NCBI RefSeq assembly: GCF_001194135.2
Contig: NC_068989.1
Span: 1,203,419-1,267,418, forward strand
DNA from: Octopus bimaculoides
Lineage: Eukaryota
Direction: 5' to 3'
Length of the DNA: 64,000 nt
The translations under genes and the position numbers were made by a program. Of this stretch, positions 1 to 64,000 are shown piece after piece. The notes beneath the pieces were generated by a model, which was not told the DNA's origin, searched no databases, and was given only the letters and a program-made list of their open reading frames with translations. Within the stretch, counting starts at the first letter, position 1, and each line of letters starts with the position of its first letter.

Positions 1-68
1 GCCTGTTGTGTGTGTGTCTTTGTGTCTGTCGTCCCTCCCCAATGCTTGCCAACCAGTGTTAGGGTGGA

Positions 69-296
69 GTTTGCCACCATAACATGGCAGTCCTGGTTTA
101 GGATGAATGTTGCTGTAATTTAGCCCCAGGAAACATCGTCTCCAGCTGGCTATACAACACGCTCGGTGTCCTTATATTTTCGAACAAGGGAATCGAGCAC
201 CCCCACTCAGCTCAAAACAATATCCAGAAATTGCGATCTCCAGGTTATTTCCGTTCATTCGTCCTAAACCAGGACTGCCATGTTATGTTGGCAAAC
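69..296. mobile_element. MITE with ~41-bp terminal inverted repeats
   Basis: gtttgccaccataacatggcagtcctggtttaggatgaatg (69-109) matches the reverse complement of 256-296 with 2 mismatches. No clear TSD. Confidence 0.85.
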
Positions 297-1206
297 AATC
301 TTTGCCCCAAAGCACTGTGGCTGAATATCTCTCGGGAGACTCAAGAATAGTGATTTTCAGTGTTAGGGTGTTTGCACCCCTTTAACTTCAACAAATGAGA
401 TTGGGAGATTAAGTGCCGGGTTTAATAAAAATATAAGGACTTGGGCTGATACATTAATGTCCTTCTTTTTGCCTCTCCTTCTAGATTCATGCTTTTTCTT
501 TTTAAAGACAATACTCTATGATTAAAAGTGAATTTGACTGCCATTTCTTGCATGCCAAACAACCAGATAGAGGCTTCTATGTCAGCTCATGGGAAGAGCT
601 TCGGAGGGGGAGGGGGAGAGTGTTGGGTGGGGGTTACATCAGAAAAGTTGGAGGAGGACAAGGAGGTGCTCCATGCCCCCACCCTCCCTTTTTGCTGCTA
701 CCACCACCACCACTACCACCAGTTGTGAGAAGTGTTGTTGGTATTTGAGGTTACCTGGTCGGTTGGAGTTGAGAAGACATGAAGATATTTGCCTTGGAGA
801 CAGGAGGTGGTGGTGGTGGTGGTGGTAGTGGTTGGTGGCAGTTGGTGGTGGTGGTCATAGTATTGCTCTGCAAACAAATCTAGGGTGGTGTTCTTGATTC
901 TTGTTTGTTTATTCTTGTGAAATTAGCTGTCACTCACTCAAAACTTCAACCCTGAAATGAATCTATCTTTGCAGTTTCTTACCTTCTTGATATTTCTTTT
1001 CATTTTCCCCTCCAAATTAATTCAGATCTTTTAACACTTTCCCCCCATTTTCCACGTCACATGTTTTGCATTTCCATTTTTTTTTGCTTTTATTTCTATT
1101 CTCCCCATCGTTTCCTAGATTTCTCCTTTTATTTTCTCTTTCTGCTTAACCCCTCTTTCTCTTTTTCCCCCCTAATTCTTATTTCATTGTCTCCTGTTTC
1201 TTTTAG

Positions 1207-1273
1207 TTTTCTGACTCTTGAAGCTCTCTTAAAAATCATTGAGTGTTTCATTAGAAATGAAATCGCCAACTGG
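1207..1273 (+). other. Candidate 5' UTR exon (probably ZMYND11)
   Basis: A long pyrimidine tract with cctaat at 1171 precedes ttttag|; the donor is TGG|gtaagg. It contains an ATG at 1257. Support comes from splice signals only. Confidence 0.4.
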
Positions 1274-2248
1274 GTAAGGATTTGAATTCTAAGCTCATAT
1301 AATGCCTCAAGTATAAATCTACTCTAGCTGTTTGGGGTGTGTGTGTGTGTGGTGTTGTTGTCACCGAGTGAACATATATTCAAAGGGAATCTAGCCATGA
1401 CCATCATGTTTACCAAAGGTTACATTATTCATTAAGTCCATGGTTGGGTATGATTTGAAAGAGACTTGGCTGGTATTTCTAGCAAGTTGCATGACCACAT
1501 AGAGGTTCTCTCATAGGGTTGCGCTTATGATGTTGTTGTTTAGTCCTAGGTCATCCTAGATTCTGTAGTTCAAGGGCATTCCACTCATGACCAGTCCATC
1601 TAGCACAACATTATCCAGTATGTCCTTCCTTGATTTGAGGGTAATTAAGGGCAAATTCATTGAGTATTTTTATGCTCTTCAGGTCACTCAGTTGTTGAGG
1701 CAGGCACCAGATCTTCTGATAGTGTTACTTGCTTTAAATTGTTATCTAATCTAAGAGAGAAACATTCTTCCTACCATCTGTTGAATCATGAAGCTGGAGC
1801 TAAATCTCAGCTTTGACTCTGTGTGTAGGTGTGTGTGTGTGTGTATTCAACCCTTTTATTACAATTTTTCTCTTAAAATACATTAATTTTGAAAATGATG
1901 AAGAATTTAGTAAAATGACTGTCATTACTAACATTATTTACATATGACCCTGGGCATATGGCGTGATGGTTAAGAGCCATGGCTACGGTCTCACTTGGCT
2001 TGCTGGGTCTTCTCAAGCACAGCATGTCTGCAAAGGTCTCGCCCACTGGTCATTGCCTCAGTAATAATAAGAGTAATAAAATATTGTTTCTTTCCAAAAC
2101 GGGTGACACTATAATAATGTGAGGATGTGGTATTCATACCTTTCCTAAATCTACTGACAAAAAAGAAACAGAGGCCATTGCAACCCACCATGGAAACCAT
2201 GTTTACCAAGAAACCCTTTCCTATACAGAACTGTTTACTTACAAGTGT

Positions 2249-2296
<48 letters not shown>

Positions 2297-2826
2297 ATCT
2301 CTCTTTCTCTCTCCCTCCGCCTGTCTGGCTCATACACACACACACACTTGCCACTGTCTGAATTCCAACAAGGGAGTCTTTATTACTACACTGGAGCCAG
2401 AGTCTGGCTCCCTGTTGCCAAGGAAACATACACACGCAAGACATAGATGCATTGATATAAGCACAACACACACACACACACACGTATAAATATGAAGGAA
2501 ATGCCAAAATGGAGGCCAGAGAACTGCACAGTTTCAAAACACTTAAAGTGTCACTGACAAATCTGTTTTCTTTTTTCAGACATACAAGTGTAAGAGGGGG
2601 TGGAAATAGGGGGTGGGGTAGATGAGTTAATGAGGCTCTATGTAAGGGTGCAATATCTTTCAAACATCTAATGTAATAAATGTTTTTGTTGAGATTAGCC
2701 CCGTGTGGTGGACTGAAATGTTGTTGGTTCTGCGGGGTCATGGCTGCTGAAAAGGGGTCACACTTCACTTTATCGGCTCACTTGCCTCTATTTTGGGCTC
2801 GCTTTAACAGACTCTGTGTCTTCTCT

Positions 2827-2886
<60 letters not shown>

Positions 2887-3221
2887 ATCAATGTTTACAT
2901 ATACATTTGAGATCATGTGATATCTAATGCCTCTATACTAATATGCATGTGTAATGTGTCTACACCCACACTTACATATATAATAAGTACCTACCTACAT
3001 TTTATATATGTAGATGTATGCAGGAGTGTAACTGAGTCATAAACTTTGCAGTTATAAAACCTGTGGGTTCAGTCCCAGATTTTGCATCTTACACTAGTGT
3101 CTACCACTTCCATGGGTTGGGTCAACCCAATCCAAGGAAGTATGACAGAACATTATGGAAGGTCGTTGGCTGTCAATCAGCAATGTCTGTGCATGTGTCT
3201 CTGGATAGTATGAAATCAGGG

Positions 3222-3306
3222 ATTATTTACATTATTTACATTTGACGGATATTTGTCCTCATTTTGTTTGTTGTTAACACAACGTTTCGGCTGATACACC
3301 CTCCAG
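3222..3306 (-). mobile_element. 5'-truncated copy of the same Penelope tail (3' half of hammerhead with canonical GAAACGUUGUGUU)
   Basis: The reverse complement reads ctggagggtgtatcagccgaaacgttgtgttaacaacaaacaaaatgaggacaaatatccgtcaaatgtaaataatgt. Confidence 0.8.
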
Positions 3307-5319
3307 ATCTCCCTCAATGCCATAGCAACCAAGGCAGGCAGGTGCAGCCCACCCCAACCTTTGGGATGGCTGGTGCCCATTCTCCTTTGCTATCGAGAGG
3401 CTTTTTTGGAGCTGGGTTTTCTATGGGGAGCATGCTCTTGCTTACCCCCAACCTCAGTTTCTAGGCATGAGTGGTCCCGAGACCAAGGCCTCTACCACGA
3501 TTTTTAAGAAATGTGGTGGAAAACTAGCTCAGAAAGGTAGGGACACTACTCCCTGAGACCCCTTTTGGAGCCCCCCCCCCCAACTACATTTGACGATGGG
3601 TTCTAATTGAGGCCCAGAACCAGTGATTGTGTAAACATTGGTTAGTTGATGCCATCAACCTCAATAGGTAACTGGTACTTTATTTCATCGATGCCCAAAG
3701 AATAAAAAGATTAAGGTTATCTTAATGGGATTTGAACTCTGAATGTAAAAAGGAAATCTCTTTAATGATTCAGCTAATCCTCATTTTACATTTCGATCCC
3801 TGGTTTCCCATCCATGCAAGAAGTGCAAAACATTGTTCTAACTGGTTCCTCAAACATATTGAGAAGAGCTTTGCTGCTGTGAGGACAATTTTAACCCATG
3901 GAAAGTTTTTCTTTGTTTTCTTTCACATAACTTTGTAAACAAACAATCTGGTGTGTTTATTTGACTTGTGAATGTATACAGTGAGTTTTTTTGCCCTAGG
4001 TGTCAGGAAGGCACCCAGCAAGAAATAGACTAATTTGAAAAAAGAAAAATCCATGATGATAATGATGATGATGGCTCCAAGTTTTGGCACAAGGCCAGCA
4101 ATTTTGGGGTAAGGGGTCAGTTGATACTCTTGACCCCAGTACTTGACTGATACTTTACTTTACTGACCCTGAAAGAATGAAAGGCAAAGTCAACCTTAGT
4201 GGCATTTGAACTCACAACATAACAGTGGAAGAAATATTGCTAAGCATCTTGTCTGCTGTGCTAACGATTCTATCAGCTCCATGCCTTTGTCATGATAATA
4301 ATAATGTTTCAAAATTTGGCACAAAGCCAGCAATTTTGAGGGGAAGAGGCACATGACCCCCCCTCCCCCGTAACTTGATTGGTTACTTTATCATCTCCCC
4401 TCCTCTACCTGAAAGAAAATGAAATGTAGAATCGACCTATAATAATAATAAGGATGATGAAAGAAATGTATGTAGAAGTAAAAATAATTTGACCTAACAC
4501 CTGGTTTCTGTTCAAAGCCGTCCTCTCTGGTGATTGAACCTGTAATGCGTTTTATAAGATTGTTGTTATTGGTTGGTCTTGTTACCAAGGAAGGAGAAAA
4601 AGAAAGGAGAAAAAGACAAGAAACCATTTAAAGATCAATGACATGGGAATCCTTGGAATGTTTAACAAGTTACATGACATGTTGGAATGGTTTATTTATC
4701 AAGGAAAGATGTTGTTGTTGATGTCTGCATGGCTGCTGGTCTCCTGACAGACATTAACATCTTATTCTTTCTCCAAAATAAGACAACCATCTAAAACGTG
4801 TGTGTGTGGAGGGTGGGGTGGGGTGCTGATTGCAGGATTAACCTGTGGAATGTCTTCTTCTTCACTGATAGCAGCTGATTCACATCAAATAGTAGATGAC
4901 CCACTCGACTGCTGTCTGTGTAATATTGTTTATAGACGAAGGGATGATACTACAATAAACGTAGCGTATTAATGTCCAAACCCTGCTGTATGACGAGGAA
5001 TCTTATGGTAGAGAATCCTCCGCATGCATTCTGGAAGAGCGCCATTTCTCTCCTCTCACAGTTCCTGTCGTTCTGCTAATAGATCTGGCAAGGGAGATAA
5101 CCTTATCATCATTTAATGCCCACTTTCCATGCTGGCATGGGTTGGATGGTTTGACTGAGGTCTGGAAAGCCAGCAGCTGCACCAGGCTCCAATCTGATCT
5201 GGCAATTTTTCTACAGCTAGACACCCTTCCTAATGCTAACCACTCCAAGAGTGTAGTGGGTGTATTTTACATGCCACTGGCACAGGAGTCAGTCAAGTGT
5301 GACAGAGAAAATGGACATT

Positions 5320-5547
5320 AAAAGATAATTTGCTAAATCTGGATAAGTTAAGATTCTCAGAACAAAGAACTCAACCGATTCACACGTTACAAATACAACC
5401 TGTAAGTGGAACAGTAAAAATATGCAAGACGTTTCTTAAGTTTAAAATGAGACTTTGCTTTAGTTATCAACATTCCAATGATGGAGTTTTGTATCTTTGT
5501 AAGAAACCAGCTCCTTCTTCGGAGGAAGAATTTAATTGATTAAAAAC
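5320..5547 (+). mobile_element. Second fragment of the same R4/Dong-like element (C-terminus and 3' UTR)
   Basis: LDKLRFSEQ...LQIQPVSGTVKICKTFLKFKM and the UTR gtatctttgtaagaaaccagctcctt match 21075-21260(-). Confidence 0.8.
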
Positions 5548-7752
5548 AGAAGAGAATATACATGTGTACATGCGTGTGTGCATGCGTGCTTATGTATATT
5601 TCAATGTATTTGTTTTGTGTCTTGTCTGATTTCAGTTAAACTGGAAGAGTGGTGGTGGAGTGGGGTGCGGCAGTGGTGGAATGGTAATGATTAGGAACAA
5701 TTCTAAATGAATAGTCTCTTGCTTTAGTTGATGCCATAGAAATAGATTGGCCTTCATTTAAATCTTCTTCATTCTCTCCCTCTCTCTCTTTTTCTCTCTC
5801 TCTCTTATCTGCTGTACAGTTATTGAGTTTTCAAGTCAAATTATGTAAAATTGTTCTTCTGTTACTTAAATATTAAAAAGTCTTGTATTAATCCTCTGCN
5901 NNNNNNNNNNNNNNNNNNNNNNNNNNNNNNNNNNNNNNNNNNNNNNNNNNNNNNNNNNNNNNNNNNNNNNNNNNNNNNNNNNNNNNNNNNNNNNCACACA
6001 CTCGCTCTACAGTTTCCAGTCTTGTTAACATTAGTGAAACAGCTGTTTAGCATTGTGTTTATATGATGAACAGCTAAAAATAGTTATCAATTGTACTGTT
6101 TGTTAGGGGCGGGGCTGTAAGTAAGAATATGGTGGTGGCAACGGTGGTGGTTGTGTTTCTTGGGGTCGTGTGTGTCTGTGTAAGCTAAGCAACTTTTTCT
6201 ATCAATGAAAAGGAGTTAAATATTTTCCCAAAACAAGAAAATTGTGACAAAAAAAAGAAACAAAAAAACATTATTAATGAAGGGATATTTAGCCATTTGG
6301 GTCTTCTCTGGTTATAACATTTTTAATTAAGGTCTTTGCTACATATACTAATTGTCTTAGTTGTAGGGGTTCTTCTGACATAGGATCTTTATTACATTCA
6401 ATACTTATATAAAAAGCACCTGTGCTGGGACCACATAAAAAGCACCCAGTACACTGTGTAAAGTGGTTGGCATTAAGAAAGGGGCCTCCAGCCATTGAGC
6501 CCTTGTGAAAACAGACAATTAGAGCCTAGTGCAGCTTGCTAGCTCCTGTCAAATCATCCAACATGTGGTCAGCATGAAAAGTAGATGTTAAATGATGAGG
6601 ATGAATGTGATAGGGTCCTCCAACGTGCTTAGTTGTGGCCTTTACAATAATTAGTTTTGGGGTTTTCTCTAGCCCTTTGACTTGCCAATTAGCTTTTCTA
6701 AATGCAATATTGTCACTGTTTTACGTTCTCAGATGTTGCCTTATCACCACAGAACTAGTCTTTTAGGCCCTAACACGTCCTAGTAACAGAAACATCCTAT
6801 CTTCTAATGCATTGTCTAGACATAGACAGTCTTCTCCAATCCTGGCTGAATTTGAACTCGGAATGTAAAGACAGATGAAATGCCACTAAGCATTTCGCCT
6901 GGCGTGCTAACGACTCTGCAGTTCAGCAAAGAAACAAAAACAATAAACGATAGACTATGTACCAAGCTAAGAAAAAATAGGGGCTGACGTTGATCCATTC
7001 AGCTAAAGTTCTTCAAGGTGCTGCCCCAGCATGGCTGCGGCCTAATGACTGAAACAAGTGAAAAAAAATTCTAATAATTTTTTTTTGTTAATGAAACATG
7101 TAAATTGGTGTAAGTAAAACCCTTATAAACGATCTCTCAACTTTTATTATGTGTGTGTGTGTGTGTGATCTGGTGTTGCTTTGTTTGTGTCCCTGTAATT
7201 TAGCAGTTTGGCCTAACGACCCTAATAGCATAAGCATCAAACTTGATGATTCAAAATAAACCATTTCTTGAAATAAGAACTGGTTTATTTAGATCACCAA
7301 CTAAACTTTCCAGTGCCCCAGCATGGCCACAATTGAAAGATTGAAATAATAAAAGTAAGAACAAACAGAAAAAAACCCCAAACAAATGTGTTTGTGTTTG
7401 TACTCAGTTTTTGAAGTGAACGCCTCCTAGCAGTTTGCCAAAGATGGATTAATAGGAATCCCCCTTTAGCATATTATGGATCGATTAGCATAATACGTAG
7501 AAATGATGTGTGTCTGTCTGTCTGTCTCCCTCTCTCTTTCTATGAATGTATCAATTTTTTTCTATGTCTGTGTATCTTATCTTATCTAATCTAATGTGGC
7601 TGTTTGCATGCATGCCTGCGCTCTCTTTTGTTGTACTGATGGTAAAACGCTGGTCTACTTCATTCACATTTTGTTGCTGTTGTTGTTTGCTCTGTAACTG
7701 CTGGCTCACTTTTATGAAATTGCTGACCTATTTCTGTGAATGGTTGCCTCAT

Positions 7753-7787
<35 letters not shown>

Positions 7788-8916
7788 CTCGAGTGCTTCA
7801 GCAGCGGTGATGCTATCTAATCTGGATTTGCCAAGCAAATGGTTAGAATGATGATGATGACACACACACGCACACGTACACAAGTATGCATGCATACACA
7901 CATGCTCACAAACACAAACTTACATATGTGTATGCATGAATGTGTGTATGTGTGTGTATATATATATATATGAATATCCATCTCTCTCTCTCTCTATGTA
8001 TGTGTGTGTGTGTGTGTGTGTGTNNNNNNNNNNNNNNNNNNNNNNNNNNNNNNNNNNNNNNNNNNNNNNNNNNNNNNNNNNNNNNNNNNNNNNNNNNNNN
8101 NNNNNNNNNNNNNNNNNNNATATAGCCACAACCATTGTTTTAGCCACCATTTTTCCATGCTTCCACAAATCAGACAGAATTTAATTTGCCAGATTTTCAA
8201 TGGGTGGATGCTCTTCCTGTTGTCAACCCTTATCATCTGTTTATGAATTGGTTGATATTTCCTCATATCCAGACATGTTTTCATAGAAGATTGGTAATAA
8301 ATGACTCTTCTTGTGTAATGGTGATGCTTGCTTGCATCTCTTACAGAATGTCTAAACAAGCAAAACATACACACACACTATTTCCTATCAGTCTTCTCTG
8401 GCGGAAAAAGCAGGAATAATTTATGCAAATTCAAACATTGTGGTAATGTTGGCACAAATATATTTTAATACCTGAAAAACCTTATTGTTGGCCAGTCAAT
8501 TATTTGGTGTCAGGCCTGTAGAAGTAATGGAACTTGTTTGTCAGGCAGATAGACTGAGGCTGTAAATGATGAAATGAGCCGTTTTGCTCACAGTAGCAAC
8601 AGTTTGTCGAATAAGATTAGTTACTAAGCCAGAAACATGGCAGCATATATCTACACATATACACAAATGTGTCTGCAAGTATGTGTATATGTACATCTGT
8701 TAGTGCCATGTATTTATGTATACCTATTAATACATTCAGCTGATTGAATGGACTGGAGCAACATAAAATAAAGTGTCTTGCTCAAGGACACAATGTACCA
8801 GCGGGAATTGAACTCTCAACCTTACAATCAAGAGTCAAATGCCCGAACCATTAACCACTCTTTTTTAGAGTGGTGTCATCAAACAACACATTTGCTCTGT
8901 TACGCACACGCACACA

Positions 8917-8951
<35 letters not shown>

Positions 8952-9597
8952 CTGCATGTCCAGAGTTACATAATACTTGTAAAGCTGTCCGCATTTCCTG
9001 TGATTCGTGTAAGTTTGATATTCCATACATTGTGCACCAACTGGCCTGCAGTTTATTGATGCTGGTGTTGGTTGCTATGGTCACAAATGGTTCCTGATTA
9101 GATCATATTAGATTAAAAATCACTTCCATTGAAGACGTCTCCAGACCAGCGCTCACTCACGTCTCCAAACACTGAAGCATTTACCAACGTTGACAAGCTT
9201 TCACTTTCATCCTTTTGTCTGCTTTGTTTGATTAATNNNNNNNNNNNNNNNNNNNNNNNNNNNNNNNNNNNNNNNNNNNNNNNNNNNNNNNNNNNNNNNN
9301 NNNNNNNNNNNNNNNNNNNNNNNNNNNNNNNNNNNNNNNNNNNNNNNNNNNNNNNNNNNNNNNNNNNNNNNNNNNNNNNNNNNNNNNNNNNNNNNNNNNN
9401 NNNNNNNNNNNNNNNNNNNNNNNNNNNNNNNNNNNNNNNNNNNNNNNNNNNNNNNNNNNNNNNNNNNNNNNNNNNNNNNNNNNNNNNNNNNNNNNNNNNN
9501 NNNNNNNNNNNNNNNNNNNNNNNNNNNNNNNNNNNNNNNNNNNNNNNNNNNNNNNNNGGATTTGGTGGGTGGAAATTAAAAGAATCCTGTTGTGTGT

Positions 9598-9637
<40 letters not shown>

Positions 9638-11166
9638 TTGCTTGCCTTCACATTGTGTGATGGTTGTTAACAAATGTCGTTGTCATGCAAGCTGTATCCT
9701 TCATTTCCAATCTTCTGTGAAAACATGTCTGGCCATGGGGCAAATATTACCTTAGTTAGAAACAGGTGAGGGTTGGTGACAGGAAGGGTATCCAACTGTA
9801 GAAAATCTGCCTCAACAAAATTCCTCCTGACCCATGCAAGCCTGGGGAAATGCATGTTAAACCAATGATGATGATTAGTCTGAAGGAGGAGTTTGACAGT
9901 TTTCAAGTCTTCTTGTTCGGTGAATTAGTGAGATTTCTTCTGTTGATGGTTGAGGAATGGTAACGTTGGCAGAGAGATTGAATTCCAGAAGTGTGTAGAG
10001 TTCCAACAATGGATTTACAATGAAGCATCTGTACTGGTGCCATACTGGTTCCACATATAAAGTGCTGGTGCCACATATAAAGCACTCAATACACTCTGTA
10101 AAGTGGTTGGCATCCAGCCATATGAACCTTGTCAAAACAGGCAATTGGTACCTGGTGCAGCTCTCCAGCCTTGCCATTTCCTGTCAAACTGTCCACCTCA
10201 TGCCAGGATGGAAACTGGATGTAGAATTATGATGATGATATGAAACAGTTTGAGAGCCACTGATATACCAAAAATGGGTTGTTCCATCATTGGTTTGGTG
10301 CTGATGGAGAAATGGTTATAATGGTTTGGTTCTCAGTGAGAGAGTTGTGTTTTCGAGGAGGGAATTTCATTTTATATTGCCTTGGTTCACTCACATCTGA
10401 GGAATAGATACCAGGTTCTTTGGGGATATTTGCTGGAATTGACTGGTATCCTAACCCCCAAGAGACAGATTTATCTCTCATCAGCTAAATCCTGTAAAAC
10501 TGCTATACATCAGCTCTTTAATGTTTAAGCAGTGTGTGTGTGTGTTGTTTGTTTCATTTACTTTTAATGACTATTACATTAGCTTGGATTGTTGCCATTA
10601 ATTAGTTGCTAATGAGGCTTGAAATTCCTGAAGAGGATTGTCAGACATTATGATGAAGTAACTATAGCAACAACAATGACAACAACTAAATGTCATTGAC
10701 CAAAGATGGCAAACTTTGATAAAATTTTTTGGTGAGATTTCTTGATAATCTCTGACTAATGATGCTAGAACTTGGTCAGCATTGATAGTACTATCATTGG
10801 TTATGCTGATGATGATGATGTTAGTAGAATTAGTAGCTGTATCATCCAATTAGTCAACCAATTAGTGTCACTGTGGTAAATGTTTTCCAAATGACACTTG
10901 GATGTCTAATAGTTATCAGATGAAAAATATTCCTGTTGAAATGTTTAGCAACTTAGCACCTCCACCCGTTGCCCACCCTGAGTCACACTCTACAAACCTA
11001 ACGTGCGACATTCGTTGTAAGTTGTTTTATTGCAGTTTATTACAAATCTAACAAAAATACTTTCGTTTATAAACGCAGAAGAATAAAAAACAAAAACAAA
11101 GTTGAGCCAATCATTGAGCAAAATGTCTAGTTCTGGATGCACAGAGATATAATGGGCTACTCGTTC

Positions 11167-11201
<35 letters not shown>

Positions 11202-11204
<3 letters not shown>

Positions 11205-11706
11205 CTGGTGCCATGTAAAAAGCATTCAGTACACTCTGTAAAGTGATTGGTATTAGGAAGGGCATCCGAACGTGGTCAATGCCAGTGCCCCCTGACTGGC
11301 TCCCATGCCGGTGGCACGTAAAAAGCACCATCTGAACATGATCAATGTCAGGGCCCTCTGGCTGGCTCCTGTGCCGGTGGCACGTAAAAAGCACCATCCG
11401 AATGTGGCTGATGCCAGTACCCACTGACTGGCTCCTGTGCCGGTGGCACGTAAATAGCACCCACTATACTCTCGGAGTGGTTGGCATTAGGAAAGGCCTC
11501 CAGATCAGATTAAAGCCTGGTACAGCCGCTGGCTTTCCAGACCTCAGTCAAACCATCCAACCCATGCCAACATGGAAAACGGATGTTAAACGTTGATGAT
11601 GATGATGATCTGTAGAAACCATGCCAAAACAGACAGTTGGAAGCTGGCCATCTACTGTCAAACCATCCAGCTCATGCCAGCATGGAAAAATATATGTTAA
11701 ATGATG
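11202..11706 (+). mobile_element. RTE 3' UTR-derived repeat with tandem units
   Basis: It contains three gccggtggcacgtaaa(a/t)agcacc units, the family core and a (GAT)n tail. Confidence 0.85.
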
Positions 11707-12604
11707 TCTATTTGTTTAGTTGTGTGTGTGTGTACTTTGCCATGCTATTCAACATTATCAACACCCCACCGTATTACTGGTACACTATCTCACACTATAG
11801 GCTCCAGTCTGCTATCTTGCATCAGACTCTATCATGTGTCAAATTGCTTTGTTTACAGTTTGTCGTGTCAAACTACAAACGAACTCTACGTGGTCAGTCA
11901 GCTTGCTAGATATAGAGCCAAACCTCCCTCACAAAAAGGAAGAACATATTGAGCTAGAGGGTCATGGCTGGAATGCCTTTAATCTATTGAATCAGTGCTA
12001 AGCTGTGGCTGAAAGAATTCTCACCCTTCTGTTTTAAAAGAGAGGAAGAACACAGACAGTATTGGTTCCAGGTATACAAAAAGACTGGGTGGTCTTAACT
12101 GGAAGTACCTTTGATCCTGGGTCTGCTTGATCAAGGCTGACTTGGGGGTTAAACTATAATAACATGGTCTACTTCTCAAGTTCCACCCCTATATATGCAG
12201 TCACCAGATTGTACAGGAAGGGGGCCTCATATCTACCCTCTTCTCCCTTCCCACCCACCCCCACTGTTTCACACAGATCACATAACACTTTGACACCATG
12301 GTTAGGTAAACTGACAAAGTAAACAGTAACACCTGAGGAAACCTGTAATGATCTGTTTTTGACAATTAATGAGTTTAAACAGCTGGGTGAAATGCGGTAA
12401 CATCGAACATCGAAGTAAATTGGTTAAAGAAGTACTTGTAGTGAGATTTGAACCAGTGGCTGAACTATTCATTCCCATATCTGAAAGGTTGTTTCAGTTT
12501 TACAGTGCAAAGCGATGAACATGAGACATGGACGTTATCAAGTTGTTTTGCATCATAAACAGTGACAGGAAATATGTCCTGTGACCTATTGGTTCCTTGG
12601 CCAC

Positions 12605-13065
12605 TTAACATCATCATCATCATCATCATCATCATCACCATCGTTTAACATCCATTTTCCACGCTGGCATGGGTTGAGCGGTTTGACTGAGGTCTGGAAA
12701 GCCAGCAGTTACACCTGGCTCCAATCTGATCTGGCAGTGTTTCTACAACTGGATGCCCTTCCTGATGCCAACCACTCTGAGAGTATAGTGGGTGCTTTTT
12801 ACGTGCTACCGGCACAAGGGCCAGTCAGGCGGTACTGGCAACGACCGCGCTCAAAAGGTGTTTTTTTACCTGCTACCTGCAAAGGAACCAGTCCAGCGGC
12901 ACTGGCAACGACCACGCTCGAATGTTGTTTTTTATGTGCCAATAATGCGACGCTGGCAACGATCATGCTTGAATGGTGCTTTTTATGTGCCACTGGCACG
13001 GAAGCCAATCAGCAGCCCTGGCAACGACCACGCTTGGATGGTGCTTTTAACATTCCACTGGCACG
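12605..13065 (-). mobile_element. RTE 3' UTR-derived repeat with tandem units
   Basis: Reverse-complement copy of the same family. Confidence 0.85.
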
Positions 13066-14083
13066 AGTACTCACATATTGAGTCCAGTACATAGAACCAT
13101 AAACAAATACAAAGCTCTATCTACACGTGTACACACACATACACACACATTTATTGCAACAGATGCAATGATGGTGTTGGTGAGTCAACCAATTTTTATG
13201 TAGGTACTTGAGAAATCTGGTATTTGATTTCAAACTTGTTTTATTTATCCGTACTTTCCATGAACTCTTCAATACCATCAAAGCAAAACATGTTCGAACA
13301 TGAACTGAACATACCAGAAGTGTATAAAAGTGGCCAATTATAAGAGTTGCATAGGATTTTTATCAAACAATGTTGTTGTTTAATGCAGTTAGTTGGATAC
13401 CAATGTCAAGTGGGATGAAGTAGGCCAATGCGTGTAGAGAGTTTACGTTGAGAAACTGGTCAAAACAGATCCAATTTTCCAGTTGTATTGTGTATGCGTG
13501 CGTGCGTGTGTGTGTGTGTAACTGGTGACTGTTACACTTTCTTGACATGCGGTGACAAATTGTATGTGACAGGGGAGGGGGTAAGTATTGTGACTGCCTG
13601 GGCAGTTATTCTCTCAACTGCCCAGTCCATCTATGTAGTGTGGTGGTGATGGAGGTGGATAAGGTAGAGAGAGTCCGAGTGCAATATTTGCCATGGTGGT
13701 CTGTTGGGTATCTGATGTTGTGGTCAGTGTGGTGAGTGATACTGTCTAATGTATCCTGCTGTTTTTGTTTTTGAGATGGTAAAGTGATTTGAGAGAGATT
13801 TGGCTGCTATTATTAGCAAGTTGAGTAAGCAGTAGGGACTTCCTTCTTTGGTTCATGAATTGCTGTTGTAAAAACAGCCGAGTTGCCATTGAAGTTGACA
13901 AGCAAGGACTAGCAAGGTTTGTATGTTACAGCCAAATATCTAAGCAAGATGGTTGCCTTGGCTTCTGTTGGCATTTGTATTTTGTATTTGGAGTCATGAA
14001 GAAGAAGAAGAATGCCCAGCTGTAAAAATATTTGCTTAAACAACATGTGAAGCCCCAAATTTTCAAAATCCCACCTATTTGAT

Positions 14084-14086
<3 letters not shown>

Positions 14087-14157
<71 letters not shown>
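14087..14157. repeat. (GA)n microsatellite (another at 40036-40104); many (CA)n, (TA)n, (AAT)n and (GAT)n tracts throughout
   Basis: Seen directly in the sequence. Confidence 0.95.
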
Positions 14158-14219
14158 CATTGAATCACTGTTTATTAAATCAGTTCAAAGTAATGGTACC
14201 TTTGGATTTTCTCTGACAG

Positions 14220-14252
14220 TGAACTTGTCAACTGTGTGTGTGTGTGTGAAAG
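14220..14252 (+). other. Candidate 5' UTR exon or alternative first exon (probably ZMYND11)
   Basis: Consensus donor AAG|gtaagt and acceptor ctctgacag|. Just upstream are a (GA)n tract (about 14087-14157) and an Inr-like TCAGTT at 14180. Confidence 0.35.
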
Positions 14253-17200
14253 GTAAGTCCTCATCTCGACACAGACTGACTCCTTCTCATTGAAACCTCT
14301 CTGAGATAGATAAGTGACAGCTACAAGAATTATTTAAAAGGAACATAGCATTAATATAACTTTTGGCCTTCTGTTTATGTTCCTTTTTAACCCTCCTCCT
14401 CCTCCTGCAGGAATCAGATATATCCTCTCAAGATCCCATTACCCTCAGTTTTATAAATCAATCTATCATTTGTAGAAGAATGTTATTTTGTGTTGGAATA
14501 CATCATGTTTATTGAGGCAGTGTGGCAGTGTGACTTGCAGAAATACCAATTCCATTTTCTGGTAGACCTTTAACATCATTACTGGAATAACCATGAAATT
14601 CAATTTTGCAGCAATTGGCTAATCACAGGAACCTGATTTCTTTTTGCATGTTTATTTATGCATTTTATCAGATTTGTCTAAATTTTGCAGATCATTCAAT
14701 CCTTGATAACATGGTAACCTACTTAAAATAATTAATTAGCTTAAGGTTAATATGCTGAACCACTAATTACCTGAGCAAGAATTCAAGCCTGTATTGTGCA
14801 AGACTAGTTATATCTCTCTCGTATCATGGATGAAGAGTTATCTCTAGGTGGGACTTGTATATCTGCAAAAGAATGGTTTCACCAAGATTTTAATATCTAA
14901 TTATGCAACAACTAACTTCCTTATGCTAGTATGAAAAAGAAAATAGGGAGGCAGGGGTGGTGGTGGTGGTTTCCCTTTCCCTAATTCTGTTCTCATATTT
15001 TTTCTCAGCATTCTTACTCTAGAAGCAGTCATGCATTTAGGTTTCAGAATCCATAGGAACATGTGTATCTTTTTATCTTTTACTTGTTTCAGTCATTAGA
15101 TTGCGGCCATGCTGGGGCACCACATTGAAGAATTTTAGGCAAAACAAACTGACCCCTGTTCTTATTTTTATTTTAAGCTTGCGACTTATCTTACTGATAA
15201 AAAAAAAAAAAAAATTGTAGGATTTTTTCCTGACTTCTGCCCAGATGTTGGCTACCCTCTACCCAAGGCTCACACTTGAAGCTATTTGTTTACTCTGGCT
15301 CCCTGACATTTTGGTGACAGCCACCTCCTGCTCTGTTGGAATGCTGAATAAATTCTTTGGAATTAAATGTGTTTGGTCATCTCTGTTCTAACACGAAACC
15401 TCTGGCTTTACTTTCCAATTCCCTTCCCAAAATGTAATGTTCTGCTGTCAGTGCGGGCAAACTGCTTAATGGCATTTTGTCTGTCTGTGTGTTTTGAGTT
15501 CAAATTCCACTGAGGTTGACTTTACCTTTCATCCTTTCAGGTCTGGTAAAATAAAGAACCAGTGAAACACTGGGGTCGATGTAATCAACTCCCCCTCCCC
15601 CCATCCCTTTGCAGTTGATTGTGTAGACATTAGCAAAATGCTGAAATGAAATAAAAATCATTTTGCAGAAAATTAAGGGTGTCAATGCCCTGAGAAANNN
15701 NNNNNNNNNNNNNNNNNNNNNNNNNNNNNNNNNNNNNNNNNNNNNNNNNNNNNNNNNNNNNNNNNNNNNNNNNNNNNNNNNNNNNNNNNNNNNNNNNNNN
15801 NNNNNNNNNNNNNNNNNNNNNNNNNNNNNNNNNNNNNNNNNNNNNNNNNNNNNNNNNNNNNNNNNNNNNNNNNNNNNNNNNNNNNNNNNNNNNNNNNNNN
15901 NNNNNNNNNNNNNNNNNNNNNNNNNNNNNNNNNNNNNNCTCCTGCTCTGTTGGAATGCTGAATAAATTCTTTGGAAGTTGTTTAATCCTGGGCCATCGTT
16001 CACCAAGCAGATCTACAATCAAAAGCATTCCAAAATCGACCATCTTGCCTGTATATCAGTAGGGTGTGATTTATGGGAGTGCTGACTGCTGTTTCTAGCA
16101 CAAGTGATCCCATAGAGGCACCTTTGATGGTTGTTGTGATGATGGTAATGATGATGATAGTGTTGGGAGTTGGGGTGCCAGTGATGTTGTTGTGATCCTT
16201 CCACTTTTGTTTTTCAATGTAGTCTCTGTGATTCTAGGACAATTTAAGTGGGTGGAGGGGACAGGGGGAGGGTTAGGGCTTAAGAACTGGTAATGTAACC
16301 ATAGCAATGGTAGGAGATGGTGCAGTGGCAGTCTATACAGAAATAGTGTATAGGTGGTGGTGGTGGTGGGAAGTGTTTGTTATATATTTACTATTTATAG
16401 TGGGAAAGGGGCCGTTATATAATGCTGTTATATTAAACATGTTAGGGCGTCTCTTAATGTTTGGATTTCAGAGGAAAGGGGAATTCTCACACTTTGTCAG
16501 TGTGTGAGGGGAAGGAGGAGTGCTATGAATTTAGTTTGGAAAGAAAAACATTGAAGGCAGCGAAATTGGTAGAAAATCAGTTTTGGCTCTGTGTGCTTCA
16601 GGTTCAAACCCCATCAGTGAACTTTGTCTTTTATCGTTCAATATATAGATTGGTAGGGGTTGGTTAGCAGGTAGGTGATTAGATAGGTAGGTAGGTAGAT
16701 CTTTTAAAAGAAGCAGCTTATTACAATATTGCAAGACAGAAATATGAATCTCTATTCTCTCTTTCTGTCTCTCTCTCTCTCTCTCCCTCTCTTTCTCCTC
16801 TTCTCTCTTTGTCTTTGATAAACACAAATGAATTTCTAAACATGATTGTTAAAAACTTGGTTAAATTATAAAGATATCACCTTCGAAAACTAAAAATTTC
16901 TTATTTTCAATAGTTGTGTCTTAATAATTTAACTAAATGCTTTTAGTCAGTGCTATGGACTAACACTCTCCCCTCTAAATTACTGGCCTTCTGCCTAAAT
17001 CAGAGACCATCNNNNNNNNNNNNNNNNNNNNNNNNNNNNNNNNNNNNNNNNNNNNNNNNNNNNNNNNNNNNNNNNNNNNNNNNNNNNNNNNNNNNNNNNN
17101 NNNNNNNNNNNNNNNNNNNNNNNNNNNNNNNNNNNNNNNNNNNNNNNNNNNNNNNNNNNNNNNNNNNNNNNNNNNNNCTGTCGCTATGTTCTGAGTTCAA

Positions 17201-17404
17201 ATTCTGTTGAGGTCGACTTTGTCTTTCATCCCTTCGAGGTTGATGAAACAAGTACCAGTTGAACACTGGGGGGGTCGATAGAATCAACTCATCCCCTCCC
17301 CCAAAATGGCTGCCCTTGTGGAAAAATTTAAAACTATTATTATTTCCGTATTTTTCAGAAATTGCTTGTGACTCGATTTCCAGAGAGCTCCTGGTTGGAC
17401 GACA

Positions 17405-17674
17405 ATGGTGTTGAGGAGACAAGCAACAGTAGTTCAAGCTCGACAGCTACTCAATGCCATTGCGTATATCAAGCAACAGAAACAAATCCCCAACTTGGAG
17501 CGCATCACGCGCTACATGCAGCGAGAACACAAAGTTCCTCCCTCCGAAACCCACAAGCAGCTGCAGAATGCAGTCAAAGACAACTTCATCTTTTCTTACA
17601 CTGCCATTGGCAACAAAGGTTCCAAGACTGGGATGGAACAGAAAGGATACAAGATTTCTGATGAAAGTGAGCTG
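17405..17674 (+). CDS. ZMYND11: ZMYND11/BS69 coding exon 1 (SAMD1-like winged-helix domain)
   Basis: MVLRRQA...LLNAIAYIKQQKQIPNLERITRYMQREH...KGSKTGMEQKGY resembles the human ZMYND11 N-terminus ([28 protein letters not shown]...KGSKAGIEQEGY). Acceptor tttttcag ends at 17358, an in-frame TGA lies at 17369 upstream of the ATG, and the donor is CTG|gtaagg (phase 0). Confidence 0.95.
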
Positions 17675-18689
17675 GTAAGGAATCTTTGTTTTACAATCTC
17701 TTTTCCCCTACAAAACTGCTGAGCCGGCAGAACGGTTAGCACGTTGGATGGAATGCTTCCTGGCAGTTCTTCTGACTTTATGTTCTGAGTTTAAAAATCC
17801 GTTGAGATCAACTTTACCTTTCATCCTTTCGGGGTTGATAAAATATCAGTCGAGGACTGAGGTCAATATAACTGATTAGCCTCTTGACCCCAAATTTCAG
17901 GCCTTTTGTGCCTCTAGCTTGAATGGACGCTGTATCGTTGTTGTAGGTGGGGCCTACAACAGAGTATAAAAACTCTGACACTGGTCCCTGTTTCTAGAGG
18001 CTGTTAGGGGCTGTTAGGGTGTGATGGTCACATTACGGACACAAACGTAAGCAACCACTTACAGTGCTAATTTCAATTGTTCTTGTGGAAAACCATTCCA
18101 CAATGGGTTGAGGTTGGAGGGTCACATCATGTTTGGCAGTGCTTCTGCTTCTGCTGAGAGTTGAAAGTTAGTGTCTTGGCTACTTTGTTTGGCTTTTCCT
18201 GACAGTATTTCCACTGCTTTTGGTATAATTACAGATTACCAAAATGACAGGGTGTATGTTTGTATAAGTTTGTGCCTTATTATCATTGAGGGTCCATTTT
18301 CCATGCTGGAATGGGTTGGACAGTCTAAGAGGAACTGCCAAGCCACTGGGCTATGATGAGCACCCACTATCATCTTTGGTATGGTTTCTATGGCTGGATG
18401 CCCTTCTAATGCTATCCACTTTACAGAGTGTACCGGGTGCTGTTCTCGTGCATATATGTCAGTATGTAGTGTTTCATTAGATGAAATTGCTCAGTTGCCA
18501 ATGTTCTATTGACCTTGAACAATGAGAGAAGTTGGTTTGTTTCTATCATTTCTGCCACTGTTACATCAGAATGGATTCTCTATCAATGGGTCTCTCAACA
18601 ACTCCCTTCTATTTTAACTCTAGTCGGCCCTTTACTGCAACTCTTAAACTAATTCAGCGATTGCATTGTTTTTGTATTGTTCTTTGCAG

Positions 18690-18842
18690 GTTGATGATGG
18701 CCACGACTGGTATTGTTTCAAATGCCATGGTCCAGGAGATGTTATTAGCTGCAACAAATGTTGGCGTGTTTTCCATTTAAGTTGCTTTGAAGAAGAAGAA
18801 TCTTATACTAATGGTCACAAGCACATATGTTATATTTGCAAG
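18690..18842 (+). CDS. ZMYND11: ZMYND11 exon: PHD finger
   Basis: VDDGHDWYCFKCHGPGDVISCNKCWRVFHLSC...CYICK is a C4HC3 PHD finger (human [28 protein letters not shown]). Boundaries tttgcag| and |gtaaag; 153 nt, phase 0/0. Confidence 0.97.
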
Positions 18843-19924
18843 GTAAAGAAATTAAATTCAATCTAACAACCCCACCCCCACCCTTTATTTCAGTTTCAGT
18901 TTTTAAAAAGAAAGAAGAAAATGTCTGAAATTAGTTTTCCTTGTGAACCGTTTCACATTTTGTGTTTTCTATGACTAACAATATTGAAATAGAATTTTGT
19001 TTCACTTCTTCAGTTTCTTTGTTTCATTTCAAAAATTATTTTGTTAGACAAACCAACTTCATGAATCCTATAATTGTAAAAAAATTGAAATATTTCATTA
19101 TTGGTGGCCTTATTTTAGAGATGAATGCCCCAAAACCCTCTCAGATACTTTTTTTCATCACTTAGAAGAGGAAGTGCAGAACCTGTGATTTTTTTTGTAG
19201 GGTTACCAAGGCTGAAATCAACTTGTGGGTTATTCTCAGACCTGATCTCAATATTTACAACCGATTGGGCCCAGTTAAAGACTCTTAAGGACCAGGTGTG
19301 GGGGATCAAACTAGTTGACAAATGAGGTCTACCACTCAAGAATATATTTCAGTTTATATGATCAACTTCTGAACTGTTTCCATTCACAAAGTCTGAGGAA
19401 GAAGACCCTTACGTAAGGTGCCACACAGTGAGATGATAGCCAGGTGAATATGCAGCGAGCCCTTTAAAAAGCATCCAGTACATTTTGTAAAGTGTTTGGC
19501 ATTAAGAAAAGTATCCAGCCATAGGAACCGTGGTAGAGAAGACAAATGGAATCTGGTGCGGCTCTCCAGCATGTCAGCTCTTCTCTCAAACCCTCTGATC
19601 CATGCCAGCATGGGAAGCAGACATTAAATGATGATGATGATGATGATGAAACAGTTTTCATATTGTTTCTACAGCTCAGTCCATTTGGTTGCTCTACTTT
19701 GGAACCAGATCATCAAAGTTTTGTTTCTCACCCCCNNNNNNNNNNNNNNCCCTTTCATGACCAAATTTTATTCCCATTGTTTACTGCTTTGTTGCTCTTG
19801 TGGTGAGTGAAAACGACTGCTTTGTCATGTATTTCAGTAAATAAAAAAAAAATCCATAAAATTATTTCCAAACTGTTGCTATATCTTAACCAATATTCTT
19901 GTATTCTCTTTCTGTTCCTCTTAG

Positions 19925-19933
19925 GACATGCAG
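19925..19933 (+). CDS. ZMYND11: Candidate 9-nt microexon of ZMYND11 (DMQ)
   Basis: cttaac branch-point-like motif at 19885-19890, then a pyrimidine tract and ttag|GACATGCAG|gtaaac. It is frame-preserving in a phase-0 intron. No transcript evidence is available. Confidence 0.5.
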
Positions 19934-21054
19934 GTAAACCAATTTCTCAGCATCTATTTTATATGAAAATGCAAATTATTCTCTCTCTCCTTTTTTTTTT
20001 TTTTTTTTTTTTGTTTTTGTTGTCTTAGACTTGCACAAACCATGCTGATAATCTGCTTCACCAATTCTTTATGTTTGTGAAGGGTTTTTGCAAGACTCTG
20101 TACATTTTTATTCAAGAGGTAAAAGGAAAATAAATGAAAGTAAGAAACAGTAAAAAAAAAAAAAAAGGATTTAAATGCAAAGAAAAAACAAAGAAATAAA
20201 TATTAATGATAAATTCTAAAATGGGAATATTATACGCTTTCTTGAAGAAAATGGTAAATGGTGTGCTGAATTGACATCGATCATTTATACTGGATGATGA
20301 TGATGATGATGATGATGATAAAGGTGATGATGATGATGATGATGATAAAGGTGATGATGATGATGATGATGATGATAAAATGATAAATAACAAAAATCTT
20401 GACTAAAACTAATCATGTCAGTTAATGATCGATTGCAATATTGGTAAAAACATGTTCTTTATCCAATATTTTACTTCTTGAAACTTAGACTTTTTTTTTA
20501 CATTTAGTTTAATTCTTGCTTTATTTTTATATATAGATTTAAAAAAAAAAATATTATTTGCATCTTTCTTTTTGAAAATCTTTAATTGTCATTTTTTTTC
20601 TTCTTCTTCTAATTTTTGTTTGTTTAGCTTTTTTATACCTGCCAATCTGAAAGCTATTTCTGCATTAAATGCACGTTTCCTTTAATTAGTATTTGAATTG
20701 TATTAGCAAGGTTTGCCAGTTTTCTTTTAACCCCTGTCTCTAGACTAGGTTTTGCATATTTGCTCAGACCTTCCTTATAAACTTGTGTTGAGTGCAGTCC
20801 TCCAGAGTTCTGTTTCTGTTTTGTTTTGCACACTGTCATGTTAATTTACCTCCCACAGCTCTAGAAAACATTTCATATTAAAGTTTAATATGAATTATGA
20901 TCTATAGAGATTCACAGCTGGCCAAGTGAATGATGTGACAATACATTATAGAAATGGTTAATGTTTCATTTCTCATCACCAGTCTTGTAATGACCATCAC
21001 TAAATACATTTATCATATGTATAATGTATGTACACACACATATGCATGTATGAT

Positions 21055-21615
21055 TGTTTGTTTGTTTATTTGTTCTATTTTTAATTATTCTTGCAAGGAA
21101 GGAGCTGGTCTCTAACAAAGATACAAAGCTCCAGATAATGAAAGCAATGTCACATTTTAAACTTGAAGAAAGTCTTGTATATTTTTACTGTTCCACTTAC
21201 AGATTGTATTTGTAATATGTGAATCAGTTTGGTTGATTTCTTTGTTCTGAAAACCCTAGTGTGTCTAGATTGTCACTTAGTCATTTACTCACGGAACCAA
21301 ATGTACCAGTTCTTATTGGTATAAATGGGAAATTATAATCTGGATTATAGAAACTGGAGGTTCCGAAGCAATTGTCTATTGTTATTCTCTTTCTCTTCGA
21401 TTTTCAAAGAGATATTCACACCCGCAGGACAGTTGACTTCAATGATGGCACATACTTCTTTTTGTCTGTCCTGAACAATGATATCTGGTCTGTTGTTTAC
21501 TCTTGACAGAAGTTTTGATGGAAATGCTTCACCGGTATTCCTTGTGTGGATGTTTATCTATGTATTCAATAACAGGGGCATTTTCCATATCTGTCCCAGG
21601 ACACTCTGTCCTGAG
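21055..21615 (-). mobile_element. Degenerate R4/Dong-like non-LTR retrotransposon 3' end (restriction-like endonuclease domain)
   Basis: PVIEYIDKH..KEY...NNRPDIIVQDRQKEVCAIIEVNCPAGVNISLKIEEKENN..LLRNLQFL...LQIQSVSGTVKIYKTFFKFKM*, with frameshifts; PD-(D/E)xK-type RLE motif. Confidence 0.8.
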
Positions 21616-24600
21616 ATGAGTATATGAGTGCTCAACCTAAAATTATTTCCCCTTAATAAAGCTACTATACACCAAGAAATGTATAATGTTCAATGGAGCT
21701 ACAAACTTTATTGACATAGAATCTATGTGAATCGATTACAAGCAGAGGATGCTCCACTGATTCTTGGAGTCATTGAGAATCATCTGTTGGTAAATAGAGA
21801 CCAAGTACTGCATGATTCTGGTTCTGTTGCAAGCAGTTTGGTCATGGCTTTCTCCAACTTGTTCCAGAGGCTCTGAAAATGGTCCAGAGCATTGTTTTTT
21901 CCTCTGATTAAGCCAGAATTTCTTTTAGATATTTAAGTGTGATGTAAAACGAAACATACCCAACTGATCTCCAAATCACAGACTTTGTCTGGCTGTGACA
22001 GGAATTTGGTTCCAAAACAAAGAGGAATGTTTTGTCTGCAGATGAAATTTCAATGTAAACTCAGCAGTGTAGCCTGGGATAGTATCTTTTGGTAAACACA
22101 GTTGATTTCTGGTGCTTAATATGTCTAATTAGCTCAATGTTAATTTGTCAGCTAGAAGAGGTGGCTGTCACCACCTGGCAGGTATTGGTTTTTAATTTAA
22201 AACTGTATTAGAACTGTATGTCACCTGTAATCTGTTCCTAACCAGTAACTTGTATGAGAAGAGTCTGTTGACATTAGGCAAGAGTAAGTGTAAATGCCTC
22301 ACTCGTCAGCTTGAAATGGCTGGTGTTTTAGCTCCAGTTGTATGGTGTTAGGTGGGTGAGAGATTGAACCTCTCCCTATGTAGGATGCAAGTCCACCTTG
22401 GATGACAATTCTTAATGATCTGGTACATATTTCTGACAGTTAAGTGAAATGATTGTATCAATAATTTAAATAGACAAATACAGATTGAAAGACTTTGCAG
22501 TGAGTTTGATTTGAATGTAAAGCTTATAAGCTGGGATCACAGTTATTAGGCCGTTCCATTTGTACAGCAGCTGGTAGGAATTAGCTGGAATCTTGACATA
22601 TTGGCTTGGAGCTGTGCTGTAATCCTCTCATTGACAACTTGTAGGAGTAGAGTTGGCTTCGACAATCTGAGGAATAAGCGCTGTTCTGTGATTCGGTTCC
22701 TTACAATTATACATTGTAATTGATCTTGTTAAAGAAGTATCATCTTGTTTTGATGGAATTCAATGAGGAGGACGGGAGGATGGAGGGAGCAAACTTTGGG
22801 AGGGGGAGGGGGTGTTTGAGAGGAAATGGTTGAGAAATAGAGAAAGCTGGTTGGAGGAAAGAAGAGGTGGGTGAGGGTGGGGGTAATATGAAAGGAAGAC
22901 AAGTGGTGGAGAGAGAGAGAAGAGGGAGGAGGAGGAGGAAGAATGCTGAAACAGGACAAAACAGAAGTTTGTAATTTTAGTCATTATTAGTGTTCCATAT
23001 TTATAGAGGCCAATAACCTAACAAGAAGTTGTGGAAAGTGGAGGAGGGAGAACATGGGTTCCAGCACCCCCTCCCCCTCCACTTCCGCTTGTCCCCCCCC
23101 ACTTTTGTTCTCTTTTTTCTGGTTCCAGTTATGGAGCTATTTATTCTTGGTTACTTAAATAATCTCCATTTTTTTTCCTTCTTGTTTCATCTCTCCTCAC
23201 ACCATTCCTCTGAGAAGTCCCCCCCCCCCGCCAACTTTACATTCCACACAGCACATGAAACAACTGACAACACTACAATCTCAAAGGTTGTCGGTTCAAA
23301 TCTGCTGTAAATACTTTGTTGCCTCTAATAATGAGTGACAGAGGTTTAATCAGTCGAGTGATAATGGAGAGCACAGCATCTCGGTTATTTCTGACTGATG
23401 GTCATATCAGGATTGATGGAACAAGTACCAGTCAAATACTGGGGTTGAGGTAATTAAAGTTCCTACTCCTGGATCAAGATCAGTAATCCTCCTCCTCCTC
23501 CTGGTGTGCAGTTGTCCCCACGTAAAAGTGGAGGTTACAGTTAGAACACAGAATATTGGATTATTTGCTCAGGGAAAATAATGTAGCAGTTTGTGTTGTA
23601 AAACGACCTCCACTGCTAAGTTGGAAATTAAGGTTGCCTTTTGGTTTTAATATTGCTTCTGTCACTGTATTAATTACTTGTTTTAATAGGCTCATTGGCT
23701 TTTTGCGATACCAGTGCTTGATTAGACACTGAGCTTCTAAGTATTGCTGACAAAGGAATCACTGCTTTCTCTAGCATCAGGCATCTGCCCTTGACAAGGC
23801 CAAGGAAGGCTAAAATCATGTGATCTGAAGTCCCAGTGGTGATGGCAGAGGATTATCTCCTGCTAGCGATATAAACATGAGTGCTTCTATGCACCATAAG
23901 TCCATTAGACCAATTCTCTCTGGGCAAATAATGCAGTTTTCTACATTCTAACAAAACATCAACCTTCACATGGGGATAAATATTACCTCTTGGTTATTAA
24001 TACTCTTCTGCCGCTATTAATTATTTTTTATGGTGTGTAGTTGTTTGTGAAAGGATGGTCTCTGTCCGGCTGACGTGTACTTCATAAATAACTCAAAGAG
24101 CAAGTCTTCAGCTGGTGCCTCAATAACTTTTGATTACATTTACACATAATTTATTGAGTTACTTAGCTTGACACCCCACAGTTTGTTTCGTTAGTATCAC
24201 AGGGTCATTATACACATCTGCCACAGTGTTAATGAGAAAGCTTCTACATTTTCACTTGATCTGCTAGAAATAGCAGTAATATCTTCTTCAAATCGCACCT
24301 TACTATCTTAATTATGGAGAAGAAATGTAGCTTTAGAAAGACAAAATAATTATAGTTGAAATGTTTTTGAGCATAAAACAGCTCAAAGAGGGCTGACCTG
24401 GTGCTAACAACAACTGTCACTGTTTTTGAGACGACAAGGGAACTGCTGTATGCTAGAAATAGCAGCCAGATCTGCTTGAAAATTCTACCCTTTTGTCTTA
24501 AAAAAGGGAGGTCACATTGGTTACCCTAGTATATGTGCTGGTCAGGGCTAGGAAGCCTTTGATGAGAGTTATACTCAATCAGGCAAAGTCAACTTCAGCA

Positions 24601-24677
24601 GAATTTGAACTCAGAAAGTAAAGACTGATGAAATGCTGCTAAACATTTTGTCTGGTGTGATAATGATTCTGCCAGCT

Positions 24678-24683
24678 CATCAT

Positions 24684-24743
<60 letters not shown>
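24678..24743 (+). repeat. (CAT)n followed by a CAA-interrupted (CAG)n tract
   Basis: Seen directly in the sequence; it lies between two retroposon pieces. Confidence 0.9.
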
Positions 24744-24744
<1 letters not shown>

Positions 24745-24770
24745 TCTCATGGCTTCTGATCTTAACTGAT

Positions 24771-25494
24771 TGGAAGTGTTATCATGTACATTGTTTTGTC
24801 TTGGGGTATCAAAGATGGCCTACAGCAAATATTCTGGTTAATACCACAGATTTGCTTGTCAGTTGTTTGACCTCAACCAGTTGAGCATGTCCCTTGGTGG
24901 CTGACGATATGTGCATCTCTGATCACGAGCAGAAGTAGTGGGGGAGCATCATAGCCATGTGTTGAAAGGAATTCTTTGGAGTTTGGATAATTCACCTTTG
25001 GAAACATGGGTGTTTTGTTCAACATCCTTAAACAACCCTTATTCAGGGACCTTTTGAGTGGGATGGGCTACTCGACCCCAAGAAAATTCTAACTGGGCCC
25101 CACCTGCGAGGTCATGCACTGTTTATCTTGATATGAGATCAGTATGTTGCGCACATATGGTTGTGATGCATGTGCCTGGTGTACCCTTATCGGACGGGTA
25201 GTCATGATGGGTATACTGGGCTTCGTATGGAAGTGTTATCATGGACACTGTTTTGTCTTTGGTATAAAAGATGGGACTACAGCAAATATTCTGCTCAATA
25301 CCACAGATCTCTTTGTCAGTTGTTTGACCTTGACCAGTTGAGCATGTCCCTTGGTGGCTGACGACATGTGCATCTCTGATGAAGAGCAGAAGTAGTGTGG
25401 GGAGCATCATAATCATCATGGGAACACTGGGCTTCATATATTTTACCCCAGTGTCACTTTGATGGCATGCACTGCTCTCTCACTCAACAACAAC

Positions 25495-25526
<32 letters not shown>
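24771..25526 (+). mobile_element. Retroposon 3' region with a 183-bp internal direct duplication and (AAT)n tail
   Basis: 24771-24953 is repeated at 25228-25411. The element ends ctctcactcaacaacaac(aat)n. Confidence 0.7.
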
Positions 25527-25530
<4 letters not shown>

Positions 25531-26103
25531 GCTGCTTCTGCTAGGCTTGGTACGCATGATCAGTCACCTAAATTGATTCAATGACAACAGCTGTAGCATC
25601 ACTGCTGCCCCACCACCACCACCACCACAACAACAAAATTATTTCCTATAATGACAAATTCCTTTCCAATAGATTCTTTGATTCTTCATATGAAAAAAAA
25701 GAAAAAAAGAAAAGAAATGAATGTGTTTGTTTGATGCCATTTGATATTGATTTAATCCTTCTGGAACATTCTGGACTTGAAGAATGAGTTGTCTCCCCAA
25801 CCTCCACATCCGTATTATTACCACCACCACCACCACCACCTCCTTCCCCTCCACCATTTACAGCATTTCTACTTTCACCACTACCACCATTACTACCACC
25901 GACATACTACCACTATCTTTACTAAGAACTGCCACTGCCATCGCCACCACCACCACCTTTTTTACTACTACTACTATCCTGAACTCTGCAACGTCTGCCA
26001 TCACCCCCCCCCCACTGATCAATACTTGTATTTGGTTTGAAGCTGATGTTCCAAGTATTGATTTCACTGGCTCTGACAGATGGACAGGCTCACTCCACAC
26101 TGG

Positions 26104-26143
<40 letters not shown>

Positions 26144-26921
26144 ATGGGACATCATACAATGACAAAGCCACAACACAAACCTCTCAGTTGAGGAGAATCA
26201 ACCAACGGTTGGCATTGTCTTGAAGGATGACCATTGGGGAAAGTTTGGTTATCTGGTGTGTACTTTTTTTTTTTAGGGGTCCATCATGTCATTGCTGAGC
26301 CGGCTGGTGATCAAAGACCTTTTAGCCATGACCATCCTGTCCTGTAGAAGACAGGCAGTGTGTGATTCATTTGAGATTTGGCTGTTATTTTTGTGGGCCC
26401 AACGACTATGGAGAAGTTCCCTTGATGGGTGCATCCAAAATGCTGTTGCTAGTCGTCATTGTCATCATCACCATTCTCGTTATTACAAACCTAATTAGAA
26501 TCATTAACAATATAATTTTCATTGTCCTTTGGTTAAACTTCCTGGATTTCCTTACAATCTCCAGCATCATTTTCCATTCACACTTGATTTGTATTTATTC
26601 ACCTCTTTTTACACAGACTTACTGCAAGAATATACCCTCCATAGGTCTTTCTCTTACTCCACTTACAAGCACACTATACACTGCCCTCCTCCTCCTCCTC
26701 CTCCTCCCTCCCTCCCTCCCTCCTATTCCTCCATCTGTATTGTATTGTCAATGGCTGAGAGAATGGTGGTGCCAAACTTCTGGATCTTAGACTTTACCGT
26801 TTGTGTCCTGTGGGCAAGCACGACATGCTATATAATTCATATCACATAAAATCTTTTGATAAAGCACAAAATACCCTGGCTTTTAGCTTCCATGTTCTTA
26901 TTAAATATTCATATCATCCCT

Positions 26922-26956
<35 letters not shown>

Positions 26957-27018
26957 GTAAATGAGTGCATGTCGTTATGCAAAATATTTTGCTACAAACA
27001 CAAGAACTTGCATATAAT

Positions 27019-27049
<31 letters not shown>

Positions 27050-27151
27050 TAAAGGCAAATATGTATATATATATATTTTTGTATATAATGTACTGTTCCA
27101 TGATGGTCAGATCAACAAAAAAGGTACTCCATCTAGTGTGAGATAAATATT

Positions 27152-27375
27152 TTTTAATAAACACAATATATGTTTTTATGTGCTAATATTAGTTTCATGT
27201 GCTGAGAGCATGCCAGACAGCATAGCAGATAGTATGCACAATCATCAGACACTGCCATGTGCGCAATGTCTGATGATTGTGTTAGGACACCAGACATGTT
27301 AAAAAATACTGTCTGGCATGCTCTCAACACGAGACTAATAGTAGCACATAAAAATATATATCGTATTTATTAAAT
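27152..27375. mobile_element. Fold-back MITE with ~75-bp TIRs and a nested internal hairpin
   Basis: tttttatgtgctaatattag...gagagcatgccagacag is inverted at 27309-27375. The inner cacaatcatcagaca (27237) pairs with tgtctgatgattgtg (27267). Confidence 0.8.
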
Positions 27376-27754
27376 AATTATATATAATTGTGATAACAGT
27401 TTGACTCAGCTCCATATGGTTTAAAGTTTTGTGGGCCCATACTTTTGAATAATATATATAACCCCGACCAACTGTGTTGAGTGCCACATTCTTTCATTTG
27501 TCCAGTCATTTGTGTGTATGTGAGTGTGCGTGTTGTATTCAAATATGCACACACACACACACACACACACGGATATATAACTGTGAGCCAGATAGATTTA
27601 AAACGTCAATAAACTCTGACCTAAAATGAATGTGAAGTCTTACAGATATTATTCTCTTTTATATTAAACAGAAAAGACCTAATCAAACCATCTTTACTCA
27701 TATCTCTGTCTTCTCTTTCTCTCTTTCTTTCTTTCTTTCTCTTGCTTTTACCAG

Positions 27755-27760
27755 AAACAG
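27755..27760 (+). CDS. ZMYND11: Candidate 6-nt microexon of ZMYND11 (KQ)
   Basis: cctaat branch-point-like motif at 27678-27683, about 75 nt AG-free pyrimidine tract, TGC at 27743, and ccag|AAACAG|gtatgt. It is frame-preserving. Confidence 0.55.
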
Positions 27761-28298
27761 GTATGTACTCCTCTTTCGCTCTTACTCAAACTTGCACCTT
27801 TTTACATTTTTTTTTTTTTTAATATATTCTTCCTTTTTTTTTCCCTGGGGTTTTCGGTCATTTATATCCCAATATTTATTTACCATTTTATCCCACCCCT
27901 ACCTTATTCTGTTTTTGCTTGGTTGCTTCATCGAAATGGTTATTAGAGTGTTCACTTAGTAACAAATATCAAATGGAAGAAGCCTCCATTAATTTTCAGA
28001 CTTTCATTGTAACCTGGTGCAGGTGAGAAAAATAGTGAAACAAAAGGATTCCCAGTGCAAAATTAGAGGTTAATTATCTTCTACCTTTCTATTTGTCCAT
28101 ATTTGTTATATGTTATTATTATTATAAGAAGTTTGTTTCCCAACCACATGGTTCTGGGTTCAATCTCACCGTGTTGCATCTTGGGCAAGTTAGCTTCTAC
28201 TATAGCCTTGGGCTGACCAAAGCTTTGTGGGTGGATTTGGTAGGTGGAAACTGCAACAAGCCCGTTGTATATGTATGTGTGTGTGGTTTTGTTACCTT

Positions 28299-28706
28299 GG
28301 ACAGATTGTATGACATTTGTGTTAGAAGTGAAATGCTGCATGGTAATGGAATATGGGCATTGAATGGAGAGGACTTGAAGAGAGAGGAAAGCTAGTATGT
28401 TCCAATGTGAGTGTGAATGAACAACATGGTGTAAATGTTCAAAGACTGGACAAAAGAGGAATCAGATGTGGTGTGCATGAAAGAAGACTGCACTGGGACA
28501 GATAGATGATGCATATGGATGCGGACGGCTGTATGAAGAAGTGCCAATCACTAAATGTGATTGGAGTTTGTGGAAAAGGGAGACCCAGGAAGATAAGGGC
28601 CAAAATGATTAAGGCTGGCCTCAGGATCCTGAACCTCATTGAGATGACGACGAAGGACTGAGATGCCTGATGCTATGTGGTTCTTCACAAGACTTGCCCA
28701 TTGCAG
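28299..28706 (+). mobile_element. Degenerate RTE LINE 3' coding remnant
   Basis: LYDICVRSEMLHGNGIWALN...RRLHW...CMKKC..GVCGKGRPRK...VVLHKT, with stops and frameshifts; typical RTE C-terminal motifs. Confidence 0.85.
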
Positions 28707-28915
28707 TGAAACTAATGCACTCTATGCATATGTGTGTGTGTATTATACCTGTATTGTATGTGCACAGGTGAGCATCTCTCCCAATCTCCTCCCTTATGTC
28801 GCTCTCCTTTTGCATCTCTCTCACCATAGCTCTCTCTTTCTCTCTCTCTCTCATTTTCTCTCTCTCTCTTTCTCTCTCTCTCTCTTTCTCTCTCTCTCTC
28901 ATTTTCTCTCTCTCT

Positions 28916-28951
<36 letters not shown>

Positions 28952-31010
28952 TGTGAGTTGCCATTTTAGCTTCTCAAGAACCTGCTTTGCCTCCCCACCT
29001 CCTTCTCTCATACCTTAACCCTCATTCCTTGCATCAAGCTGTCTCCCCACCCCCCTCAGGTTCAGTAGCCTCGGGATATATATGGAGGACCCCACTAGTG
29101 CCTGTAATATGGAAAAAAACACACCTAGTATATGCTATGAAGTGGTTGGTATTAAGATGGGCACCCAAACATAGAAGCCATGCCAAGGCAGGCATTAGAG
29201 CACCACGTCTTAGAATTCATTGGATCCTGTCTGTCTCACCCAATGATGATGATGATGGCTGTTGCGAGGGGGGATACATACTAAACCACTGATGCCAGGT
29301 TCATGTGATCATTATTTTCTACAGCTTCTGGGTGATGTCTCCATAGTGATATGATACACACAAACCCACACACACACACAGATTATATCATTGTTAAACT
29401 GTAAGCTGTGCAAAAAGAAAAAAGAAAAAAAAAACTCCAAAAAAACCCCACATACTGCAATGATATGTAAATATTTTTCCAAAATTCTGCAATAAATGTT
29501 TACAAAAAACTTAATCCTTCCTCTCTGCTAACATGGTGAAATATCGTGCCATTTGTAAGGATGTATGTGTGGCACTTCTTCCTGAGGGCATTTTTGTGTT
29601 TTGAAATAATTAAAAACCTAAGAAAACATTCATTTAATAAGCTTCTGTCTGTGTTTCTACCATTCTTTCTTTCTTTTATTTTTTGTTGGTCAAATGGAAT
29701 GTGAGAAACATGTCACCTGCTTTCTTTTCTTTGATTCTCTGCCCCCTTCCCCCTTGTCTTCCAGTTTTTCTTATCCTTTTATGATAAATAATGTCATCTT
29801 TGCTGAGAATTTTTAAACAGCTTTCTATAATCACAAAACACATGTTAGCATGGAGAATAATGTATGTAAAAGAACTATTAGTCACATGCATGTACACACG
29901 TGTGTATGTGTGTGTGTGTATAGTATTCTTTAGTAAAAATAATGTTGACAGTGACTGAAGTTTTGACCTACTGACCCTTTATCAAGTAGTGGTACATTTG
30001 ATTTCATCTTGACTTTGTATAATCTGTTTAGTTTAAATTTTCAGGAGCAGGTGAAACTCTGTTGAATGATAATTTCATTGAAGTGCAGTTTCTGATGGAA
30101 AGATATTATGGAAGATTTTAATTGATTAAATTTGGGGTTGTACTATTGTTCAGAATTCAGTTATGCATGTAGAAGTTGGTAATCAGGTGTGTTAGCTTCA
30201 GTTCTTTGGAGATGCTCTTGTAGAGGTTCACAAATGAGTGAGGGTAAGTGGAAAGGTTAATTGGTCAGTAGGTTTATTTACTTGTTTGTATTATTTAGGA
30301 AGTTTAATCTGTTTGTTTTGGGAAGGTAAAGACCATTGTTCAGATTTCAGTGAAGCATGCAAGACTCTGTGAATCGGTCAATTTGTTTGACTAAGACCCT
30401 TCGTGACAATGCTCCAGCATGGTCTTAGTCAAATGAATGAAACAAGGGAAAGAATAAAAGGATATACATACACACATTATACACATATATGTATATATCT
30501 TTTAATTGTTTCAGTCATTAGACTGTGGCCATGCTGGAGCAGCGCTTTGAAGAATTTTAGTCAAACTTATCAACCTCAGTATTTTTATTATTTTATCATC
30601 TTTAAAGATGAGTTTGATACGAAAGAAAGTGATGATGTTATTTCAAAGAGATGTTAACTGCAGTGTGCGTTGAATAGTTTCTTGGAGGATAGCATTGGTG
30701 CTGGTGCCATTTAAAAAATACCCAGTCCACCCTGTAAAGTGGTTGGTGTTAGGAAGGGCATCCAGCTGTAGAAACCATGCCAAAACAGACAATGGAGCTT
30801 GGTGTGGCCCCTGGCCTTGCCAACTCTTGTCAAGCTGTTCAACCCATGCCAGCATGGAAAACGGATGTTAAATGATGATGATGATGAAAGTGACCTAAAC
30901 TTGTTTATACCCTCCTCTTCAGTCTTTCAGTTGGTCCCTAGTTGTTATGGAACCTATTTAAAAGAAATCCCTATTTCATGATACTCTAAAACTCTTGTAA
31001 TTATTTCTAG

Positions 31011-31085
31011 GCTGGACACAATCGGATCCGAGGAAATATGCTAAACACTCTTCTGGGTTACACAGTGCAAAGGTTGAAAGAAAAG
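31011..31085 (+). CDS. ZMYND11: ZMYND11 exon: bromodomain start
   Basis: AGHNRIRGNMLNTLLGYTVQRLKEK resembles human MGTYLRFIVSRMKER. Boundaries ttctag| and |gtttgt; 75 nt, phase 0/0. Too short for the ORF track. Confidence 0.9.
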
Positions 31086-31297
31086 GTTTGTTGCTACCCA
31101 ATGGAACTTTTACAGCTTTCTCTTTTTCTCTTGTATGTCTCTGTTGTGTTTCTTTTTGTCCTTTCCTCCTCTCTTAACTTACATAAACAGTAATCCCTCG
31201 ACTATCATGGGTCTTACGTCCCAAAACCCACCACCATAGGCGAAAATTTCATTACAACATTGTTTTAACAGCAGGGTTCAGTGTTTCCAGCCAGCTG

Positions 31298-31337
<40 letters not shown>

Positions 31338-31776
31338 GACTCTGTGCTTAATTGATGAGAAGGAGTTTATATGTATCGATACTGGGTTGATTAATCAACT
31401 GGATGACCAACCTGTTGAATTAATGTGTGAACTGGCTGAGTATCCAAACACATGTGTAACTTTCGCCTAATACCAAGAGAATTAGATGTATCCTTGATGT
31501 AATACCAAGTCGGATCCAACCTGCGACACAACTGACAGATCTGCTCGATTGTATTTCAATGTATTGTGTATTTGTGAGTCTGTGTAAAACTAGTTGTGGT
31601 GCGTTATTAGATGTGTCCCCCTAAAACTAAATCAGCAAAGTTTCACAGCTGTATTTTGATCAATTTGTATTTGAAATCCATAGAAAAGACTCTTTTTCGG
31701 TCAGCCTGAAATTTCCTTCTTCTTTTTTATTTTTTAATCTTTATTTCTAAATTTTCTTGTTTTGACCAAACTGTAG

Positions 31777-31957
31777 ACCCGGGAGTTGCACAGAATCGGA
31801 CACAGGGACGAAGAGTTGAACTTCAAACGATTTGTTTACAAACCAATGGATCTGAACACCATGGAGCAAATAGTACAGAGCCAGAAGTACCGTTGTGTGG
31901 AAGAGCTTGTTGCTGATGCCCATAACATTGTGCATAATGTATATTTGGTATACGGAG
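31777..31957 (+). CDS. ZMYND11: ZMYND11 exon: bromodomain core
   Basis: TRELHRIG...FKRFVYKPMDLNTMEQIVQSQKYRCVEELVADAHNIVHNVYLVYG. Boundaries ctgtag| and G|gtaagg; phase 0/1. Confidence 0.96.
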
Positions 31958-32017
31958 GTAAGGCTTCAATTGCGGGGTGAGGACACAATTCCTTTGTCCT
32001 CTTTTATAACTACTTAA

Positions 32018-32229
32018 CCCTTTAGGCAACCATACCCGGCCCAAATATTCTCCTTATTTTATGTTCAAACTGACAAGATCTGGCCTCTCCCACCTACCTG
32101 ATAATGTCATTCTTATAGTATACAATTACATCATTGAAATCTCAAAGTTCTAAGATAATAAATGATTAATTGAAAACAATGTGAACAAGGAAGCATCACA
32201 TTTGACCGAATAATCTGAATGCCAAAGGG
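32018..32229. mobile_element. piggyBac-type MITE
   Basis: TTAA|CCCTTTAGGCA ... TGCCAAAGGG|TGAA (degenerate TTAA TSD). Confidence 0.6.
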
Positions 32230-32926
32230 TGAATACAAAATACTCGGGTTAGGGGTGAAGACATTTACTTTTCAATGGCATAGTCTCCCTCCCCACCAAT
32301 CACCACTTTAGCAGTAACTAGATTAAGCAGCAGACCATTAATTAAAATTAAATTAATGTCAAAATTAATGAATGTCTTAAAAAAATTAACAGTTTCTTTG
32401 TTCTCAAACCTTCACATGAATGAAGTCTTTTAACTATTTTATATATTAATATAAATACACATCAAAATCAAATGGAAATTGTAGTTGTGATCCCCGTACC
32501 AGTGGCACATAAAAAGCACCATCTGATTGTGGTCAATGCCAGCCCCCTCTGGCCTCTGTGCCGGTGGCACATAAAATAGCACCCACTACACTCTTGGAGT
32601 GGTTGGCATTAGGAAGGGCATCCAGCTGTAGAAACATTGCCAGATCAGACTGGAGCCTGGTGCAGTCTCCTGGCTTCCCAGACCCCCAGTTGAACCGTCC
32701 AACCCATGCCAGCATGGAAAATGGACGTTAAACGCTGATGATGATGATGATTGGTATATACTGGTGTCATAGTTTTTATGATATCTATTCCAATTAAATA
32801 CAAATATTATTTGCTAAATATATTTATCATAACATGATTGATGTTAAATATTTCTTAGGCGTGTTTTTATGCATTTCTTTTGCTGTGTCACTATCTCGCT
32901 CAGCAGCTGTTGACTTTCTCTTTCAG

Positions 32927-32982
32927 AGGAGCATGGAATGACGGAATTAGCCCGGATCATGATACGTGATTGTAAATATGAT
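32927..32982 (+). CDS. ZMYND11: ZMYND11 exon: bromodomain end
   Basis: (E)EHGMTELARIMIRDCKYD resembles human SEQADIARMLYKDTCHE. Boundaries tttcag| and |gtaagt; 56 nt, phase 1/0. Confidence 0.93.
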
Positions 32983-33834
32983 GTAAGTTTTAATTCTTTG
33001 AATCATTATTATGCAAGCAAACACATCTGGACACGTTAATCTCATGTCAAGCAGTTGTAGTAGTAGCAGTAGTAGTAGTTGTAATAGTAGTAGTAGCAGT
33101 TGCTATCTGTAATATTTTTCTGCATGTCACAACTGGTGAGTGTCACACTTTTAACTACAACAACAACAGAAACAGTCAAAACAGATTCTGGTAATCTAAG
33201 ACATAATTGAAATTTTTAACATATTAAAATAAAAATCTGTTATATGCAACAGAAGCAGTTTTAGATTAAAACAGTCATCTGTGTATCATAGCTAAAGCAG
33301 ATACATCACAAAAAACTGCAAATTAACTGCAGAATTTGTTAGGAGGAAAGCTGTTGGAGTGTTAACTGTAAACATGCCTAACTTATCAGACCAAACCAAA
33401 GACATGGTTAAAGTCTTGAACATAATGCAACAATTTTATGGGAATCTATAAATTTATGTCTCAGAACAGAAATAAGAACATTATCTCATTTGCCATGTTC
33501 CATGCTGGCATGGGTTGGATGGTTTGACAGGTTCCAATGTTTCCTTGGACTGCATTATGCTCCACTGGTTTCTCCTGGATGTTTTTTACATTGAAATTGC
33601 CATGCAATTCACAAGACTAAAAGCCCTGAAGAAGTGGGGTCGGCTTTATGCTAGGGGGATGAAAGCAGGTGGGGTGAGAGATGGGTGCCACCAATTCTAA
33701 TGATCTCCTCTCCGTAGTTGTTAATGTTATGTTCATCTTTCTCACTCTATTGTAATTAGATGTTAGGGTTAAAGGATAAAGTTCCTTCATGAGTCACAAG
33801 GCTGGTTTCTCAGTTTCTGTGCCTCCACATACAT

Positions 33835-34130
33835 TTTTAAAGCTTGGTACTTATTCTATCAGTCTCTTTTGCTAAACTGTTAAGTTACAGGGATGTAAAC
33901 ACACCAGCATTGGTTGTCAAGCGATGTTGGGGGGACAAACACACAGAGAAGTACACACACACACACGATAGGCTTCTTTCACTTTCCATCTATCAATTCC
34001 ACTCACAAGGCTTTGGTTGGCCCAAAGTTATAGAAGAAGACACTTGCCCAAGGTGCTATGCAGTGGGACTGAACCCGGAACAATGTGGTTGGGAAACAAA
34101 CTTCTTACCACACAGCCACACCTGTGCCTA
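33835..34130 (-). mobile_element. tRNA-derived SINE family B (representative copy)
   Basis: ataggcacaggtgtggctgtgtggtaag...gggttcagtcccactgc...ccttgggcaagtgtc. Other copies lie at about 28127-28295(+), 36020-36143(-), 43640-43740(-), 55810-55960(+) and 1-60(+), with tail pieces at 7010-7060, 15080-15130, 30510-30560 and 48630-48680. Confidence 0.8.
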
Positions 34131-34179
34131 TATTTATAGTTGTGTTATTAATTATACATAATAGGGACCCATCAAGCCG

Positions 34180-34625
34180 AGTGCACCTCTGCTGGTGGCA
34201 CGTAAAGAACATCTTTTGTATGTTGGGCCTCACAGAGGCAAAGTGGCTGAGTTCCTTTTGAGAGTTGGGCCTCACGGAGGCAATGGCCGAGAACTTTGGC
34301 ATTATGTTGTGCTTGAGAAGAAGACCCATCAAGCTGAGCAAAATTGCAGTCGTGGCACATACTGGTGTCACACAAATTGGCACCTGTGTTGGTGGTACAT
34401 AAACACACCCTGGTGTCATGCAAATGGCACCCGTGCTGGTGGCACGTAAAAGCACCCATTACACTCTGTTAAGTGGTTGGCATTAGGAAGGGCATCCAGC
34501 TGTAGAAGACCATGCCAAATCAGATTGGAGTCTGGTGCAGCCTTCCAGTGTGCCAGCCCAGTCAGACTGTCCAACATTGACAACGGATGTTAAATGATGA
34601 TGATGATGGTGATGATGATGGTGAT
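34180..34625 (+). mobile_element. RTE C-terminus joined to its 3' UTR and (GAT)n tail
   Basis: LGLTEAM...VVLEKKT continues into ggcacgtaaaagcaccc...gtggttggcattaggaagggcatccagctgtagaa...ggatgttaaatgatgatgat. Confidence 0.85.
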
Positions 34626-34832
34626 GAATTTTGTTGAAATAGTTGTATTATTATAATTATTCAATGTATTGTATAATTACAGTTGTTTTATATTAATTGT
34701 CCAATGTGTTCTATAATTATAGCTGTTCTATAATTATGCAACATAATTGTATAGTTGTGTTATCATATTAATTATCCAATGTATTCTATAATTATTACAA
34801 TGGTGTTGATTCCATTTTGGTTTGTCTTGCAG

Positions 34833-34910
34833 ATTGATGAGATTTGTCAGTGCTGGAATTGTTACTACATGTCAAACTCTAAACCTGCAAATTGGTTTTG
34901 TAAGCCATGT
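34833..34910 (+). CDS. ZMYND11: ZMYND11 exon: bromo-PWWP zinc finger
   Basis: IDEICQCWNCYYMSNSKPANWFCKPC resembles human [26 protein letters not shown]. Boundaries ttgcag| and |gtaagt; 78 nt. Confidence 0.96.
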
Positions 34911-35417
34911 GTAAGTATCTCAATTACAGTCTCATTGTTAATTTCCTCCCATTCCGGTTTTGTTTTTTTTTTCCACTGAAAAATTTGAACTTAATATTTT
35001 GTGTTTAGTACTAAACACTCTTCAGTTATAGTGTTTCCCACTACATCCATCCAAAAGTGAGCTCTGCCTCTCCTTTCTAAGAAAAGTTTGGTATTGCTGC
35101 CCCTCCTCTTTGAACCCCAAAAAAAGGTAGTTGATAATCCCTGGTGCTGGTGCTACATAAGAAGCACCCAGTCCTCACTCTGTAAAGTGGTTGGCATTAA
35201 GAAGGGGGTCTCCAGCCATAGAGACCATTCCAGTACAGAAGATTGGAGCCTGGTGTAGCTCTTCAGCTTGCCAGCTTCTTGTGAAACTGTCCAACCCATG
35301 CCAGCATGGAAAAACGGAAGTTAAATTATGATGATGATGATGATGATGATTGATCTTAACATTGATTGTTGTTATGTTTTCTAGAATTTTCCGAGTAACT
35401 TTTTCTTTTTTTTTCAG

Positions 35418-35539
35418 AAACCACACCATGAACTTGTTTACGCAAAACTGAAAGGCTTTAGCTACTGGCCTGCCAAAGTCATTCGGGTAACGGAAGATAG
35501 TAAACATGATGTCCGCTTTTTTGGGGGCTACCATCAAAG
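35418..35539 (+). CDS. ZMYND11: ZMYND11 exon: PWWP domain, part 1
   Basis: [41 protein letters not shown]. The aromatic cage positions (F, W, F) are retained. Phase 0/2. This exon is not represented in the + strand ORF track. Confidence 0.97.
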
Positions 35540-35846
35540 GTAAGAATATTATTGTTGTTTAGGGTTGGTCCTAATGAAGCGGTAAACTTATATCCAAAGA
35601 TATTCTAGCCATGACCACCTCATTTATTGTCCAACCTTATGATGGAAATATGATGTATATATATTTTAGAGTACATCATTAACTTGCATGTCCTTACTTT
35701 TGGAAGATGGTAGGGGGTGGTTGTTTACCATTTCTAGCAAATGGAGCAATTACACAGACCCTCCCCTTGTTGGTTTGAAAGCAAGATGTCTCTGTTATAC
35801 TTGTTGGTTTATATTTATAACCATTTTCCCTCTAAAAAAAATCATG

Positions 35847-35896
<50 letters not shown>

Positions 35897-36439
35897 ACAT
35901 GTATATGTGTGTGTGTGTATGTATGTATATATATATGTATGTGTATGTATGTATATATATGTATATATATATATATATATGCGTGTGTGTATGTATTTAT
36001 ATATATGTGTATGTATGTGTAGGCTTTGGTCGGCCCGAGGCTATAGTAGAAGATACTTGCCCAAGATGCCACGCAGTGGGACTGAACCCAGAACCATGTG
36101 GTTGGTAAGCAAGTTACTCAGCACTCAGCCACTCCTGCGCCTATGTATATGTCAATTAGAGTAAAGTGTCAAACATCAGTTGGCAGGTAAAAACATTTGG
36201 TGAATCAGAAGACAACTGTTTCAGATCTTTGGGTCTCTTGTGGGCCTGAGTTGCACTTTTTATTCTGTGACTGACTCTCAGAGTTGTGGAACATTTGCTG
36301 GTCTAAACATGTGGAGAATTGCTAATGGTGTTAAACCGGAACTGTCCAAGAAATTCCATATAATCTGTGTATATATGAATGTGCATAGCTACAAAACTGT
36401 ATTTCCATTTATTGACCTTTAGTCTAATTTTGCTTCTAG

Positions 36440-36513
36440 GGCTCTCATCCCTCAAGACTACATTAAACCCATTAGTGTGAATATTAAGACAGTGACATCC
36501 AAACGAACCCAAG
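36440..36513 (+). CDS. ZMYND11: ZMYND11 exon: PWWP domain, part 2
   Basis: (R)ALIPQDYIKPISVNIKTVTSKRTQ resembles human [25 protein letters not shown]. Boundaries ttctag| and G|gtaagt; phase 2/1. Confidence 0.94.
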
Positions 36514-36641
36514 GTAAGTGTAGGAAAGTGGGAGAGAGAGAGAGAGAGAGAGGTGTGTGGAGTGATGGAATAATCCAGTTCCATCACTTACCTTCTTCTA
36601 ATGAAAAACTTTGTGCATTTGTGGTTCCTTCTTAATTGCAG

Positions 36642-36898
36642 GGTTTATAAAAGCCTGCGAGGAGCTGAAGCTACATCGCCAGTTGTTAGAAGAACAAGTT
36701 GATGAAAGCAGCAACAATGGAGACAGTGAGATGGAAAACAATATGGAGGAAGATGATGAGGAAGAGGAGGATGAGGAGGAAGATGATGATGACGATGATG
36801 ATGATGAAGATGAAGAAGCAGACGATGACACCGAGACTCGTGAGGTCACTTCAACTAGTGTGGCTCCCCCGAAAAATACATCCAAGCTGAAAACAAAG
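36642..36898 (+). CDS. ZMYND11: ZMYND11 exon: PWWP end plus long acidic tract
   Basis: (G)FIKACEELKLHRQLL (human GWKKACDELELHQRFL) is followed by a D/E run. Boundaries ttgcag| and |gtaatg; phase 1/0. Confidence 0.94.
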
Positions 36899-36986
36899 GT
36901 AATGTATATGAAAGTTTCCTGCATAATTGATCATTTTAATTTAATTAGGCATGCTAACGATTCTGCCAGCTTATATAATAATAATG

Positions 36987-37026
<40 letters not shown>

Positions 37027-37727
37027 TTAAGATTATGAACAGAATATTTTCACACTTACAACTGGAGATTGTAATAACTTCACTGTGTTCTTACAATCTC
37101 TGTCCCTCTACTAGTAAGTACCTACTAAGTGTGAAACCGGTAAATATGTACCCGTGTATCAATACTTAATAAGTGTTTAATTATTTTGGCTCACAGCATT
37201 ACAGGCTTTTCCCTTCATTATTTTGCTTTTTCTTCATTTTATAGAAAGGCAATTTATCAAACGAAGCTATATCAATCCTATGTAAATGTTTTATTTCACA
37301 GGCATTTTGTTTTTTTGGTTGGGGTGGGGACAATCAGAACGGACCCTTATTTTGTATATCAATATCGTATTAACAACAAGGCATTTACCCGTTCCCTTTT
37401 CACCGTTCTGACATCCTTCTTCTCCAGTTCAATGACAGACAGTTTATTGTTTGCTTATTAATCTGACAGCTTCCAAATACAACACAATGAATCCATTAAC
37501 CGAGGGGTCTGTGTCATGGCTGGACTACTGGCCGCGACAACAAGTATTCCTCTTAAAACTGTTGTTGAAAGAACTATCTTTGCAGTTTTTGTTCGGTAGC
37601 AAGTATATATACATACATATGTTTGTATGTATATGAATATATATACATGTCTAACCCATGCCAGCATGGAAGACATGTTAAATGATGATGATGATGGTGA
37701 TCATTTGATAGTTTACTCTTTTTGCAG

Positions 37728-37850
37728 ATCCTGACACCAGAAAATGTGAATGTTGTCTCTTCAAGTGTAGATAAAATATCAACAAGCCCCGCACCACGTT
37801 CTTCAAAGGTTGCCTATAAGCATACTGCTAGTCAAGCAACTCCATCCACG
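37728..37850 (+). CDS. ZMYND11: ZMYND11 exon: S/T-rich linker
   Basis: ILTPENVNVVSSSVDKISTSPAPRSSKVAYKHTASQATPST. Boundaries tttttgcag| and |gtgagt; 123 nt, phase 0/0. Weak similarity to the human linker (VSSSQE...KVSVSTQT). Confidence 0.82.
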
Positions 37851-38764
37851 GTGAGTATCAGTGTTTTCATTCATCAGCATCAGCATCATCATCACTGCTG
37901 CCATCATCACCATCAGCACCCTCCCCCTCATCATCATCATCACACCCACTTTCTATGCTGAGATGGGTTGGATGGCTAAACAGAAGCCAACAGAAATGGT
38001 GGCATGAAATGGTTGTTTACTAACAACTTCTAATTTCATTACTAACAGCAGCAGAATAATGCAGTAGATAGAAGAGTGATGGAGGGATTGAGTGGCAAGG
38101 AGATGAAGGGTGGGGATGCTTTATTTTTTTTCTCATTCATATATATATATATATCCCCAAACACCAGGTTTTTCACTTATGTATTATAAACAAGGAAAGA
38201 GTTGCTGCTGGCTAAATTGATGGTTGCTGTCCCTTTCCGAGCTCTACATTATTTGGCTATCCTTTATCAGCCTTGTTTTCCAACTCATAAATAGGAACTA
38301 TATAGAAGTTTAGTACTTTGCGGGCTTTTAATACTGAGTCAAATGTTAGCAGATGTACAATAGCCATGTTGCAAAGCTCGTAGTGACACAATTATCCCAA
38401 TTATTATTATGTTTCCTTGAATTAGATAAATATTAATTGGTTGATTAAATTGGCTGAGAACTAAGACAGATACTTTGTTATCTAAATTGGTTCTGTCTTC
38501 ATATCTTACCATTCTACCAGGGTTGAGGTTATTTTGCATTTTATCAGTATTCATGCAGTGCCCTCTTTTTGAGCAGTAATTCTTCTCTAAATGAACAATG
38601 GATTCACTTTTTTTTTACAAAATTCAGGCTCTTGCATTGTCAGAAGAAATTCACCATTATATGTTTTACCAGCCCACTTATCGGTAGCCTTCATTCATTG
38701 GACAATAAACTTTGCTTGCAAAGACCTGTTGAGGGAAGTGAAATCAAAATCACTGATGTAGCTG

Positions 38765-39240
38765 ATGACAGTGCCGCCTGACTGGCACTTGTGCCAGTGG
38801 AACATTAAGAGCACCATCCGAGCGTGATTGTTGCAAGGGCTGCTGACTGATTCCCGTGCTGGTGGCATGTAAAAAGCACCATTCAAGCGTGATCATTGCC
38901 AGCGTCACCTTACTGGCACATGAAAAACAACATTCGTGTGTGGTCGTTGCCAGTGCTGCTGGACTGACTCCTGTGCAAGTGACACGTAAAAATCACCTTT
39001 TGAGCATGGTCGTTGCCAGTTCTGCCTGACTGGCCCTCATGCCAGTGGCACATAAAAGCACCCATTACACTCTTGGAGTAGTTGGCATTAGGAAAGGGCA
39101 TCCAGCTGTAGAAACTTTACCAGATCAGATTAGAGCCTGGTACAGCCTCCTGGCTTGCCACTCCTCAGTCAAACCATCCAACCCATGCCAGCATGGAAAG
39201 TGGACGTTAAACGACGACGACAATGATGATGATGATGATG
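38765..39240 (+). mobile_element. RTE 3' UTR-derived repeat with internal ~60-65 bp tandem units (representative copy)
   Basis: Other copies lie at about 5105-5296(-), 6410-6602(+), 8150-8290(-), 9660-9875(+), 10030-10240(+), 11202-11706(+), 12605-13065(-), 18288-18450(-), 19470-19650(+), 29080-29255(+), 30695-30887(+), 32495-32752(+), 33485-33590(-), 35143-35350(+), 44780-44945(+) and 56310-56457(+). An RTE C-terminal coding piece is at 1978-2062(-). Confidence 0.85.
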
Positions 39241-39889
39241 TACTCCTTGACCATTTAGGAAGACACATTGGGTAATATACTCTTTACTACTCCTAAGCAC
39301 AAGGCCTGAAATTTTTGGTGAGGGTGCCAGTGGATTAGATCGACCCCAGTATGCAACTGGTTCTTATTGACCCCGAAAGGATGAAAGGCAAAGTTGACCT
39401 CAGCAGAATTTGAACTCAGAACGTGAAGACAGATAAAATACCACTAAGCGTTTCACCCAGTGTGCTAATGTTTCTGCCAGCTCACCGCTTTACATTGGGT
39501 AATATATATATGTACTATGTCTAGAAAAATAAGACATGATGGCCATGGCTGGAAGTCTCTTGATTATAAATCTACTGTTCAGGACTGACCTGGTGATTAA
39601 ACATTAACATCAACACCAACTAATATAAAACTGATGTTTTTTTTTTTTTATGAATGAAGAGAGAGAAAGGGAGTGAAGCCAATGTGTTTGTGTAATGCCA
39701 CACACACACACACACAGCCACAGTCACAGCTTTTATCCTTTTATGGTTCATCTACCTTTAACCAGTTACTGTTACTAGAAATCTCAGAATTTTATTGCCA
39801 AATGTCAGATTACTTAAATCTCCCTGTCGGTTGCTATTATAAGATTGAAATTTCACACTTGAGATAAATAAATATAAATATGGGAGAAA

Positions 39890-39935
39890 TCCTATATATT
39901 ATAAAAGAGAAACGGACCTCTGTCTGTCTGTCACA
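39890..39935 (+). mobile_element. Possible Helitron 5' end
   Basis: A|TCCTATATATTATAAAAGAGAAACGGACCTCTGTCTGTCTGTC resembles common Helitron 5' termini. No 3' end was found. Confidence 0.4.
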
Positions 39936-40029
39936 TTTATAAGAGGGAGGAAAAGAATGGGAGGAATCAAGATATATGTCACAACATTATTAGAAGAAGG
40001 GGAGAAGAAAAAGTTGCTGGATGAGACAT

Positions 40030-40107
<78 letters not shown>

Positions 40108-42081
40108 TGTGTGTGTGTAAAATAGATAGATAGGTGGTGTTGTCACCATAGTAACCAACAAGTTTTGATTTATAATATGGGAATTTTAACTGGAAGTCTG
40201 TCAACAACACAACATACACTTCACAAAATGGCTATATGTATAGTTATTTTTGTTTCTTGGTTGTTTGTGTGTGGGGCTGTTTCTGTGTCTTTCAACATAT
40301 AAACAATCCAACACAAATTTCAAAAAAAGACTTTCATTTTGAACAATTTATGAAGGTATGTGCATGATTAACAAATATTTGTTATACTGGCACCATAGCA
40401 ACAGGCAATGACTTAGTAAATAGAAAATATGGGAGAAATAAATATGAAAGTTCATAAGTTTTTAAGGGAATTAACTCTGTAAAGCAGCAAATTTGTGAAA
40501 AAAAGAAAAGAAAAGTGCATTCAATTTTTTTCTGTATAATTTGGACATTTATTTCTTCTGATGCCCCTAAACAGCCCAGATCAAAAATCCCCCAAATCAG
40601 AGTGAATGACTTACTACAAAAAGAAAAAGGAAAGCATTTTCCAAAAATTACAATATGTTAATAAAAGGGTTGAATATTTTGGTTACAGGCAAAATGAAAC
40701 CTCTATTACTCCATCATCTTTCATTATTACATTTAAGACACCTCAATTAATATACCCTTTCTTAATGAATTCCATTAATACGATATATTATAACCTAGTT
40801 AAAAGATTTCTGTCAGGACACTAATAAATGTGAAGTCAGAATATCCATTTCACAGATAATTATGAATCTTATCTGTAAGCACTGACCTCGTTTATTTGCT
40901 TGCTCATAATTATGCAACAAACCATTTCGTATTGAGATTTTAGGTTTAGACAACACAAACATATTCCCTCAAGATTTTCTTTTAGTTTAGTGATCTTGTT
41001 TGATTGGATTATGTAGAATTTTCCCTCATGACATTGTCATATAGATATATATGGTCGAGAGTGTTAGAGTGCATGTGCATGCACGTGTGCACACACACAC
41101 ACACACTTTTAAAACCTTCCTACCCTTAATAAGCATTTTCCTAACAACTGATAAAGAATAGAAACAACCTTAAACTAAGTTACAGTTGTACTCTCAAAAT
41201 GAAAAACTTAATAGCATATTTAATGTAACACTTAAGGGATTATATGTGGTAGAAGTTACTTTCATAAAACCAGACTTGATACTTTAGGTCTAGTTTATCT
41301 ACTTATGTTTGTTGTTTGAAAGAACATGCTACTTATTTCAACAATAAGTAAAAGATCTTCAAGAAATACAGATTGTTTAGAAATGGGACAAAACTTTCAG
41401 CTTATACAGAGTCGAGAAGATTCTCATATTCAGAACTTTAACAAATGCATCAGCTGTCTAAACGTCAGATCAGAAACCTTAATAAATGCTATCATTTGAA
41501 GGTCCCATCACTGCTTGAATAAAGAGGCAAATACTTAAATATTTACTTGGAACAATAAACATTTTCTCTTTATTTTTCCTCTTCCTTTGTAATCCTCTCA
41601 TCAACACTTTTAATCTCACAATACTTTGTAACAATAGACTCTGATATTTTTAACCATTTTATCTTTCCGTATTCATTTCTATATTGCAGAAGGGATCAAT
41701 ATTTATCTGTTTAAAAAGAAACAGTCACTCTTTTTTCTCTTCCATTTTGATCTGCCAAAAGATACTTTTGATCTCACTACATCTTATAACTCTTTCATGA
41801 TTTATATTCTCATCTCCAACTTTTCATTTTTGTGTACTAAAAGCTGAGAAATGTTACTTTGTAAACCTTAAAGTACTTCTTTACACTTTCACCTTTCTTC
41901 CAACTTCAGGTTTTTGTTACTCAAATCTGTGGTCATTTCTCTTGGGACTCTTTTTCTGCTGGTTTTCAACTTTCATCTTCTTTTTTTTCTTGCTTGAATC
42001 TTTGGAGAACTGTCTTTGGTTAGAAAGCAATGCACTTACATTATTTACATTTGATGGATATTTGTCCTCGTCTCTGTTGTT

Positions 42082-42128
42082 AACACAGCGTTTCGGCTGA
42101 TATACCCTCCAGCCTTCATCAGGTGTCT
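42082..42128 (-). ncRNA. Minimal type I hammerhead ribozyme motif (U16.1 to C)
   Basis: GACAC-CUGAUGA-A-GGCUG-GAGGGUAUAU-CAGCC-GAAA-CG-CU-GUGUU. Helix II is a perfect 5 bp and helix I is 5 bp (GACAC/GUGUU). Confidence 0.7.
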
Positions 42129-42323
42129 TGGGGAAATTTCGAACCTGGGTTCTCGTTCTTAATTTATTTTTTTTATTTTGTTGTCTTTGTTCTTATCATT
42201 CAGGTCACTGCCTAGAATCTTGGGGTTAGTAGCCCGCACTTTTAACCACTACTCCGTATGCTCCTAGTGGTTAAGATCGTGAGCTACTAACCCCAAGATT
42301 CCAAGTTCGATTCCAATCAGTGA

Positions 42324-42373
<50 letters not shown>

Positions 42374-42420
42374 TCGAAAAATACCATGGGAATGAGAACC
42401 CAGGTTCGAAATTCCCCCAA

Positions 42421-42466
42421 GACATCTGATGAAGTCTGGGTGGTATATCAGCTGAAATGTTGTGTT
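42421..42466 (+). ncRNA. Minimal type I hammerhead ribozyme motif (core intact, helix II weakened)
   Basis: GACAU-CUGAUGA-A-GUCUG-loop-CAGCU-GAAA-UG-UU-GUGUU. The pairing was derived by hand. Confidence 0.65.
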
Positions 42467-43137
42467 AACAACAAGCAAGATGAGGACAAATATCTGTCTA
42501 ATGTAAATAATGTACATAATTGATCATCTCTTAAATATAGAACTGTAGCAATGCAGTTGCTTGGTAGAAAGTTTCATGCTATTCTCAGCATCATGACAGA
42601 TAAACATTGTAGTTATCATTTCTAAAAGAATTCCAGGAAATCTCCCCTGGTTTATAATGTTAAAAGGTAAGAGTGAATAACATGAAAATGCCGTGTGGAA
42701 GGGAGATAATCTTGGTATCAGTAAGCTGAATGAATTCATTTCTGATATAACCGTTTGTGAGTGTGTACATATATATTTGTAGGTGTATACTTACACACAT
42801 ACACAATATATCTATGTGTGTGTGTGTGTGTGTATATGTTTTAGAGCTGTAACGAAGTCGGACCAAAATACCATAAGGTTCTTTTTGTGGCACTGATTTT
42901 TTTTCCATCTCTTTCCTCTGACAGGCTTCTGGACAGTTTCTACATGCCAACTTCAGGCATCTGTGACCTACATGTTAACTCTGTTTATCTGTGTGTATAA
43001 ATATGTGTGATAGGTATTCTAAAACTCCAAGCATTAATTGTGTGTGTCAGTACGTATGGCTGTGAGAGTCGGCATTTAAACTTGGTTTCTATGGAAACAG
43101 CTGTTTTTATCCTAAGTTTCTCTCCTGGATGTTGCAG

Positions 43138-43284
43138 GTTAATAAGTTTGTACAGAGTGATACCAGTAAGAAAAGTTGCAACTGTCAAGATGAATTGTCT
43201 AATTTGTTAGATGACTTCAAGAGAAAAACTGAAACTGAACACAAGAAAGAAATTGAACAAACAGAGAAAAGAGTGTCTGACCGG
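43138..43284 (+). CDS. ZMYND11: ZMYND11 exon: coiled coil, part 1
   Basis: VNKFVQSDT...CNCQDELSNLLDDFKRKTETEHKKEIE resembles human [26 protein letters not shown]. Phase 0/0. Confidence 0.92.
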
Positions 43285-43982
43285 GTAATTGTTTATATAT
43301 GTGTATATATTAATTTTAATACATTTTAGCTATTTATCTATTTTATGGAGAATATATTTGGCCTAAATTAAATGTTTAAGAAAGGACATTTGTCCTTGTA
43401 AGAGCTTCGAATAATAAATAATGAAATGAGTCTTCTATAAAATTATATAGTTTTGTAGAAAACATTTCCAAGACATTCTACATGGACCAGACGCTCTTTC
43501 TAAAGCACACGTAAGAAGAATGGTGTGGCTATATTCACTGTAATCACTCATTCTTCTAGGAGTAGAAATCATGATCTACCTTCTTTAAAACCATATTCTT
43601 TCATTTTCAGTCTCATTGCACAGATTCTTGGACTAATGTCTTTTGGGTGCCTTAAGCCACCCAAAGCCTTTTTCAGTAGATTTGGTAGACAAACCTGGAA
43701 GAAGACCATTGTAATTAGATACATTCATACACACACACACATTTTTGACTGTCTCTTTCTGTGTGCATTTACATTTGTGCAACATACAAGCAGTGATGTT
43801 CTCAGTTTCCCTTTCAGTGAATCGTTAGCTTTTGTACGTATTCAAGTTGTGTGGAATAAGACATCCCTCGCCTGGCAAACAAGTGTTGGCAACAAGAAGA
43901 GCGTCCAGCTGTAAAATAATGCCTCAATAGCATGTTTGAGTAACCCATGCTAGTTTGGAAAAACAGACATGAAAATGAATGT

Positions 43983-44027
<45 letters not shown>

Positions 44028-44364
44028 CACATACGTATATCCTTGTATGGTGTAACTTAAATGTCATGCCATATCAGCAGTATTTATAACATGATGTGCT
44101 TCTTTGTTCTTCAGAAAAAGAAGTTCTTTATAGAGAACTGAAGTATTTTAGGCCAAGTTTCCCTGAAAAAGTCTCCATAGTTACAAAGATCATGGAGTAC
44201 ACACTGAAAATATGAAATCAGAGAAGTGCTTCCAAAATAATACAATAATTTCAGAACTCTCTCTCTGCTTTTGATTTAGAGAAAGTAGTGGTGATGGTGG
44301 TGGTGGTAGTGGTGGTGTTTGAGGATAAGAAGAAACTAATGATTTTCCTTATTTTTATTTCCAG

Positions 44365-44550
44365 CTCCAAAAGGAGTTTGAGATTGATAAGCAGCAGGCT
44401 GTTGCTAGAGCTGTGACAAATATGCAGAGAGAAATTGACCGAGTTCGCCGCCAGACAACAGAGAAGATCAAAGAACAATATATGGAAGAGATGAAAAAAT
44501 TGTCTAAAAAACATAAGGAATATATTTCCTATGTAAAGAAAAAACAATGG
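44365..44550 (+). CDS. ZMYND11: ZMYND11 exon: coiled coil, part 2
   Basis: LQKEFEIDKQQAVARAVTNMQREID...EEMKKLSKKHKEYISYVKKKQW (human KRQAVNKAVANMQGEMD...TKKKQW). Boundaries ttccag| and |gtaagt. Confidence 0.97.
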
Positions 44551-45204
44551 GTAAGTCTGTGTTTTGGTGTATTTTGTGTATGTTTTGGCAGAGTTATAGT
44601 GATGGTAGTTACAGAGGATCGCAACCAAGGCAACCACAAATCTCCTCTGCTACAAGACACATTTCTGTCCTTCTGTTCATCCTCTAACCTCTCTTCTCAG
44701 GGTACAAATCCACCCCTTTCAGTACTACTCCACTCTCAGTCAAGGGGCTGTGTTCTTGCAAGTTACTTGTTGGCCTTTGTCATGTTAGAAGCACCCAGCA
44801 CACACTGTAAAGTGGTTGGGGGCATCCAGCCATAGAAACCATACCAAAACAGAGTAGATCTTGGTGCAGTCTTCTGTCTTGCGAGCTCCTTTCAAACTGT
44901 CCAACCCATGCCAGCATGGAAGGCAGATATTAAATGATGATGAGGAACCACCTAAGAAGATCTGTCTCAGCCACAGTTTGCCGGATTATCAACTGCACAG
45001 TGAAAGTGTTTTATTTGTTTATTGAATGCCTTCTTAACTGGTCGGAGTGGACTCACGTCAATGAGTACCAACCAACCAACCGGACTGCTGTCCAGGTAAT
45101 ATCGTCCATAGATGAAGGCATAGCACAATGAACGTCGTGTGTTAACATCTGAGTTCTGCTGTACCACAGGGAACCCTATAGTAGAGACTTCTCCTCCCTT
45201 TGTA

Positions 45205-45750
45205 TTCTGGGAGGCGAAATTTTTTTTCCAGCGAGAGTTCCGGACCCCAGTTATGAACTCATTTGCATACAGCCAATCAGAAATCAACACTCAAACTAAT
45301 TTATGTGAGGGGCATAACAAGTGATGGGCGACAAGATAAGGTCACTTGGGTAAGGAATGACCATGCTTCTTTTCTCTTTTGATAATGTTTGTTGTTCTTG
45401 GTCTTGTTCCAACCATGACTGCCTCTGCATAGTTACTTGTGTTGCTGTTTACTTTGTAAAACAGTAAGAAGGGGAGAGGGTTTCTAGCACATCACCCTCT
45501 ACCCACATTTTTACTATGTGGGTCCCTAACAAAATCCGATAATAGGTAAATCTGTGTAATTACTTGGCTCCTTCTAAAACCAGGTACAACTTGGCGATCG
45601 GTCGACTTACAACATTGTTCTTTGTCTAGAGAGAGTGTGTTTGTTAACAAAAAGGTCAAGGTGAGCTCTGATTGGCTGTATGCAAATGAGTTCATTACTG
45701 GGATCCGGAACTCTCGTGGGAAAAAGAATTTCACTTCTGGGAGACCACCA
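45205..45750. mobile_element. Probable non-autonomous DNA transposon with ~80-bp inverted repeats
   Basis: 45206-45287 is inverted at 45661-45742. Each arm carries ATTTGCAT and AGCCAATCAG. Confidence 0.65.
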
Positions 45751-46820
45751 TTTCTATCTCCCCCCCCCCAGTGCTTGTCATGCGCCAGGAACATGTGCTG
45801 CAAGGGAGGTAACTTACTATTTCCTAAAACCTGTAGCGCATCTCAGATTATCACAGTTTGTGTTTCATAATTTGGAGTTTTTGGGGGCAGAGGGAATTTG
45901 GGATGTCATAAGTGGTTGTCGTGTTTAGAAAGGACATTGGCAAAGGACAGTGGGAAATAACTGAGCTGGATGTGAAACTGTAACAGCAACTATAATGGAG
46001 ATATAGTTATGGATTAGAGTAGGGTAAAGAATGAGACGATTGTGGTGGAGGGGGGGATTGTATGAATAGAATAAGATGGGAGAGTCATGAGTCAGCTCGG
46101 AAATAAAATCAGAAGCGAGAGAGACATTGATGTTATGATGGAGAACAGTTATATTTCGGTAGAATACAAATTGAATGAAACTAGCAGAACAGAGCTTGCC
46201 CATTCCACTTTATATTGCAATCAGACAAGGATTTGAACTCAACACTTAAGAATTAGTCAGATATTTGTTAGTTATACAGTTATCCTGTTTTTTTTTACAA
46301 CTGTCCCCATCCCAGGAATATAACTTGTAAAATATAGGTTTGTAAACCATGGAGGAGAGGTGAGTTCCAACGTTTTTGACAATATGGCCCCAAATTGACT
46401 TATGTTTGTGTGAGCTAAAATGAATTAGTTTCTAACTCAACGTAATGGTGATAAGGGTTAAAGGGCTGAACTCCTGACTATAAATGTTAGTCATTGAGTT
46501 GTCAAGTACATCACTCTGGTAACTTTATTTTTGTTCAATTTTTTAGCATCAAGTTTCACTGTTTACAATTGATTGACGATTAACGATTGAGAGGATTTAT
46601 TCTGCCACAAAACAATCGTGCCCATGTGGGCATGAGAGGATGAGTGTAAAATAGAGACAAATGAAAGAGCTTAATAGGGGTCAACTTTTAGGGCCTTGTT
46701 GTTGTAGTTACTGGTGAAAGGGCTCAGTTTTCAGTATTTATGGGGTTCAACTTTCACCCCCCCCGACTATTTTCTTTCTTTCTTTCTTGTTCTGACTCGA
46801 CCTTTCCTTTATTATTTTAG

Positions 46821-47111
46821 TGTTTCTTCTGTGGAGAGGAAGCTATGTACCATTGTTGCTGGAATACGGCCTATTGCAGCAAAACGTGCCAAAAGGACCA
46901 CTGGCAAAAAGAACACAAAAACGATTGTCGAAGGCCGCGGCCGAAACCCAACACTACACAGCAGCAGGAACAACAACAGATCGACAGCGACAGCGACAGC
47001 AGCGACGGCAACAACGGGAATCGTACTCATGGTCATGGAAGCAGCAACTTCAGTTTAAGCGGCAGCTCTGGCAGTAGAGACGGCAGCTGTAAAAGCGCCC
47101 TTTACTATTAG
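46821..47111 (+). CDS. ZMYND11: ZMYND11 terminal exon: MYND finger plus C-terminal extension
   Basis: [38 protein letters not shown] is a MYND finger (human [38 protein letters not shown]). Acceptor ttttag|; stop TAG at 47109-47111. Confidence 0.97.
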
Positions 47112-48042
47112 ACTTGTAACTTTGTGCTTAAGCATTTAGAAATGAAATGACAACAACAAATAATAGAAACCTATTCTCCATTCCTCTCGCCCATCATGTC
47201 AGTATTGAAAAAAACCAATGCTCTTCAGAATTTTGGTCTTTTAATTGAGATCGTGTGAACTCAATAATGATGATAATGACAAAAAAAAAAGATGAAAAAA
47301 AAAGATGAAAAAAAAAGATAAAAAAAAAACAGCATAGTAAACATTCATTGATGCCCATCCTTGCTTTCATTTCATTGTCGTTATATATTTTTGTTTTCTA
47401 AAATTTTTAGATAACTTTTCATTGGTCTTTTATCCTTCTCTCAGAATTGAACGATTTCAGTATTGCAGAATAACGAAAGAATTTCTACAAAATTAAAAAT
47501 GACAAAAAGAATGAAATTGCATAAAATACCAGAGAAAAACATAACTGAAAGAACACCTATAAAGACACACAAACACACATACACACACAGACGAGAATTT
47601 GTGAGTATATCCTCATGTTTGTCTCTATGTCTCTTTCCCTGTGTGTGTGTATATATATTTACTCTCGCTCACACACACACCAACACACACATGTATTTAA
47701 AAGAGTTATTACATAGTGTTAGGACAATTAAAGGGATGATGTAAACTTATGGTGAATGTTTTTTTGTCAACAGTCCATGTTGTTTTTCTATGAATTCAGT
47801 CCTTCTCTTTGTTGCAGGTGATTGCACCGTTTTGTAAATGAGAAAAACCCCTATTTAGTTCTGTCCCAGTTTGCATTAATATCAATATACCAGTCACCAT
47901 CCTACCAGTTGCTCTTCTCTCTCTGGTCAGGGAAATCAGTCACCTGTCTCTGATGAAGTGGTTGATCCAAAACACTGAAACCATGCAGGTAAATGTCTCT
48001 TTTTACACCTGGCCACAGACAGAAAATCCTATGCTTTAACCA

Positions 48043-48080
<38 letters not shown>

Positions 48081-48096
48081 ACATACCGATAATCCC

Positions 48097-48130
<34 letters not shown>

Positions 48131-48442
48131 ATCGTGTGTTTTTATTGATATCTTTATGTACCTATAAATCTCTTTCTCTCTCTTCATACACACACACACA
48201 CACACCACACGCATCGACTGAGGTACATACATTCATGTAAATATCTTCACATTTGCATGCTCATTCATATATATACACATCCATCTCTAAACAAACAAAC
48301 ACTCATTCATCAATCTCTTCATTCATCAATCTCCTCATTCATCAATCTCCTTACAAGCTCTTGTGGCCACACATTTCATTCGATCTACTTAAAAGCACCC
48401 ACATGCATACACACATACACACATGTGCACACATACGCATAC

Positions 48443-48489
<47 letters not shown>

Positions 48490-48806
48490 TGTATACACAC
48501 AACGATAGTTTAGTCTTGATACTGAAACCACACGAATAGAGGTCCCACCCCTGGTGCAGTTTCCACCCATACCACTCTTTGTGAAAGCACATAACTTTAA
48601 ATAATCTGTGACAAACAATTAACCTACAAGGCAGAGCCCCAGCATGGCCACAGTCTATTAACTGCAACAAGTAGAAGCTAAAAGATGCACACATATGCGT
48701 AGTAGATGAATTTTTACTTAACCCTGACTTAAAATTTCATCTGAAGAATGCTTTTCTTTAAGCATAAACATTTATGCTTTGGGAAATCAGCAATATTTAT
48801 CAAGGA

Positions 48807-49160
48807 CAGAGGCTCTCAACCCCTTTTTCTTTTTAACCTGTGGACCCTGTTTTGTTACTATTTTTGACTCTAGTGGATCCCCTCGTAGCCATTCAGTATT
48901 TTATAGATGCTTCTTTGAAAGTTCCTTTTTTTCTGTTTTTCACCCATTCACTTGTAGAAGTTTGGTAAGAGCAACGTTTGAGAGCAGCCAGGAATATGTT
49001 AAACTCTGTAAAACGCTAGGAAAAGAAACCTGTTCCTTGCAATAAATACATTAAAAGCAAGATGTATTCATGGACCCTTATTACTGTGGACCCCCGATTT
49101 AATATTTTGCATGTGTGAACCCCTAAAAATCTTAATATGGACCCTGGTTGAGAACCAGTG
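48807..49160. mobile_element. hAT (Charlie-like) MITE
   Basis: TIRs cagaggctctcaacc and ggttgagaaccagtg (Charlie-type CAGTGGTTCTCAACC). The 8-bp flanks atcaagga and atctaggg match at 6/8. Confidence 0.75.
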
Positions 49161-50748
49161 ATCTAGGGTTTTATAGAAATCTATTTAGCTCTGAGCAAGA
49201 AGAGAAAAATCAGGACTGATTTCAGCAATGGCCAACTTGTGTTCAGGATGTTGGTGAGTGAAGGATTTGCCTTAGCTGGAGAGGAATGGGGAGATCTTGG
49301 TGTGTTGTCTGAAGAATGTTGCCATTCTATGTGTGACTTACAAATGGCTGAGTAAATATTTAAGGATGAAATGAAAGCCAAGGATGGATGTGTGATGTTA
49401 GCATGAGAGTCTGGAAGTGGGTGGTGATGGTTGTAGCAGGGGAGGCAGAATGGTTTGAGTTATCTTGTTTCTGGCTTTGAATATTGATTGAATACTGATA
49501 GATTAATCTGATTCCTTCTCTCCATCTTTAGACAGGCATGAAGATTGAAAATGTTAGCAGAAAGAGGAAAGTGAACTAGTAAGAAACCCTGCCTTTCTTC
49601 AATGTATTAACACCATAAATAGATTTAGTCGGATATCAAAACTGGATCACAGGCTCATATCAGTAAAAGTAGAACTTGACGGGGCTTACACACATACATC
49701 TCTTGAATAATCTTTTATTTTTTATATTAGCAATAATGATAATCCTCACTGGTCCATTTGGTTGTTGGAACATCACTAAAAACCGAACCCTCCAACTTCT
49801 ATTTACTACAGGTATTGAACTCAACACTTCAAACTAACAATGGCTCTATTGTGTACAATGACATGGTTTTATCCTGTTGTGGTTCATTATTTCCAGATAA
49901 GAACTGACACATTGAAAGTTTAGTGTCTTGTCTTCAATATTGACAATATTTATGATAGAATAACCACCAGCAAAGCCTTCAGATGGTTGCTTGGAACTCA
50001 AGCAACTCAGAAGTAACTTTACATACACACACACACGTGCACACACTTTGTGGGTTAACATGGCTACCAATGGTTTCGTGTAAAGGAGGATCCAAAATGG
50101 AGTTGAGTACCAACATCTCCATGTGGCAGGCTTAAAAATTGTTAAGAGATATTTCTCTTTACATGAAACCATTGGTTGCCTTGTTAACTGACAAAGAATA
50201 TTTATCTACCAACGTTGAGCACTCATTCTCACTGCTTGATATTAGCTAATAGACACACACACACACTCACACATATATATGAGAGAGAGAGAGAGAGAGA
50301 GTGCATGCCAGTCTTTAATGTATACCCAACTCCTTCATAATCCTCCTAACATTGAAAGCTATAGGGAAAAGAAAACCCTTCGTTAAAACCTCCAGCACAC
50401 ATTATTTTTGTCATTAACTAGAATGTGGTCATGCAAGTATTTTTATATATAAACACATTAACTTATAGACTTCAAGACACATTTCTATGAAGGCACCAAT
50501 TTGTGTGTGTGTGTTTGTAAACTGTCCGGTACGTATATGCTGCGTTTAATACATCCAGGTCTTTATATTTTATATCTACATAAAAAACATAATTTTTTTT
50601 TGTTTCTGATGAAGGCCTTTCTTTGAAATGTCGGGGTTGTTGTCTCTCCACACAGACACGCACGTATGCACGCCATAAGCTCTATGTAATCAGATCAATA
50701 ACAGTTTAGGATTGTTACAGGGTGCACACACTACAACACACAGTTTAG

Positions 50749-50781
<33 letters not shown>

Positions 50782-51044
50782 CAATAATAATGGTTTCTGA
50801 TTTAAGCACAAGGCCAGTAGCAAGTTTGAGGAGAGGGGTTTAGTCTGTATCATTGACTCCCGTATTAGATTGATATTATATCTTATTGACTCTGAAAAGA
50901 TGAAAAGCAAAGCCGACCTTGGTAGGACTTGAACTCAAGATATAAAGAACGAAAAGAAGTTCTGCAAAGCAGGTTTTTCCGACTTTCTAGTAATTCTGTT
51001 CGTTCACATCCTTCCTCCAATAATAATAATAATATGTAAATTCT

Positions 51045-51270
51045 TCAAGGTGGCAAACTGGCAGAACCGTTAGCATGCCGGGCAAAATGCTTAGCAGTAT
51101 TTTGTCTGCCTCTACGTTCTGAGTTCAAATTCTGCCGAGGTTGACTTTGCCTGTCATCCTTTTTCGGGGTTGATTAAATAAGTACCAGTTACACACTGGG
51201 GTCGATGTAATCAACTTAATCCCTTTGTTTGTCCCCTCTATGTTTAGCCCCCTGTGGGCAATAAAGAAAT
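51045..51270 (+). mobile_element. tRNA-derived SINE family A (representative copy)
   Basis: ggtggc..ctggcagaaccgttagc...gagttcaaattc...ggggtcgatgtaatc. Other copies lie at about 3600-3760(-), 4075-4290(-), 6830-6930(-), 15490-15620(+), 17178-17335(+), 17720-17915(+), 24570-24680(-), 39290-39490(-), 50790-50960(-) and 53975-54200(+). Confidence 0.8.
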
Positions 51271-52699
51271 ATAAAAAAATGTAAATTCTTCTTCTTCTAA
51301 ATGCAACCTTACTCATTCTGTGATTTTTCTCCCACAGACATCAGTGTTTTCAATTGCATGACCCCCTTCACCTGTTGGCATCTTCAGATGCAAAACCTTG
51401 TTGTCCCTTGACGTCTGTGGTTGAGATCTGGGTGCAACTCCTATAAATTAAAGCAAAACCAAAACATAGCATAATAATAATAATAATAATAATAATAGTA
51501 GTAATAATAATAGTCATAATAATAATAATAATAATAATAATGTCTGCTAGAGGCACATGGTCCCAAATTTAGAGGAAAGGATGTATAATTGATTAAAGGA
51601 AGCTCAATATCTGATGACCTTGCAAGTATGAAAATCTAGTTGAAGCTGATTAGATTTGAACTTAGAATGTTGAGAGATGGAACTAAATACCAAAAGTTAT
51701 TTAATCCATCAGTCTACTGTTTGTCTCCATCAACTGATTTGATGAGGATGTAGTGAAGGTGCTATTGGGATATGATGATGATGATGATGATAATGGCAAT
51801 AACAAATGCATGTGTTTTTGTTTTGTCTGATTTTCTGTCCATCCATTCTCCATATCAAGTTTGACAGTGTACTGTTTGGTGTTCTGAGACAAGTGGTGGT
51901 GTCTTGCTCCCCTGGATAGAATGCCAGTCTATCAGTGGATTGAAGCTCACCTCCACAGTTTAATGAACCAGCTGGCACTTTTCACTGATGTGACTGTGCC
52001 ACTCCATGCTCACCGATATCTACAGCTTTTCAATGGATAGATTTAAAGTGTGTCCCTGATGTGAACCAACAGCAGTATACTGACGATGGAATAAGTAAAC
52101 TGTTCACTCCCCTCCCCCCCACCGCCTCCTGTAACTTTCTGATTCCGTAGTGTTATATAATTCCTTGTAAATATGTTGGTTTAATAACATTATGCTATGG
52201 CGGTGATTGTGTTGTTCTCCCCTAATATGGGGGATGGAGGTTACATGTCCTTTTCTATTCCTCTCTACCATGCAACATGTTACATAAAACCATCAACTTA
52301 TTAATTTCAGGATCTCTTGTCCATGGCACCCTGGATTGATTTCTCTTAAGATGAATTCAATTCATCTTTGCAAGCTAAGAAGAAGACACTATTTATTAAG
52401 TATTCATTTTAATTAGTTAATTGATTAATTATATGTTGTTCTCATGACTTATCCTGTTTTGTGCCTGTTTACAACAAAGTGAATATAACCAGTGACAGTC
52501 TAAAGATTTAATCTTGGCTGCCAGCATAATACGACTGGTGAAATAATCCAGGCTGTATTAACTCTTTTAGCTGATATTTCCCTCTGGATTAAGGAAACCA
52601 GCTGAGAGTGAGAATTATTTCGTCTGTTAATCTAATAGTTTATCAATAAGAACATCAACTGAGCAAGGAGTGAGTGTGTGTGTGTCACAGCTGAGTCTA

Positions 52700-53020
52700 T
52701 TAAGAGTAAAAAATAAAGTAAAGACTCCCTTTGATCATGAATGGCCATGGGATTGCACCTAGAAGGTTCCCCTCCGAGGCACAAGTCTGGCCAAGGTTGT
52801 TTATGGAAGACCAACAGTTGTCCATGCATACTAGCCTCCCCCTCTCCATGCCACTGATGTTATCCAAGAGAAAGATGGATACAGCTTGGCACCATTGATG
52901 TCGTAACTCATTTTTACAGCTGAGTGAACTGGAGCAATGTGAAATAAAGTGTCTTGCTCAAGAACACAACATGCAGTCTGGTCTGGGAATTGAACTCTCT
53001 ACCTCGTGATTGTGAGCTGT
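52700..53020 (-). mobile_element. tRNA-derived SINE with conserved central domain
   Basis: gagttcaattccc...gtgttcttgagcaagacactttatttcacattgctccagttcactcagctg. A related piece lies at 8733-8856. Confidence 0.7.
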
Positions 53021-56000
53021 GTCTATTAACTCCTTGAAAAATCATTTAGTTTTGTTATGAAGAAAACAGGCAGAAAATAGATTGAGAAGACTACCTTGTC
53101 AAAATTGCAACATTCGATCCGTTTCCATCCTCCATTGCCAAATATGTCTGATACGGTCTTGCAAGGGTCTGATGTAGAGTTGAGTGTAAGCTTTTAGCAG
53201 GTCAAACCTAGATATACAGAAAATACTCTGCTACAGGTGTTGGAGCAAATAAAGACTGGAGATCCAAGTTCTGTCTTGTTTAAAATATTGTCTGGATTTT
53301 TGCTTCCTTACCTGAGATTTATAAAATAAATATCAGATGTATATTCAGCTTATGTTGAATTGACTCTATACTCCCTGTCTTTGTTGAGGATTTCAGCCCC
53401 TTGTATGTGTGTGTGGTGGAGTAATTATCATTGTCATCATCAATACATGGTTTCCAAATGTGTTTTTCCCCTTTTTTTAACTCTAGCTGTTGTTGTTTAG
53501 TTCTGATTGAGCAGACTTATTATCCAAGACATTCCATCCATAACCATCATGCCTTTTCTCTAGGTGCAGTGCACTCTGGACCCTATTTTCTAACTTGTTC
53601 TTTTCTAAGATGGTAGAGTATGATTTAGCTGCTATGTCGAGCTAGTGAGGCAAACACACTGAAACAACCTTTAATGGTCTTCTAACATTGACTTGATAAC
53701 TAAATGCTTGTTAGGACGAAGGAACAAATCTACAAGTTTAAGTATTTCTAACAGCAAGGCTGTTAATTGGTCATAAATGGTAAAGGGGCAGGTGGAAGGA
53801 AGCAATTAGTTTTAACTCAGGTAGAAATACCTTGTGGGATCAGTTTTGTCTTTCTCTCTCATTTAAGATTGATAAAATAAAGTAGCAGTTATGTACTGGG
53901 TTCAAGGAATCAACTAGCTCTCTCCTCTTAAAATTGCTGGCCTTTTTGCTTAAATAGAAACCATTATTATTATTATTAAAGTGGTGAACTGGCAGTCTCA
54001 TTAGCACACTGGACGAAATGCTTAGCATAATTTCGTCTGTCTTCACGTTCTGAGTTCAAATTCCACCAAAGTTGACTTTCTTTCATCCTCTTGGGGTTTA
54101 TAAACTAGGTAACAGTTGAGTATCGGGGTTGATGTAATCGACTAGTACCCCCCCCCCGTCCCCCCAAATATTAGACTTTGTGCCTAAAGTAGAAAGGATT
54201 ATTATTATTAATGCAGGGTCTGGATAAACTCTTGAGTACTTTAATCTAAGTACTTTAATAGTTATCAGTCTTTCCTTGAGGCTTACAATTCTTAGAGATT
54301 TTAAAATCGTTCTGGGAACCCTGACCCCCCAAGATCCGATCCTAAAACATTCAAAATTACTTCCAACACTGGCTGTTTTCACTTTTAGCGAAGTAATTTT
54401 GAGAATCCCAGTATTTTCAAGAGAATTAAACATCAATCTCCAAACGATAGGCAGTTTGAAGAATTGTCTGTCACACCTTTTGCAGGTGTATGGTACCTTA
54501 CTTTAGAAATTTTGCTTTATCAGTTTTACATTCAAATCCATCAACATGAATTTGGTGTTCCTCTGGGAAGTGAAGAGTGACCATGTTTCTAGACTGCAAC
54601 AATGTAACTCAATGGCATTCATTTAGGCACCTCACCCATCTGCTCTACAAGTATTGATTGGCCTTGTGAGAACAAACCCTTGTTAGGCCTTCTCCCTTTG
54701 GTACAAATCATTGTCATTGGATGCCCTCGGTACTGAGCTTTGAAAGTTTAACTCTGATTTCATTTCATTCTTTCTCTCTCTCTCTCTCTAATACATACAT
54801 TTTATATAAATATATATATATAATGTATGTAAGCTTTATATATAAGCTTTAATTCAGTCCTTTTCATTTCTGAACATCCAATCCTGAAGACAGCAGTAAA
54901 AAATGGTGAGGATTTTACTCTGAAGTTTGACTTGAGGTGAGGAAACGCTTCATTTAATATTGGAGGGGGAGACCACCGTGCCGCCTCACCATAGTATCAC
55001 CTCTCTCTCTCTCTCTCTCGTGCACACTCACACTTCTATATAGTAGCAATTTATATCCTTGAATATGTATCTAACAGAGCAAAATTGTTAAAATTTGGGT
55101 GAAGGGGGATACAGCTAAAATATTATCATTAATAATAATATTATATAAAGTTTTCTTGATTTTTACTTGTTTTTGATAAAATTTTGTTTGAGAAAGAAAT
55201 AGACTTTTTTTTTTTTCATTAAAATATATTTTCTTTTATTCATGGAAGGGTATGTCATTTTTTTCTTTTTGTTTGATACCTTTTTTTTTTCCCATTAAAA
55301 TGTATTACAAATGCCTAAATCTTGTTTTTCTTTGTTTTACTACTCTGCATACCAGTATTTCATGTGTGTCATTTGTTTTAACATTTTTATATGCATATAG
55401 ATACAATCATCCTCTCAATTAAGGAAGGATTGCATCTCTGAAAGCTTTGTTGTAATGAAAAAAAAAAAAAAAAAGCAAAACTTGTATTCTTCTTGACTTC
55501 CAGGTTATCAATTGTGAAGCATTTTTGAAAATTTTTTTCTTTTGAACTGCCCCACAAGAAAACTGAAAAACAGACTTTGTTTTAATGGCTCCAAAGATAC
55601 TATAAGATGTTGCACAAGCATTCAGCTCTGAGCACATTGCATCTCAAAGCAGAAACAACTGTAAGCTAATGAATTTGATAATGCAATTCTCATTTATCTA
55701 ATGTCTTATTATGCTCTGTAGTCAATGCTTTATTCTATGGCATATTGAGTTCTAGCAACTGGTTATTAATCACTACACCTAAGCCAAATCGGCTTCTGTG
55801 TATCTATCTCATGGGTGGGTAGCTGACAAGTTTACTTCACAACCACATGGTTTCAGGTTCAGCTCCATTGCATGCCACACTTGGGTTGCAGCCCATTCTG
55901 ACCGATGCCTTCGGAGCGGATTTCAAAGAAGGGAACTAATACAAGTGTGTGTACCTTTCCCTTAACATTGCTTTTGAATCAGTTCAAAGTGTTGTTTGTT

Positions 56001-56457
56001 AAAATAGTAAACAAATTTTGATTGATACAAGCATAGTAACAAACTTACAAAATATAAAACATTTAATGTATTATTGCTATCATAGAAAAGTGCCAAACAT
56101 TCTCTCCTGCTGTCTTCCACTCTCTCTCCTCTTCTCCTGCACTTCCCCCAGGTTGGGTCACCATGTATCTCCTTAGCAGCAGCTCATCTCTCTCTCTCTC
56201 CCCCCACCTCTGTCTGGGTAACCTTGTACCTCCTTGTTTCTGTCTCACAACAACCTTTCATCAACTGACACAAGATCACCTCCTCCAATGCCCACCTCCC
56301 CTCTCAAAGGATCCTTGGTGACCCTGTCAGTGCAGGTGCCACTTAAAAAGCATCCAGTCTACACTGTAAAGTGGTTGGCATCCAGCTGTAAAACCCTTGC
56401 CAAAACTGACCTCGCCTGTGCTTGTGCCACGTAAAAAGCACTCAGTGCACCCAGCTG

Positions 56458-57103
56458 NNNNNNNNNNNNNNNNNNNNNNNNNNNNNNNNNNNNNNNNNNN
56501 NNNNNNNNNNNNNNNNNNNNNNNNNNNNNNNNNNNNNNNNNNNNNNNNNNNNNNNNNNNNNNNNNNNNNNNNNNNNNNNNNNNNNNNNNNNNNNNNNNNN
56601 NNNNNNNNNNNNNNNNNNNNNNNNNNNNNNNNNNNNNNNNNNNNNNNNNNNNNNNNNNNNNNNNNNNNNNNNNNNNNNNNNNNNNNNNNNNNNNNNNNNN
56701 NNNNNNNNNNNNNNNNNNNNNNNNNNNNNNNNNNNNNNNNNNNNNNNNNNNNNNNNNNNNNNNNNNNNNNNNNNNNNNNNNNNNNNNNNNNNNNNNNNNN
56801 NNNNNNNNNNNNNNNNNNNNNNNNNNNNNNNNNNNNNNNNNNNNNNNNNNNNNNNNNNNNNNNNNNNNNNNNNNNNNNNNNNNNNNNNNNNNNNNNNNNN
56901 NNNNNNNNNNNNNNNNNNNNNNNNNNNNNNNNNNNNNNNNNNNNNNNNNNNNNNNNNNNNNNNNNNNNNNNNNNNNNNNNNNNNNNNNNNNNNNNNNNNN
57001 NNNNNNNNNNNNNNNNNNNNNNNNNNNNNNNNNNNNNNNNNNNNNNNNNNNNNNNNNNNNNNNNNNNNNNNNNNNNNNNNNNNNNNNNNNNNNNNNNNNN
57101 NNN
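56458..57103. other. Assembly gap (others at 5900-5994, 8024-8120, 9237-9557, 15698-15938, 17012-17177 and 19736-19749)
   Basis: Runs of N. Confidence 0.99.
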
Positions 57104-57449
57104 CATTTTTATGTGTGTGTTTATATGTAAACACACACACACACACACGCAACATAGCCACAGATTATTACCATCACTTTCATATGTTCAAATACATTTT
57201 TTTTTTTCAAAAAAGCCAAACTGTTTCAAATATCTTTGCTTGTTTAATTCACAGCCACTAAAAACAGGTAGAGATGCTAAAATATTTTGGGAAAGCACTC
57301 CATAGCTCCATCATCAAAGATGGTCACATGATTTTTAACAAGTTAACATTTTAATTCTATTATTTGGTCCATTATCAGCAATTACATCGACAGACAGCAT
57401 TACCAGATTCTTTTTTTTTTTTTTCTTCATTTAAAAATTCTTTTTCTTT

Positions 57450-57967
57450 CTAAAGGAAATTCATCTCAAGCTGTGCAACATGAGAGAAAGCACTTGCAAG
57501 TTTTTTGGGGTTTAAATCATGGAATTGGTTCAATGTGTCCTCCATGTCTTGAAGGCATGTTTCTTCTAACATTTGAAGCATGTCTGTCTTTTGCGCTGCC
57601 AGTGGACCCCCACTTGCAAGCAAAGATTTCAGTTTCATGTGACTTTTATAAAGTTTGTGTTTACGATCAACTTCTTTCTGGAAACGGGGTTTCTGATGAG
57701 CAGGATCATCGTCCCCATAAGACGGAGATATACTGGGGAGATCCACTTCCTGGATTTCAGAAGAAAACATAAATGGTTTGAAAATACTTGTCTTTGGGTT
57801 TGGTGTGGCAGTAAACCAGTGGCAGGAGCCACTGAAACTACTGGCCCCTTCTTGTGGACAAAGCAGAGATATTTGGCTGCTGGCTGTGACAAATTGGTCT
57901 CTTGATATATTGATGCCAATGGCATCTTTTCGAAGATGCTTGAAAGAATTTCGAGGATTTAAGGGTT
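57450..57967 (-). CDS. SCRN: Secernin terminal exon
   Basis: (E)PLNPRNSFKHLRKDAIGINIS...TASSQISLL...CHWFTATPNPKTSIFKPFMF...SPSYGDDDPAHQKPRFQKEVDRKHKLYK...ELMNFL-type C-terminus (QLEMNFL*), matching human HYFTGTPDPSRSIFKPFIF...FGDDDPAKKEPRFQEKPDRRHELYK. The ORF track shows only the last 106 aa. Confidence 0.96.
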
Positions 57968-58054
57968 CTGAAAGGAGAAAATAAATTGAAAGATTTTTTT
58001 TATTACAAAATGATTATGAAAAAAAAAAAAAATGTAATCTAAGCAAAATTAAAA

Positions 58055-58629
58055 CTACAGTTCTATATTTAAGAGATGAGGAATTATGTACATTATTTAC
58101 ATTTGACAGATATTTGTTGTTAACACAAACTTTTTGGCTGATATACCCACCAGCCTTCATCAGGTGTCTTGGGGAAATTTCACACCTGGGTTCTCATTCC
58201 TAAGGTATTTTTCGATATTATTATTATTATTATTTATGGAATTAAACTCGGAATCTTGGGGGTTAGTAGCCTGTGCTCTTAACCACTACACCATATACCC
58301 GTGGGCAATTATGGAGTGAATTTTTTTAGGGCTCATAAATCTAATATTTTCCTATCCTTCTTTAATACTGGTTCCTATATACTGCTCGTATCTGCACTCG
58401 ATCTGCTTAGGAAGTTATTATGTCCTAGCATATGTGCTGCTTCTTTTAGTTTTCGTATTTTCCAATGGTGTTCTCTGTCATTTTTTTTAACTTCATCCCA
58501 CAGGGGGAGGTGGTCTCCATTTTTCCATGCATGGTCAGCTATACCCGATTTATCAATATCTCCTTGTGTCACAGCTTTGAAATGTTCCTCTATCCTTATT
58601 TTGAGGGGGTGGCATGTTTTGCCTTTGTA
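58055..58629 (-). mobile_element. Penelope-like element 3' fragment, left arm of palindrome (GIY-YIG endonuclease remnant, tRNA-like head, hammerhead motif)
   Basis: YKGKTCHPLKIRIEEH...KSGIADHAWKNGDHLPLWDEV...RKLKEAAHM is the C-terminal part of a PLE GIY-YIG domain, with R, E and His ligands present. A premature TAG lies at 58375. Confidence 0.9.
58122..58168 (-). ncRNA. Degenerate hammerhead motif (G12 to A, helix III damaged)
   Basis: GACAC-CUGAUGA-A-GGCUG-GUGGGUAUAU-CAGCC-AAAA-AGUUU-GUGUU. Confidence 0.55.
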
Positions 58630-58939
58630 TACAAAGGTGAAACATAAGTGTAGATGAACATCGCAAAGCTGTGACACGAGGAGATATTGATAAATCGGGT
58701 ATAGCTGACCATGCATGGAAAAATGGAGACCACCTCCCCCTGTGGGATGAAGTTGAAATAATAGACAGAACACCACTGGAAAAAATGAAAACTAAAAGAA
58801 GCAGTACGTATGCTAGGACACAACAACCTCTTAAGCAGACAGAGTGCAGACATGAGTAGCATATGGGAACTGGTATTAAGGAAGGATATGAAAATATTAG
58901 ATTTATGAGCCCTAAAAAATTCACTCCATAATTGCCCAC

Positions 58940-59013
58940 GGGCATATGGTGTTGTGGTTAAGAGTACAGGCTACTAACCCCCAAGATTCCGAGTTTAATT
59001 CCAGGCAGTGACC
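58940..59013 (+). promoter_or_regulatory. tRNA-like Pol III head (A box and B box) in the Penelope 3' region; not a functional tRNA
   Basis: A-box-like TGGTGTTGTGG at 58947 (TGGTGTAGTGG in the left arm). B-box-like GAGTTTAATTCC at 58991, which reads GTTCGATTCC in the copy at 42305. The anticodon stem does not pair. Confidence 0.7.
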
Positions 59014-59078
59014 TGAATAATAATAATAATATCGAAAAATACCTTAGGAATGAGAACCCAAGTTCGAAATTTCCCCAA

Positions 59079-59124
59079 GACACCTGATGAAGGCTGGAGG
59101 GTATATCAGCCAAAACGCTGTGTT
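59079..59124 (+). ncRNA. Degenerate hammerhead motif (G12 to A, U16.1 to C)
   Basis: GACAC-CUGAUGA-A-GGCUG...CAGCC-AAAA-CGCU-GUGUU. Confidence 0.6.
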
Positions 59125-59779
59125 AACAACAAACAAGATGAGGACAAATATCCGTCAAATGTAAAAGTAAAACTATTGATGTCTTATATAGATCCAGAAT
59201 TAATGTAATTAAACAAACATAGTATATTAATGAAATTTAATGACTCTCAATTGTGGAAATAGAAAAAAGCAGGAGTTGAAGTCCTCGTTTGAACATAAAA
59301 TCCTGATTTACACAAATTCGTCAAATGCAATTAAAGTCTGGCATTGACCAGTGACCAGCATTATGTTGTGTTACAAGACATAATTCTCAGTGATTGAATT
59401 TCTCCTCACAGTGGTACTTATTATTACCAAACATTGACAACACTGCGAAAATGATGACCAGGAAAGACTGTTGAAGAACTGCCACCAAAAATAAAGAGCA
59501 GCTCTGTGAGTCCTTGAGATTCAGGAAGGATCAGATTTGTTAAATTTTCAGTGTTTCAGTTAAATTTCTTGAGAGAAATGAATGATGTTCATTGTAAAAA
59601 TATTTGCAGGTAAACCAATGTTTGCAGCATAGAGAAAAACAATAAATAAATGCAGGCAGGAAACGGCCAAGTGGTGGAGGTTATTGAAAAGCCATTTATA
59701 TACATAAATCCACACAGAAACACACAAATAAGTGAAATCAGAAAAAGTTTTGTTTGTAAATAAAATCCCTGCTTCTGAA

Positions 59780-60300
59780 TGTTTTTTTTCTCCACCGGTA
59801 AAGTGTTCAAACAACAGAAATAAGCAAAAACCTAACGGTGCTAAGTTTGGAGAGGAGTGAGGTAGAGTTTCTCAGCCTAAGGAATCTATTATTCCTTGGG
59901 TTATCTTGTTGAACGCATTGCTATGTTCTCAGGGGACAGCTCCTGAGGTACCCACTTCCCTTCTCTAAACAATTTTTCAAATCTGCTTGAGATGATCTTG
60001 CATAGCAGACCAAGTCTTATTAAACCTCTGGAATAATTCCCCGATGCTTTGATGTGTCATTATTGAGAACAGTTGATCTCCTTGATCGATATTCATCCAA
60101 AAGATCAAAACCACTGTTTTTTTCTCTTTTAAATTTATCAAACCACCTTTGGCATTTCTGAAAACTCACACCATCAGGTTATATATACGGAACATATGTT
60201 TTGTCCTGGTATGCATTGCATAGTTATCCTTAGGAAATTCTCAAAGCATGCAATACCAAATATGCAACGAACTAGACCTTGTCTTCCATGGCCTGTTTCA
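59780..60300 (-). mobile_element. Mariner transposase remnant
   Basis: NICSVY...CQRWFDKFK...FDLLDEYRS...GKWVPQELS (WVPHEL motif at 59937-59954)...FTGGEK (degenerate TGDEK), with many stops. Confidence 0.75.
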
Positions 60301-60563
60301 TATAAAACATACACACACACACACAGCATGTGTCTACATTGACATTTGGTTATAAACTCTATGCTGATTGGATGATTACAAGGACACCTTTGATTGGCTT
60401 GTAAACTATTTGTGTTATGATGTTGAACTGTTTACATGAAAATATGACATTACTTTTTGGTACCCCTAATACTTATAGAATCTTGTAGGAAATGTGAAAT
60501 AGATAGAAATTGTGAAGAATACCATCCATTTAATAAATAAATAAATAAATATTAGTTTCCTAC

Positions 60564-60764
60564 CTGCAACGAGCAGTTCCTCTGTTTTAGAAATTTCTGC
60601 ATCAATTGCAGGTGCATTATCAGGTGTAAATACTTTTGCAAAATTAAATGGTCCATCAGATTCTTGGTAAAGTCCTGCTTCACTAACTTTAGCAATTAGA
60701 TTCTCTGATGAGAGAGAGAAGTTATCAGAGATGGTGAGGTGGCCATGTATACTATACAATCCAG
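60564..60764 (-). CDS. SCRN: Secernin exon
   Basis: (A)GLYSIHGHLTISDNFSLSSENLIAKVSEAGLYQESDGPFNFAKVF resembles the human GWWTGEGEFNFSEVF region. Boundaries ttcag| and G|gtagga; phase 1/1. Confidence 0.9.
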
Positions 60765-61239
60765 CTGAAATGGTAAAAAGAGAAAAAAGAATAAAATGTT
60801 GGACATTTCTAAAAAAGAAAAAAACTCATTATATTATCAACAGAATTTGATATAAAATTAAATTGCTATTTTGCTGATTGCCTTTATTTTTTTTCCTATT
60901 GATATCATTTCATATACATGGATTGACTTTATTCAAAAGACAAAGAACGAAATGTGTCATAACACTTAATGAAATAGTTTTCTAAATTTGGTGAAGGGCC
61001 CTGCTTCAATCACCACAGCAAGCAAACATCTTTAAAGGGCTTGTCAGTCTGCCCCATGGTCCCAGCTGACAAAATAGAAAAAGCATTAAGTGATTTCTGA
61101 CAGTATCAGTACAGTATTGAACACTTGAAAAATCCGTCAATAGTATTAATGTTGTGTCCATAGCCAAGAAAAAATTAATCCTCACGGGGGTTAAGCCATT
61201 TTCAATGTAAATAAGAACCATTTTATTGGAGCATCTTGT

Positions 61240-61460
61240 TGCTACTGCTGTTGTTGTTTAGCACAAGGTTAATACAGATCAAAAAGACCTGTAATCAATA
61301 GAGTTCCAGGAGGTGATTTTCTGATCTTTTTCAAGATGTAATCAGAGGGAAATCTGGCTGCTATTTTTAGCAAGGTAAGTAACCATGTATAGGCTTGAGT
61401 TAATGAGGGAGCCTTCACAAGGTCACTCAATCTACAAGATATAACAGTCAAATCTAACAC
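61240..61460 (+). repeat. Further dispersed SINE-like family (representative copy)
   Basis: The shared core atttggctgctatttctagcaag recurs at about 1381-1520, 13790-13860, 24340-24560, 35590-35780 and 53480-53660; related flanks occur at 11950-12160, 26200-26340 and 39490-39610. Confidence 0.65.
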
Positions 61461-62038
61461 ACATGAAAATATAAGTATATCAATAATGGTGACTAACAGA
61501 TATTTAACATATATCTAAATTTAATAAAGGTAATTCTAACAGATATGTAACACACACATTTAATAAAGGTGAAATTGTGGAGATGCAGGCAAGTGGATGC
61601 GTTCTGTGTCCAATTTAGTGAAACTAATCAAAGACAAGGAACATAGATATAAATTCTTCAGGATGGAATAAGTGGAGTTGGTATACTATTAGAGAAATGG
61701 ATAGAAACAGTAGTTAAAGACACCAAGGTGAGTCATAAGATGATTAAACTTCAGTCAGACTTCAACAACATAAACAGCAACATTTACTCTGCTCTTGTGG
61801 TGTGGTCAGTTCTGGAGGACAAACAGAAAGATGTGACGCCTCTGTAATGCTGGTGGTACAAGAATACAGGCAATCAGTACATTCTGATTAATGCTAAGAA
61901 GGACATCCAGCAATAGAAACCAAAATGAAATGCAAGCTAAATGAGTTTCCCATCAACAAAGCCAAGGTGAGCAAATCCATTCCGACCCATGTTTTGGAAT
62001 TTATTGACAGTGTTCGGGTGACTGGAACCTCATCTTAC

Positions 62039-62253
62039 CTGTGACTTTTGCAGCTGCCCAGAAAGAACCATTTCCAACCGTCTCAACCACCCAAACTTCA
62101 GAACCATCTGTTATGAGGAAACTATAGCAGTGTTTACAGGAATGTGTGAAGGTAGGTATTTCACTGTAGGGACCACTTTGACCATGTGTGGTCAGCAGAG
62201 ATGTAAGGACATCGACAGCTTCACGAGAACATTTGCTGCGTTCTAATGTCAAC
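62039..62253 (-). CDS. SCRN: Secernin exon
   Basis: (R)LTLERSKCSREAVDVLTSLLTTHGQSG...YSFLITDGSEVWVVETVG..FWAAAKVT resembles human LGLERGETAKEALDVIVSLLEEHGQGG...EAWVLETIGKYWAAEKVT. Phase 2/1. Confidence 0.95.
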
Positions 62254-62536
62254 CTAAGAGAAATGAAATCAATCATTAAACATCAGAAAAAAGAAGAAAA
62301 AGATGAAAATGAGATTGAAGGTGATTGTTTGGAGAAGGATTTCTTTATATTTTCTTAAACAGGATAAAACTGAGGTGGTGGTCTTCATGCTTTCCCAACA
62401 TTATTAATTATGTGATGGAGATGATCACAATGGTAATGAAGATGATGATAATGGGGTTAGTGAGGATAGAAAATATTAAATAATGATGAGGATAAAAATG
62501 ATAACGAGGTTGAAGCAATGGAAACAATGTTGAGAT

Positions 62537-62668
62537 TGATAGCAACAACTGCTGACACTGACAGCAACAACTGCTGACACTGACAGCAAAAATTGCTGAT
62601 ACAGACAGCAATAATTATTGACACTGACAGCAACAACTGCTGACATAGACAGCAAGAATTGCTGACAC
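62537..62668. repeat. Minisatellite, 6 x 22 bp (tgacagcaacaactgctgacac)
   Basis: Six contiguous degenerate units with no spacers. Confidence 0.9.
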
Positions 62669-62708
62669 TGATGATAACACAGAGGAATACAACAATAATA
62701 AAACTGAC

Positions 62709-62896
62709 CTGAGTAAATCAGCTGCCAGCAACTTTTCCTCTTCGCCCAGTTTCTCTTCCAGTCTGCTGTAGACTATGGAACTGCCAATACATACTCCATA
62801 TTCATTAGCTCCCATCTCAGCCCCCCACATCCATGCTGCTTTGCTCAGTACCACACCGTTTGTGTGCGGGGACTGGTCAATCTCTATAAGGCTGCA
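62709..62896 (-). CDS. SCRN: Secernin-family (peptidase C69/Ntn-like) exon; first exon visible in the window
   Basis: [38 protein letters not shown] resembles human SCRN1 [37 protein letters not shown]. Boundaries tttag| and AG|gtcagt; phase 0/2. Confidence 0.95.
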
Positions 62897-63669
62897 CTAA
62901 AAGTAAAGTTGAGAGCAAAATTACAAGGTTCTGTAAGATGCGTGACGGGGATTTAACAGATCCATAAAAACAATTCTCTGCCACTCACAAATAAATGGTA
63001 GCACACACAGAAAGTAAATGGTTACGCCATCAGTTTCAGAAATGAAGATTCCAGTTTTTATCTTAATTTAAACGACTGCCTTACTGAATTGTTGTGTGCC
63101 AGAATATTCAACTAATACTGTTACGCTTCATGTAGCCCTTGGCCAGTCTCGGCATGACCCACTGTGTCTGTGTTTGAGAAGGCTGGCTTCTTCATTTACA
63201 GACACACTCCATCCAACAGGCTTCCTATGGAGGAGGAGGTGCCTGAAGACTATCTCCACAACTCTCCCAGGAATAGTTGGCAGAGCAAATGGATGGATGG
63301 ATATACTGACAGCTAGACCTCATCAATAGTTTCTTTAGATAACTTTATACCTCTACATTTTGAAAGTATTCATTTGACAAATCAAAAATTTAGATTGTAT
63401 TATTTTTTCCCTTCAAAAGTCTCATGTAAAAAAAGAAAACTATTTTAAAAGACTCACTATTTATTCTATGATATGCCCAGTGAACTCTTCACATGAGTTG
63501 AAGTGATCCAGTCAAGTAGGGAGATAATATACTGAAATGGCAGATTATTATATGGAGAGGTTTAGACTCATTGAATCAATAAAACCACCTAAATCAGCAA
63601 TTTGATTTCTGTGTCAAGTACTGTGTTTTTGTCTATGGTCAATGCACTTTCTGTGTCTCATAATTGTAA

Positions 63670-64000
63670 ATAGTCCTTCAGGCGATCACAGAGGAATTCA
63701 AGACAGGTTGCCCCTGGGAGCTCCTCTATGCTGATGACCATGCACTAATTGCAGAGTCACTATCAGAACTAGAGGAGAAGTTTCAGGTGTGGAAGCAAGG
63801 ACTAGAATCGAAGGGCCTTAGAGTCAACCTAGCAAAAACCAAAATCCTAATAAGTAGGAAGGTAGATAAAACACAAACCCCTTCAGGTAGATGGCCCTGC
63901 TCGGTATGTAGAAAAGGAGTAGGTAGTAACTCTATAAGATGTACCCGGTGCAAGCTATGGACACATAAGAGGTGCAGCAACATCAAAGGCAGATTAACTA
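63670..64000 (+). mobile_element. RTE-clade LINE reverse transcriptase fragment with Cys/His (PHD-like) insert; frame open to window end
   Basis: IVLQAITEEFKTGCPWELLYADDHALIAES...KGLRVNLAKTK...CSVCRKGVGSNSIRCTRCKLWTHKRC, 110 codons with no stop. It is absent from the ORF track because no stop falls in the window. Confidence 0.93.

Follow-up and report, generated by a model that had tools for sequence, protein, structure and literature searches.

The 6-nt sequence AAACAG at positions 27755-27760, on the plus strand of the 64,000-nucleotide stretch of Octopus bimaculoides DNA analysed here (termed the window), is a genuine, optionally used exon that adds Lys-Gln (KQ) between two histone-reading domains, the PHD finger and the bromodomain, of a ZMYND11 orthologue. 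It is the second of two tandem microexons, of 9 and 6 nt, found in the intron separating the exons encoding these domains. The original prediction, made from the sequence alone, had proposed a 6-nt KQ microexon in the linker between these domains; RefSeq isoforms of two octopus species, together with the uniqueness of the position within the intron, bear this out. As the exon is contained in these public protein models, it was already known, such that the prediction represents a correct call and not a discovery. The complete explanation favored here, namely, that AAACAG is a cassette microexon spliced by virtue of intronic signals, serves as a spacer and was gained in the Octopus lineage, is assigned a probability of about 0.82.

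The identity of the host gene was considered by tblastn using human ZMYND11 as query. This placed a complete ZMYND11 orthologue on the plus strand at approximately 17.4-47.1 kb (17405 to 47108 of the window), in a region (16905-47611) that is base-identical to positions 1220323-1251029 of CM046609.1 in the O. bimaculoides assembly GCA_001194135.2. In a protein search, a 506-residue concatenated query returned an Octopus sinensis ZMYND11-like protein as best match. The protein presents the WH-PHD-bromo-PWWP-coiled coil-MYND architecture of ZMYND11 (BS69), with precomputed Pfam assignments to SAMD1_WH, Bromodomain, PWWP, ZMYND11_CC and zf-MYND and an E-value of 5e-59 against the ZMYND11 structures 4N4G/4NS5. 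Each of the flanking sequences quoted in the original prediction is unique within the window. When isoform X1 (XP_014773182.1, 675 residues) was threaded onto the window by script, 100% identity was obtained over 15 GT-AG exons:

Exons 1-5, plus strand: 17405-17674, 18690-18842, 19925-19933, 27755-27760, 31011-31085
Exons 6-10, plus strand: 31777-31957, 32927-32982, 34833-34910, 35418-35539, 36440-36513
Exons 11-15, plus strand: 36642-36898, 37728-37850, 43138-43284, 44365-44550, 46821-47108

The exons flanking and lying within the intron of interest are as follows:

18690-18842, plus strand: coding exon 2, encoding the PHD finger, ending ...HICYICK in phase 0; the upstream constitutive exon (translation, threading)
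19925-19933, plus strand: 9-nt microexon GACATGCAG, encoding Asp-Met-Gln (DMQ) (threading, candidate scan, orthologues)
27755-27760, plus strand: 6-nt microexon AAACAG, encoding Lys-Gln (KQ), coding exon 4 of X1 (threading)
31011-31085, plus strand: coding exon 5, AGHNRIRGNMLNTLLGYTVQRLKEK, encoding a loop and the first bromodomain helix; the downstream constitutive exon (translation, threading)

The host intron thus defined (18843-31010; 12.2 kb) lies between the PHD and first bromodomain exons and is of phase 0 at both ends. Because the pattern AG/AARCAR/GT (here and below, slashes mark exon boundaries) occurs only once within this intron, KQ can only derive from positions 27755-27760.

Examination of the DNA around AAACAG revealed the following elements:

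27677-27752, plus strand: AG exclusion zone of 76 nt
27679-27683, plus strand: CTAAT (CUAAY) resembling a branch point, near the 5' end of the AG-free zone, of putative function and kept in O. sinensis
27701-27749, plus strand: polypyrimidine tract rich in UCUC/UCUU, with pyrimidines at 46 of 49 positions
27743-27745, plus strand: TGC (UGC) at -12 to -10 of the 3' splice site, of putative function
27753-27754, plus strand: 3' splice-site AG (ccAG/), with a score of 11.0, the highest of the 14 acceptors of the gene
27761-27766, plus strand: 5' splice site GTATGT (CAG/GTATGT), with a score of 9.5

A branch-point-like cctaat, an AG-free zone of about 75 nt, a very strong pyrimidine tract and a TGC 10-12 nt upstream had all been predicted and all were recovered, while the predicted core, ccAG/AAACAG/GTATGT, in frame within a phase-0 intron, agreed base for base and contains no stop codon. 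The putative branch-point A lies 73 nt upstream of the exon, and pyrimidines account for 95% of the 40 nt preceding it, with the tract being built on a (TCTT)x8.8 microsatellite (27705-27740) detected by Tandem Repeats Finder. Among the window's 3,648 AG dinucleotides, only 1.9% are preceded by an AG-free zone at least as long as that found here. By contrast, TGC is found within positions -25 to -3 of 25% of all AGs in the window and within 40 nt of 7 of the 14 ZMYND11 acceptors, mostly as tTGCAG. As such, while the AG-free zone and the tract are unusual, UGC by itself is not and offers weak evidence, and its use as a stand-alone hallmark was rejected.

How far such a combination of signals departs from chance was gauged by scoring every AG...GT pair that would delimit an exon of 3-30 nt in frame and without a stop codon. 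This score combined a generic metazoan 5' splice-site matrix with an acceptor term reflecting pyrimidine tract, YAG and AG exclusion, using generic frequencies. Within the host intron, AAACAG ranked first of 313 candidates (score 21.4), followed by the 9-nt exon (17.7), with the third candidate attaining only 9.8. When both strands of the whole window were scanned, AAACAG again ranked first, now of 3,339 candidates (20.5), and the 9-nt exon ranked third (16.8). Second place was taken by a minus-strand decoy at 48087-48095 (17.7) formed by (CT)n and (CA)n microsatellites, from which it follows that repeats can mimic such signals at that level about once per 128 kb. AAACAG is likewise the top candidate in the corresponding introns of O. 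sinensis and Octopus vulgaris. The signal combination at AAACAG is well beyond chance.

The optional use of the exon is seen in the annotated isoforms. The cluster formed at 90% identity around the top protein match comprises ten octopus proteins, and the RefSeq isoforms of two species read as follows after the sequence ICK that ends the PHD exon:

O. bimaculoides X1 (XP_014773182.1, 675 residues): DMQ-KQ-AGHN
O. bimaculoides X2: DMQ-AGHN
O. bimaculoides X3 (XP_014773197.1, 670 residues): AGHN
O. sinensis X1 (XP_029641210.1): DIQ-KQ
O. sinensis X2: DIQ
O. sinensis X3 (XP_036362377.1): KQ alone
O. sinensis X4: neither insert
O. sinensis X5 (XP_029641213.1): DIQ-KQ, together with the skipping of another exon

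All four combinations (DIQ-KQ, DIQ, KQ and none) are thus represented among the O. sinensis isoforms, so that KQ occurs both with and without the upstream 9-nt insert, as had been anticipated. KQ is contained in four RefSeq models (XP_014773182.1, XP_029641210.1, XP_036362377.1 and XP_029641213.1), and the X1, X3 and X5 models that include it use the same exon, of identical sequence, reading either ...ICK(DMQ/DIQ)KQAGHN... or ...ICKKQAGHN.... When threaded onto its own locus (L001), O. sinensis X1 places the 6-nt exon at 17756-17761. Since isoforms that skip the exon exist in both species, AAACAG is not constitutive. Rather, it presents the traits of a cassette microexon, being no longer than 27 nt, flanked by AG and GT, frame-preserving and optional among annotated RefSeq isoforms, these XP_ records being computed models that specify neither tissue pattern nor function. 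A 6-nt exon is not known to enter models of the NCBI pipeline other than via transcript alignments. Were the two microexons included independently, four connectors would follow ...CYICK, namely, none, DMQ, KQ and DMQKQ. The corresponding junctions read TATATTTGCAAG/AAACAG/GCTGGACAC (KQ only), GACATGCAG/AAACAG/GCTGGACAC (both inserts), GACATGCAG/GCTGGACAC (9-nt exon only) and TTGCAAG/GCTGGACAC (neither). The sole result of a junction-centred search for KQ transcript fragments was P0137, an exon fragment of genomic origin from another cephalopod.

The expectation that gene prediction would miss so short an exon held in part. Four NCBI models include it. For the current O. bimaculoides assembly, however, the protein recorded is the 670-residue form (XP_014773197.1), which contains neither microexon; an exact look-up of the 675-residue X1 matched no contig, this protein persisting only in EukProt/UniParc copies. 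Neither microexon appears in either of the O. vulgaris proteins on record or in the single Argonauta protein, yet both are present in the O. vulgaris DNA and the 9-nt exon in that of Argonauta. Literature searches returned no account of a microexon within ZMYND11 and nothing specific on microexons in octopus or other cephalopods. The papers that a search for ZMYND11 together with microexon did yield concern the regulation of splicing by ZMYND11.

The distribution of the exon was considered by comparison with other species. The sequence TCTCTTGCTTTTACCAG/AAACAG/GTATGTA is identical in O. sinensis (L001) and O. vulgaris (L007). Identity among Octopus species is, however, uninformative because these species are too close: the 59% of the intron that can be aligned between them is 91% identical, and the 93% identity of a 60-nt window on the AAACAG exon is equalled or exceeded by 34% of intron windows. 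With a third of intron windows being conserved equally well, conservation between Octopus species was rejected as a sign of selection. In the orthologous intron of Argonauta hians (L002), no credible 6-nt counterpart was found, the best candidate scoring 1.6. The sequence AGAAACAGGT (L002:13417), which occurs once in that intron, was rejected as an orthologue, given its gttctc donor, the AGs inside its weak tract, its lack of a TGC and flanks unlike those of the Octopus exon. Transcript proteins from Logan representing two other cephalopods (probably decapodiforms, squid-like) contain DIE or no insert at this position, never KQ, and no KQ was found outside Octopus among some 130 ZMYND11 proteins, including those of other molluscs. 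Conservation, proposed as a check of the original prediction, accordingly gave a divided answer: three Octopus species retain the exon, which is absent from Argonauta, squid-like transcripts and other molluscs.

The 9-nt exon presents a different picture. Orthologues were identified in O. sinensis, O. vulgaris, Argonauta, scallop and the brachiopod Lingula. In A. hians, the exon (GACATTCAG; 4569-4577 of L002) is the top candidate, with flanks that can be aligned with those of Octopus. Threading revealed separate 9-nt exons in the scallop Mizuhopecten yessoensis (L008:6813-6821, GAGATAGAG) and in Lingula (L009:8478-8486, GAAGACGAG). At the protein level, a 3-residue insert is found at the same position in many lophotrochozoans, often alongside isoforms or relatives without it, reading DIE in oyster-like transcripts, EMQ in mussel-like transcripts, EIE in Pomacea and Batillaria, EKE in Candidula and EDE in Lingula. 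The 9-nt microexon (DMQ/DIQ/DIE/EIE/EMQ/EDE) thus resembles the 6-nt exon in sharing its intron, phase and place in the protein, immediately behind the PHD C-x2-C-K, and in being optional in several species. By contrast, it is common to cephalopods, bivalves, gastropods and a brachiopod, whereas the 6-nt exon was seen only in Octopus. Taken together, these sequence comparisons indicate that the 9-nt microexon is ancient.

Threading also revealed an additional, scallop-specific 12-nt exon, TCAAACTTACAG (SNLQ), at L008:4543-4554. Like the 6-nt exon of Octopus, it is a second, lineage-specific microexon beside the ancient 9-nt exon. It differs in lying upstream of the 9-nt exon, where the Octopus exon lies downstream, and in being of unrelated sequence, and is on these grounds considered a gain independent of that in Octopus. 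From the Octopus 6-nt and scallop 12-nt exons, it would follow that this intron has gained a second microexon at least twice. The AAACAG exon itself appears to be a young gain of the Octopus lineage that recruited a (TCTT)n microsatellite as pyrimidine tract, and would have arisen in an intron already hosting the ancient 9-nt microexon.

The consequences of the inserts for the protein were addressed using AlphaFold2 models. The inserts follow the PHD finger and precede the part of the protein that aligns with the bromo-ZnF-PWWP structures of ZMYND11 (4N4G/4NS5). With both inserts present, the helix ending the PHD finger is predicted to span residues 138-146 (YICKDMQKQ), as compared to residues 138-141 (YICK) without, thus lengthening from 4 to 9 residues, while the 7-residue loop AGHNRIR is the same in both cases and the start of bromodomain helix alphaZ shifts from residue 149 to residue 154; confidence in the connector is moderate (pLDDT of about 74-77). 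Given the predicted extension of the helix and the unchanged loop, the microexons would act as a spacer, a 'molecular ruler' for both length and rotation that separates the PHD finger from the bromo-PWWP module reading H3.3K36me3. Linkers in paired reader modules do act as molecular rulers, and packing of the PHD finger against the bromodomain is seen in ZMYND8, a paralogue of ZMYND11 (PMC5177622). In ZMYND11 itself, histone binding involves cooperation between the PHD finger and bromo-PWWP (PMC12839526). In terms of these models, an extension of 2, 3 or 5 residues would plausibly re-space or rotate the PHD finger relative to the H3.3K36me3-reading module.

Six nucleotides are too few for definition across the exon. 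AAACAG would probably be recognized via unusually strong intronic signals, namely, the distal CUAAU, the 76-nt AG-free zone, the long UCUC/UCUU tract, UGC at -12 and the near-consensus 5' splice site. The published code for microexons controlled by the eMIC domain of Srrm234, a domain that originated in the bilaterian ancestor, consists of long AG exclusion zones, UGC near the 3' splice site, long UCUC-rich tracts and a strong CUAAY (PMC8797185). In addition, a bipartite enhancer, UCU_CUC[N1-50]_UGC, has been described for SRRM3/4-dependent microexons (bioRxiv 10.1101/2024.09.17.613571), a pattern fitted by the UCUC upstream of AAACAG and the UGC at -12 to -10. AAACAG shares with such neural microexons a frame-preserving cassette nature, the AG exclusion zone, the UCUC tract, the CUAAY branch point, the strong 5' splice site and, at low weight, UGC between tract and AG, and is, moreover, found in a gene encoding a chromatin regulator. 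It is unlike them in that its 3' splice-site context scores as strong and not weak, and in being restricted to Octopus. On the strength of this comparison, neuron-enriched, eMIC-assisted inclusion is considered the most likely mode of regulation of the exon, with a roughly even chance of being correct.

A somewhat less probable but serious contender is that AAACAG is a real alternative microexon that is neither neural nor eMIC-dependent, with strong core signals leading to its inclusion broadly or in other tissues. Indeed, its 3' splice site (11.0, the best of 14) and 5' splice site (9.5) score at least as well as those of the constitutive exons of the gene, while mammalian SRRM3/4-dependent microexons are reported to present a relatively weak 3' splice-site context (bioRxiv 10.1101/2024.09.17.613571). 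UGC is, as noted above, common background in ZMYND11, and none lies within 40 nt of the sister 9-nt microexon. What tips the balance toward eMIC-assisted inclusion is the co-occurrence of the whole eMIC-type set, comprising the 76-nt AG-free zone, the distal CUAAU, the UCUC-rich tract and UGC before the AG, as well as the skipping isoforms of both species, given that an exon so used is not constitutive. Furthermore, very short microexons (3-15 nt) are predominantly neural in those animals studied.

It is improbable that the KQ isoforms reflect splicing noise or an annotation artefact, with (TCTT)n lying by chance beside CAG..GTATGT and rare mis-spliced reads giving rise to functionless isoforms. 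Such a scenario would draw on the microsatellite nature of the pyrimidine tract, the repeat-made minus-strand decoy of comparable score (17.7; 48087-48095), the restriction of the exon to one lineage, its absence from the protein recorded for the current assembly and conservation between Octopus species that does not exceed the intron background. Yet the exon entered the annotations of two species independently, those of O. sinensis showing every one of the four combinations, and no candidate outranks it in any of three genomes. Moreover, its 6 nt keep the reading frame of a phase-0 intron and introduce no stop codon, and it directly neighbours an ancient microexon whose residues occupy the same place in the protein.

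Equally hard to sustain is the alternative offered with the original prediction, in which the distal CAG/GTATGT (AG at 27759-27760) is a ratchet site, i.e., a zero-length exon splitting the 12-kb intron, with KQ as by-product. Like the recursive sites of Drosophila and vertebrates, AAACAG presents AG/GT behind a strong pyrimidine tract in a long intron (here, 12.2 kb), the donor regenerated there would be strong, and recursion via the distal AG would be invisible in mRNA, where it could not be distinguished from skipping; the intermediates expected of such use are exon 2 (TTGCAAG)/GTATGTACTCC or the 9-nt exon (ATGCAG)/GTATGTACTCC. However, 12 kb is short for a recursively spliced intron. A ratchet point is defined by AG/GT at the 5' end of the RS-exon, and those of Drosophila are well conserved (PMC8605326), whereas at AAACAG, AG/GT is found only at the 3' end of the exon, the annotated acceptor ccAG/AAACAG regenerates no 5' splice site and the site is not conserved in Argonauta or elsewhere beyond Octopus. 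Moreover, the proximal AG is the first after the branch point, and the exon is retained in annotated mRNAs of two species, KQ-only forms included. Recursive splicing is thus not needed to explain the data and may at most be a side reaction.

The AAACAG cassette microexon demonstrates that sequence alone can pinpoint an exon of only 6 nt. Indeed, as a crude splice-site score put the two true microexons in first and third place out of 3,339 candidates, scans of this kind could repair annotations that drop microexons, a need that is real, given that the current O. bimaculoides product and both O. vulgaris proteins lack both exons while the DNA is intact. It is a more doubtful proposition that the KQ exon is at once recent, of the Octopus lineage, neuron-specific and eMIC-dependent, and that together with the 9-nt exon it forms a four-step 'ruler', participates in a splicing loop and marks an intron hotspot. 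Were this so, neurons would be able to set the distance from the PHD finger to the bromo-PWWP reader of H3.3K36me3 in steps of 0, +2, +3 or +5 residues. As ZMYND11 safeguards brain-type splicing in human cortical progenitors (PMC12511308), a loop running from splicing to chromatin and back to splicing would result. The same intron would, in addition, be a recurrent hotspot for microexon birth, having given rise to the 6-nt exon in Octopus and, independently, the 12-nt exon in scallop. The exon as such makes a minor alteration, confined to one lineage, to the connector of a protein that reads histone H3.3K36me3, and opens no new kind of system. Its main value lies in what would be the birth of a microexon from a microsatellite, beside a microexon common to molluscs and a brachiopod.

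The intron of ZMYND11 that hosts the 6-nt KQ microexon also contains a 9-nt microexon, shared by cephalopods, bivalves, gastropods and the brachiopod Lingula and optional in several species. Its product, [D/E]-x-[E/Q], directly follows the PHD C-x2-C-K, the intron being of phase 0. No description of this ZMYND11 microexon was found in the literature. The variable segments of the gene, together with one candidate, are as follows.

19925-19933, plus strand: 9-nt microexon GACATGCAG (DMQ), same intron as the KQ exon
L002:4569-4577 (Argonauta hians), L001:5014-5022 (O. sinensis), L007:9274-9282 (O. vulgaris), L008:6813-6821 (Mizuhopecten yessoensis), L009:8478-8486 (Lingula): the 9-nt microexon in other species
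L008:4543-4554: 12-nt microexon TCAAACTTACAG (SNLQ), M. yessoensis isoform X1
43138-43284, plus strand: 147-nt coding exon, 49 aa (VNKFVQ...RVSDR)
L001:9576-9581 and L007:13807-13812: 6-nt candidate ttag|AAGATG|gtgcag (KM), same intron

The scallop SNLQ exon, which sits upstream of the 9-nt exon of that species, is a second microexon gained independently in the same intron, in parallel to the Octopus KQ exon.

Elsewhere in the gene, O. sinensis isoform X5 and the two O. vulgaris proteins skip the 147-nt exon, which probably represents a second alternative region of ZMYND11. The PHD exon spans 153 nt in O. bimaculoides (18690-18842) versus 156 nt in O. sinensis (L001:3968-4123) and O. vulgaris, where one additional Glu lies within the acidic EEEE(E) run.

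In the current O. bimaculoides assembly, in which positions 16905-47611 of the window correspond to CM046609.1:1220323-1251029, the 670-aa product on record omits both the 9-nt and KQ microexons, as do both O. vulgaris proteins, even though each species has the intact DNA. The earlier RefSeq isoforms X1 and X2 remain only as EukProt/UniParc copies. Seven assembly gaps (N runs) are found in the window (5900-5994, 8024-8119, 9237-9557, 15698-15938, 17012-17177, 19736-19749 and 56458-57103), with that at 17012-17177 lying immediately upstream of the ZMYND11 start codon and that at 19736-19749 falling within the microexon-bearing intron, where the 9-nt microexon follows 176 nt downstream.

The KM candidate scored highly and is preceded by a (CCT)n tract. 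Because its donor is weak and none of the annotated isoforms includes it, this sequence is probably another decoy made by repeats. On the minus strand, just beyond the ZMYND11 stop codon, the apparent microexon cag|GGATTATCG|gtatgt (48087-48095) achieved a splice-site score of 17.7, ranking second in the whole window, and is built wholly from microsatellites, namely, (CT)n upstream and (CA)n downstream. As such, it offers an example of repeats imitating strong splice signals.
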